A model generated the notes under the pieces. The model made no database searches, had not been told where the DNA came from, and was given only the letters and a program-made list of their open reading frames with translations. Positions 1 through 64,000 of a DNA stretch of 64,000 nt are shown piece by piece (within the stretch, counting starts at the first letter, position 1; the number at the start of each line of letters is the position of its first letter). The stretch is taken from contig OZ024743.1 in NCBI GenBank assembly GCA_964016885.1, positions 241,056,001-241,120,000 on the forward strand. The letters are read 5' to 3'. The stretch is from Eledone cirrhosa (taxonomy: Eukaryota). A program made the translations under genes and the position numbers.

Positions 1-3000
1 CGATCACCACCACCATCAACAACAACATCATCACCACAACCAACAACAAAACCCTATCACCACCACCATCAACAACAACATCATCACAACAACCAACAAC
101 AAAACCCTATCACCACCACCATCAACAACAACATCACCACAATCAACAACAAAACACTATCACCACCACCATCAACAACAACATCATCATCACAAACAAC
201 AACGAAACCCTATCACCACCGCCATCAACAACAACATCATCACAACAACCAACAACAAAACCCTATCACCACCACCATCAACAAAAACATCATCACAACA
301 ACCAACAACAAAACACTATCACCACCACCATCAACAACAACATCACCACAATCAACAACAAAACACTATCACCACCGCCATCATCAACAACATCATCATC
401 ACAACCAACAACAAAACCCTATCACAACCACCATCAACAACAACATAATAACAACAACCAGCAACAAAACCGTATCACCATCAACAACAATATCATCACA
501 ACCAACAAAAAAACCCTATCACCAAGACCATCAACAACAACATCATCACAATGAACAACAAAACCCTATCACCACCTCCATCAACAACAACATCATCACA
601 ACAACCAACAACAAAACCCTATCACCACCACCATCAACAAAAACATCATCAGAACAACCAACAACTAAACCTTATCACCACCACCATCAACAACAACATC
701 ATCACAACAACCAACAACATAAAACCCTATCACCACCACCATCAACAACAACATCATCACAACAACCAAAACAAAACCCTATCACCACCACCATCAACAA
801 AAACATCATCACAACAACCAACAACAAAACCCTATCACCACCACCATCAACAATAACATCATCATCACAACCAACAACAAAACCCTATCACCACCACCAT
901 CAACAACAACATCATCACCACAACCAACAACAAAACCCTATCACCACCACCATCAACAAAAACATCATCACAACAACCAACAACAAACCCTATCACCACC
1001 ACCATCAACAAAAACATCATCACAACAACCAACAACAAAACCCTATCACCACCACCATCAACAAAAACATCATCACAACAACCAACAACAAAACTCGATC
1101 ACCACCACCATCAACAACAACATCATCACCACAACCAACAACAAAACCCTATCACCACCACCATCAACAACAATATCATCACAACAACCAACAACAAAAC
1201 CCTATCACCACCACCATCAACAACAACATAATCACCACAACCAACAATAAACACTATCACCACCACCATCAACAACAACATCATCACAACAACCAACAAC
1301 AAACCCTATCACCACCACGATCAACAACAACATAATCACCACAACCAACAACAAACACTATCACCACCAGCATAACAACAACATCATCACAACAACCACC
1401 AACAAAACCCTATCACCACCACCATCAACAACAATATCATCACAACAACCAACAACAAACACGATCACCACCACCATCAACAACAACATCATCACAACAA
1501 CCAACAACAAAACGCTATCACCACCACCATCAACAACAACATCATCATCGCAACCAACAACAAAACCCTATCACCACCACCATCAACAACAACATCATCA
1601 CCACAACCAACAACAACATCATCACCACAAGCAACAACAACATCATCATCACAACCAACAACAAAACCATATCACCACCACCATCAACAACAACATCATC
1701 ACAACCAACAACAAAACCTTATCACCATCACCATCAACAACAACATCATCACCACCAACAACAACAAAACCCTATCACCACCACGATCAACAAAAACATC
1801 ATCACAACAACCAACAACAAAACACTATCACCACCACCATCAACAACAACATCATCACAACAACAAACAACAAAACACTATCATCACCACCATCAACAAC
1901 AACATCATCATCACAACCAAGAACAAAACCCTATCACCACCACGATCAACAAAAACATCATCACAACAACCAACAACAAAACACTATCACCACCACCATC
2001 AACAACAACATCATCACAACAACAAACAACAAAACACTATCATCACCACCATCAACAACAACATCATCATCACAACCAACAACAAAACCCTATCACCACC
2101 ACCATCAACAACAACATCATCACAACCAACAACAAAACCCTATCACCACCACCATCAACAATGACATCATCACAACCAACAACAAAACCCTATCACAACC
2201 ACCATCAACAACAACATCATCATCACAACGAACAACAAACACTATCACCACCACCATCAACAACAACATTATCACAACAACCAACAACAAAACACTATCA
2301 CCACCACCATCAACAACAACATCATCACAACAACAAACAACAAAACCCTATCACCACCACCATCAACAACGACATCATCACAACCAACAACAAAACCCTA
2401 TCACCACCACCATCAACAACGACATCATCACAACCAACAACAAAACCCTATCACCACCACCATCAACAACAACATCATCATCACAAACAACAACGAAACC
2501 CTATCACCACCGCCATCAACAACAACATCATCACAACAACCAACAACAAAACCCTATCACCATCAACAACAACATCACCACAATCAACAACAAAACACTA
2601 TCACCACCGCCATCATCAACAACATCATCATCACAACCAACAACAAAACCCTATCACAACCACCATCAACAACAACATAATAACAACAACCAGCAACAAA
2701 ACCGTATCACCATCAACAACATCATCACAACAACCACCAACAAAACCCTATCACCACCACCCTCAACAACAATATCATCACAACAACCAACAACAAACAC
2801 GATCACCACCACCATCAACAACAACATCATCACAACAACCAACAACAAAACGCTATCACCACCACCATCAACAACAACATCATCATCGCAACCAACAACA
2901 AAACCCTATCACCACCACCATCAACAACAACATCATCATCACAACCAACAACAAAACCCTGTCACCACCACCATCAACAACAACATCATTATCACAACCA

Positions 3001-6000
3001 ACAACAAAACCCTATCACCACCACCATCAACAACAACATCATCACAACAACCAACAACAAAACACTATCACCACCACCATCAACAACAACATCATCATCA
3101 CAACCAACAACAAAACCCTGTCACCACCACCATCAACAACAACATCATCATCACAACCAACAACAAAACCCTATCACCACCACCATCAACAACAACATCA
3201 TCATCACAACCAACAACAAAACACTATCACCACCACCATCAACAACAACATCATCACAACAACCAACAACAAAACACTATCACCACCACCATCAACAACA
3301 ACATCATCATCACAACCAACAACAAAACCCTATCACCACCACCATCAACAACAACATCATCACAACAACCAACAACAAAACACTATCACCACCACCACCA
3401 ACAACAACATCATCATCACAACCAACAACAAAACCCTATCACCACCACTAGCAACAACAACATCATCACCACAACCAACAACAAAACCCTATCACCACCA
3501 CCATCAACAACAACATCATCATCACAACCAACAACAAAACCCTATCACCACCACCATCAACAATAACATCATCACAACAACCAACAACAAAACCCTATCA
3601 CCACCACCATCAACAACAACATCATCACAACCAACAACAAAACCCTATCACCACCACCATCAACAACAACAACATCACAACAACCTACAACAAAACCCTA
3701 TCACCACCACCATCAACAACAATATCATCACAACAACCAACAACAAACACGATCACCACCACCATCAACAACAACATCATCACAACAACCAACAACAAAA
3801 CGCTATCACCACCACCATCAACAACAACATCATCATCGCAACCAACAACAAAACACTATCACCACCACCATCAACAACAACATCATCACCACAACCAACA
3901 ACAACATCATCACCACAAGCAACAACAACATCATCATCACAACCAACAACAAAACCATATCACCACCACCATCAACAACAACATCATCACAACCAACAAC
4001 AAAACCTTATCACCATCACCATCAACAACAACATCATCACCACCAACAACAACAAAACCCTATCACCACCACGATCAACAAAAACATCATCACAACAACC
4101 AACAACAAAACACTATCACCACCACCATCAACAACAACATCATCACAACAACAAACAACAAAACACTATCATCACCACCATCAACAACAACATCATCATC
4201 ACAACCAAGAACAAAACCCTATCACCACCACCATCAACAACAACATCATCACAACAACCAACAACAAAACCCTATCACCACCACCATCAACAATGACATC
4301 ATCACAACCAACAACAAAACCCTATCACAACCACCATCAACAACAACATCATCATCACAACGAACAACAAACACTATCACCACCACCATCAACAACAACA
4401 TTATCACAACAACCAACAACAAAACACTATCACCACCACCATCATAATCATATCATCACAACAACAAACAACAAAACCCTATCACCACCACCATCAACAA
4501 CGACATCATCACAACCAACAACAAAACCCTATCACCACCACCATCAACAACGACATCATCACAACCAACAACAAAACCCTATCACAACCACCATCAACAA
4601 CAACATTATCATCACAACGAACAACAAACACTATCACCACCACCATCAACAACAACATTATCACAACAACCAACAACAAAACCCTATCACCACCACCATC
4701 AACAGCAACATCATCACCACAACCAACAACAAATCCCTATCACCACCACCATCAACAACAACATCACCACAATCAACAACAAAACACTATCACCACCACC
4801 ATCAACAACAACATCATCATCACAAACAACAACGAAACCCTATCACCACCGCCATCAACAACAACATCATCACAACAACCAACAACAAAACCCTATCACC
4901 ATCAACAACAACATCACCACAATCAACAACAAAACACTATCACCACCGCCATCATCAACAACATCATCATCACAACCAACAACAAAACCCTATCACAACC
5001 ACCATCAACAACAACATAATAACAACAACCAGCAACAAAACCGTATCACCATCAACAACATCATCACAACAACCACCAACAAAACCCTATCACCACCACC
5101 CTCAACAACAATATCATCACAACAACCAACAACAAACACGATCACCACCACCATCAACAACAACATCATCACAACAACCAACAACAAAACGCTATCACCA
5201 CCACCATCAACAACAACATCATCATCGCAACCAACAACAAAACCCTATCACCACCACCATCAACAACAACATCATCATCACAACCAACAACAAAACCCTG
5301 TCACCACCACCATCAACAACAACATCATTATCACAACCAACAACAAAACCCTATCACCACCACCATCAACAACAACATCATCACAACAACCAACAACAAA
5401 ACACTATCACCACCACCATCAACAACAACATCATCATCACAACCAACAACAAAACCCTGTCACCACCACCATCAACAACAACATCATCATCACAACCAAC
5501 AACAAAACCCTATCACCACCACCATCAACAACAACATCATCATCACAACCAACAACAAAACACTATCACCACCACCATCAACAACAACATCATCACAACA
5601 ACCAACAACAAAACACTATCACCACCACCATCAACAACAACATCATCATCACAACCAACAACAAAACCCTATCACCACCACCATCAACAACAACATCATC
5701 ACAACAACCAACAACAAAACACTATCACCACCACCATCAACAACAACATCATCATCACAACCAACAACAAAACCCTATCACCACCACTAGCAACAACAAC
5801 ATCATCACCACAACCAACAACAAAACCCTATCACCACCACCATCAACAACAACATCATCATCACAACCAACAACAAAACCCTATCACCACCACCATCAAC
5901 AATAACATCATCACAACAACCAACAACAAAACCCTATCACCACCACCATCAACAACAACATCATCACAACCAACAACAAAACCCTATCACCACCACCATC

Positions 6001-9000
6001 AACAACAACAACATCACAACAACCTACAACAAAACACTATCACCACCACCATCAACAACAACATCATCATCACAAACAACAACAAAACCCTATCACCACC
6101 GCCATCAACAACAACATCATCACAACAACCAACAACAAAACCCTATCACCACCACCATCAACAACAACATCATCATCACAACCAACAACAAAACCCTATC
6201 ACCACCACCATCAACAATAACGTCATCACCACAACCAACAACAAAACCCTATCACCACCACCATCAACAACAACATCATCACAACAACCTACAACAAAAC
6301 ACTATCACCACCATCATCAACAACAACATCATCATCACAACCAACAACAAAACCCTATCACCACCACCATCAACAACAACATCATCACAACAACCAACAA
6401 CAAAACACTATCACCACCACCATCAACAACAACATCATCATCACAACCAACAACAAAACCTATCACCACCACCATCAACAACAACATCATCACAACAACC
6501 AACAACAAAACACTATCACCACCACCATCAACAACAACATCATCATCACAACCAACAACAAAACCCTATCACCACCACCATCAACAACAACATCATCACC
6601 ACAACCAACAACAAAACCCTATCACCACCACCATCAACAACAACATCATCATCACAACCAACAACAAAACCCTATCACCACCACCATCAACAATAACATC
6701 ATCACAACAACCAACAACAAAACCCTATCACCACCACCATCAACAACAACATCATCATCACAACCAACAACAAAACCCTATCACCACCACCATCAACAAC
6801 AACAACATCACAACAACCTACAACAAAACACTATCACCACCACCACCAACAACAACATCATCATCATAAACAACAACAAAACCCTATCACCACCGCCATC
6901 AACAACAACATCATCACAACAACCAACAACAAAACCCTATCACCACCACCATCAACAACAACATCATCACAACAACCAGCAACAAAACCCTATCACCACC
7001 ACCATCAACAACAACATCATCATCACAACCAACATCAAAACCCTATCACCACACCATCAACATCATCACAACCAACAACAAAACCTTATCACCACCACCA
7101 TCAACAACACCATCAACAACAACATCATCATAACCAACAACAAAACCCTATCACCAAGACCATCAACAACAACATCATCACAATCAACAACAAAACCCTA
7201 TCACCACCACCATCAACAACAACATCATCACAACAACCAACAACAAAACCCTATCACCACCACCATCAACAACAACATCATCACAACCAACAACAAAACC
7301 CTATCACCACCACCATCAACAACAACATCATCATCACAACCAACAACAAAACCCTATCACCACCACCATCAACAACAACAACATCACAACAACCAACAAC
7401 AAAACCCTATCACCACCACCATCAACAACAACATCATCACAACAACCAACAACAAAACACTATCACCACCACAATCAACAACAACATCATCATCACAACC
7501 AACAACAAAACCCTATCACAACCACCATCAACAACAACATCATCATCACAACCAACAACAAAACCCTGTCACCACCACCATCAACAACAACATCATCATC
7601 ACAACCAACAACAAAACCCTATCACCACCACCATCAACAACAACATCATCATCACAACCAACAACAAAACACTATCACCACCACCATCAACATCAACATC
7701 ATCACAACAACCAACAACAAAACACTATCACCACCACCATCAACAACAACATCATCATCACAACCAACAACAAAACCCTATCACCACCACCATCAACAAC
7801 AACATCATCACAACAACCAACAACAAAACACTATCACCACCACCATCAACAACAACATCATCATCACAACCAACAACAAAACCCTATCACCACCACTAGC
7901 AACAACAACATCATCACCACAACCAACAACAAAACCCTATCACCACCACCATCAACAACAACATCATCATCACAACCAACAACAAAACCCTATCACCACC
8001 ACCATCAACAATAACATCATCACAACAACCAACAACAAAACCCTATCACCACCACCATCAACAACAACATCATCACAACCAACAACAAAACCCTATCACC
8101 ACCACCATCAACAACAACATCATCATCACAACTAACAACAAAACACTATCACCACCACCATCAACAACAACATCATCACAACAACCAACAACAAAACCCT
8201 ATCACCACCACCATCAACAACAACATCATCATCACAACCAACAACAAAACCCTATCACCACCACCATCAACAACAACATCATCACAACAACCAACAACAA
8301 AACACTATCACCACCACCATCAACAACAACATCATCATCACAACCAACAACAAAACCCTATCACCACCACTAGCAACAACAACATCATCACCACAACCAA
8401 CAACAAAACCCTATCACCACCACCATCAACAACAACATCATCATCACAACCAACAACAAAACCCTATCACCACCACCATCAACAATAACATCATCACAAC
8501 AACCAACAACAAAACCCTATCACCACCACCATCAACAACAACATCATCATCACAAACAACAACAAAACCCTATCACCACCGCCATCAACAACAACATCAT
8601 CACAACAACCAACAACAAAACCCTATCACCACCACCATCAACAACAACATCATCATCACAACCAACAACAAAACCCTATCACCACCACCATCAACAATAA
8701 CGTCATCACCACAACCAACAACAAAACCCTATCACCACCACCATCAACAACAACATCATCACAACCACCTACAACAAAACACTATCACCACCACCATCAA
8801 CAACAACATCATCATCACAACCAACAACAAAACCCTATCACCACCACCATCAACAACAACATCATCACAACAACCAACAACAAAACACTATCACCACCAC
8901 CATCAACAACAACATCATCATCACAACCAACAACAAAACCCTATCACCACCACCATCAACAACAACATCATCACAACAACCAACAACAAAACACTATCAC

Positions 9001-11020
9001 CACCACCATCAACAACAACATCATCATCACAACCAACAACAAAACCCTATCACCACCACCATCAACAACAACATCATCACAACAACCAACAACAAAACAC
9101 TATCACCACCACCATCAACAACAACATCATCATCACAACCAACAACAAAACCCTATCACCACCACCATCAACAACAACATCATCACCACAACCAACAACA
9201 AAACCCTATCACCACCACCATCAACAACAACATCATCATCACAACCAACAACAAAACCCTATCACCACCACCATCAACAATAACGTCATCACCACAACCA
9301 ACAACAAAACCCTATCACCACCACCATCAACAACAACATCATCACAACAACCTACAACAAAACACTATCACCACCACCATCAACAACAACATCATCATCA
9401 CAAACAACAACAAAACCCTATCACCACCGCCATCAACAACAACATCATCACAACAACCAACAACAAAACCCTATCACCACCACCATCAACAACAACATCA
9501 TCACAACAACCAGCAACAAAACCCTATCACCACCACCATCAACAACAACATCATCATCACAACCAACATCAAAACCCTATCACCACACCATCAACATCAT
9601 CACAACCAACAACAAAACCTTATCACCACCACCATCAACAACAACATCATCATAACCAACAACAAAACCCTATCACCAAGACCATCAACAACAACATCAT
9701 CACAATCAACAACAAAACCCTATCACCACCACCATCAACAACAACATCATCACAACCAACAACAAAACCCTATCACCACCACCATCAACAACAACATCAT
9801 CATCACAACCAACAACAAAACCCTATCACCACCACCATCAACAACAACAACATCACAACAACCTACAACAAAACACTATCACCACCACCATCAACAACAA
9901 CATCATCATCACAAACAACAACAAAACCCTATCACCACCGCCATCAACAACAACATCATCACAACAACCAACAACAAAACCCTATCACCACCACCATCAA
10001 CAAAAACATCATCACAACAACCAACAACAAAACCCTATCACCACCACCATCAACAATAACATCATCATCACAACCAACAACAAAACCCTTTCACCACCAC
10101 CATCAACAACAACATCATCACCACAACCAACAACAAAACCCTATCACCACCACCATCAACAAAAACACCATCACAACAACCAACAACAAAACCCGATCAC
10201 CACCACCATCAACAACAACATCATCACCACAACCAACAACAAAACCCTATCACCACCACCATCAACAACAACAACATCACAACAACCAACAACAAAACCC
10301 TATCACCACCACCATCAACAACACCATCATCACAACAACCAACAACAAATCCCTATCACCACCACCATCAACAACAACATCACCATCACAACCAACAACA
10401 AAACCCTATCACCACCACCATCAACAACAACATCATCACAACAACCAACAACAAATCCCTATCACCACCACCATCAACAACAACATCACCATCACAACCA
10501 ACAACAAAACCCTATCACCACCACCATCAACAACAACATCATCACAACAACCAACAACAAATCCCTATCACCACCACCATCAACAACATCATCACCATCA
10601 CAACCAACAACAAAACCCTATCACCACCACCATCAACAAAAACACCATCACAACAACCAACAACAAAACCCTATCACCACCACCATCAACAACAACATCA
10701 TCACAACAACCAACAACAAAACCCTGTCACCACCACCATAAACAACAACATCACCATCACAACCAACAACAAAACCCTATCACCACCACCATCAACAACA
10801 ACATCATCACAACAACCAACAACAAAACCCTATCACCACCACCATCAACAACAACATCATCACAACAACCAACAACAAATCCCTATCACCACCACCATCA
10901 ACAACAACATCACCATCACAACCAACAACAAAACCCTATCACCACCACCACCAACAACAACATCATCATCACAACCAAAACAAACCCCTATCACCACCGC
11001 CACCATCAACAGAAACAACA
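1..11020. repeat. 53-bp tandem satellite (about 200 units), running off the left edge
   Basis: Unit AAAACCCTATCACCACCACCATCAACAACAACATCATCACAACAACCAACAAC recurs with a 53-bp period (ACCCTAT at 51 and 104), with 50-bp variants. The + strand is almost G-free. The long ORFs here are frame-rotating translations of the unit. Confidence 0.97.
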
Positions 11021-11129
11021 GCATTATCAATAGCCATACTTCGAGGAACACCAATACGAATGATGTCATCATTTAGATGATGATGATATCGTTTCTGTTA
11101 CTACACGATCACTCAATACTGGACCGTAT

Positions 11130-11730
11130 CACTGAGACCCTACACTCAACATAGGACCCTACCAATCAATGTGAGATCCTACACTTAACATAGGACCCTA
11201 TCACTCAATGTGAGACCCTATATTAAACATAGGACTCTATCACTCAATGTGAGACGCTACACTCAACATAGGTCCCTATCACTCAATGTGAGACCCTAAC
11301 ACTCAACATAGGATCCTATCACTCAATGTGAGACCATACACTCAACATAGGACCCTATCACTTAATGTGAGACCCTATCACCCAACATAGGACCCTATCC
11401 CTCAATGTGAGACCCTACACTCAACATAGGGCCCTATCACTCGATGTCAGACCCTACCACTCAACATAGGACCCTATCACTCAATGTGAGACCCTACACT
11501 CAACATAGGATCCTACCACTCAATGTGAGACCCTATCACACAACATAGGACCATAACACTCAATGTGAGATCCTATCTCTCAACATAGGACCCTATCACT
11601 CAATGCGAGACCCTATCACTAAATATGAGACCCTATCACTCAACATAGGACCCTATGACTCAATATGGGAGCTATCACTCAATATGGGAGCTATCACGCA
11701 ATATGGGAGCTTTCACTCAATTTGGGAGCC
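11130..11730. repeat. ~39-40-bp minisatellite, a dimer of ~20-bp subunits
   Basis: GAGACCCTACACTCAACATAG-GACCCTATCACTCAATGT repeated about 13 times, decaying to ~19-bp GGGAGCTATCACTCAATAT units at the right end. Confidence 0.9.
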
Positions 11731-11812
11731 TACATACGGTCACCCAACCTAGAAAACACCGCAACCAACCGTCACTATTATATCACATTCATCATTTTCG
11801 TTGATTTTTAAG

Positions 11813-12008
11813 GGCCGTGGAGTGGTAATATCAGTAAAGCGTTGGAAATTATGCTTCTCAGCATAACGTTACGGCCCTTTACATTCTGAGTTCAAAGCTT
11901 TCATTTTTACAGGGTCGATAAAATAAAGTACCAGTTATGCACTGGGATAATCGACTTTCCCCCCTCCCAAATTGCTGGCCTTGTGCCTATATAAGAAACC
12001 ATTATTCT
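11813..12008 (+). mobile_element. tRNA-type SINE (family A), diverged
   Basis: GAGTTCAAA B-box-like motif, GGGTCGATAAAATAAAGTACCAG core, TTGCTGGCCTTGTGCC...AGAAAC and ATT tail; matches the copies at 48340 and 52505. Confidence 0.8.
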
Positions 12009-12057
12009 TTATTCTTCCGTCATAGAATAACGATCAATATATAATCAACGAAAATAA

Positions 12058-12268
12058 TGATTTCTAGTATAGGCACAAGGCCAATAATTTGGGGAATCGA
12101 AAAGCCGATTAAACCGAGCCCAGTACGTTACTGGTACTTTATTTTATCGAACCCTAAGGATTAAAGGCAAAGTTAACCCCGACGGGATTTGAACTCAAAC
12201 CGTAAAAGGACGTAACTATGCTAGAAAGCATGGCGTCCAACCCTCTACCGATACTGCCAATTCACCGC
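12058..12268 (-). mobile_element. tRNA-type SINE (family A), near full length
   Basis: Reverse complement reads GCGGTGAATTGGCAGTATCGGTAGAGGG...GAGTTCAAATCCCG...GTTAACTTTGCCTTT...TCGATAAAATAAAGTACCAG; tail-to-tail with the previous copy. Confidence 0.85.
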
Positions 12269-12419
12269 AAAGAATAAAGATCAATGAAACCAGAATAGGT
12301 GTGCTGGATGAGGGTTGATATGGAGTTAAACAACAATAGTAAGAGTGGCCCCAGTGTGAGGAGGAGTATAGTAATGAGGTGTGGGAGAGGGACTATAGAA
12401 GTGAGGAGTGGGAGTATTA

Positions 12420-12690
12420 CAGAGTAGTAGTATGAGTACTACTGTGAGGAGTACTAGTAAGAGTATTAGTGTGCAGTAGTAGTGGGAGGAGTATAACAGT
12501 AAAGAGTAGTAGTAGTGGGAGGAGTATAACAGTAAAGAGTAGTAGTAGGAGTATCGAAGTGAGTAGTAGTAGTAGTAGTAGTAGTAATAGTAGTAGTAGT
12601 AGTAGTGGGAGGAGTATAACAGTAAAGAGTAGTAGTAGGAGTATCGAAGTGAGTAGCAGTAGTAGTAGTAGTTGTTGTAGTAGTGTAGAA
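12420..12690. repeat. (AGT)n-based compound repeat
   Basis: AGT runs interleaved with repeated GGGAGGAGTATAACAGTAAAG and GGAGTATCGAAGTG blocks. Confidence 0.85.
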
Positions 12691-12824
12691 GAGAAGAGTA
12701 AACTTGCTGAAATATTCAACGAAACATGAAGGTGTGGTTTTAACTTAAAGTTAAAAGAAGAAATATTAAATTAAACGACATTTCATAATTAAAATTAAAC
12801 AGAACTTTTTGGAAGATATTAATA

Positions 12825-14400
12825 GTGGTGGTGGTGGTGGTGGTGGTGATGTGGTGGTGATGTGGTGGTAGTGGTGATGGTGGTGGTGATGTGGTGGTGG
12901 TGGTGATGGTGATTGTGGTGGTGGGTGGTGGTAGTGGTGGTGGTGGTGGTGATGGTGGTGGCTGTGGTGGTGGTGGTGGTAGTGAGGTGGTGGTGATGTG
13001 GTGGTAGTGGTGATGGTGGTGGTGATGTGGTGCTAATGATTGTGGTGGTGGTGGTGTTGGTGATTGTGGTGGTGGTGGTAGTGGTGGTGGTGGTGATGGT
13101 GGTGGTGGTGATGGTGGTGGCAGTGGTGGTGGTGGTGGTGGTGGTGGTAGTTGTGGTGGTGGTGGTGGTGGTGGTAGTTGTGGTGGTGGTGGTGGTTTTG
13201 GTGGTAGTGGTTTTGGTGGTGGTAGTAATGGTGATTGTGGTGGTGGTGATTGTGGTGGTGATGGTGGTGGTGGTGATTGTGGTGGTGGTGGTGGTGGTTT
13301 TGGTGGTGGTGGTGGTGGTGATTGTGGTGGTGATGGTGGTGGTGGTGATTGTGGTGGTGGTGGTGGTTTTGGTGGTGGTGGTGGTGGTGGTGATGGTGAT
13401 TGTGGTGGTGGGTGGTGGTAGTGGTGGTGGGTGGTGGTGATGGTGGTGGCTGTGGTGGTGGTGGTGGTAGTGAGGTGGTGGTGATGTGGTGGTAGTGGTG
13501 ATGGTGGTGGTGATGTGGTGCTAATGATTGTGGTGGTGGTGGTGTTGGTGATTGTGGTGGTGGTGGTAGTGGTGGTGGTGGTGATGGTGGTGGTGGTGAT
13601 GGTGGTGGCTGTGGTGGTGGTGGTGGTGGTGGTAGTTGTGGTGGTGGTGGTGGTTTTGGTGGTAGTGGTTTTGGTGGTGGTAGTAATGGTGATTGTGGTG
13701 GTGGTGGTGGTGAAGTGGTGGTGGTGATTGTGGTGGTGATGGTGGTGGTGGTGATTGTGGTGGTGGTGGTGGTGGTTTTGGTGGTGGTGGTGGTGGTGAT
13801 GGTGGTGATTGTCGTGGTGGTTTTGGTGGTGGTGGTGGTGGTGGTGTTGGTGGTGGTGGTTTTGGTGGTGGTGGTGGTGGTGGTGGTGATGATGCTGATT
13901 GTAGTGGTATTGGTAGTGGTGAGGATGGTGGTGGCTGTAGTGGTGGTGATGGTGATTGTGGTGGTGGTGGTAGTGGTAGTGGTGAGGATGGTGGTGGCTG
14001 TAGTGGTGGTGATGGTGATTGTGGTGGTGGTGGTAGTGGTAGTGGTGGTGATGGTGGTGGCTGTAGTGGTGGCGATGGTGATTTTGGTGGTGGTGGTAGT
14101 GGTAGCGGTGGTAATGGTGGTGGCTGTGGTGGTGGTGATGGTGATTGTGGTGGTGGTGGTGGTGGTAGTGGTAGTGGTGGTGATGGTGGTGGCTGTGGTG
14201 GTAGTAGTGTTAGTAGTTGTGGTGGTCATTGTGGTGGTGGTGGTGATGGTGGTCATGGTGGCGATGTTATTGTGGTTGGATTGGTGGATGTGATGCGCCG
14301 CTTGGTTGCGTTTATGATAGTGGTAGGGTGTTTATGATGGTGCTATTGGTGGTGTTTATAATAATAATAGTGGTGGTGGTGGTGGTGGTGGTGGTTGGTT
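12825..14400. repeat. Degenerate (GGT)n tract with an internal ~488-bp duplication
   Basis: GGT/GAT/AGT triplets; the same sequence starts at 13027 and 13515. Confidence 0.9.
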
Positions 14401-14739
14401 TGGTATTCACTATGATGGTGGCGGAGTTTATGAACGTGGTGATGATAGTTGTGGCGTTAGTGTTTATGATAGCGATTTGTATTTGTAAGAAGTGTTGGTG
14501 TTTATGATAGTGATGGTGTTGGTAGTTGCGATGGTGATGGTTAGGGTGTTTCTGTTGTTTGTGACGGTTTTGTTGGCGATAGTGTTTGTGTGAATATTGT
14601 GTAATTGTGGTTGGTGTTTCATTTGTTGTAGTGGTAGTGGTGTGTGGTATGGTGGTATTTGTGGTTAGGGTGGGTAATAGTGGTGTTTATTTTCGTATAA
14701 AAGTGATTGTTTGAGAGAACGATGGGGAAGGAGAGGAGG

Positions 14740-15140
14740 AACAAATGTATAATAAACAAAATGAACGACGTCAACATGGGCTCGTTTGACAGAGCGGGAG
14801 ATGAATCCTGTCACATCTCCCTCCATAATGTTTAAGAATTTAGTCAAAAATATAAGTAGAAGAATATTCAGCAGAGTTGTATTCGACAAGGCAGCTTCCC
14901 GTATAACGACACCCTAGAAGCGAATGAATTTTAAGAAGTTCAGCTACAATCACTGCCCATGACTAATGAAAAAGAAAAGCCATCGAAACATCATCAGCTT
15001 CATGCTGGCCTTCTCATTGTACAGCAAATCTAATTTCACTAAAACCTTCCTAGCACTAAGAAGCACCTCACTGCTAGCCCTTTATAGTGGAGCCGTGCGA
15101 ACTTTTTCTTGTAACTATATGACTGAGATAAGAAATTGTG
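14740..15140 (+). pseudogene. Old PLE relic (thumb/linker region)
   Basis: Pieces PSIMFKNLVKNISRRI, VFDKAA..YND and KSHRNIISFMLAFSLYSKSNFTKTFLAL align by eye to HPRSVKNTIVNSVQKRIS, IFDEKAQYYNDAL and RTRNIIWFAPPFSLNIKTHIAKLFFKAL of the PLE at 44143-45078. Confidence 0.65.
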
Positions 15141-15809
15141 TATGTCAGCGTGTTTCTGTATGACTATTTGAAAGTGTTACAGATATATATATATCTGTAA
15201 TATAAATTTATCACATTCATATGAATTAATATAATTTTATCCCTATAATTATACTTATCAATTAATTTAATTTCCTGTTATGTATCTAGATTCCTTGTAG
15301 TTTAAACAAGATTGGTATTTCTCACTAATACCCTTATCCCCCCCCCCCTATTTTTTTCCTTCGTTTTTAACAACATTCTTTAATAACATCAAATAATCGT
15401 GTACACTTCACTATCTTCTTGACTTCACCTCATTTTCTCCTCCCCATTGTATTCTTTTCATTCAAAGCATTAATCTGCACTCCTCCACTCCTAGATTTAA
15501 TTTCTACTACTGTTATTCTATCAACTTGACCTCTAAATCATTTCTATTGGTCATATCAAAACCTGTTCCCTAACAGACTCTTTATATCAATTCTTTGTTT
15601 TTTTCAATAAACACATCTCATCATTTCTGAGGACCGCATGTATATGTGAAGGTATGTATATTTTGTCTGATAATTTGTAATATTTTTACATAGATCTTAA
15701 ACATGATATACATACCAACACACATATACATCCCAGAAACGATCGTAAAATGATGAATTGTTTTATATAAGGAACTTGTTCTTTGTTTTTATTTCATTGT
15801 TTTTATTAA

Positions 15810-16590
<781 letters not shown>

Positions 16591-16859
16591 ACAGATCACA
16601 TACGTTACACTTGAAAGTTACAAAATATTGCGTTGCATGATATATTTCTCCAGAATAACCTTACAGAAAGTCATTCTATACAGATATGGAGCCACTCCGT
16701 AGTACGTTGATCCGCTAGAAAAAAGCTGTCAAACCTCCATTAAACGAGACCTTACTCTATTAAAGACGGAAGGAGTCATAATGTAGGCCCAGATACTCCC
16801 TATCGAAAAAATACTCCCTGTCCCCCAAATACTCCATATCCAACAGAAAATCACTCTCG

Positions 16860-18075
16860 GTGATACAGTCCCTATCCGAAAGATACTATTTATCTCCCAG
16901 ATCTCCCCTATTTAAAATACAGTCCCTATCCGAAAGATACTATTTATCTCCCAGATCTCCCCTATTTAAAATACAGTCCCTATCCGAAAGATACTATTTA
17001 TCTCCCAGATCTCCCCTATTTAAAATACAGTCCCTATCCAAAAGATACTATTTATCTCCCAAATCTCCCCTATTTAAAATATAGTCCCTATCCAAAAGAT
17101 ACTATTTATCTCCCAAATCTCCCCTATTTAAAATACAGTCCCTATCCAAAAGATACTATTTATCTCCCAAATCTCCCCTATTTAAAATACAGTCCCTATT
17201 CAAAAGATACTATTTATCTCCCAAATCTCCCCTATTTAAAATACAGTCCCTATCCAAAAGATACTATTTATCTCCCAAATCTCCCCTATTTAAAATACAG
17301 TCCCTATCCAAACGATACTATTTATCTCCCAAATCTCCCCTATTTAAAATACAGTCCCTATCCAAAAGATACTATTTATCTCCCAAATCTCCTCTATTTA
17401 AAATACAGTCCCTATCCGAAAGATACTATTTATCTCCCAAATCTCCCCTATTTAAAATATAGTCCCTATCCAAAAGATACTATTTATCTCCCAAATCTCC
17501 TCTATTTAAAATACAGTCCCTATCCGAAAGATACTATTTATCTCCCAAATCTCCCCTATTTAAAATACAGTCCCTATCCAAAAGATACTATTTATCTCCC
17601 AAATCTCCTCTATTTAAAATACAGTCCCTATCCGAAAGATACTATTTATCTCCCAAATCTCCCCTATTTAAAATATAGTCCCTATCCAAAAGATACTATT
17701 TATCTCCCAAATCTCCTCTATTTAAAATACAGTCCCTATCCGAAAGATACTATTTATCTCCCAAATCTCCCCTATTTAAAATATAGTCCCTATCCAAAAG
17801 ATACTATTTATCTCCCAAATCTCCTCTATTTAAAATACAGTTCCTATCCGAAAGATACTATTTATCTCCCAAATCTCCCCTATTTAAAATACAGTCCCTA
17901 TCCCAAAGATACTATTTATCTCCCAAATCTCCCCTATTTAAAATACAGTCCCTATCCAAAAGATACTATTTATCTCCCAAATCTCCCCTATTTAAAATAT
18001 AGTCCCTATCCAAAAGATACTATTTATCTCCCAAATCTCTCCTATTTAAAATACAGTCCCTATTCAAAAGATGCT
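16860..18075. repeat. 54-bp minisatellite, about 22 copies
   Basis: Unit ATACAGTCCCTATCCAAAAGATACTATTTATCTCCCAAATCTCCCCTATTTAAA (an 18-codon repeat in the ORF track). Confidence 0.95.
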
Positions 18076-18269
18076 CCCTCTCCAATATATAGTCCCTATG
18101 CAAAATATAGTCAATATCCTAAATGTAGACCCTCTTCAAAAATGCTACGTCTTCAGATGTCACTCACTAATATATAGTCAATTTACAAAAGATATCCCTA
18201 TCTTAAAGAAGGAAGTAATGATCTCATTTAGAAGACCTTTGATTCTAGACTAAAGCCAACAAGAAACCA

Positions 18270-18470
18270 TATTAAAACAGCAGTGAAATCTCCATCACCT
18301 CAAATCATACTCATCCCTTTTTTTTTTAATTACAGGGGACACATTGGATAAAAAACAATCCAAGATATATTATGTCTAAAAATATGACAGGATTGTCACG
18401 GGTGAAATACCTTTAACCATAGGTATGATCAATCAAGAAAAGCCTCGACAATATGACGACGACAACAACA
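18270..18470 (+). mobile_element. Interspersed repeat family B (probable SINE); related copies at ~16690-16800, 33450-33620, 33680-33850, 36860-37020 and 37510-37660
   Basis: Shared motifs: AGAAATA.CAGC.AAAT..CTCAAATCA.AC, GGACACATTGGATAA, GACAGGAT.GTCA.GG.TG.AAT.CCTTT.A.CATAGGT.TG..C.ATCA. Confidence 0.55.
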
Positions 18471-20061
18471 ATTCAAGGCTGGTAGATATATATTTGTTAT
18501 GTAGTTAGACTCCAAACCTCCCTGCTTAATATTTTCCACACATCAAAGGGTAAATAAATATCTCGTTTGTTAAGAATTGAACCTGGTTTTCATATCCCAG
18601 CTAATGTATATTCAGTTCATTTGGAAAAGGAGTGAACGCCACAACCTCATTGAATTATGTTCCCTCAGTCCTGTCCACCCCTCATCTCAGTAACCCCTTG
18701 AATTTGAGTGATTTTATTGCTTTGCTTGTGCGGAGCAAGAAATACATAAAAGATCTTTGTTTTTAATGTTATCTCACAGAAACTAATGTACCTGGTGTAT
18801 ATCCAAATTAGATAATGATATCCTAAATATAACCTCAAACAAACCAATGTTACCCGAGTTATATCCCATTTAAACAATATTATTCCAGATACAATTCGTC
18901 TGGAACTAATGATATCCGAGTTATAAACCAATGTTATCTTAGGAATATATATCATATTTATATAACAAAACGTATGTGTTTATTACACAAACCAAATATT
19001 TATATACTATATATTATAAACCATTATATACTATATATTATAAAAGATATAATAGATATACACTAGTACACTAACAATATTCTCGTTATCGCCCTCATAA
19101 AAAAGAAAACAGCTAGTTAACTAAAATTATTATACATACAGAAACTCGATTAGACGTTATTAATCTAGACATAAGTACTAACGAACCTTTCTTTCCCACT
19201 ATCCAGTATTTATGGATTCTTTCGGGAAGTGTTCCAGATTTGTTCTTCCAGCCGCCAACACCCCCAACAAACCCCACCCACCAAATCACTATCAATTAAC
19301 CAATATCACAAGAGATTTGGTCCAGTTAATAAGCACTCAGCAATAATGTGATCATTCAAATATTTCAAATAAATAGAAAGAAATTACAAAAACAAACGAC
19401 TAATAAAAACAAAGAATGAAATTCATTAAACTGGGTTAATGTTGAAAAATTGTTCCCGTAGTTAATGTTTTTCTATTTGTTATTTGTTCATTGAATAGTT
19501 ATTGTTATTATTGTTGTAATTGTTATTGTTGTTCTTTTCAAATATTCTGGTTGGTAGGTTTGTTCTTGATATCCTTGTTGTTGTTGTTGTTGTTGAATGT
19601 AGTTACTGACGTAGCTCTTGGTATTTTATTTGTTTTTGTTTTGGCCAGACTTGTCGTCGTCGTTATATCTGTTGTTATTTCACTTGTTGTTGTTGCTCCT
19701 CTTTGCCATTCAAATGCCCTTAATGGTTTTAATAAGCGCTTTTCTATCTTCGTAAACTTATTCCATTCTTTCATTCTTTCTTTCTCCCATTCTTACTTAC
19801 TTTCACAATCCATTTATTGTGTAATTTCTAGAGAGTAGAACTGCACATTAAGCAAGGCACTCATGTATAGATTTATTATTCTCCAAAGTATGTATGTATT
19901 ATGTAGGTATGTATGTATATATGTGTGCAGGTATGTATGTATTTGTGTTGTACGTATGTATGTGTGTGTACATGTGTGCGTATGTCTGTAGGTAGGGATG
20001 TTTATATATATATATATATATATATAATGCAAATTTAGACGGGAACAAAACAGAGAGGCAG

Positions 20062-20144
<83 letters not shown>

Positions 20145-20439
20145 TACATATATATATATATTCGAACACACACGTCTTTGTGTAGTTATCTATAGGTATA
20201 ACACGAAAATAGACGGACCGATTATATATATATATATATATATATAAGGTGAGGAGGTGCATGCGTGTGTGTGTGTGTAATTAATGTAAAATTCAACAAT
20301 ATATTTTAAAGTCTAAAATAAATTTAAAGTAGATATCTCAGATGAATTTAAATACAGTGTATAAACGTCGCTGTGAAAATGCAAGTAAATATTGACCTCT
20401 GTCAATAGGTTAAAATTTATTCCCTTTGGAGAGTTTTTA

Positions 20440-21100
20440 GAATTAGGTAAAGTGCAGAATTATCGTCCGATAAAGCGAAATTTAACAGGATTGCAGACTA
20501 CAACAAAGAGACATCATCGCGTAGTTCATACCACAAAGTAGTGAAGTACAGTAGCTCATATAACCTCATCAAACAAACTTCTTTGAAATACTAGAAAGCT
20601 AAATGTTATAAATCAATCCAACAATAGTATAGAAACTAGGGTTGTCATTTGTTCTACTTTTCTGAGTGGAAACAATTTGAACTACCTTAAATTCAAAACC
20701 AGCAATACTGAAGTTACATGAAACCACATCTAAAGCCATCGAGATTAATGCAAACAAGCATAGAGAAAAGATGTCTTTATGGACATTACCGCAATACAGA
20801 ACTATGATACCCAAGAGAAACAATACCTAGAGAATGTCGTTGTATATTGTGTTGAAGTCTACATTAGCACAACAGATTGTTTCGTCACCACAGAGAAAAA
20901 ACTACGTACCTTTCAAAGCATATTTGGAAAACCAGAGACATAAATACTACCAGAATCACATGAATTTTCTTTGATATAAAGTGTATTAACTGTCAAGCAA
21001 TGTAGTGTGATCTATGCATTACCGAGAAACTCTGCATCATTTACCACTCTAACTAAAAATAAACTTTTAAAAGACAAATGAATTCAATCATTGTAGTCTC
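20440..21100 (+). pseudogene. Old PLE relic (thumb to GIY-YIG C-terminus)
   Basis: Pieces ELSSDKAKFNRIADYN, YLENVVVYCVEV and CDLCITEKLCII (21006) match SSNRKIF..YN, CLVKNIVYNCNV and CDLCAEEIFFI of the 44-kb PLE. Confidence 0.6.
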
Positions 21101-21771
21101 CAATGACTGTTCTCTTTCCACTAGTGGATGAAGTCAGCACCTAATTGACATATACTTTGTCAGTGGGTCCCAGCAGACAGGGTATCTAGCATTCAGCTGC
21201 ACAGAGATCACTTGCTGTAATAACTTCCTGCCGTCATACCATGATGCTGGAAGCAATGACAAACACCTTCTGATCATAGTTATCGATCACCATCTAAACC
21301 ACCTAAACATGGAAATCTTCCATTCCCTTTTTTGTGTTTTCTATCTTTCTTTCTGTCTTTCTTTCTTTCTTTCCTTCTTTCTTTCTTTCTTTATTTATTT
21401 ATTCATTTATTTATTTATGCATTTATGACTTCCTTTTATTTCAATTATATCAAACGTGGGCTCAACATGCCATCTAAGAACTGCAGACAAATTCAAGGGA
21501 ATCAAATTATCCACATGGAAATATACCATATGAAGATGTGTGTGGAGTTAAGTCTATATGAGAGAGGGTGTGCGGCTCTCTGTGACAGGTAGAGATATAT
21601 CTGATAGAGAGAAGGATAGAAACAAAATGAGTGAAAGAGAAAGAAAGAAAGAAATGTAAGACAGACAGAGGGTATATGTACTTATTCGGTAGATCCTTGC
21701 ATTCTTCTGTCCCTAAGCGCAGCAATTACATAATGAGACTAATAGAATTATCAAATCACGAATAAAACACC

Positions 21772-22860
<1,089 letters not shown>

Positions 22861-24356
22861 TACATATAGTTGGTATGGATAATTGGTAAATGGAAATAGT
22901 TTCTGGAATAAAGAGATACATGAGTGTCATTATTTCTTTACTGTCGGCGTTTGTAACATGATGTGAAGTTGCTTGGAGGTAGGTTTCCCTTGGTTGGTAA
23001 CGTTTATATTCAGATATTAGTATTATTACTAACAGAATATGTTATAATGAAATAAATACGTTAAAATTAGCTAAATGCCAAAACAAATACGGTACTGGTG
23101 ATAAATACTGTTTCTGTCCCTGTAATATATTATATATATTATTTTCCCATCTGGAAGCTATGTAAATTAGCATGACTGGATAAGGAAATAATATTAACAG
23201 GAACATAAGGGCAATATTTATAAAACAAACCCCATCCGAAAGGTTAACCGGAATAAATGGAGGTATAAGGGAAACTCATCATAAAGTCTCAATTGGAAGG
23301 CTACAATATCTAGTCAAGAGTGAAGGCAAATTAATACATATACCTACAAAACACGGATGATATGTTTTCTGTCTACAAGGAAAGCAAGAAATATTAAAGA
23401 GAGGTTGCAGAAACAGGTAGTTGTAGGGAGGATGGAGAAAAAAGGAAATAAAAACTGCTAAAACACTAAAAAGTAGATCGAAGATGAAGTGTCCTCATAA
23501 TAAAACAAGTCATCCATAAATAATAGTTAAGCGGAAATTAAGAATAGAAAAAAAATCCCCTCAGAACTGGATGAGAAGCGCTCAACTGAATACTGAAACG
23601 AAAACATTTGTGATCGTAGTACAAGACCAAAGGGTTCTCCCCAGAAACTTCTAAAACACGTTAGGAGAAACAGAGAAGGTACAGAGAGAGGGAGAGAGGG
23701 GTCGAGAAAAAGAGGGGGAAGAGGAAGAGGGGTTAGTGTGAGGGAGCAGAGAGACACAGACGGGACAGAGGAAGAAGGAGTAAGATAGAAAGAGAACTAG
23801 GATATATAGAGAGAGAATGAAATAGAGAATGAGAGAATGAGGAAGAGAGAGAGAGGGAGGGAGAGATTCAAATCACGAGGAAAAAACTGTCTCATCGGTG
23901 TTTTAGACTCTCCTAATCGATATATTAGTCCCCTCCTAATCGATGTATCAATCCCACCTAATCTATGTATCAGTCCTTTCTTATCGATGTAATAACCTCT
24001 CCAATTCGATGTATCAATCCAACGTAGTGGTGGAAGTGGTGTTCGTGGTGATGTTAATGAAGGTGGTAAGTGATAATGATGAGGATGGTGGTGGTGAACA
24101 TAATGGCGATCATAATGGTAGTGCTGGTAATAATGGTTGTGATAATGATAATGTTTGTGGTTGGGGTGATAATTGTGGTGGTAATGATAGTGATGAAGAT
24201 GATAATGGTGTTGATGATGGTGATGGTGTTGTTGATTATCGTAATGACGATAGTGACTATGGTGTTGATGATTTTCTAGCGAATTTTAGTGATATGTAGA
24301 CAAATATGCATGACGTTCACACTTTCACAACGCACAATCTATACATATATATATAT

Positions 24357-24601
<245 letters not shown>

Positions 24602-24606
<5 letters not shown>

Positions 24607-25212
24607 GGCTGCCAACTCGTTTTCGAGTACGACCACTACTTTTATATCCATGTAGGTGAACCCTTACCGATGCGCTGAACGTGTGTGACTTTTTAGTCCA
24701 GCCAGCGACGTGAAAACTCTGGTACAAACACTACACTTGTGACAATTATTGACACATAGTGCTGGGCCCATGGTACCATGTGACGACAAGTGCAGAGAGA
24801 TCTCCAGATATAAAGCAATGCCTGTGCCGTGAAGCTTTTATAGTGAACAAAGGCACTGCACAAAGCCAGTCCCACTCTCTTAACCAAGATGATATTTACC
24901 AAAAGGAAGAACAAGTCAACATCATTGGATACCATCAGGGTTGCAGGTGTTATTACAGAGTTTTCCTTCTCCTAGAATTCTGCCTTGACAAAGGCTAAGG
25001 GATCATCTCTCCCGCTGATTTTATGTCAAACCACCAGTTGGTGCTACTGGTAACATGTATCCCAGTACAATCTGTCTCATGGTCGGGTCGTTGGCGACTA
25101 AACTGGCAACCCCACGAAGGTTTCTTGGTGAGCAGGGTGACTTTGGACATCCTGCAGGACTAAAAACAAAACTTGTCAAAGGGCAAAGGAGCTCTTAAGA
25201 GTCAATTGCTCA
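24602..25212 (+). mobile_element. Possible LINE (RTE-type) 5' UTR fragment
   Basis: GC-richer block starting right after (TA)n. TTCCTTCTCCTAGA...AAGGCTAA and GGTCGTTGGCGACTAAACTGGCAACCCCAC resemble RTE 5' regions from memory only; no ORF. Confidence 0.3.
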
Positions 25213-25246
25213 AAACTCCAGTTGCATTTTCGATTTCATCTATTTT

Positions 25247-25294
<48 letters not shown>

Positions 25295-25358
25295 CGAAAA
25301 TAAATGAAATCGAAAATGCAACTGGAGTCTTTTTTTTTTTAAATATATATTTATTTGG

Positions 25359-25400
25359 TTCCTTTACCCGTTTCGCAGTTCTTCTGCTTTTCAAAAGTAG
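25359..25400 (-). ncRNA. Same U3-A8 hammerhead motif in the PLE1 3' pLTR (stem III mutated)
   Basis: Reverse complement CTACTTTTGAAAAGCAGAAGAACTGCGAAACGGGTAAAGGAA. Confidence 0.5.
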
Positions 25401-25841
25401 AATTGAGATGGAGGGTCTGTGGTTTTTCTCACATCTGGTTGGTCTTTGAATGTTACTTCTGTTTTATATGGAAAAAAGTGGCTCGAAATACCAGGATTTT
25501 AGAGAAGTAATTTGGTTGGTTGGTGAATAAGTATAATAAATTTCGCGCCAGTTCGCGTTACAAAGTTCTCCAAACAAAGGGGGGTTGTTTTTTCATATAT
25601 GAGTGAAGTTTGGTTGGTTGATGCAGTCACGTGAATAAGCACATCAGCTTTCGCAGTTTGTGTTTGAATTTCTATTTACTTAAAAAAAGGGTCTCACGAA
25701 GGCTTTTTTTTTATAAATGTAATTTGATTGGTTATAAATGAAATTATGACAGTCACGTGAACAAGTACATTATATTTCGGGCCCGTATTTTGGAATTTTT
25801 TTGTAGCCATTTAGAAAATGTTGTGCCAAACAAAAGATAAT

Positions 25842-25943
25842 TGTTTCTACATTTGGCACAAGACCAGAAATAACCCAGTGTATTACTGGTACTTTATTTT
25901 ATCAACCCCATAAGGATGAAAGGCAAAGAGTTAACCTCGGCGG
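25842..25943 (-). mobile_element. 5'-truncated family-A SINE nested in the PLE1 3' UTR
   Basis: SINE core flanked by a 19-bp TSD GTGCCAAACAAAAG(A/G)TAAT at 25823-25841 and 25944-25962. Confidence 0.85.
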
Positions 25944-26793
25944 GTGCCAAACAAAAGGTAATGGTCAAGAAAAAGGGATGGAGAGAGTTGTTCTGAGTAT
26001 GACTGATGTGCTGAAATGTAATTTGATTGGTTATAAGTGAAATTATTACAGTCACGTGAACAAGTACATTAAATTCCACGCCCGTATTTGGGAATTTATT
26101 TTGTAGCCTTTTAGAGAATTTTGTGCCAAACAAAAGATAATGGTCAAGAAAAATGGGATGGGGAGAATTGTTCTGGTTCAGTGATGGCTTGTACGCTGGG
26201 GCGTCATAATTCAGACTTTCTATTGAAATAAAGAAAGTAGAGATATGTATGTTTATTTGTGTGCTTGTGTGTGTGTGTGTAGGAAGATGATTCTATTAGT
26301 AGAAATGGGGGGGGGGGGTTTCTATGTGTATGGGTGTTATGTGTGTGTGTGTGTGTATTTGTGTGTGGGAGTATGGTTAGCATGTTAAGATGGAGAGAAT
26401 ATATATATATTGTATGTGTGTGTGTGTGTGTCTGAAAAGGATTCTATTAGTTGAAGTGGAGGAGGGAGTTGTGTTGTGTGTGTGTGTGTATAGGTGTTAT
26501 GTGTCTTTGTATGGGTGTTATGTGTGTGTGGGAGTATGGTTCGCATGTTAAGCTGGTGAGAATATTTATATTTGTGTGTGTAGTAAAATCATTCCGTTAG
26601 TAGAAATGGGGGAGGGAGTTCTGTGTGTGTGTGGGAGGGGGGTAAGCATGTTAAGGTGTTAGAGTATAGGTGTTAGTATGTTAAGGTTTATTTAGTTCGG
26701 GTTTTTATTTTCTAAAGTAGAAGGTGTTATTTGTGTGTGCATGTATGTGTCTGTTTGTATGGTTAGCATGTTATGGTGTTGACATAATGAATA

Positions 26794-29700
26794 TTAAACC
26801 ATATTTAATGCTGGTCTATATTTTTGAATAAACATATTTTTCTTATTTATTCGTATTTGTTCTGTTGTATTATCAGCGCAAAGATAACATGGGAAGACTT
26901 GGAATTCGGGTGTCTTATTACTTGCGCATATGTCTAGATGTGCACTTAGTGGTATCTCTCTCGTGGTTGGATCTCGTAATTGTTGGCGATGAACTGTCAT
27001 TCTGTTTCTGAGTGTGAGTTTAGTTTGTCCTATATAATCTTCATTGCATCATTTACATTTAATGGCATAAATTAGATTTTTTGATGAGCAAGTGAAGTGA
27101 TTTTTTACAGCAATATTTTGTCCTGATTTAAATGTATACGTGTTGCTTTCAATGAGGTGAGTGCAGGTTCCACAATTAGAGCGACCGCATTTTTTTACAG
27201 TTGGTTGTGGGTCTGTGGTAGGTAATTTGGCATTGGTGAATAATGTTTTTAGTGATTTCGGTTGTCTTTTGCTTTTGATTATTTTGTGTGTCTCAAGGGC
27301 TTTTTTCATTCTTGTGTCTTGTTTCAATTGTGGGATGTTCTTGTGAATAGTGTTGTAAGCTTCCGCATTTCTTGGGTTGTGTGTTGAGATATATGATAGA
27401 ATATTGGACGTATCTTGAATTTGCTTCTGTTTTTGTAATTCATCAATGCCTATTGCTTTAGCCCTTTCTATTCCATTATTTATTAGTAATGGTGGGTACT
27501 GTCTTTCGAGTAGAATTTCCTTTAATTCTTGAAGTCTTTTATTTCGCATTTCATAATTGGAGACAATTGTGCAATTTCTTCTTGCTAGGTTAAAAGGGGT
27601 GTTCGTCTTCGTGTGCTTTGGATGGCTGGAGATGAATAGCAGGTATTGTTTGGAATCTGTTGGTTTGTAGTGTATGTCAGTTTCAATATTTGTGTCTTTT
27701 GTTAAGTTTAAGATGTCCAGAAATGGGAGTTGATCTTGGATGTATTCCATTGTGAATTGGATGTGGTTATTGATGCCGTTAATTAAATTTTTGAAATCAT
27801 TTAGTTGGTCGAGTGTGTGAGACCAAAGAAAGAGACAATCATCCAAGTAGCGTTTCCAATTCTCTGATAAATATTTGTGGAAGTTCAATCCGTATTTTGA
27901 TTTGGACTGTTCATATATCTGGACTTCCAAGTATGCCATGAGTAAGTTGGCATAAGTTGGAGCGGCTTTTGTACTCATCGCAGTCCCCGATATTTGCTTG
28001 TAAGTACTGCCATCGAAATCAAAAAAGTTGTTCTGTAAAATAAATTTTAATCCCTCGGTGATGAAGCTCGGTGTTGAAGCTTTTTTCTATTCTGGGATAT
28101 TTCTCTAGCCAGAATCCTATTGCTTCTAGTCCGTATTGGTGTGGGATCGTTGAGTAGAGATTCACTATATCGAAAGACACAATAATAGTGTCGTTGTTGA
28201 CATGTTTGGGGAGGTGGTTTAAGAGGTCCAGATCGTCTTTTACAAGGCTTGGTATGTGTTTGAAAATTGGTTTTAGTAGTATGTCTATAAAGTTGCTTAG
28301 TCTGTGTGTTTCGCATTGTGGGCCCGCTACAATAGGTATTAATTTAAGGTATGTGGGGTATTGTGTGTTCACGCAGGTTGAGGTGGATTGTTTACAGGCA
28401 TCGTTAATTATTTTACACTTGTGGATCTTCGGAAGTCCGTAAAGGTTGCCGGTTTTGTATTCAAAATGTGTTAAATAATCGCGTTCCTTTTTAGTTCTCT
28501 TCCTGGTATCGACTAATGAATGTGTTTAATCTGGTCATCGTTTTTGATTGTTGGTAGTTTTTTACTCTTTCATAGTAGTTAGTATTTTGTAAGAGAGAGA
28601 ACATAGAATTTTTATATTGTTCAGCATCCATAATGACGACAGTACTTCCCTTGTCCGCTCCTAAATTATAATGTCCGTATTGTTTTTAGTTCATGGATAA
28701 TCTCCCATTCCCTTCGACTCGTGTTGGGTTTGGGTTTAGCTTGCGGTAGTTCATGGTATGGGAAAGTTGCTATGTGGTCACAAAATCTATCCAGAACTCT
28801 GTTTCTACCTTTTGTTGGGTTGTAGCTGATTTTATTCCGTACAATTGATTGGTCGTTATTCTCCTTGTCAAAAAATTCCTCTGTGAGACGTAATTTTCTA
28901 CAGAAGTGTGAGATATCGTTATTTATCTCATTGAGGTTAGAGTATTGTGGCGTTGGTGTGAATTTCAGTCCTTTGGAGAGAATTTTAATTTGTTGGGCTG
29001 AGAAGTTTGTATTTGAAAGGTTGATTATTTTCGGTTTTTCAAAATCGGTTTGTGGCACCGGGTGTCGTGGGTCCTGTAGCCTTGGTCTAAAATATGATTT
29101 TTTTTAATTGTTTTTTCATGGGTATTATTATATCTAATGACATTTCTCCTGTTATTGTGTGGTCTTGTATAGAAGTTTCGGACGTATTGAGGTTCGGTTT
29201 GTTGATGGTCCGGGTTGTAGATTTTGGATCTTGGTGTGGGTTGGGATCTACGATTTAGGAACAGGTTCTGTGTGGGTTGGGGTCTACAGTTTTGGAATAG
29301 GTTTTGTGTGGGTTGTGATCTACGGATCGGGTCCTGTCTTGTGTTGGGGGACATTCGGTTTTTGTTAGTAGGGTTATAGTTTTGTCTATGGGTTCTGGGA
29401 TTATCGACATAGTTTTGCTGGGGGTATGCTGGACGTTTTGTTACTTTTTTTGTTATTTGTTGTGCGTGTGGTGTGTGAGTTTTAGTTTGTTTTAAAAATG
29501 GGTTACCTGTATGTTGTTCATTTTTGAAATCCATTTCGTAGTTTTTGAACCAGGTGGCGTTTTTTCCCCATCGCTGGAGGGATGTTAGTTCTTCATTCTC
29601 ACAATTTTATTTCCAAAGTTTTAAGGTTTTTTCATAGAGTAGGCCTTCAGAGTGCCTTGAGATTTCTGTTTCCATCTGTTGGTTGAGTAACTTGAATTTT

Positions 29701-30230
29701 TCTTCGTTGGAGTTGGCTCTTAACCGCAGCAGTTCTATTTCTATTTTAAACTTTTCTAACGCCATCTTTTCCCTAAGTTTTGTTGGTTTTCTGGTTCATT
29801 CGGGATGGGTTTTATTTGGATTTTTTTTTTGGGGGGGGGGGGTAATTGGGGTAGAGTTTAGCCACTTTTCATATATATCTGCCTTGCCATTATTTTTTAG
29901 GAGATTCCAAAAGGCGAATTTGGGGGCTGTGAGCTTTTGAGTTGATATATTGATTAGGGTGTTTTTCACTGAGTAGACATCTCGTAGATTGGGTTCTAAT
30001 GGTTGTTTCAGCTTTTGGAGCATAGCGGTTTCAATGGTTTCGATTAGTTTAATGCTGGAGTAATATTCGTCTCTTGGGTATTTTCTGCTTCTTCATGGGG
30101 TCCTTTTTTTATAGATATGTATTTGGTACACTTTGTTGGTCAAAATTAAAAGTTTGGAGGAAATCTCTTTGAGTTCATTTAAGATGTCCTGGTTCAGTGA
30201 GTTGTCGTTTTGTTAAGACTTTGGTGGCAT
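26794..30230 (-). pseudogene. PLE1 ORF: N-terminal region, RT and GIY-YIG endonuclease (frameshifts and stops)
   Basis: LSKGLKFTPTP, YGLPKIHK (28417-28442 region), SFDIVNLYSTIP, APTYANL, WKRYLDD, LPFLD, KPTD..YL...SSHP, CGRSNCGTC, LIYAIKC..YIGQT, R...HR. Confidence 0.92.
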
Positions 30231-30414
30231 TTTCTGTCTTCGTGTGGTGGGTATGTATTAGAAAGTGAGGTTTATTTTTACAAAATGAAAAATAACCGAG
30301 GTGTCCTACACGAGTGAAAGTATAAGGAAAAAAGATGAAATCGAAAATGCAACTGGAGTCTTTTTTTTTTTAATTTATATTTATTTGGTTCCTTTACCGG
30401 TTTCGCAGTTCTTC

Positions 30415-31608
30415 ATACACACACACACACATAACACCTTCTACTTTAGAAAATAAAAACCAGAACTAAATAAACCTTAACATACGTTAATACTCTAACA
30501 CCTTAACATGCTAACCACACACCCCACACACACATAACTGCCTCCCCCATTTCTACTAACGGAATCATTTTCCTACACACACACACACACACACAGAATA
30601 TATATATATTCTCTCCATCTTAACATGCTAACCATACTCCCACACACACACATATACACACAACTCCCTCTCCCACTTCTACTAATAGAATCATTCCCCT
30701 CCCCCAACACACACACAAAATATATATATTCTCTCCATCTTAACATGCTAACCATACTCCCACACACACATAGACACACACACATAACACCCATACACAC
30801 AGAACTCCCTTCCCCATTTCCACTAATAGGGTCATCTTCCTACACACACACACCCACACACACACACACACACACGCAAGCAAACAAATAAAAATACATA
30901 TCTCTACTTTCTTTATTTCCATAGAAAGTCTGAATTCTGACATCCCAGCGCACAAGCCATCACTGAACCAGAACAATTCTCCCCATCCCATTTTTCTTGA
31001 CCTTTATATTTTGTTTGGCACAAAATTCTCTAAAAGGACACAGAATAAATTCCAAATTACGGGCGCGAAATTTAATGTACTTGTTCGCGTGACAATCATA
31101 ATTTCATTTATAACCAATCAAATTACATTTATAAAAAAAAGCCTTCGTGAGCCACCTTTTTTAAAGTAAAATAAATTCAAACACAAACTGGCGCGATAGG
31201 TGATGTGCTTATTCACGTGACTGCATCAACCAACCAAACTTCACTCATATATGAACAACAACTCCCCTTTGTTTGAAGAACTTTGTAACGCGAAATGGCT
31301 CGTAATTGATTATACTTATTCACCAACCAACCAAATTACTTCTCTAAAAACCTGGCATCTCGAGCCACTTTTTTCCATATAAAACAGAAGTAACATTCAA
31401 AGACCAACCAGAAAAACCACAGACCCCCCATCTTAATTCTACTTTTGAAAAGCAGAAGAACTGCGAAACCGGTAAAGGAACCAAATAAATATATATTTAA
31501 AAAAAAAAGACTCCAGTCGCATTTTCGATTTCATCTTTTTTTCTCATACGTTCACTCGTGTAGGACACCTCGTTTATTTTTCATTTTGTAAAAAATACCT
31601 CACTTTCT

Positions 31609-31612
<4 letters not shown>
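30415..31612 (+). mobile_element. Inverted copy of the PLE1 3' UTR/pLTR
   Basis: Reverse complement of about 25300-26745, without the nested SINE and internal duplication; ends CTCACTTTCTAAAA followed by (TA)n. Confidence 0.9.
31439..31480 (+). ncRNA. Minimal type-I hammerhead motif, U3-A8 variant
   Basis: CTT-TTGAAAA-GCAG aagaa CTGC-GAAA-CCGG-TA-AAG: stem II GCAG/CTGC, palindromic stem III ACCGGT, GUA triplet, short stem I CTT/AAG. Confidence 0.6.
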
Positions 31613-31661
<49 letters not shown>

Positions 31662-33341
31662 ATAATAATAGTAATAATAATAGTAATAATAATATATTTG
31701 AAGACTAAAATCTAAAGAGGGATAAATATATATCAAATATATAAGAACCGTAGAGCAAATATTTATTAAAATAACAGATTAAAGTTTAACCAAAGAATCG
31801 CTGCTTTCACTCGTAACGGGATCTTCTGAAACTAACAAAGTCAATCTGTGAACGTAGAAGTGAATATTTCAAAAAACGTTGCAACCGGAGGAAGACAGGA
31901 AGACGATATGTTGGTTTGTGGAAGCGTTCCCTGGCAAAGTACGGGGAAAAATGAATATAATACGTCATTATTTGGAGCGGTGAAAAACAATTACACGCAA
32001 AGACAACGTTTATGGTATAAAAGAAGCCGTAGACTAATATTCTCTTAGGTGGTTCATAGAGACTTTCTCTGGCAATGAACGGAAAAAACGAAGATAATAC
32101 GTCATATGTGGTGCGAGAGAACAATTGCATGCAAAGACAAAACCACGTAAATGATATAACTGAAGTCGTAGACTAAAATTCTAACTACGAAACCGAATGA
32201 TTCTCGGCTTCAGAGTTAAGAATAAAGTAAATAAAATACAGAAGTAATTGAAATTAAATAAATACATACACGCATCCATAAACGTACATACACAAGCATA
32301 CGCGAAAACACTCGCCATGGGTATACAAATACACGCATACACAAAAATAAAAAAAACCCCCAAAAAACCCGCACGCACATACAGAACCCACGCAACGCCT
32401 GTACCCGCAGGCATACGAATGTATACACCAAATACACATAAAAATATATATTAAAAAAAAATATATATATATATGTGTGTATGTGTGCGTGTATACATAT
32501 AATTAAATAAACGTATATAAATAAATAAATACGTATATAACAAGCGCACACACATACCTACATGTAAATACACACATGTTCGGAGACGTACGTCAACCAA
32601 AACACAAGGTACACATATACACACACCCTACATACGTACGAACCCGCATACTCACACAAACGCAAAACTCACGTATACACATAACCAAAAGCATATGTAC
32701 CGGAATATATAATATATACGCCATAACATATACAATCAAATATAAGTACAAGAAAGTATACATACCTACACAAAACATACAGGTAATAAATACTAACCTA
32801 TACAAATAAGTAATGGTATAAATATAACATATACTTAGCTACCACATCAAGACGTAAAATATCCGTGTATAGTTCGTACTATCCGTTAGGGTATAATGTG
32901 GGGCTGTAATACAGGAATGTTTTGTGCAATTTATGTTTACAAGCCGAAATTGCCTCAGATTTTTTGTTTAAGATGTGGTCTTTGGCGTAGAGTATTTCCA
33001 GGGCCTCAGCGGCGCAGAGGTCACGTGGTCTTTTATTTCCGTTATACGATTTAGCCCTAGCTAGGATCTAGAGAAACAATTGTCAGCAATGTGAATAAAG
33101 CCCTTATTGTATCGCTAACCATGTCACTCTATGTCACTAATATATATAGAAGCCATGCCTGTGTATTTCCTTCATTCTCGCATACTCTGATGAATAGACT
33201 GGTTATAACAAAGTATTGGTAATCGATTGACGCAAAAACAGGCGGGTAGCGGTCTCTAGACCTACCAGCTCAGAGAAACAATTGTCAGCAATGTGAATAA
33301 AGCCACTATAGTATAGCAAACCATCTCACTCTTCTTTCTTG

Positions 33342-33403
<62 letters not shown>

Positions 33404-33819
33404 CATATTTTTAATTCTACAACTGCATTGATATAGTCTTTAGCTTTCCCTTCTAGATACTGAAAATATCAGCCAAATTACTTTTGAATCATACAATACA
33501 TTTGAAAAAAGATAAACAAAAACCATTTATATAAAGTAGTTCTGTATACTCCTAAAAAGACGGGTTAGTGATGGCTGGAATGTGATTGATCATAAGTCTT
33601 TCCCCGGGCTTAAATAATATTAGTTACTACAATTACTGCCACACTAAACTCATAAACCAGCGAAGAGGCATCTACTCAATCACTCGATCTACCAGAAATA
33701 CCAGCTAAACAGTATTTGAAAGGGAAGGACATATTGAACAATGTGATTCTAAATGTGCAGCGTCTGAAAATAAGAAAGAAAAAGAAATGAAAAGAATAGG
33801 ATGATAATGTTTAGAAATT

Positions 33820-34870
33820 TGTTTAGTCTAAGGGCTGCTTGATCATATAGGTGATTGTAGCGAAAGTTTTATTCCTAGGACTACCTAATCATATAGGTGT
33901 TTTAGTGGCACTTTTAGCTCTAGGGTTTCATGATAATATAGGAGATTGTAACACACTTTTAAACCTAGGGCTGCCCAATCATAGAGGTGATTTAGTGACG
34001 CCTTTAGCCCCAGTCTACTTGATATTATAGATGATTGTAACGAAACCGTTAGCCCATGTATGCCTGATTTTATAAGTACCTGTAACGAAACCTTTAGCCC
34101 TAGATCTGCGTGATTATGTAGGTGATTGGTGCGAAACATTTCGTCCTAGGTCTGCCTGATCATATAGATGATAGTAGCGACAGATTTAGCCCATGGTTTG
34201 CCTGATCATATAGATGATAGTAGCGACAGATTTAGCCCAAGGTTTGCCTGATCAAATAGTTGACTGTAACGACAAATTTAGCCCAAGGTTTGCCTGATCA
34301 AATAGTTGACTGTGACGACATATTTAGCCCAAGGTTTGCCTGATCAAATAGTTGACTGTAACCACATATTTAGCTCAAGGTTTGCCTGATCAAATAGTTG
34401 ACTGTAACGACATATTTAGCCCAAGGTTTGCCTGATCAAATAGTTGACTGTAACGACATATTTAGCTCAAGGTTTGCCTGATCAAATAGTTGACTGTAAC
34501 GACATATTTAGCTCAAGGTTTGCCTGATCAAATAGTTGACTGTAACGACATATTTAGCCCAAGGTTTGTCTGATCAAATAGTTGACTGTAACGACATATT
34601 TAGCCCAAGGTTTGCCTGATCAAATAGTTGACTGTAACGACATATTTAGCTCAAGGTTTGCCTGATCAAATAGTTGACTGTAACGACATATTTAGCTCAA
34701 GGTTTGCTTAAAAACAGAGATGATCGTATCGAAACTTTCATCCATAGGTCTGCTTGATCATATATGTGATTTAGAGAAACGTTTAGCCCCAGGTCTACCT
34801 TATAATATAACTGATTGTAAGGAACGTTTTAGCTCTAGGTCTGCCTGTCATATATGTGATTGCAGCGAAA
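33820..34870. repeat. 46-bp minisatellite with a homogeneous core (34180-34706) and diverged flanks
   Basis: Unit GACATATTTAGCCCAAGGTTTGCCTGATCAAATAGTTGACTGTAAC; period 46 (34271 and 34317). Confidence 0.93.
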
Positions 34871-35156
34871 TTTTATAATGATATCGAGTCCAGGTGATGG
34901 TCTCCACCGGCCACTATTACACACTTAATTAGACCAGTGATATTTCGACTCCGTTTTTAAAGTGGTTTCTATCATTTGATAGTGGCGCTAGATTGTGAAG
35001 GGTGGGGAGGGCGTGCTTCGGGAGATGGATTATGATTTAATGTATCCTATTGTAATAAGAATAATTCATATTAAATACGAGTCATCATCTTTCTTTAGAA
35101 GGAGCGGTATCTTTAAATCCATTGCGTTGTTTAGTTTCATGATAACAACAACTCCT

Positions 35157-35320
<164 letters not shown>

Positions 35321-37031
35321 AACAACCTTAATGATAATCTTAATAATAGTCATGACGATGATGATGATAATGATAATGTTGATGATGGGAATAATTATTA
35401 TCATTATGGTTGCTATTCTGAATATTATTATTACTATGATTATTAATATCTGACTATTGTGTTTATGATGACTGTTGAGATTACAGTTATGATTATACAC
35501 TTACAATTATAGAGGTCATTCACTATGATTATGGCATGTGACAAGTAAGGCTGGTAGTTTTACAAACCGTACTGTATCGGCGTGCTCATTAGTTTGGCCA
35601 ATCTAGCCAATAATGCTGTTAAGGTAACCGCTTCTTCACTGTATTCATTCAAGTAATTCTATGAATTTATTACTAAAATCATTGCACTTAAAACTAAGCC
35701 CCTTGAAGGCAAGCTGACAGTTTAGTCTATAATTCTATTATCCGATATTTCTAGGGACACAATGTCGTTTAAACATCAACTTTCTATCTATAGTTTGCTT
35801 TGCTCTTTTGATATAAACACCATAAGCGATTGTGATAGTGGGGTGTTGGTGATGGTGGTGGTGCTCGTGGTGTTTGTAGTGGTGGGGGTGTTTGTAGTAG
35901 TGTGGGTGGGGGTGATGTTTGTAGTGGTGCTGTTGGTGGTGGTGGTGGTGGTTGTGTTTGATGCTATTCTTGGTGTTTGTAGTCATGGTAGTGGTGTTCG
36001 TGGCATTTTTAGTGATGATGGTAGTAGTACTGCTAGTATAATGGTTTACATTTTCCAATTAATCTCCTTCTACGCATCTACAATTTCTGGACTGCCATAA
36101 GTTAGAAATATTCACTAACTTTAAGCAGATAAAATATTACATCGCCCCATGGATAGGAGAGTAATCTATAAAATTTGGACTTTCTTGACGCAGTAATTGA
36201 ATGCAATTAGCCTCTGTAAACTGTTGTACATTAAATGGCAAAACAAATATCCAGACACAGAAGCTCAGCCAGCAGTATAAACTTCTGTCAGGACACACTG
36301 TGTTGCAAAAGAACCAAATTCTCTGAACAGGGCATGTACACAACTACTCTCCTATGGTGCATGTTTGTAACTTAAACAACCTTTGTATGATACATCCCTG
36401 CACCTAAACAACTCCTCTGTAGTAAACTTCCTACAGGGACGAGACAAGTGCGTGGTCGTAAATAACCTGACGGTAACCTTAAAATCCTTGACTATCGACA
36501 TAGAATCCTCAGAATATCTGGTCCAGAACTGGCCTCCATTGCTGAACTTCATCAACAAAGGTGGAAAATCCTTATATGAGTCACCTATTTAGAAAGTGAA
36601 AACCAAATTAAGCCGCCGATCACGTGTGTCCTACATGTGACCACGATTTCTGTGCCAGAGCATCACCAACCGTCTATTAGGTCATTAAACTTAATCATTC
36701 ACCTAGCCAGTTATAATCTTCATTGGTCACCACTGAGCAAACACACAATATATTTAAGCACTTTAAGCTATGGAAATCTTAATTTCACACAACCCACTTC
36801 TTTTCAGATCGGAATAGCCATTTCAATCTTGAGCCTACAAGGCGTAGCTGGTCCCTATGTAGTCACTTGAGCTGCTAGTAATTACTGACAAATCGTCCTC
36901 AAATCACACTTTACACTCTTTTATAAGGAAATTGAAACATTAGAAGCACAAGACAATATATTCAACCATGTACTTGATCATATGTCTTTAAAATCAGGAT
37001 TGAAATTGGCTAAACAAGGAAACTTCTACAT

Positions 37032-37174
37032 CAGACATGAGCAAATCTTGTCCAGCAGAGGGCCGCATAGAATGTGAATTATAAAACATTCAAGGCAATT
37101 TTGACATTAGGCGTGCCATTCAGAAAGACAAACGGGCCGGATGCGGCTCACCAGTTTCAGTTTGTCCATGAATG
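37032..37174. mobile_element. hAT-type MITE with 8-bp TSD
   Basis: Imperfect TIRs CAGACATGAGCAAA / TTTGTCCATGAATG, internal GGCCGCAT/ATGCGGC motifs, exact TSD TTCTACAT at 37024-37031 and 37175-37182. Confidence 0.8.
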
Positions 37175-37221
37175 TTCTACATTGTCGCTTGCCATTCTTG
37201 GAATCATGGGTAACCTGCGGC

Positions 37222-37510
37222 CAGTCATGGGTAACCTGCGGCCCGCAAAGTTTTCTGAATGGCTAGCCTAAGTTACCTAAGTGAAATCTTTCTGATTTTT
37301 TTACCCCAACTTTTCAGTCGTAATTTATTTTTCTATCATTTTTACGATCGAGGAAAACAATGAGTACGAATTCTAAAGAAATAAATCAAAACAACCTGAG
37401 TTACCGCCATTTTTTAATGTGGGCACGAATGTAAATTGACGCTTGCGGCTCGCCTGATAATGAACCATATCTCATGCGGCCCGCTTCTCGAAAAAGGTTG
37501 CGCATGCTTG
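37222..37510. mobile_element. hAT/Charlie-like MITE
   Basis: Ends CAGTCATGGGTAACCT...AGGTTGCGCATGCTTG; subterminal GCGGCCCGC motifs; 5' end locally duplicated at 37204; no clear TSD. Confidence 0.65.
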
Positions 37511-37878
37511 CTTTATACCTTCTGTCTTTAAAGAAATGAGAAGAGTACATTGAATAACAAAATTAATTCATACCATATGTCTAAAACAAATGGCTTAGTC
37601 ACGACTGTAATATTTTTTATCATACATCTGCAGGATGAGGGTTTACATGGTAACAATAACTATTTCTACATTTAGCTCAAAGCCAGCAATTTGAAATGAA
37701 GGAAGGAGTCGATTAAATCGACCCAGTGCCTTACTTATACTTTATTTTATCGACCACGAAGATTCCTGCAAAGCATAAAGCCCACAATACCAAGTTCAAT
37801 TGATTAACATCCCATACATTCTTCCATCTTAGTTATTTGTTGGAGATACGCAAAAGGAATAGACAAATGAATATGTAA

Positions 37879-38303
37879 ATATCAACTAGAAATTGATTCA
37901 CATATATATATATCTAAAATAAACACATGAAACAATAATAGGGGATAATTTGTAAACTGTGTAAGCACACACAGCTAGGTAGGTAACTAATTAAAGTTTA
38001 ACTAGAACTTCAAATATAGATACCTTTAAAAATGATTACTCTTCCTTGTATATATTTCATTAAAGAAATATATTTCACCATTAATCCGTAAACTCACAGT
38101 AGTCAAATCCTCGATTTCCAACAAGGGAGAAGATTTAACTATCTGTGTTTACATGTTAAAAGGTATCTATATTTGAAGTTCTAGTTAAACTTTAATTAGT
38201 TACCTACCTAGATGTGTGTGCTTACACACTGTACAAATTATCCCCTGTGATTGTTTCATGTGTTTATTTTAGATATATATGTCAATCAATTTCTAGTTGA
38301 TAT
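37879..38303. repeat. Inverted repeat, ~150-bp arms and ~120-bp spacer
   Basis: 37879-38030 is the reverse complement of 38156-38303 (e.g. TAGGTAGGTAACTAATTAAAGTTTAACTAGAACTTCAAATATAGATACCTTT). Confidence 0.9.
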
Positions 38304-38446
38304 AAAATGGTCGGATCTATTCATTGGAATCTTTGAGCTTATTCTACAGTGGATATGGCGCTTGTCTCGGACATGACACCCTTAATTTAATTTTGGATAT
38401 ATATGTAAATGAATAGAGAGTTTATGTCAGTGACCTTAACTCCAAG

Positions 38447-38505
<59 letters not shown>

Positions 38506-38602
38506 TTTACTCTTTTACCTGTTCCAGACATGCTGCTGAGGCCAGCATATATATATATGTATGTATACACACACACACACGCATACGCACACACACACAT
38601 AC

Positions 38603-38698
<96 letters not shown>

Positions 38699-38758
38699 AT
38701 ACATACATATATATATATATGCTGGCCTCAGCAGGATGGCTGGAAACGGTAAAAGAGT

Positions 38759-38835
<77 letters not shown>

Positions 38836-38842
38836 GTATATA

Positions 38843-40940
38843 TATTGTTATACTTGGGGAGGGTCATATTTGTGTAATATTGCCAGAATTAATAACAGAA
38901 CATACTCACTGTTTGGTTGGTTTTCGCTTCTCGCTTCTGTGTCTTTTATATTGGTAATCTAACTTACTCGGTCCTCAATGTTGCCATTGACTGACCGACG
39001 GTCAAAAATAATACAGATACAATATAGACACAAACACATATATATAGTTTATCATAAATCTTTCGTTGCACATCTGCAACATCGTCAGTGGTGTTATATT
39101 ATCCTCCTGTTGTATTGTATGTCTACGCCATTTTTATTCAGTCTGTCTATATATTTATTTATTTATTTACTTGTTTGTTTATTTTATTTTGTCTTCTTTG
39201 CGCATGCGTTTGCGTGTGTGTATAGTGTTATGTTTGCTGTGTGATGGGTGACTAGAGTGTGTTTATGTGCTTGTTGTTATTGTGCTTGTGTATGTATTTA
39301 TTTATTTATTTTATTTTATTTACTTATTTATACTTCTCTTAGGTCAGTGTTGTTTGTTTGGGTGTTGTTGTTATTCTATTCATTCTTTCTGTTTAGCCTT
39401 GGTCTTCTAATTTCTATTTCACTGGCCTCTCTGATTTGCCTATCTGCTGGGTCATTTCTATGTTTAGATATTATTCTAATTTCTATGTTGTCTATGTTAC
39501 CGTCATGTTGTTGTCTAGCATGTTCGTATAGTACTGACCCGTTTTTTCGTCCTTTTAGTTCCCTCCAGTATTGGTCTATCCTTTCACCTATGCTACGAGC
39601 TGTCTCACCTACGTATGTTGTTGTCATGTTTCTGCAGGTACCCTCTGTACATCTTATGCTATAGACTACGTTTCTAGTTTTACAGTTTATCCGGGGGTTC
39701 ACCTTACATATGATACATTTCCTATTGGTACAGTGGGTTTTCTTAAAAGGGTAGGTTTTGCTGATCAGGGATTTTATGGTGGTTCCTGGCTTTTCTACCA
39801 CCTTTATTTTTAAGTGGGTCTTTCTCAGGGCCTTTCTACACTGGTTAGCTAATTTCCCTCCAGGGGTACCGTCCACAAACATGACACTCTGGTATCTCTG
39901 GTTGTCGTACCATGAGGTGGCTTTCCCTATCTTATGTCTAGCCCTATCTAAACTATTCCATGATTTGCTCCTGTATAATGGGCAAATTCCTTTCATGTCC
40001 AGTTCTATGAGGGTCTTATACTTCTCCATGACTCCTTCGTATACTCTGATTCTGTCTCTTTGGTTGTAGCCAGAGAACTGCATGCGATTGATGAAGTGTT
40101 GGATGTGTCTTTCCATTTCTGTTGGGTCGCACATGCGGGACACATTCTTCATCACTCGTACCAAATCTGCGATCAGAATATTAAACTTAGCACTACTGGA
40201 CATTGCTGAGTTTTTGAGTATCAGGTATTTGGAGGCCATGGGTTTAGCATCGTGTGAGTGGAGAATTTGGGCTCTTTTGTCTATAGTGTTAATCCAGAGT
40301 TCTGTGTCTAACACAGGTAGTCTACTGTTAGGGTGTTTGGAAAGGAAGTCGATAGTTACAGTTATACTCTGGTGTATGGAATTAGCTATCTGCTGGATGC
40401 TTTCCATCGTGCTACGTTCTAATTCAAACTTGTTAGTGCTCTCTAGAGGGGGTGTTCTTATAACTATATTTTATCGTCTACATAACGAGAGTACATGATG
40501 AGGTCTATGGAGCTCTCATTAAGGAGATCTTTAAGTCTCCTTTCCCACCATACCATGAAAAGGTTGGCAACATCACCAGCTATGCTGACGCCGATGGCTG
40601 CTCCCTCATTTTGGGTGTAGATCTTCTCGTTAAACTTAAATATGTGGCCCTTTAGGGTAGTTTTGATACTAGCCCCTATTGCATGTGCGACCATTTTTCT
40701 TACCTGATCATTGTTTAGGGGGGTCCGTATAGCTTTGGTCCATCCAATTCACCTTCCCATGGGAGTCTTTTTTGCCATAGAGGTTATGGTGGGGGGGGGG
40801 TCTACCTCTTATAGGTCTAGTAGGGCAGAAACATCTAAGATCATGGCTGTCTAGGTAGTCAGTGTCGTAGGTAAGTCTAAGTAGGAGGTCCACCTCACTC
40901 TCAATGATCATCTCCACACATCTTTTCACAGCAAAATTTT
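38843..40940 (-). mobile_element. Penelope-like element PLE2, 5'-truncated within the RT
   Basis: RT, thumb and GIY-YIG remnants plus a 3' UTR with a hammerhead motif; ends in (TA)n. Confidence 0.88.
39376..40935 (-). pseudogene. PLE2 RT C-terminal part and GIY-YIG endonuclease
   Basis: IYTQNEGAAIG...ANLFM, SRYVDD, LPVLD, KPMAS, SGY, CTNRKCIIC..NC, NVVYSIRC...YVGETARSIGER, REASEI....LN. Confidence 0.9.
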
Positions 40941-41362
40941 GCAAACGCATGCGCAAAGAAGACAAAATAAAATAAAATAAACAAACAAGCAAATAAATAA
41001 ATAAATATATAGACAGACTGAATGAAAATGGCGTAGACATACAATACAACAGGAGGATAATATAACACAACTGACGATGTTGCAGATGTGCAACGAAAGA
41101 TTTATGATAAACTATATATATATGTGTTTGTGTCTATATTGTATCTGTATTATTTTTGACCGTCGGTCAATCAATGGCAACATTGAGGACCGAGTAAGTT
41201 AGATTACTGATATAAAAGACACAGAAGCGAGAAGCGAAAACCAACCAAACAGTGAGTGTGTTCTGTTATTAATTCTGGCAATATTACACAAATATGACCC
41301 TCCCCAAGTATAACAATATTTGTTTCGACACACGATTTCATATAAAAATCCTCGCAAAACTA
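40941..41362 (+). mobile_element. Inverted copy of the PLE2 3' UTR/pLTR
   Basis: Reverse complement of 38843-39213, plus about 45 extra terminal bases, then (TA)n. Confidence 0.9.
41062..41112 (+). ncRNA. Minimal hammerhead motif in the PLE2 pLTR (mirror copy at 39047-39097, minus strand)
   Basis: CTGACGA-T-GTTGCA gatg TGCAAC-GAAA-GATT-TA: perfect 6-bp stem II, one extra U after A9; stem I weak. Confidence 0.65.
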
Positions 41363-41479
41363 ATATATATATATATATATATGTAGTCTTGGAGTCAAGG
41401 TCACTGACATAAACTTTCTATTCATTTAACCGACCGAAACCGGAGAGATTTCCAGAGCCTTGTCTTTCTCTCTCTCTCT

Positions 41480-41510
<31 letters not shown>

Positions 41511-41514
<4 letters not shown>

Positions 41515-44128
41515 ATTAAATAAATGGAAAACTATATTTATAAAACCATATTTATTTCATTATATATATTTCGGGGATATCATATTAACAATATGCTATG
41601 CCTTCATCAGACAAAATACAATATAAACAGTTTTATAGATAAATAGATTCGACATACCGTAATAAACACCGACTTCATTTGAAGAGGTTTACGCTAGCAG
41701 TGAAAATTTTATACAGAGAGAAAGAAAGAGAGAAAAAAGAAAGAAAGACAAAACGAAGAAAAGGAAGAAAAAGAAGAAAAAGAAAAAGAAGAAATGCATG
41801 GAACAAAATAGAGAGATGGAAAGATAGATAAAGCGAAGAGCTTCATGTAAAGAAACAGAAAGAGATATATATATAGAGAGAGAGAGGAAATAGAGATAGA
41901 TACATATATATATAGAAAATTAGGTAGTGGGAGGTCATTTTGAGTAAGTGTATCAATGATACATTTATTTATTTATTTATTTATTTAGCTCAAGTATTAA
42001 TGTAAGGGAGATATATAGAGAAAGAAAAAAATATAGAGAGAGGAAAAAATAGGGAGAGAAAAAATTTAAAAATAGCCAGACATATTCGAGGCGTAAAAAA
42101 CCCTATGTTTTAATGTATTAGTATTTATAAAACTTACACTATATTGTAAATATCAGTATTCCTGAATGAAACAAGTATCCATAATGTGTGAGAATTAATT
42201 ATCTTATGTTTAGTTTTAAAAAAATCATATGTTTATGTGACAGCTACAAACATCCATGCGAATCCAACTGATTCACTCTGCAAACTCTAAGTTACCGGAA
42301 AACATTCTCAATGTGGTATAAAAATTTGAGCGTATTATTATTCCTGTCATTACTCTACAAGATTATCTATCAAGCAGAAATAGAGAGCAGATTTCAATAT
42401 ACTAATAAAAATATATATTATATTATAAACAAAACTAAAAATAAAAAGATAACAATAATAATAATAAGTAAAAATATAGAATAGAAAACTAAAAAAAAAA
42501 ATATTACGAAAGAATATTACATAATAAAAATATTACATATTAAAAATACTACGTATTAAAAAATATTACGTATTAAAAAAATTACATATTAAAGATATTA
42601 AAAATAAAATAAAAAATAAAAAAATATTATAGAATACTACAATACTAAAAAATAAAAATAAAAATAAAAATAAAAATAAAAATAAAAATAAAAATAAAAA
42701 TAAAAATAAAAATAAAAATAAAAATAAAAATAAAAATAAAAATAAAAATAAAAATAAAAATAAAAATAAAAATAAAAATAAAAATAAAAATAAAAATAAA
42801 AATAAAAATAAAAATAAAAATAAAAATAAAAATAAAAATAAAAATAAAAATAAAAATAAAAATAAAAATAAAAATAAAAATAAAAATAAAAATAAAAATA
42901 AAAATAAAAATAAAAATAAAAATAAAAATAAAAATAAAAATGAAAATAAACCACAAAGAACAACCCTTCAAAGTTAATTGACAATATATTGCCAAGTTCA
43001 TTACAAGACAAAGCCAAAAATGATCTATCAAATCACATCTAGCAAAGAACATTTCAAAAAGATTATGATGACCAATTAGGTCTACATATGTTCTTATATT
43101 TAATATAGAAGTTTATCTAGTGTAAGGTTAATTCAAAAAATTTGGAGCATCAGCTTTTAGGGTAGCTTAATTTTTCATGAGGAATGAAAGATTTAGGAAT
43201 CAAAAAATTTATCGGCTAGTTCTCATATAAATATAAATCAAACTAAATATACTACATTTTAAATTTAAATTTATATTTAAACGTTGAGTTTAATCTATGT
43301 TTGCAACAACTGAATAAATTTGTCCGTAGGTTAAGGGAATTTTTAGATTTTAGTATAAAGAATATCTCCTCTGCGCAGAGGTCACATGTCTCAGAGGATG
43401 AATTAAAAGGAATCCCTCTTGAGTCTATATTCCAAGCCGTCGAATATCTAACGTTATCTAGCTTAAGTTGCCAGAGTACGCCTGATAGTGCCGTTGAAGA
43501 TTTTTTACTTGGATCTGTGAAAGAATTCTTGTGGTTATTATAGCGAAGTTTAAATTCCGTCGATGTGGAACCGACGTAGTTAAAAGAATTAGAGTCAGTA
43601 TTAACATTACAATTGTATACTATATTTTTAACTAAGCAGTTGTTATTTAACGGACATTTAGATCTATCTCTACAGTTACATTTGTTAACTTGTATATTAT
43701 TTATGCTATTATCAGTAGGTTTTAAGTTCCTATTATTTATTCTATTAATATTTTGTGCTAAATTTTTGGTGGATGAGTAGGTTAATTTAATTGTATGCCT
43801 ATTGAAGATTGAGTGATACCTATGTGTTCTAGGGAAGCGATTATCAAGAGCTTTGAAAAATAATTTAGCGATGTGGGTTTTAATGTTTAGTGAGAAAGGG
43901 GGGGCAAACCAAATTATGTTCCTAGTTCTATTTCTTTTTTGTCCTTTGGAATTATTGTAATGCTTTCTATTATAGTTGTTAATGTTGTTGCCGTAATTAA
44001 AAAAGTTGTTACTTTGTTTAGTTTGTCTATCATTATCTATGTACACAATCTTATCAGCATATCCTGCCCTAGCTAGTGCATCATTATAGTACTGGGCCTT
44101 TTCGTCAAAAATCTTTCTATTCGACGAG
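41511..44128 (-). mobile_element. PLE3 inverted arm (thumb, GIY-YIG and 3' UTR)
   Basis: Reverse complement of 44201-46582; ORF 43252-44145. Confidence 0.92.
41553..41618 (-). ncRNA. Type-I hammerhead motif, PLE3 left arm
   Basis: Mirror of 46474-46539. Confidence 0.75.
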
Positions 44129-44143
44129 ACCCTAACCCTAACC
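44129..44143 (-). repeat. Telomeric (TTAGGG) x ~2.5 at the palindrome centre
   Basis: ACCCTAACCCTAACC lies between the two PLE3 arms. Confidence 0.75.
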
Positions 44144-46670
44144 ACCCCAGATCTGTCAAAAACACTATAGTAAACTCAGTCCAAAAACGTATCTCTAGGA
44201 TCTCGTCGAATAGAAAGATTTTTGACGAAAAGGCCCAGTACTATAATGATGCACTAGCTAGGGCAGGATATGCTGATAAGATTGTGTACATAGATAATGA
44301 TAGACAAACTAAACAAAGTAACAACTTTTTTAATTACGGCAACAACATTAACAACTATAATAGAAAGCATTACAATAATTCCAAAGGACAAAAAAGAAAT
44401 AGAACTAGGAACATAATTTGGTTTGCCCCCCCTTTCTCACTAAACATTAAAACCCACATCGCTAAATTATTTTTCAAAGCTCTTGATAATCGCTTCCCTA
44501 GAACACATAGGTATCACTCAATCTTCAATAGGCATACAATTAAATTAACCTACTCATCCACCAACAATTTAGCACAAAATATTAATAGAATAAATAATAG
44601 GAACTTAAAACCTACTGATAATAGCATAAATAATATACAAGTTAACAAATGTAACTGTAGAGATAGATCTAAATGTCCGTTAAATAACAACTGCTTAGTT
44701 AAAAATATAGTATACAATTGTAATGTTAATACTGACTCTAATTCTTTTAACTACGTCGGTTCCGAATCGACGGAATTTAAACTTCGCTATAATAACCACA
44801 AGAATTCTTTCACAGATCCAAGTAAAAAATCTTCAACGGCACTATCAGGCGTACTCTGGCAACTTAAGCTAGATAACGTTAGATATTCGACGGCTTGGAA
44901 TATAGTCTCAAGAGGGATTCCTTTTAATTCATCCTCTGAGACATGTGACCTCTGCGCAGAGGAGATATTCTTTATACTAAAATCTAAAAATTCCCTTAAC
45001 CTACGGACAAATTTATTCAGTTGTTGCAAACATAGATTAAACTCAACGTTTAAATATAAATTTAAATTTAAAATGTAGTATATTTAGTTTGATTTATATT
45101 TATATGAGAACTAGCCGATAAATTTTTTGATTCCTAAATCTTTCATTCCTCATGAAAAATTAAGCTACCCTAAAAGCTGATGCTCCAAATTTTTTGAATT
45201 AACCTTACACTAGATAAACTTCTATATTAAATATAAGAACATATGTAGACCTAATTGGACATCATAATCTTTTTGAAATGTTCTTTGCTAGATGTGATTT
45301 GATGGATAATTTTTGGCTTTGTCTTGTAATGAACTTGGCAATATATTGTCAATTAACTTTGAAGGGTTGTTCTTTGTGGTTTATTTTCATTTTTATTTTT
45401 ATTTTTATTTTTATTTTTATTTTTATTTTTTAGTATTGTAGTATTCTATAATATTTTTTTATTTTTTTTTTATTTTTTATTTTATTTTTAATATCTTTAA
45501 TATGTAAATTTTTTAATACGTAATATTTTTTAATACGTAGTATTTTTAATATGTAATATTTTTATTATGTAATATTCTTTCGTAATATTTTTTTTTTTAG
45601 TTTTCTATTCTATATTTTTACTTATTATTATTATTGTTATCTTTTTATTTTTAGTTTTGTTTATAATATAATATATATTTTTATTAGTATATTGAAATCT
45701 GCTCTCTATTTCTGCTTGATAGATAATCTTGTAGAGTAATGACAGGAATAATAATACGCTCAAATTTTTATACCACATTGAGAATGTTTTCCGGTAACTT
45801 GGAGTTTGCAGAGTGAATCAGTTGGATTCGCATGGATGTTTGTAGCTGTCACATAAACATATGCATTTTTTAAAACTAAACATAAGATAATTAATTCTCA
45901 CACATTATGGATACTTGTTTCATTCAGGAATACTGATATTTACAATATAGTGTAAGTTTTATAAATACTAATACATTAAAACATAGGGTTTTTTACGCCT
46001 CGAATATGTCTGGCTATTTTTAAATTTTTTCTCTCGCTATTTTTTCCTCTCTCTATATTTTTTTTTTCTTTCTCTATATATCTCCCTTACATTAATACTT
46101 GAGCTAAATAAATAAATAAATAAATAAATGTATCATTGATACACTTACTCAAAATGACCTCCCACTACCTAATTTTCTATATATATATGTATCTATCTCT
46201 ATTTCCTCTCTCTCTATATATATATATCTCTTTCTGTTTCTTTACATGAAGCTCTTCGCTTTATCTATCTTTCCATCTCTCTATTTTGTTCCATGCATTT
46301 CTTCTTTTTCTTTTTCTTCTTTTTCTTCCTTTTCTTCGTTTTGTCTTTCTTTCTTTTTTCTCTCTTTCTTTCTCTCTGTATAAAATTTTCACTGCTAGCG
46401 TAAACCTCTTCAAATGAAGTCGGTGTTTATTACGGTATGTCGAATCTATTTATCTATAAAACTGTTTATATTGTATTTTGTCTGATGAAGGCATAGCATA
46501 TTGTTAATATGATATCCCCGAAATATATATAATGAAATAAATATGGTTTTATAAATATAGTTTTCCATTTATTTAATATTGTAAATATACTCCAAATATT
46601 TGTCGAGTGCTTTTATATCAGTTATAAATATTTACTAGTTGTAACCCAACAATTTTAAATATAACTTTAC
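44143..46670 (+). mobile_element. Penelope-like element PLE3 (Nematis-like), 5'-truncated at the thumb
   Basis: HPRSVKNTIVNSVQKRISRISS, AGY, RNIIWFAPPFS, CNCRDRSKCPLNNNC, IVYNC...YVGS..FKLRYNNH, CDLC.EE, LNLR...CKH; 1.6-kb 3' UTR ending in (TA)n. Clade assigned from memory of motifs. Confidence 0.9.
46474..46539 (+). ncRNA. Type-I hammerhead motif in the PLE3 3' UTR
   Basis: TATTTTGT-CTGATGA-AGGCATAGCATATT gtt AATATGATATCCCC-GAAA-TATATA-TA-ATGAAATA: 8-bp stem I (two G-U pairs), interrupted stem II, palindromic stem III, AUA triplet. Confidence 0.8.
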
Positions 46671-46853
46671 ATATATATATATATATATATATATATAAAG
46701 AGAGAGAGAGAAAGACAAGGCTCTGGAAATCTCTACGGTTTCGGTCGTTTAAAGTCGGTACCTTTCATTCCAGTGCACATTGTGACATAACAAAACGGGT
46801 AGAGACATATTATGCCTTTAGGCAAATTACACAAATATATTTTTCTCACATCT

Positions 46854-47165
<312 letters not shown>

Positions 47166-47204
47166 CGAAACATAAGTCAATTGCATGAACTCATAATCCT
47201 TTAT

Positions 47205-47264
47205 TTACTGTTATATATATTTCGATGATAGCCATTGAATGGCTATGACCTCATCAGGCAGTTA
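47205..47264 (-). ncRNA. Type-I hammerhead motif in a 260-bp insert (47161-47421) between (TA)n arrays
   Basis: Reverse complement ACTGC-CTGATGA-GGTCATAGCCATTCAATGGCTATCATC-GAAA-TATATA-TA-ACAGT: stem II ATAGCCAT/ATGGCTAT, stem I ACTG/CAGT. Confidence 0.75.
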
Positions 47265-47419
47265 GTCAGTTCTTAGATATGCCAGCTCTGTGTTTATGGT
47301 GTCGATGGTATCAGAGCCTTGGGACATATGAGCTTGTTAGGAATAATTTAATGTTGTCAGCAGGAATAGTCTTAATTCTCATTGGTCAGTTTGTAGATGC
47401 TAGTAGGGTTGGCATTTGA

Positions 47420-47486
<67 letters not shown>

Positions 47487-47529
47487 TATATATATAGATA
47501 TATATATACACATATACATATATATATGC

Positions 47530-47585
<56 letters not shown>

Positions 47586-47817
47586 TCATACTTTGCTCGA
47601 GGGTAATATCGAGATTGGCGATGGCTTATTTTTCTTTCCAAGCAATCTAATTTCAATCACAGACACTTTTGTAATGTTTAACAATAGAACTTATGATTTC
47701 TTAATGAGATTTTGACGCGTTAGCTAAATAGAGTTAACTGCCTTGCCGAAGAATATAATACGGCGCTTGCAGTGGCAGATAAATATATAACAACAGCAGC
47801 AGCGACAATAAAGGTAA

Positions 47818-47820
47818 CAA

Positions 47821-47872
<52 letters not shown>

Positions 47873-47882
47873 TGTAGTAGTA

Positions 47883-47929
<47 letters not shown>

Positions 47930-47930
47930 T

Positions 47931-47960
<30 letters not shown>
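47818..47960. repeat. (AGT)n followed by (AAT)n
   Basis: Directly visible. Confidence 0.92.
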
Positions 47961-47961
<1 letters not shown>

Positions 47962-48339
47962 TAATGGAAGATTAAATATCTTGGTTAAATAACGTTCCAG
48001 CGCGCTTATTCTATTGATGAACAAAATATCGATTTATTGATTGCCGATTACATTCTTCCAGTCAATGTGTAAAACAATAGCTGAAGCTCAATGGAATATT
48101 TTGGCTGAGAGGAGAGCTAGATGTGACGTCATAGATATATCATAGGGTTTTGTAATTTGCAGCAGCCAGTTATGGGGGCTGGGGGAAGTAGGGGGTAAAT
48201 ACGATAAAGCTAAACTGCCGTTCATTAGTTTAGTTCCGCAAGGAATTGAACTGTGAAAAGTAAAGGGACGTAACTAAAATACAAAATACCCTGCGGTATT
48301 TCATATTTTAGTATCGGTTTTTATTATTATTATTATAAT

Positions 48340-48527
48340 AGGATTGGCAGTATCGGTAGAGGGTCGGAAACCATGCTTTCCAGCATAGTTACGTCCCTTT
48401 ACGATCTGAGTTCAAATCCCGCCGAGGTTGACTTTGCCTTTCATCCTTACGGGGTCGATAAAATAAAGTACCAGTAATACACTGGATAATTGCTGGCCTT
48501 GTGCCAAAAAGTAGAAACAATTATTAT
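48340..48527 (+). mobile_element. Family-A SINE
   Basis: TTGGCAGTATCGGTAGAGGGTCGG...GAGTTCAAATCCCGCCGAGGTTGACTTTGCCTTTCATCCTTACGGGGTCGATAAAATAAAGTACCAG...GTAGAAACAATTATT. Confidence 0.9.
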
Positions 48528-48585
48528 AATAAATAAATAAAGAAAGAAATCATTATTATTATTATTATTATTATTATTGTTGTTG

Positions 48586-51500
48586 TTCTTTGAGTCTCAG
48601 TCATTGATGTTATTTAACTGGAAAGTTTGTTGAAATGAATATCAAGCCGTTACCTGCAGCCTCAGATATTCAGGACGTATCGGAGGGTTCTTGCTGTTCC
48701 CAGCAAGCATGGCTTTTGAAGTGATCCAAAAAGCGTAGCTAGACTAATCTTCTTTAACCATCCTTGGAAACTTATTGAGATAGTACCTAGTGCGCCTATG
48801 ACAATCGGGACGACCTTGACTTCATGGCAGTTCCAAATCCTTTTTAAATCCCACTTTAAATCCTGGTATCGGTTAATTTTACCCGTCTCCTTTTCTTGCA
48901 CTCTCGTGTCAAATGGGCAGGCTACATCTACAATCAGGCACGATCTTTTTTCCTTGTCCAAAACCACCAGGTCAGGCCTATTGTGTTCCAGTATCTTATC
49001 GGTCTGTATCCTAAAATCCCACCTTCACCTGATCGTTTTCTATCCTCGACTCTGGCTTATGCTCATACCACTTCTCAGAATGTGGTAAATTGTTTACTTT
49101 GCATAGGTGCCAGCGGATCACCCTGCCCATTACATCATGTCTCCAGCTTTTATAGTGAGTCTGGGCTAGGTGTTTACACTCGGATACAATGTGAGCCACA
49201 GTCTCCTCTCTATCTCCACAGATCCTACACAGTGGGCTAACCTCCTCCTTGTAAATATGGTGTTTCACCCATTTCGTTCTGAGGGCCTGCTCTTGTGCAG
49301 CCATTAGCATTCCTTCTGTAGCCTTTTTAAGGTCTCTTTTAACCAGTTCCATGTCTGTGGATCTCTAAATTTAGTTTTCTTAAAGAAGGTACAATGAAGG
49401 GATTTTTCATGAAGGTTGCTCTTCCTCCTTGTTATTTCCTCCTTGGATATCCCCTGGTCCATTGTCTTCTCCTTCATTACAATTTTCAGCATTGGCTCCC
49501 TACTCTCAGTCACGTATTTGTGCAGGTTGTTTTTCTCCATCTGAACACAGTCCTCTATGCTGATAAGACCTCTTCCACCTTCAGATCTCCTTAAGTAGAG
49601 TCTATCGACATTACTCCTCTTGTGGAACATGTTGTAGATAGTCAATAGCTTCCTAGTTTTCCTATCCATTTCTGTTTGTTCAGCAACATTTCAGAATTCC
49701 CGCAATATATCTAATAATAGACACAGCTCGGGAATTCACTGCACTTATGACATTCCTACTATTTAGACATGATTTTAATACGCTCCTTACTCTCCTAATG
49801 TACTCAGAGCTTATCAATTCATTCATTCTTTTGTTCTTGATGTCATCTGCCTCCAGAACACCTAAATAATTGTATCCTTCTTCAGTGTCAATTTCCTTTA
49901 TCATCTCACCTGTTGGTACCTGGATTCCGTTGCTTCTGCTCAATGTATTCCTCTTCCTCACTAGGACTCCACACTTATTAATACCAAATTGTAGACATAT
50001 ATCATTGCTGAAAATATGGACAGTGTCAACAAGTACATCCAACTCGTTCTCACTCTTCCCAAAGAGTTTAAGATCGTCCATGAAGAGGAGGTGGTTGATG
50101 GTAAGCTCTCCTTTTCCCAACTTGTATCCTGCTCTCACTTTTTGCAATATCATGGTCAGGGGTATCAGGGCAAGGAAAAACATCAGAGGGGACAAACTAT
50201 CTCCCTGGAAGATACCTCTCTTGATCTTCACGCCTCCCAGGGTTTCTCCACTCGGTATTAACTCTGTTTTCCAGGACATCATACTTTTGCTCAACAACTG
50301 TCTGATGTTATCTGCCACCTTGAAGATCTCTAGGCTTTTGGTTATCCAAGAACGAGGTACCATGTCAAATGCCTTTTTGTAGTCTATCCATCCCATGGCA
50401 AGACCAGTGTGTCTCCTCCTGCTCATTACCATCTTGTCAATAAGTAACTGGTCATTTGTATCACGGAAGTTTTTCGGCATCCTTTCTGTGCGTCCGGTAA
50501 CAAGTTGTTTATGTGGAGATGATGGTAGATTTCCTCAGACACAATGCGTGTTAACAGTTTCCACATTACGGACAGACATGTGATAGGTCTATAGTTGGTA
50601 ACATCATTACCCTTGATTCGGTCTTTCATTACCAGAACTGTGGTACCTTTTGTCAACCACTCTAGTACCTCACCCCACATCAAGCAGTCATTGAACATGG
50701 TTGTCAGTTTCGGGTGGAGGGATGTTATATTTTTAATCGAATACCCCTGCACACCATCTGGGCCTGGTGATTTCCAGCTGGTTAGTTTTTTGGCCTGCCC
50801 TTTAAGAGTTTCAACTGTGATACACAAATCAGTTTGTTGGTGTGCTTGTTCACTAATATCCTTTTGTACTGTCTCAATCCACACTGCCTGACTATTATGT
50901 TCAACATCCTGCTCCCATATTCCTCTCCAGAATCTCTTAGTCTGTTCCGCCTCAGGTATCAAGTCGTTGCGTCTTTCTTTCCCTTCAAGCTGTTCAAACA
51001 ACGTCTTCTGGTTGTTGTCAAATATGTGGTTCTGTCTATACTGACTGACTTTGCTCTTATACCGCCTAATCTTTGCACTTTTTGCTACAATGCATTGCTT
51101 CAGTTCCTCTATGATAATATTTAGCTTTTTCCCCCTAGTTTTGTACTTTATTTCCAATCTATTTTTAGTGTCTATGTTTTGTAATGTCCCATTCAGTAGG
51201 GACACAAGCTTTCCAATGTCTTTTCTCATTTCCTTGATTTGACCATTCACTCGTTTCTTTCACCAAGGTTCTGATCTTTCTTGTTTGTTGTTTCCTCTCC
51301 TTTTTATGCCAAGTAATTTCCTCACAGTATTTGCTGTTGCTTTGCGGATATTGTTGCATTGGTGAAGGTTCCTCGCCTCAAGGTATGAGATGACTTTGTT
51401 TACCTTAGGTGTTGGTTCTTTTAACTTTTTCTTGTCTACAAATCCTAGGTTCATAGGTTTCCACTATCATTGTTCCTTTCATCTACCACTAAGTTCAGGA

Positions 51501-52200
51501 TATCAACCAAATCGTGTCCTAGCTCGTCAGCATTCATTTCCTCAATGGCCGTATCTTTGTTCCCGATGTTATTTATTTCAGCATTCAGATCATTGTCTGC
51601 TTCGGATGCTTCCTCAGGTCTCTCAACCTCTTCACCTTCATTTCCCACTGGCTCGTTTGCCTGAGATACCCACTCTCCATTTCCAACTTAATATCTCTGT
51701 TCAGTTCCTCCAGTACCAACTAGCTTATCCATCCATTAGTTCTTATTACCCGAGCCTGCCCGGCCAATTTTTGTTCATCTAATTTAAATCGACCAATCTC
51801 GTTCCAGATGTTATGTATCTGTTTCCTATAGCCTTTTTCCATGGGGTCACTCTTCAGGTAACATTCCATGACAATTCTATTCAATTCTTTCGTCCAGTTG
51901 GTTCTTGTCCCTTTCCTTCTTCTTCTTCCTCCAACACCAGCAGTATTTGGATGACAGCTAGGTCCCTGCTGCTGGGCCAGGGATCATTTGCTGGGTGAGA
52001 GTCTTTCACATGACGTTCCAGTCTCGTCTTCACCGTTATTCGAACTGTTTAGGTTAAACATGTAAACAGTCATATCGAGGACTGGTGAATGTATGGTTAC
52101 ATAGCCACCGGTGATTTCATCACCCCCAGTGATTTCATCTCCCTCAGTGATTTCATCACCCCCAGTGATTTTAGCGTGGCACCATCACGCTGTAGACGAA
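48586..52200 (-). mobile_element. R4/Dong-like non-LTR retrotransposon (RT, CCHC and restriction-like endonuclease), decayed, near full length
   Basis: KSPGPDG, YRPITC, WIDYKKAFD, GIFQGDSLSP, HLLFMDDLKL, EGGRGL, CRIC...ETVAHIVSEC, RHD, RPDLVV..LIVDVACP..K...Y; 3' end in (TAA)n/(CAA)n; 18-bp x3 repeat in the 5' UTR (52111-52170). The 5' boundary is approximate. Confidence 0.92.
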
Positions 52201-52504
52201 CATAAATAAATAAACAAACAAATAGATAAAAACTTAAAAAAATAAACATAAGTTTCATTGTAATGTTTGAATGTCTGACTTAGTTTTTTTAATTTTTTTT
52301 ATTTTTTTGTTTTTCAAGGCCAGTAACATTGGTTACTAGTGTTGTTGTTGCTGCTGCTGCTGTTTTTTATTTTAGCTACGAGGGAAGTAGGGGTTGTTGC
52401 GTTCAAAACTTTTGAAATTTGTTTTTCTTTTGTTGTTGCATTTGTTTTTGTCTGTGTTCTGTTCTGTAATTTTTCGACTTGTTGCTTATCATTATTATTA
52501 TTGT

Positions 52505-52935
52505 AGCGGTGGCTATGGTAGTATCGGTAGAGGGTCGGACACCATGCTTTCCAGCATAGTTACGTCCCTTTACGATCTGAGTTCAAATCCCGCCGAGGTT
52601 GACTTTGCCTTTCATCCTTACGGGGTCAATAAAATAACGTACCAGTAATGAACTGGGTAATTGCTGGTCTTGTGCCTGAAGTAGAAACAATTATTATTAT
52701 TTTGCCTTTCATCCTTACTGGGTCGATAAAATAAAGTACCAGTAATACACTGGGAGAATTGCTGGCCTTGTGCCAAAAGTAGAAACAATTATTATGGCCC
52801 TTTCCCTTCTGAGTTCAAATCCCGCCGAGGTTAACTTTACCTTTCATCCTTACGGGGTCGATAAAATAAAGTACCAGTAATACACTGGTTTATTGCTGGG
52901 CTTGTGCCAAAAGTAGAAACAATTATTATTATTAT
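52505..52935 (+). mobile_element. Three head-to-tail family-A SINE units (one full, two 5'-truncated)
   Basis: Core and tail repeated at 52505-52700, 52701-52795 and 52806-52935. Confidence 0.88.
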
Positions 52936-53604
52936 ATTATAGTTTAGATTTGACATCGTTTAAACTAAACATTTTGAAAGAGTTTAGAGATACAACAACA
53001 ATAATAATAATTATTTTTTTGGTGTTGTTATTAGCTGTTTGATCGGTTCACTAAATCAGTCTATTTATATCTTTTGATATCTTTTGGTGACTTCCTCGCA
53101 TCTAGTCATGTGTCGTGGCACTACTACCATCCCTCTCTTAACAGGAGGTAGTAGGGGAATAGTGTTGGTAGCGATGATGCAGTGGTGACGGTGGTGATTG
53201 GATAGTAATACTGTAGTGATGGTATTGTGATGGTGTTGTTGTAGCTGTTGGTTTGTATGTAGCTAAATTGTTTGTGATGGTTCTGTCGGCGCGGGTGGTG
53301 AAATTATTTGGTTGTTGTTTTTTTTCCTTCCATTTGTGATCATTTGTAACCATTTTCTTTTTTTACTATAAAATTTCTGATACAAAATTAAATATTAAAA
53401 ATTGAAGCCCTATGCCATAATTTTAAGCGTTGTCACTTCCTGAGAGCCAAGACTGGTATATTATGTCCCATTTGTAATAAGAATTATTCTATCACAATTG
53501 TTTTAAATATGTAAAAAATCAAAACCTTACGGGAGTGATTCCATAACACTCTATCCACCATGTGCGTATACTCCCCTATTATATTATTATTATTGTTCAT
53601 TGCC

Positions 53605-53731
53605 ATTCTTAGTTCAAATCCTGCCGAGGTTAACTTTGCCTTTCATTCTTACGGGGTCGATAAAATGAAGTACCAGTAATGCACTGAGTAATTGCTGGCC
53701 TTGTGCCAAAAGTAGAAACAATTATTATTAT
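53605..53731 (+). mobile_element. 5'-truncated family-A SINE
   Basis: AGTTCAAATCCTGCCGAGG...AGTAGAAACAATTATT. Confidence 0.88.
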
Positions 53732-54016
53732 TGTTCTTTGAGTCTCAGTCATTGATGTTATTTAACTGGAAAGTTTGTTGAAATGAATATCAAGCCACTA
53801 CCTGCAGCCTCAGATATTCAGGACGTATCGGAGGGTTCTGGCTGTTCCCAGCAAGCATGCCTTTTGAAGTGTTCCAAAAAGCGGGTCTGGACTAATTTTC
53901 TTTTACCATCCTTGGAAACTCTTTGAGATAGTACCTAGTGCACCTATGACAATCGGGACCACTTTGACTTCATGGCAGTTCCAAATCCTTTTAACCTGCC
54001 ACTTTAAGTCCTGGTA
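53732..54016 (-). mobile_element. 3' fragment of the R4/Dong-like LINE
   Basis: Matches 48586-48869 with scattered mismatches; (ATT)n on both sides. Confidence 0.9.
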
Positions 54017-54473
54017 TTATTATTATTATTAATATTATTATTATTATTATTATTATTGAATGCCATGGTTGACGGAGGCTCGGCTCTGTAAGGTACAGTA
54101 ATTTTTAACCGCTATAACAATTGTAAATTGTTTAAAACTTTAACCAAATTGTAGATAAAATCACCCTCCTCCTCGTGAGACGGGTCTTTCTGTCCGTTAT
54201 TTGGCCCTTCGGGGTTAAATAACCGCTTATTGGGGTTTTGTGCCCAATATTCATTTTAAACCAAAAAAAAAAAAACATGGCTACAAAAAAGAATTTTCAC
54301 AAGTCACTCCCACTCATTCCGTCTTCTTCTTCCTCAATCGTCACTACATCAGAGAGAAGATTGTCTCTCCCCCCCCCCTTCTCTAAATGTGGCTCTCTCC
54401 CTCCCGTCTCTTTCGCAAGCGACGCCAGTAAAGAAAAAGAAAAATATAGTTTCTGATAGTTTCCTCGAGCACA

Positions 54474-54666
54474 TGCAAATCGAGGAACATTTCTCCACGA
54501 CGACGACAACGACGAATGTGTGCGGTAAATACGGAAAGCCATTTCATTCCTCTGACGTCATGAATAATAGCAGTAGCAGCCGTAATAACAGCAGCAGCAG
54601 CAACAGTGACAAGGAAAACAATAGTAGTAGCCGCAACAGCATCAGCAGCAGCATAAACAACACCAG

Positions 54667-54698
<32 letters not shown>

Positions 54699-56436
54699 GC
54701 AGCAGCAGCAACAATAACAACAACCACAGCAACAGCGGTGGTGGCAGTCGTAGTACCAGCAGCAACAACAAAAGTAACAGCAGCTCTGACGACAACAACA
54801 ACAACAAGAAAGAAAAACCAATCTCGTTTGCAGGTATCGCAAAGAACCTGGAAAACATCCTTATAACAAATGAGGAATTACAGGAAGCAAAGAAGATGGT
54901 GACGAAAACCGGACACCGAGCTATCTGCAAGGCAGCCGAAACATTTTTCGAAACCCAACAGCACTGTACGGTCACGTACCGTACAGTAATCACAAAATCC
55001 CGTAGGGGTGAAAGAGCCACAGAGGCTCAAATACAAAAAGCCTTAGGGTCTGTGTGGCAGCGGAAAACGCATATCACCCGAGGCAATAAATATGCCACCG
55101 TAGACGTGCTTTTTGCCACACCACAGGAGGCAAAGGCTCAATCCTTAGTGACCCTAAGGAGCGAGGAAATGGTGTTGGTGCCCTCCTACTGCGGGCAAAA
55201 AATTATGAGGGTCAAAATGGACCACGTCCCCCGGGATGGTCCCTTCTTGGCTGGCCGCGTCTGTCCTCGTCGGAATCGAGGACAAAACAACTGTACTGCA
55301 AGTACAGAAAAAGGTAAGAGAAGATTGGGTCGGCACCTCCATTGAGATGTTAATCCAAACCAACCAGGAGTGCATCGAAGCTATCACGGATGTGATAGAC
55401 TTCGATAACGGCACTCAACTGCCCATAAGTGTTGAGGGCAAACGCCCGAAATGCTTTCGCTGTGGATCGAAGACTCACCCCAGGGCCTTCTGCAATGAGA
55501 AGACCCTGAGAAAAGAGAAAACCCCCTTCCTTCCGAAACCGGCTCCACTGCTACCAGCAACAGGACAAGCGGCAACCAGGAACGATAGGTCCGTGGCACC
55601 CATACCCACGCCACGGAAATCAAGAACAGCAGCAGCATTGGAAGTATTAACAATAACAACAGTAATACCAACTGCAGCTGCAACAGAGACTCCACTGCAA
55701 ACATCACCAATAACAACAAGTGAAAGAGTGGAGCTGGTACCCCTCCCCGACCTCACAGAATCAGACATGGAGTGTGAGGTGGGAGATGGCAAAAGGTCGC
55801 AAGAAGGCACAAACGCAGAAGCAGCGCATCGTCGCCTTCGAAAAGGGAGGAAAGAAACGAAAATAGGGTAAAGGCTACTGCAAAGAGACTGACAGCAGCA
55901 ACACCACCAACACCATTACCACCCACACTAGCACCACCATCACCACCGGCGACAACCACACCGCCAACAAAAATAACACCTTCAACACCACCACCACCAC
56001 AAGCACCAACATCGCAAACACAACAACAAAACACACACACCCAGCAACAACGACAAGAAAACAGCAGAACCACACCCACCCCCAGAAAAACAAATGTACG
56101 GCAATAAATACACACAACAAGAAACTAATGACTTACATAATTGAACACACAAACATTTCACAGCACGACTACATAATACCAGCAACAATCAAAACACCAA
56201 CGAACATAAGACTGGTAAGAATAGCACAGAAACAATACACAAACACTAAAACGAAATTCCCCAACGCAGTTGGTGATTTCAGAGACCTAGGAGGGACTCT
56301 CAACCGGAGAGTATATTCGGACATACACATAGAAGAGCCGACGACCAGCCGAAGGGACGATTCAACGGTCCCTTCACCAGACGATCAAGTGAAAAGGGAT
56401 GGAGAAACCATCCTTCTTCTACGAAAAGTAAGGTAA
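54474..56436 (+). pseudogene. LINE ORF1 (Ser/Asn-rich N-terminus, RRM-like core, CCHC knuckle), frameshifted
   Basis: ORFs 54389-55345, 55236-55871 and 56128-56436; CFRCGSKTHPRAFC; collinear with the copy 2 ORF1. Start codon uncertain. Confidence 0.8.
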
Positions 56437-56470
56437 GTGGTCTTTCCCATCTTTTCCACTCCATTTCAAC

Positions 56471-59294
56471 ATGACCTCATTCAGAATAGGCACCATAAAT
56501 GCGCGTGGCTTGGGGTCGTCATAGAAGCAGGGCCACCTGCTCAACGACCTCAGGTCACTAAACATAGCGAGACCAGAATCTCCTAAGCACCGGCCTTCGC
56601 ACCGATCTTCGGCGGCTACGATGTGTACGCATCTCCCAGCCGTCCGGGATCGGGGGGAGAAGTTGCTGTGCTTTTTCTGTTAGGTTTGGATCTCGCCATA
56701 CGGGCCATCTTCCTGGACCCAGAATGTAAGTTGGTGGTGCTATCCGTGACCAGCGGAGACGGGAAAGCTTTCAGGCTAGTGGCCGTCTATGCCCCGACAG
56801 GAGCAGGGCGGCCTGATTTCTTTCGGCGTCTGGAGACCTTTCTTGGAACGTCCTGCTCTTTAGTGTTAGTGGGCGACTGGAACGGGATCTTAGATGCACG
56901 CTGGCACTGTGTGGGACCAGCGGATAGGGGAGGAGGGTGCAAGAGCCTCACCAACCTGCTCAGGCGTTTTGAACTGTCTGACTGGTACCGATTGGATTTC
57001 CCGAATGTGCCAATGTGGACTTGGACAAATCGCATATGGTCATCCAGATCATATCTAGATAGAGTATTTTGTAGGGAAATAGATAGGTCTAGCATCGGCT
57101 GTCCACAATTCAAGATAGTCAGCTACACGGACCACAAATTCGTGATCTGTGTGCTTGACTTAGATAGGCTTCATAGACGAGGACCCGGCTACTGGAAGCT
57201 AAACGCGTCCTTACCAGCGCGCAAGGCCTACAGAGACCGGATTAGCGAACAAGTTAAGTGGGCGTTGACGGGGGCCATCGTCAACAAGTGGTGGTTTGCT
57301 CTGAAAAGAGCAATTAGAATAGAGTCGATTAGGTTTAGTAAGGCTTTAGCAATAGAGAAAAATAGAGCAGATGGAGAATTAGTTAGAAAATTAGACGAGG
57401 CGCTTAGCAAAGGCATCGCGACCGACGTACTTGCGGCGAAATTGGCCCTTGAACAATTTTTCAATGCAAAGCACGAAGACTGCGTTGTCAGAGCTAGGGT
57501 GCGTGCTCTCCGACACGAGGGGAGGAAAGCCGTTCAATGGCCTCGAGTGGCGGAAGCTTTTCAGCGACACCTCGCTCAGTTGTTCGGGGGCAGCGGCGGC
57601 CGGATCGAGGGATGGACTTTAGTGTCTACCTCGACGGACTGCCGCGGCTCTCGGCCACTGAGGTGGAGTGTTGCGAATAGCTGATAACAGCCGCTGAAGT
57701 ACGGGAGGGAATGACTAGCTGCACAAGGGGTAAATCGCCGGGTTTGGATGGTCTGCCCTATGAACTTTACGTACAGATGCCAGACTTGTTCGGAGGCCTC
57801 TTGGCGGACGTCTACTGCAACCGGCAACAGAACGGGAGAATTCCCAGCTCTGTGAGCCGAGGAGCTGTGGCGCTGCTGAGAAAGGTTCCGAACAAGGTGG
57901 ATAACATAGATAATTTCAGGCCCATAACTCTGCTAAACACAGAGTTCAAGATTTTGGCAAAGATGCTAGCAAAGCGGTTGGCGCTTGTCGTTGGCGGGCT
58001 GGTGGGAGAGGCGCAGACGTGCGCCATTTCCGACAGATCCATCCACGACAACCTCCACCTCATGCGATACATCGTAGAGAGGGTAGCTAGGGAACCTGGC
58101 ATGGGTGGGTCCTTGAACAATTTAGATCAGTCGAAAGCTTTCGATAGGGTCGACCATAGTTACCTAGCGGCAGTCCTGAGGGCGGCTGGCTTTGGACCCG
58201 TCTTCAGAGGCTGGATCGCTGCCATGCACAGCGACATCTGCTCTGTGGTGAGAGTGAACGGTCACCTGTCGGAACCGTTCAACATCATGCGCTCGGTCCG
58301 CCAAGGATGTCCCCTCTCGTCCCTCTTGTACGTATTGACTCTCGAGCCATTACTGCACAAACTGGAGACGTTGAGGGGAGTCCCGCGCGAACTAGGATGC
58401 GGAAGATCCGTGTCAGCATATGCGGACGATGTCACCGTAGTGGTGTCGAACGCCAAACACATCGAGGCGATCGGCACTACACTAAGAGAATACGAAGCGG
58501 TGACAGGAGCAATGATCAACCAGGAAAAGTCAGTGGGCCTGCAGCTCGGCACCTGGAGAGGCAGGTCCATGCCGTCCAACAGCGTCGTCGGACGCTGGAC
58601 GGACGGACCGGTTAAATTGCTAGGGGTCTGGTTCGGTCCGGACCTCCAGACGGACAAAAACTGGGACGAGGTGACGAGCAGGGTGGCTTCTCTCACCCAG
58701 AAATGGGCGGAGAGGAAGCTATCCCTGAAAGGTCGAGCGGAGGTGGCTAACGCGTACATCGCGTCTGTCATCTGCTACCGCCTGACCGTCGTACCTTGTC
58801 CTAAGCCCCGCCTGACTGCGCTGGAGCGTTTGCTCTTTCGCTTTTTGTGGAAGGGACGCGCTCCGATGGTCAGGCGGTCCATCGGCTGTCAACACCCGCT
58901 ACGTGGAGGGCTGGGAATGTCGTGGCTGATGATGCGAAGACACGCGCTCAGGCTACGACATCTCCACCTCTTCCTCGACGGTGATCAGGTGTGGTCGCCG
59001 TTTGCTCGACACGTCTTTCCCCAGCTCGTCTCCTTGACGGAGTTGCAGTCCTGGCTCAAGCGAAGACCGAGAGGGAGCGCTTGGAGACTGGTATGTCTTC
59101 AGGCGCTCACAGCCCTCGACCAATCGGGATATGTGATCGGTGGAAACTCCACCTTGGAGTTCTATAGAAGATTAGTGGAGGGGAAGAGCGACGACGTACT
59201 TGGAGAAACTCTAGGCGTCGACGAAATTCAACTAGCCAATCTCTTCGGAAGGACTTTCGGTCCGGGGCCTATGGACAACTTCCAGAAATCCCTG
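56471..59294 (+). pseudogene. LINE ORF2 (APE endonuclease and RT), frameshifted
   Basis: MTSFRIGTINARG, VYAP, GDWN, SYLDRVF, TDH, YWKLN, KSPGLDG, FRPITLLN, DQSKAFD, RQGCPLS, YADD, GGLG. Confidence 0.93.
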
Positions 59295-59469
59295 GATATC
59301 ACAACATGGATGTTACAAGAAAGAGAGAGAGCGCTGTCAGACAACACACAGAGAGAGGGAGACTTTATCAGCATGTCAACAAGACAGCGTACCAGCGGAG
59401 GTAAATATAAATGAAAATATTACAAAGTAAAAAAAGATTGTTACAGATTTAAAATTACCAAATATTTCT

Positions 59470-61323
59470 AACACATCGACACCAACAATAACACCAACAA
59501 CAACACCAACAACAACAACACCATCAATAACAACAGCAACAACAAAAATAACAGCGGTAAAGTCGAGAACGACAATAACAATGACAATAACAACAGCCAC
59601 AACAACAATAATAGTAGGAACAGTATCAACAAAAACAACAATAATAACAACAGCCACAATAACAGTAACAACAGCAATAGTATCAACGAAAACAACAACA
59701 ACAACACCAACAACTGTACCAGCGAAAACAACAACAATGACACTGATACCTGTAATAGCGACCTCAGCACCACCAGTAAGACCAGTAGCGGCAGCAATAG
59801 AGGTGCTGCTGAAAAAGGAACCACTTTCTTTGCAGGTGTCGCCCGAAATATCAAGACAGTGTTAGTCACAGAGGAGGAGATGGCAGTCGCAAGGGCCATG
59901 GTGACAAGATGCGCAAATAGAGTTTCCCTGAAACCTCCACCCGATTTTTTCAAGGACCAGCAGCTACGGACGGTGACTTACCGCACCGTAAGAAAAATCT
60001 CACATCAAGTGGAGAGAGCCACGGAGGCTCAATCCAAAAGGCCTTGGGGTGCGTCTGGGCACGCAAAACCCACATCACCCGAGGCAGAAAGTACGCCACA
60101 TAGACGTACTTTTCGCCACCCCCCAGGAAGCAAAGTCTCTCTCTTTGGAAACCCTAAAGACTGGGGATATAGTCTTGGTGGCCTCCTACTGCGGGCAGAA
60201 AATTGTGAGGGTCAAAGTGACCCAGGTCCCACCCGACGTGCCCATACCTTGGCTGGCCGCGTATGTCCTTGCTGGAATTGAGAACAGGGCGACCATGCTG
60301 CAAGTAGAAAAAATAGGGAGAGAGATCTGGTCAGGTATAGGCATGCAAATGCTTATACAAACTGACCAGGAATGTATCGAGGCTATCCCCGATATCATAG
60401 ACATCGAGGAAGAACTCCAACTCCCTATAAGTGTAGAAGGAAGACGGCCAAAATGTTATCTCTGTGGGTCGAAGGGTCACCTCAGGGCCTTTTACCCGCA
60501 GAAGACAGCGAAGAGAGCCCCTCTCCTTCCAATACCTGGTCTGCTGCTACCAAGAGCAGGACAGGTAACAAACGAAGAAGCCCCTTCCACGGTGAGTAGG
60601 AGGGCAACGTCCGTAGCACCCGTACCAAGGCCACGGATAACTAAAGCAGCATCATCAGTAGCGGCAACACCAATAGCTACATTTGAAGTAGCTACACTAG
60701 CAACAAAATTGCCGAAGAGGGCTCCACTACCACCACCAACAGCCGTGGAGCACATACCCCTGACAGACGCCACAGAATCCGACATGGAGTTTGAGGCGGG
60801 AGTGAAGTGGCAAACGGTCTGCCACAAAAAAAGAAAAAAGAAAAAACCCTTAGATTCACCCTCCAAAAGCGAAGGCATACAAAGAGGGGTAAAGGCAGCA
60901 AGGAAACTTGCAGCAACACCACCACCATCACCACCACAAACACCAACAACGCAAACACAACAAGACACACACACCAAAGAGCAACAAGAAGAAAACAGCA
61001 ACAAAATCACCCCTCCCCCCAAAAAGTACACAGCCATAAACATGGCAAAAAATGAACTCATACAATATATAAAGCAGCACACAGACATCACAGAAAAAAA
61101 CTACTACACCCCACCAACACCAAGAACTCTCCCGACAAACATAAGCATCATCGAAATCTCAATAGAACAGTACAAACCTTTAAAACAAAAATTCCTCAAC
61201 GCAGTTGGAGACTTCAGAGGGACGGTTACCAAGAGGATATACACTGACATCCACTTGGAAACACCCATGACCAGCGAAAAGGACGGTTCTACTGTCCCTT
61301 CACCACACGAACAAGGTAAGTGA
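59470..61323 (+). pseudogene. LINE ORF1, copy 2
   Basis: Asn/Ser-rich start, VTYRTV, DVLFATPQEAK, LPISVEGRRPKCYLCGSKGH, TESDME, NAVGDFRG. Start uncertain. Confidence 0.8.
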
Positions 61324-61354
61324 CCCTTCTCACTTGCCCCGTTTCTCATCCAAC

Positions 61355-64000
61355 ATGGCTGTACTCAGAATAGGCAGTATAAATGCACGTGGCCTGGGGT
61401 CATCTTGGAAGCAGGGTCACCTGCTCAATGACCTCAGGTCAATAAACATAGATGTGGTGGCCATCAATGAAACCAGAATCTCCGAAGCACGAGCCTTCGC
61501 ACCGATCTTCGGCGGCTACGATGTATACGCATCTCCCAGCCGTCCAGGATCGGGGGGATGGGTTGCCGTCCTTTTTCGGAGAGGCTAGGATCTCGCGATA
61601 CCGGCCATCTTTCTGGACCCAGAAGGTAAGTCGGTGGTGCTGGACGTGACCGGCAGCGAAGGCAATGCTTTCAGGCAAATAGCCGTCTACGCCCCAACAG
61701 GGGCAGGACGGCCAGATTTCTTCAGACGTCTAGGGATATTTCTTGGAACGTCCCGTTCTTTAGTGTTAATGGGCGACTGGAACGGTATCTTGGATGCACG
61801 CTGGGATCGTGTGGGGCTAGTGGATAGGGGAGGAGGGTGCAAGAGCCTCACCAACCTGCTCAGACGTTTTGAACTGTCTGAGAGGTATCGACTGGATCAC
61901 CCGAATGTGCCAATGTGGACATGGACAAACCGCATCGGGTCAACCAGATCGTATCTCGATAGGGTATTCTGCAGAGAACTAGATAAGGCTAGTATAAGTT
62001 GTCCACAATTTAAAATAGTCGACTACACAAACCACAAATTTGTGATCTGTGAGATCAACATAGACAGACTTCATAGACAAGGGCCTGGTTACTGGAAGCT
62101 GAACGCGTCTTTCCCGGAGCGTAAAGCCTACAGATTAGCGTATTAGTTAAGTGGGCGTTGACGGGAGCGTCGTCAACAACAGGTGGTGGTTCGCCCTGAA
62201 AAGGGCAATTAAAGTAGAGTCGATTAGGTTTAGCAAAGGAGTAGTGATAGAGGAAAATAGAGTAGAGGGAGAGCTAGTCAGAAAGCTAGAAGAGGCGTTT
62301 AGGACAGGCACGCAGCCGACGTGCTTGCGGCGAGATTGGCACTCGACAATTCTTCAACGCAAAACACGAAGGCTGCGTTGTCAGAGCTAGAGCGCGTGCT
62401 CTGAAACACGAGGGGACAAAAGCCGTCCAATGGGCCCGGTTGGCAGAGGCGCGACGTGGCAACAAAGCCACAATTCGGTCTTTGTCTGACCAAAACGGGT
62501 GCGTGATTCTCGAACCCGAGCGGATATGTGAAGCTTTTCAGCAGCACATTGCTGAACTGTTCGGGAGCGGCGGTGGCCCGGATCGGGGCATGCACTTCAG
62601 TGCATACCTCGACGGAGTGCCTCGGCTCTCGACGACCGCAGCACAGTGTTGCGAAAAGCCAATAACAGCCGGTGAAATACGGGAAGCGATGGCTAACTGC
62701 ACAAGGGGTAAAGCGCCAGGTTTAGATGATCTGCCCTACGAGCTTTATGCATTTATGCCGGACTTGTTTGGTGATCTCTTGGCAGACGTCTACTGAAACT
62801 GGCAGCAGAACGGGAGCATTCCCAGTTTTGTGAGCCGGGGAGCAGTAGCGCTGCTGAGAAAAGACCCGAACAAGGGTGATGTTATCGATAATTTCAGGCC
62901 CATAACCCTGCTAAACGCAGAGTTCAAGATTTTGGCCAAGGTGTTAGCAACGAGGTTGGCGCTTGTCGTCAAAGGTCTGGTGAGAGAGGCGCAGACATGC
63001 GCCATTCCGGGCAGATCCATACACGACAACCTCCATCTCATGCGATACATCATAGAGAGGGTGGTTAAGGAACCTGGCACGGGTGGGGCCCTGATCAACT
63101 TGGATCAATCCAAAGCATTCGATAGGGTCGACCATCGGTACCTGGCGGCGGTCCTCGAGGCAGCCGGTTTCGGGCCCGTTTTCAGGGGTTGGATCGCAGC
63201 AATGTACAGCGACATCTGCTCAGTTGTGAGGGTGAACGGTCTCCTGTCGCAGCCGCTCAGCATCATGCGCTCAGTCCGCCAGGGTTGTCCCCTCTCGTCC
63301 TTCTTGTACGTATTAGCTCTCGAGCTGTTACTGAACAAACTGGGGGCGATGATGGGCGTCCCACGCGAACTAGGATGCGGGAAATCCGAGTCGGCTTACG
63401 TTGACGACGTCACCGTGGTGGTGTTGAGCACCAGACACGTCCAGATCCTCGGCGCCGCTCTCAAGGAATACGAAACGGTGACAGGAGCAAAGATAAACCA
63501 GGAAAAGTCGGTGGGCTTGCAGCTCGGCATCTGGAGAGGCAAGTCCATGCCGTCCGACAGCGTCGTGGGCGTTGGACGGACGGACCGGTTAAATTGCTCG
63601 GGGTTTGGTTCGGACCGGACCTCCAGATGGAGAAAAACTGGAACGAGGTGACGAGCAGAGTGGCCTCCCTCACCCAGAAATGGTCTGAGAGGAAGCTGTC
63701 CCTGAAAGGCCGGGCGGAGGTGGCGAATGCGTACATCGCATCCGTCATCTGCTACCGCCTCACTATCGTCCCATGCTCCAGCCCAAATCTCACCAAAATG
63801 GAGCGCCTGCTCTTCCGCTTTTTGTGGAAGGGACGCGCTCCAATGCTCAGACGATCCATCTGCTGTCAACACCCGTTGCGTGGAGGACTGGGCATGCCAT
63901 GGCTGATGATGCGCAAACATGCGCTGAGGCTGCGACATCTCTGGTGCTTCCTTGATGGTGAACGGGTGTGGTCGCCGTTCGCCAGGCACGTTTTCCCACA
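61355..64000 (+). pseudogene. LINE ORF2, copy 2 (APE and RT), with stops and frameshifts
   Basis: MAVLRIGSINARG, INET, GDWN, SYLDR, YWKLN, FRPITLLN, DQSKAFD, RQGCPLS, YVDD. Confidence 0.93.

Follow-up and report, generated by a model that had tools for sequence, protein, structure and literature searches.

In the window, the 64,000-nt stretch of DNA analysed here, two 5'-truncated copies of a Penelope-like element (PLE) meet head-to-head at a seam where 8 nt, absent from family copies, extend a native cDNA end in telomeric register. We favour telomerase as the source of these 8 bases at this one seam, with a probability of about 60%; the two arms would have been primed separately from the cut (TA)n ends and joined by microhomology, telomerase having added the 8 nt to a cDNA that had stopped on GGTTAG. 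The addition is likely a one-off, an incidental scar of repair that forms no part of the cycle of the element. The family does not form its inverted copies by way of telomerase, because a telomeric tract of this kind was found at 1 out of 80 inversion junctions and 0 out of 22 truncation junctions, and eight anchored genome-wide searches retrieved no second telomeric junction.

The inverted repeat consists of arms 41503-44129 and 44138-46589 with a tail to 46672, spanning 5.33 kb together with the duplicated flank. Its features are:

41425-41482, minus strand: about 58 nt from the right flank (46698-46753), duplicated in inverted orientation with 2 substitutions (sequence comparison)
41483-41510, no strand: left (TA)n target (sequence)
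41503-44129, minus strand: left arm, an inverted 5'-truncated copy running from consensus position 1467 to the end of the pLTR, untailed (consensus comparison)
44130-44137, minus strand: 8-nt junction insert, GGTTAGGG on the minus (cDNA) strand; absent from family copies, left over by exact extension of the arms and unique in the genome
44138-44143, minus strand: native GGTTAG seed (sense CTAACC, S-N-H codons), the final bases of the right-arm cDNA at consensus position 1404 (sequence comparison)
44138-46589, plus strand: right arm, a 5'-truncated Hydra-clade PLE with RT thumb, CxCX5C linker, GIY-YIG-type endonuclease (EN), stop at 45078 and AT-rich 3' UTR/pLTR (consensus and motif comparison)
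44196-44201, plus strand: native TAGGAT, whose complement in the left-arm cDNA is where the added TAGGGT probably annealed (5 of 6, G-T wobble; predicted pairing)
46482-46537, plus strand: hammerhead-type core motif (CTGATGA...GAAA) in the pLTR, with a mirror copy at 41555-41610 on the minus strand (motif search only)
46590-46672, plus strand: one-sided 83-nt tail, the start of the next tandem unit (consensus comparison)
46671-46697, no strand: right (TA)n target (sequence)

The (TTTTTA)n tract of the left arm is expanded (42599-42950). The candidate hammerhead had no Rfam match, and the minimum-energy fold did not recover the motif.

Judged from its sequence, the element belongs to the Hydra clade of PLEs and is young; its insertion into (TA)n is head-to-head. 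The consensus ORF (737 aa) carries RWR at aa 37, DKT at aa 118, the linker CNCRDRSKC at 596 (CxCX5C) and an EN with IVY...YVG at 615, which has one Cys and lacks CX2-5CxxC, followed by CDLC at 694 and CKH at 721. RWR, DKT, CxCX5C and CxxC plus CxH motifs, no CCHH and (TA)n targets are features shared with the Hydra clade of C-terminal EN+ PLEs, as outlined in the cited sections of Craig et al. 2021 (PMC8557442), which also describe an inverted 5'-truncated copy with a one-sided tail, as in this element. At least (TA)4 follows both ends in 43 out of 46 complete insertions, a count that leaves out 15 of 61 long loci because they lack one or both outer ends. A Pfam search of the element protein gave no match, and 104 homologues were retrieved, many with PF26215. 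The unit of 3,855 nt includes a 1.5-kb AT-rich 3' UTR; at 3.9 kb it is longer than Hydra-clade PLEs, generally under 3 kb, although the same sections present this length as a tendency and not a strict criterion. The tail of about 83 nt also exceeds the 30-40 bp given there for Naiads and PLEs in general, and their Hydra-clade account, unlike this locus, has no telomeric junction insert. Poseidon, the clade label initially given, was replaced by Hydra on motifs. An EN-deficient telomere-associated PLE (Athena/Coprina type) does not fit, given that EN is present and the locus is internal (241 Mb of a 379-Mb contig).

Positions 44129-44143, at the centre of the inverted repeat, read ACCCTAACCCTAACC (GGTTAGGGTTAGGGT on the minus strand). 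The native family reading at this point is CTTTAACT-CTAACC-ACCCC, encoding N-S-N-H-P, and the 28 further loci compared all read ...CTTTAACT CTAACC ACCCC, with a single-base variant in 3. Since the left arm matches the consensus exactly as far as 44129 and CTAACC is native, the foreign part amounts to only 8 nt (44130-44137), CCCTAACC, that is, CC and a second CTAACC in tandem with the native one. A wholly native tract was rejected, as the family has CTTTAACT upstream of CTAACC, and so was a wholly foreign one of 14-15 nt, of which 6 nt are native and 1 nt is common to the left arm. The insert prolongs the native GGTTAG cDNA end in exact telomeric register to 15 nt in total (2.5 repeats), and its bases create the wobble-containing match with the partner site. 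An earlier note, made from the letters of the window, had described both the telomeric letters at the turn-around of the palindrome and the 5-of-6 match of TAGGGT to the re-entry site TAGGAT, and both are present as described. It had also taken the tract to be foreign to the element, which stands for the 8 inserted bases and fails for CTAACC; the opposite case that it had foreseen, a tract carried natively by the consensus, proved half right, 44138-44149 being native coding sequence (S-N-H-P). The seam junction was found once in a search of the 3.0-Gb assembly. Spanning reads were sought in four runs, probably from other individuals or species, and none of the four crosses the seam; one 'joint' reported from reads is native sequence.

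The family survey places this seam apart from the other junctions. Its 15-nt telomeric tract is the longest and goes beyond chance expectation within the family, with at most 8 nt in the other 79 out of 80 inversion junctions, in a set that left out loci of other families (L094-L103, L112-115, L117-118, L120 and L122) and junctions in which the longer arm begins past consensus position 2380. The remaining junctions show 1-10-nt microhomology or locally copied inserts, with microhomology in 39 of the 80. Among 26 short inserts (9 of 35, outside 3-45 nt, being left out), 13 have flank matches of at least 8 nt, against a mean of 3.0 and a maximum of 9 in transplant controls. Short microhomology and flank-templated inserts, features of the end joining that polymerase theta mediates (TMEJ), are present at the family level; in the cited part of PMC4032859, 1-5-nt microhomology and flank-templated inserts dominate as they do here, whereas the insert at this seam is harder to explain by flank copying than the others. 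This seam has the sole 6-nt seed among 160 arm ends and the sole continuation longer than 3 nt, which runs for 9 nt in register, while seeds of 3-5 nt occur at 18 other arm ends, none with an addition. The only junction found on a GGTTAG seed is the extended one. Genome-wide, this seed with a changed upstream base has four matches, of which only this one is a junction, the others being one SNP and two unrelated loci. A second native seed (position 813) has 147 matches; one variant is common to the first 100 listed, and all 20 of those opened are an internal subfamily variant.

Several candidates for further cases were discarded. A shared master junction at one site proved artefactual, the reference having been a palindromic locus. 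Matches to CCCTAACC near family anchors were internal subfamily variants with fixed spacing in 27 out of 36 cases and, in a separate search, in 23 out of 24; the other 9 of the 36 showed no run into family sequence among the matches listed. L119 is a microhomology join of native pieces, and L120, L121 and L236 are not junction inserts.

In all 46 complete pairs, one arm is tailed and the other untailed. Arms are non-nested in 20 out of 40 scorable pairs (6 of 46, complex or tied, were left out), the tailed arm being longer in 20 and shorter in 20, and the non-consensus bases of the arms comprise 218 common to both and 47 private. Fold-back is, therefore, not the general route, and a single-cDNA snap-back cannot be the family mechanism, since a copy must nest in its template. 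The present copy has its untailed arm nested within the tailed one (1467 vs 1404), so that fold-back is possible for this copy alone. Family-wide, the asymmetry is in keeping with two cDNAs that were primed separately and then joined at their ends. This resembles the twin priming of L1, which PMC2246262 summarises from Ostertag and Kazazian, in that both target ends reportedly prime and the product is head-to-head; PLE arms differ in starting at fixed sites 75-87 nt apart, in overlapping and in that either may exceed one unit. The cited part of a study of an Anolis PLE in vitro reports both target strands cleaved and extended (PMC11167929).

Under the telomerase reading, reverse transcription would be primed by both target 3' ends on RNA of a single origin, starting at the tail end for one and at the pLTR end for the other. 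The two cDNAs would terminate independently of each other, in this copy at consensus positions 1404 and about 1462-1467. Telomerase would then add GGTTAG, translocate and add GG(T), and the new end TAGGGT would anneal to ATCCTA of the other cDNA, fill-in fixing the G. The published telomerase signature is in-register insertion at breaks, as the cited parts of two studies describe (Nergadze 2007, PMC2246262; PMC7215372), and the short interstitial telomeric sequences (ITS) reported there are alike in having exact units in register with 1-8 native bases and in restoring chromosome continuity. Here, exact repeats stand in register with native bases at the break and the family copies represent the empty state. 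The differences are that the break end is retrotransposon cDNA rather than chromosomal DNA, that the host is an invertebrate, and that 8 bases were added, short of the four full repeats required by the 2007 search. Telomeric repeats of the same polarity on a 5'-truncated end (the cDNA 3' end) are likewise known from the capping of the EN-deficient Athena and Coprina; in the cited part of PMC3846280 this is routine and ends the chromosome, whereas here the element bears EN, is internal and shows only one such addition, of 8 nt, joined to a second arm. In a SINE that natively carries CCCTAACC, in-register extra repeats occur at 6 independent loci vs 847 intact, with two or more extra units in 5 of the 6, while duplication of a non-telomeric hexamer in this SINE was found in 2 vs 10,416 (odds ratio 37, Fisher p 5e-6), a control that is imperfect owing to a 2-nt vs 3-nt internal repeat, older copies and possible slippage. 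The genome holds TTAGGG arrays (41,132 overlapping 48-mer matches, interstitial among the matches listed). Telomeric tracts of 15 nt standing in isolation exceed composition controls only modestly (3 on C1 vs 0, 9 and one 365-match cluster genome-wide), which speaks against this reading. A search for the TERT gene found none, and was blank for its controls too.

The weakness of the telomerase reading is that it concerns a single event, in a window picked from a very large scan, and that duplicating the 6 nt CTAACC by construction yields a telomeric sequence; a plain CTA-microhomology join would need one T>C change and one duplication of 6 nt to become the seam. Local templated end joining of the polymerase-theta type is a possible, if unlikely, source: CTA would anneal, aborted synthesis would duplicate CTAACC with one T>C error, and the telomere likeness would be coincidental because CTAACC is a rotation of CCCTAA. 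The templated short inserts of this family speak for it, as do the inserts of L123, L131 and L062, which are native continuation with one substitution near the seam; L119 makes a 10-nt telomeric tract, AACCCTAACC, from native pieces by microhomology alone, and iterative priming is a TMEJ signature in the cited part of PMC4032859. However, two or three separate slips would be needed, all in telomeric register, and the telomeric seeds of the SINE are extended far more often than its control hexamer. Simulated rates for a 15-nt tract, from author-built and simple null models of local copying, are 2e-6 per junction with random copies and 3e-7 to 5e-7 with microhomology-guided copying at 1-3% error, against roughly 700 arm ends screened.

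The earlier note had proposed that a telomerase-extended, aborted cDNA snapped back about 60 nt upstream and templated the inverted arm, as a specific route to inverted PLEs. We consider this improbable. The nesting at this copy and the right flank duplicated inverted on the left are in its favour, and self-priming is proposed for PLE palindromes in the cited part of PMC3846280, though on an antisense template. Against it, besides the non-nested pairs and the lack of a second telomeric junction in the family, copying would, in every nested case, need to end with the pLTR and leave about 83 nt of the template uncopied, and L181, a non-nested pair, has an inverted flank duplication too. Of that proposal, telomerase extension of a G-ending cDNA end survives as the best reading of these 8 bases and falls as the route to inverted PLEs; snap-back priming is conceivable for this nested copy only, and (TTAGGG)n did not recur at the other junctions surveyed. 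TERRA, offered there as a template, is excluded for this strand because it is G-rich; it could template only a C-rich addition, i.e. to the cDNA of the other arm. Least probable of all is an assembly or read error in the middle of the palindrome or, alternatively, a plain TA-microhomology join altered afterwards by two point mutations (RNA editing included). No read run supports the seam, and two A>G changes on the minus strand would turn a plain join into the tract, but copies are only 0.32% off the consensus (29 of 8,998 bases, 1 T>C), and the family's asymmetric ends are present with arms differing at 4 out of 898 sites, unlike a read chimera. RNA editing was rejected as an explanation of the two A>G differences, the arms having no A>G cluster.

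If telomerase made the seam, the 3' end of a PLE cDNA was a free DNA end before the halves joined, which agrees with priming at two ends, followed by end joining by the host, as an account of the inverted PLE structure. Telomerase action at breaks would then extend beyond mammals, to an invertebrate and to an intermediate of retrotransposition. The seam carries limited weight, being one 8-base event in an inverted architecture already published; more reusable are the negatives, that neither telomerase nor fold-back is the family route, and the scalable SINE seed test. We tentatively suggest that cDNA 3' ends of EN-bearing PLEs may be free in the germ line and extended by telomerase whenever they stop on GGTTAG, and that telomerase may also patch internal breaks at telomere-like words genome-wide. 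Telomerase would then, in an invertebrate, compete routinely at the intermediates that its own sister enzymes form during retrotransposition.

The head-to-head insertion at 41503-46672 belongs to a young Penelope-like element (PLE) with a consensus unit of 3,855 nt and an ORF of 737 aa. Because the ORF carries motifs (RWR, DKT, YRDD, CxCX5C, CxxC and CxH) and a C-terminal domain of the GIY-YIG type without CCHH, all named as Hydra-clade features in PMC8557442, the element was assigned to that clade. A Pfam search of the element gave no match, and 104 homologues were found, two of them named from Argonauta. Each pLTR contains a hammerhead core motif, found by pattern only, and an exact 20-mer of the element has 608 matches in the genome. 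The features of the window are as follows.

3-11011, 11133-11734, 16863-18072 and 33831-34862: tandem repeats (a 53-bp satellite, ~210 copies; 39-, 54- and 46-bp minisatellites)
27049-29606, minus strand: PLE-like ORF remnant
39376-40470, minus strand: second PLE-like ORF remnant, between inverted repeats 38842-39213 and 40941-41319, adjoining the studied insertion
41503-44129 (left arm) and 44138-46589 (right arm): inverted repeat
44130-44137: junctional insert, eight bases, CCCTAACC, absent from family copies
49680-51259, minus strand: non-LTR retrotransposon remnant (RVT_1 match 49683-50534)
54260-63651, plus strand: non-LTR retrotransposon remnants (RVT_1 match 57681-59411)

The non-LTR remnants comprise two related ORF1/ORF2 copies in tandem. 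At 42599-42950, in the left arm of the studied insertion, a (TTTTTA)n tract is expanded to ~59 units, versus ~7 in the right arm.

The centre of the inverted repeat (44129-44143) reads ACCCTAACCCTAACC. Near-identical copies were found in the 3.0-Gb assembly of the same genome, and all others among those listed read ...GTCAACTTTAACTCTAACCACCCCAGATC (V-N-F-N-S-N-H-P-R), with a single-base variant in three. Since these copies carry that sequence and the left arm matches exactly as far as 44129, the seam consists of six native bases (CTAACC), one A common to both arms and eight junctional bases. The telomeric tract that the earlier note had placed at the palindrome's turn-around is present, but only 8 nt of it are foreign, CTAACC being native in the family. 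Two later point mutations are unlikely, because six copies diverge from the consensus at 29 of 8,998 sites, with a single T>C. The junction occurs once in the whole assembly, and four public runs, probably from other individuals or species, contained no read spanning it. An artefact is highly improbable; the insert is real but a single 8-nt event.

The 182 loci (L001-L182) yielded 80 junctions of the inversion type and 22 of the truncation type. Allowing for subfamily variants, the inversion junctions showed microhomology in 39 cases (1-4 nt in 34 of them), blunt joins in six and inserts in 35. Among inserts of 3-45 nt, 13 of 26 matched their own flanks over at least 8 nt, compared with a mean of 3.0 and a maximum of 9 in the transplanted control. 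The longest telomeric tract was the 15 nt at the window's seam, versus at most 8 nt at the other 79 inversion junctions; truncation junctions had at most 5 nt. No second CCCTAACC insert was found in eight genome-wide searches of the 500 nt that precede each family anchor on its upstream side, spanning consensus positions 1-2375 and 2459-3699, a screen that requires exact anchors, detects only additions containing this 8-mer and covered roughly 700 arm ends (scaled from chromosome 1, with 110 ends among ~95 of the 608 anchor matches). Telomerase as a specific route to inverted PLEs, as initially proposed, is thus contradicted: telomere addition is not a route of this family.

GGTTAG is the end of one vertebrate-type telomerase round. 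The right arm's cDNA ends in GGTTAG and continues as GGTTAG-GG-T. Among 160 arm ends, this was the only one with a 6-nt telomeric seed and the only one with in-register continuation beyond 3 nt; no such continuation followed the shorter seeds (3-5 nt) present at 18 ends. The seam was also the only junction among four genome-wide matches to have a changed base before the seed, and its extended end pairs with its partner at five of six bases, with a G-T wobble. Studies in mammals recognise telomerase by repeats inserted in register at a break (PMC2246262 and PMC7215372). The eight bases are probably a telomerase patch, and we put the probability that telomerase and the joining of two cDNAs made the seam at roughly 60%, a reading that rests on one event chosen from a very large scan. 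That local copying made the eight bases is rather doubtful: flank copying is frequent in the family, flank-templated inserts resemble those of polymerase theta-mediated end joining (PMC4032859), a duplicated CTAACC is telomeric by construction and a 10-nt tract at L119 is built from native pieces, but two null simulations of such copying gave a 15-nt tract at only 2e-6 and 3-5e-7 per junction. Isolated 15-nt telomeric tracts showed only a modest excess over controls. A TERT search of the genome returned no match, its controls being equally blank, and a PLE reverse transcriptase copying telomerase RNA would leave sequence indistinguishable from that of telomerase itself.

An independent test used a high-copy SINE with native CCCTAACC. 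In-register extra repeats occurred at six loci versus 847 intact copies, while a control hexamer of the same SINE was duplicated at two versus 10,416 (odds ratio 37, p 5e-6), although the control's internal repeat length differs from that of the telomeric seed and slippage may contribute. Five of the six loci, which lie among L246-L256 and L212, had at least two extra units, one being a long CCCTAA/CCTTAA array that has multiplied as a tandem repeat together with the end of the SINE (C25, ~9.067 Mb); L212 has a single extra unit, at a deletion junction. Large degenerate interstitial TTAGGG arrays in the longest chromosomes (C1 at 217.8-218.1, 208.56 and 315.28 Mb; C2 at 241.9-243.2 Mb) are possibly old fusion points.

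In all 46 complete head-to-head insertions, from 61 long loci of which 20 were picked as known inversions, one arm reached the pLTR end and the other extended 75-87 nt further, at the tail end; (TA)n flanked both sides in 43. The tailed arm was longer in 20 of 40 scorable pairs and shorter in 20. Since a snap-back copy must nest in its template, half of these pairs cannot be cDNA fold-backs, and the snap-back priming suggested in the earlier note fails as a family route; the window's own pair is nested and so compatible with it, but telomerase followed by fold-back is improbable there. Across 20 pairs (20.5 kb), the arms shared 218 non-consensus bases and differed at 47 sites, indicating a single source for both. 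Either arm, tailed or untailed, can exceed one unit, as at six loci (L124, L127, L132, L138, L159 and L161), implying multi-unit or circular RNA templates.

The simplest model, which we infer for head-to-head insertions, is that both cut target ends would prime reverse transcription at two fixed sites, the two cDNAs would stop independently and host end joining would seal the centre. For a PLE from Anolis, cleavage and extension of the two strands have been observed in vitro (PMC11167929). The target flank is duplicated inverted beside the untailed arm (41425-41482 and 46698-46753, ~58 nt, two changes), the left copy being derived, as the right one continues into an older repeat; the non-nested pair at L181 has a similar duplication of ~35 nt beyond the TA run. 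A single DNA end, present in copies, may have served to prime the two arms. At L069/L168, L071 and L129 the centre is perfectly symmetric, each arm stopping within a short native palindrome such as the 10-nt TACTATAGTA; if hairpin or symmetric joins occur, these loci are the best candidates.

In the full texts searched, mostly open-access, no paper was listed that describes a telomeric insert at the central junction of a PLE with an endonuclease. For EN-deficient PLEs, PMC3846280 describes the addition of telomeres to truncated ends as routine, and inverted copies with a one-sided tail are already published there and in PMC8557442. The PLE architecture at the seam is, therefore, already known, and the finding is a single 8-nt insert on top of it.
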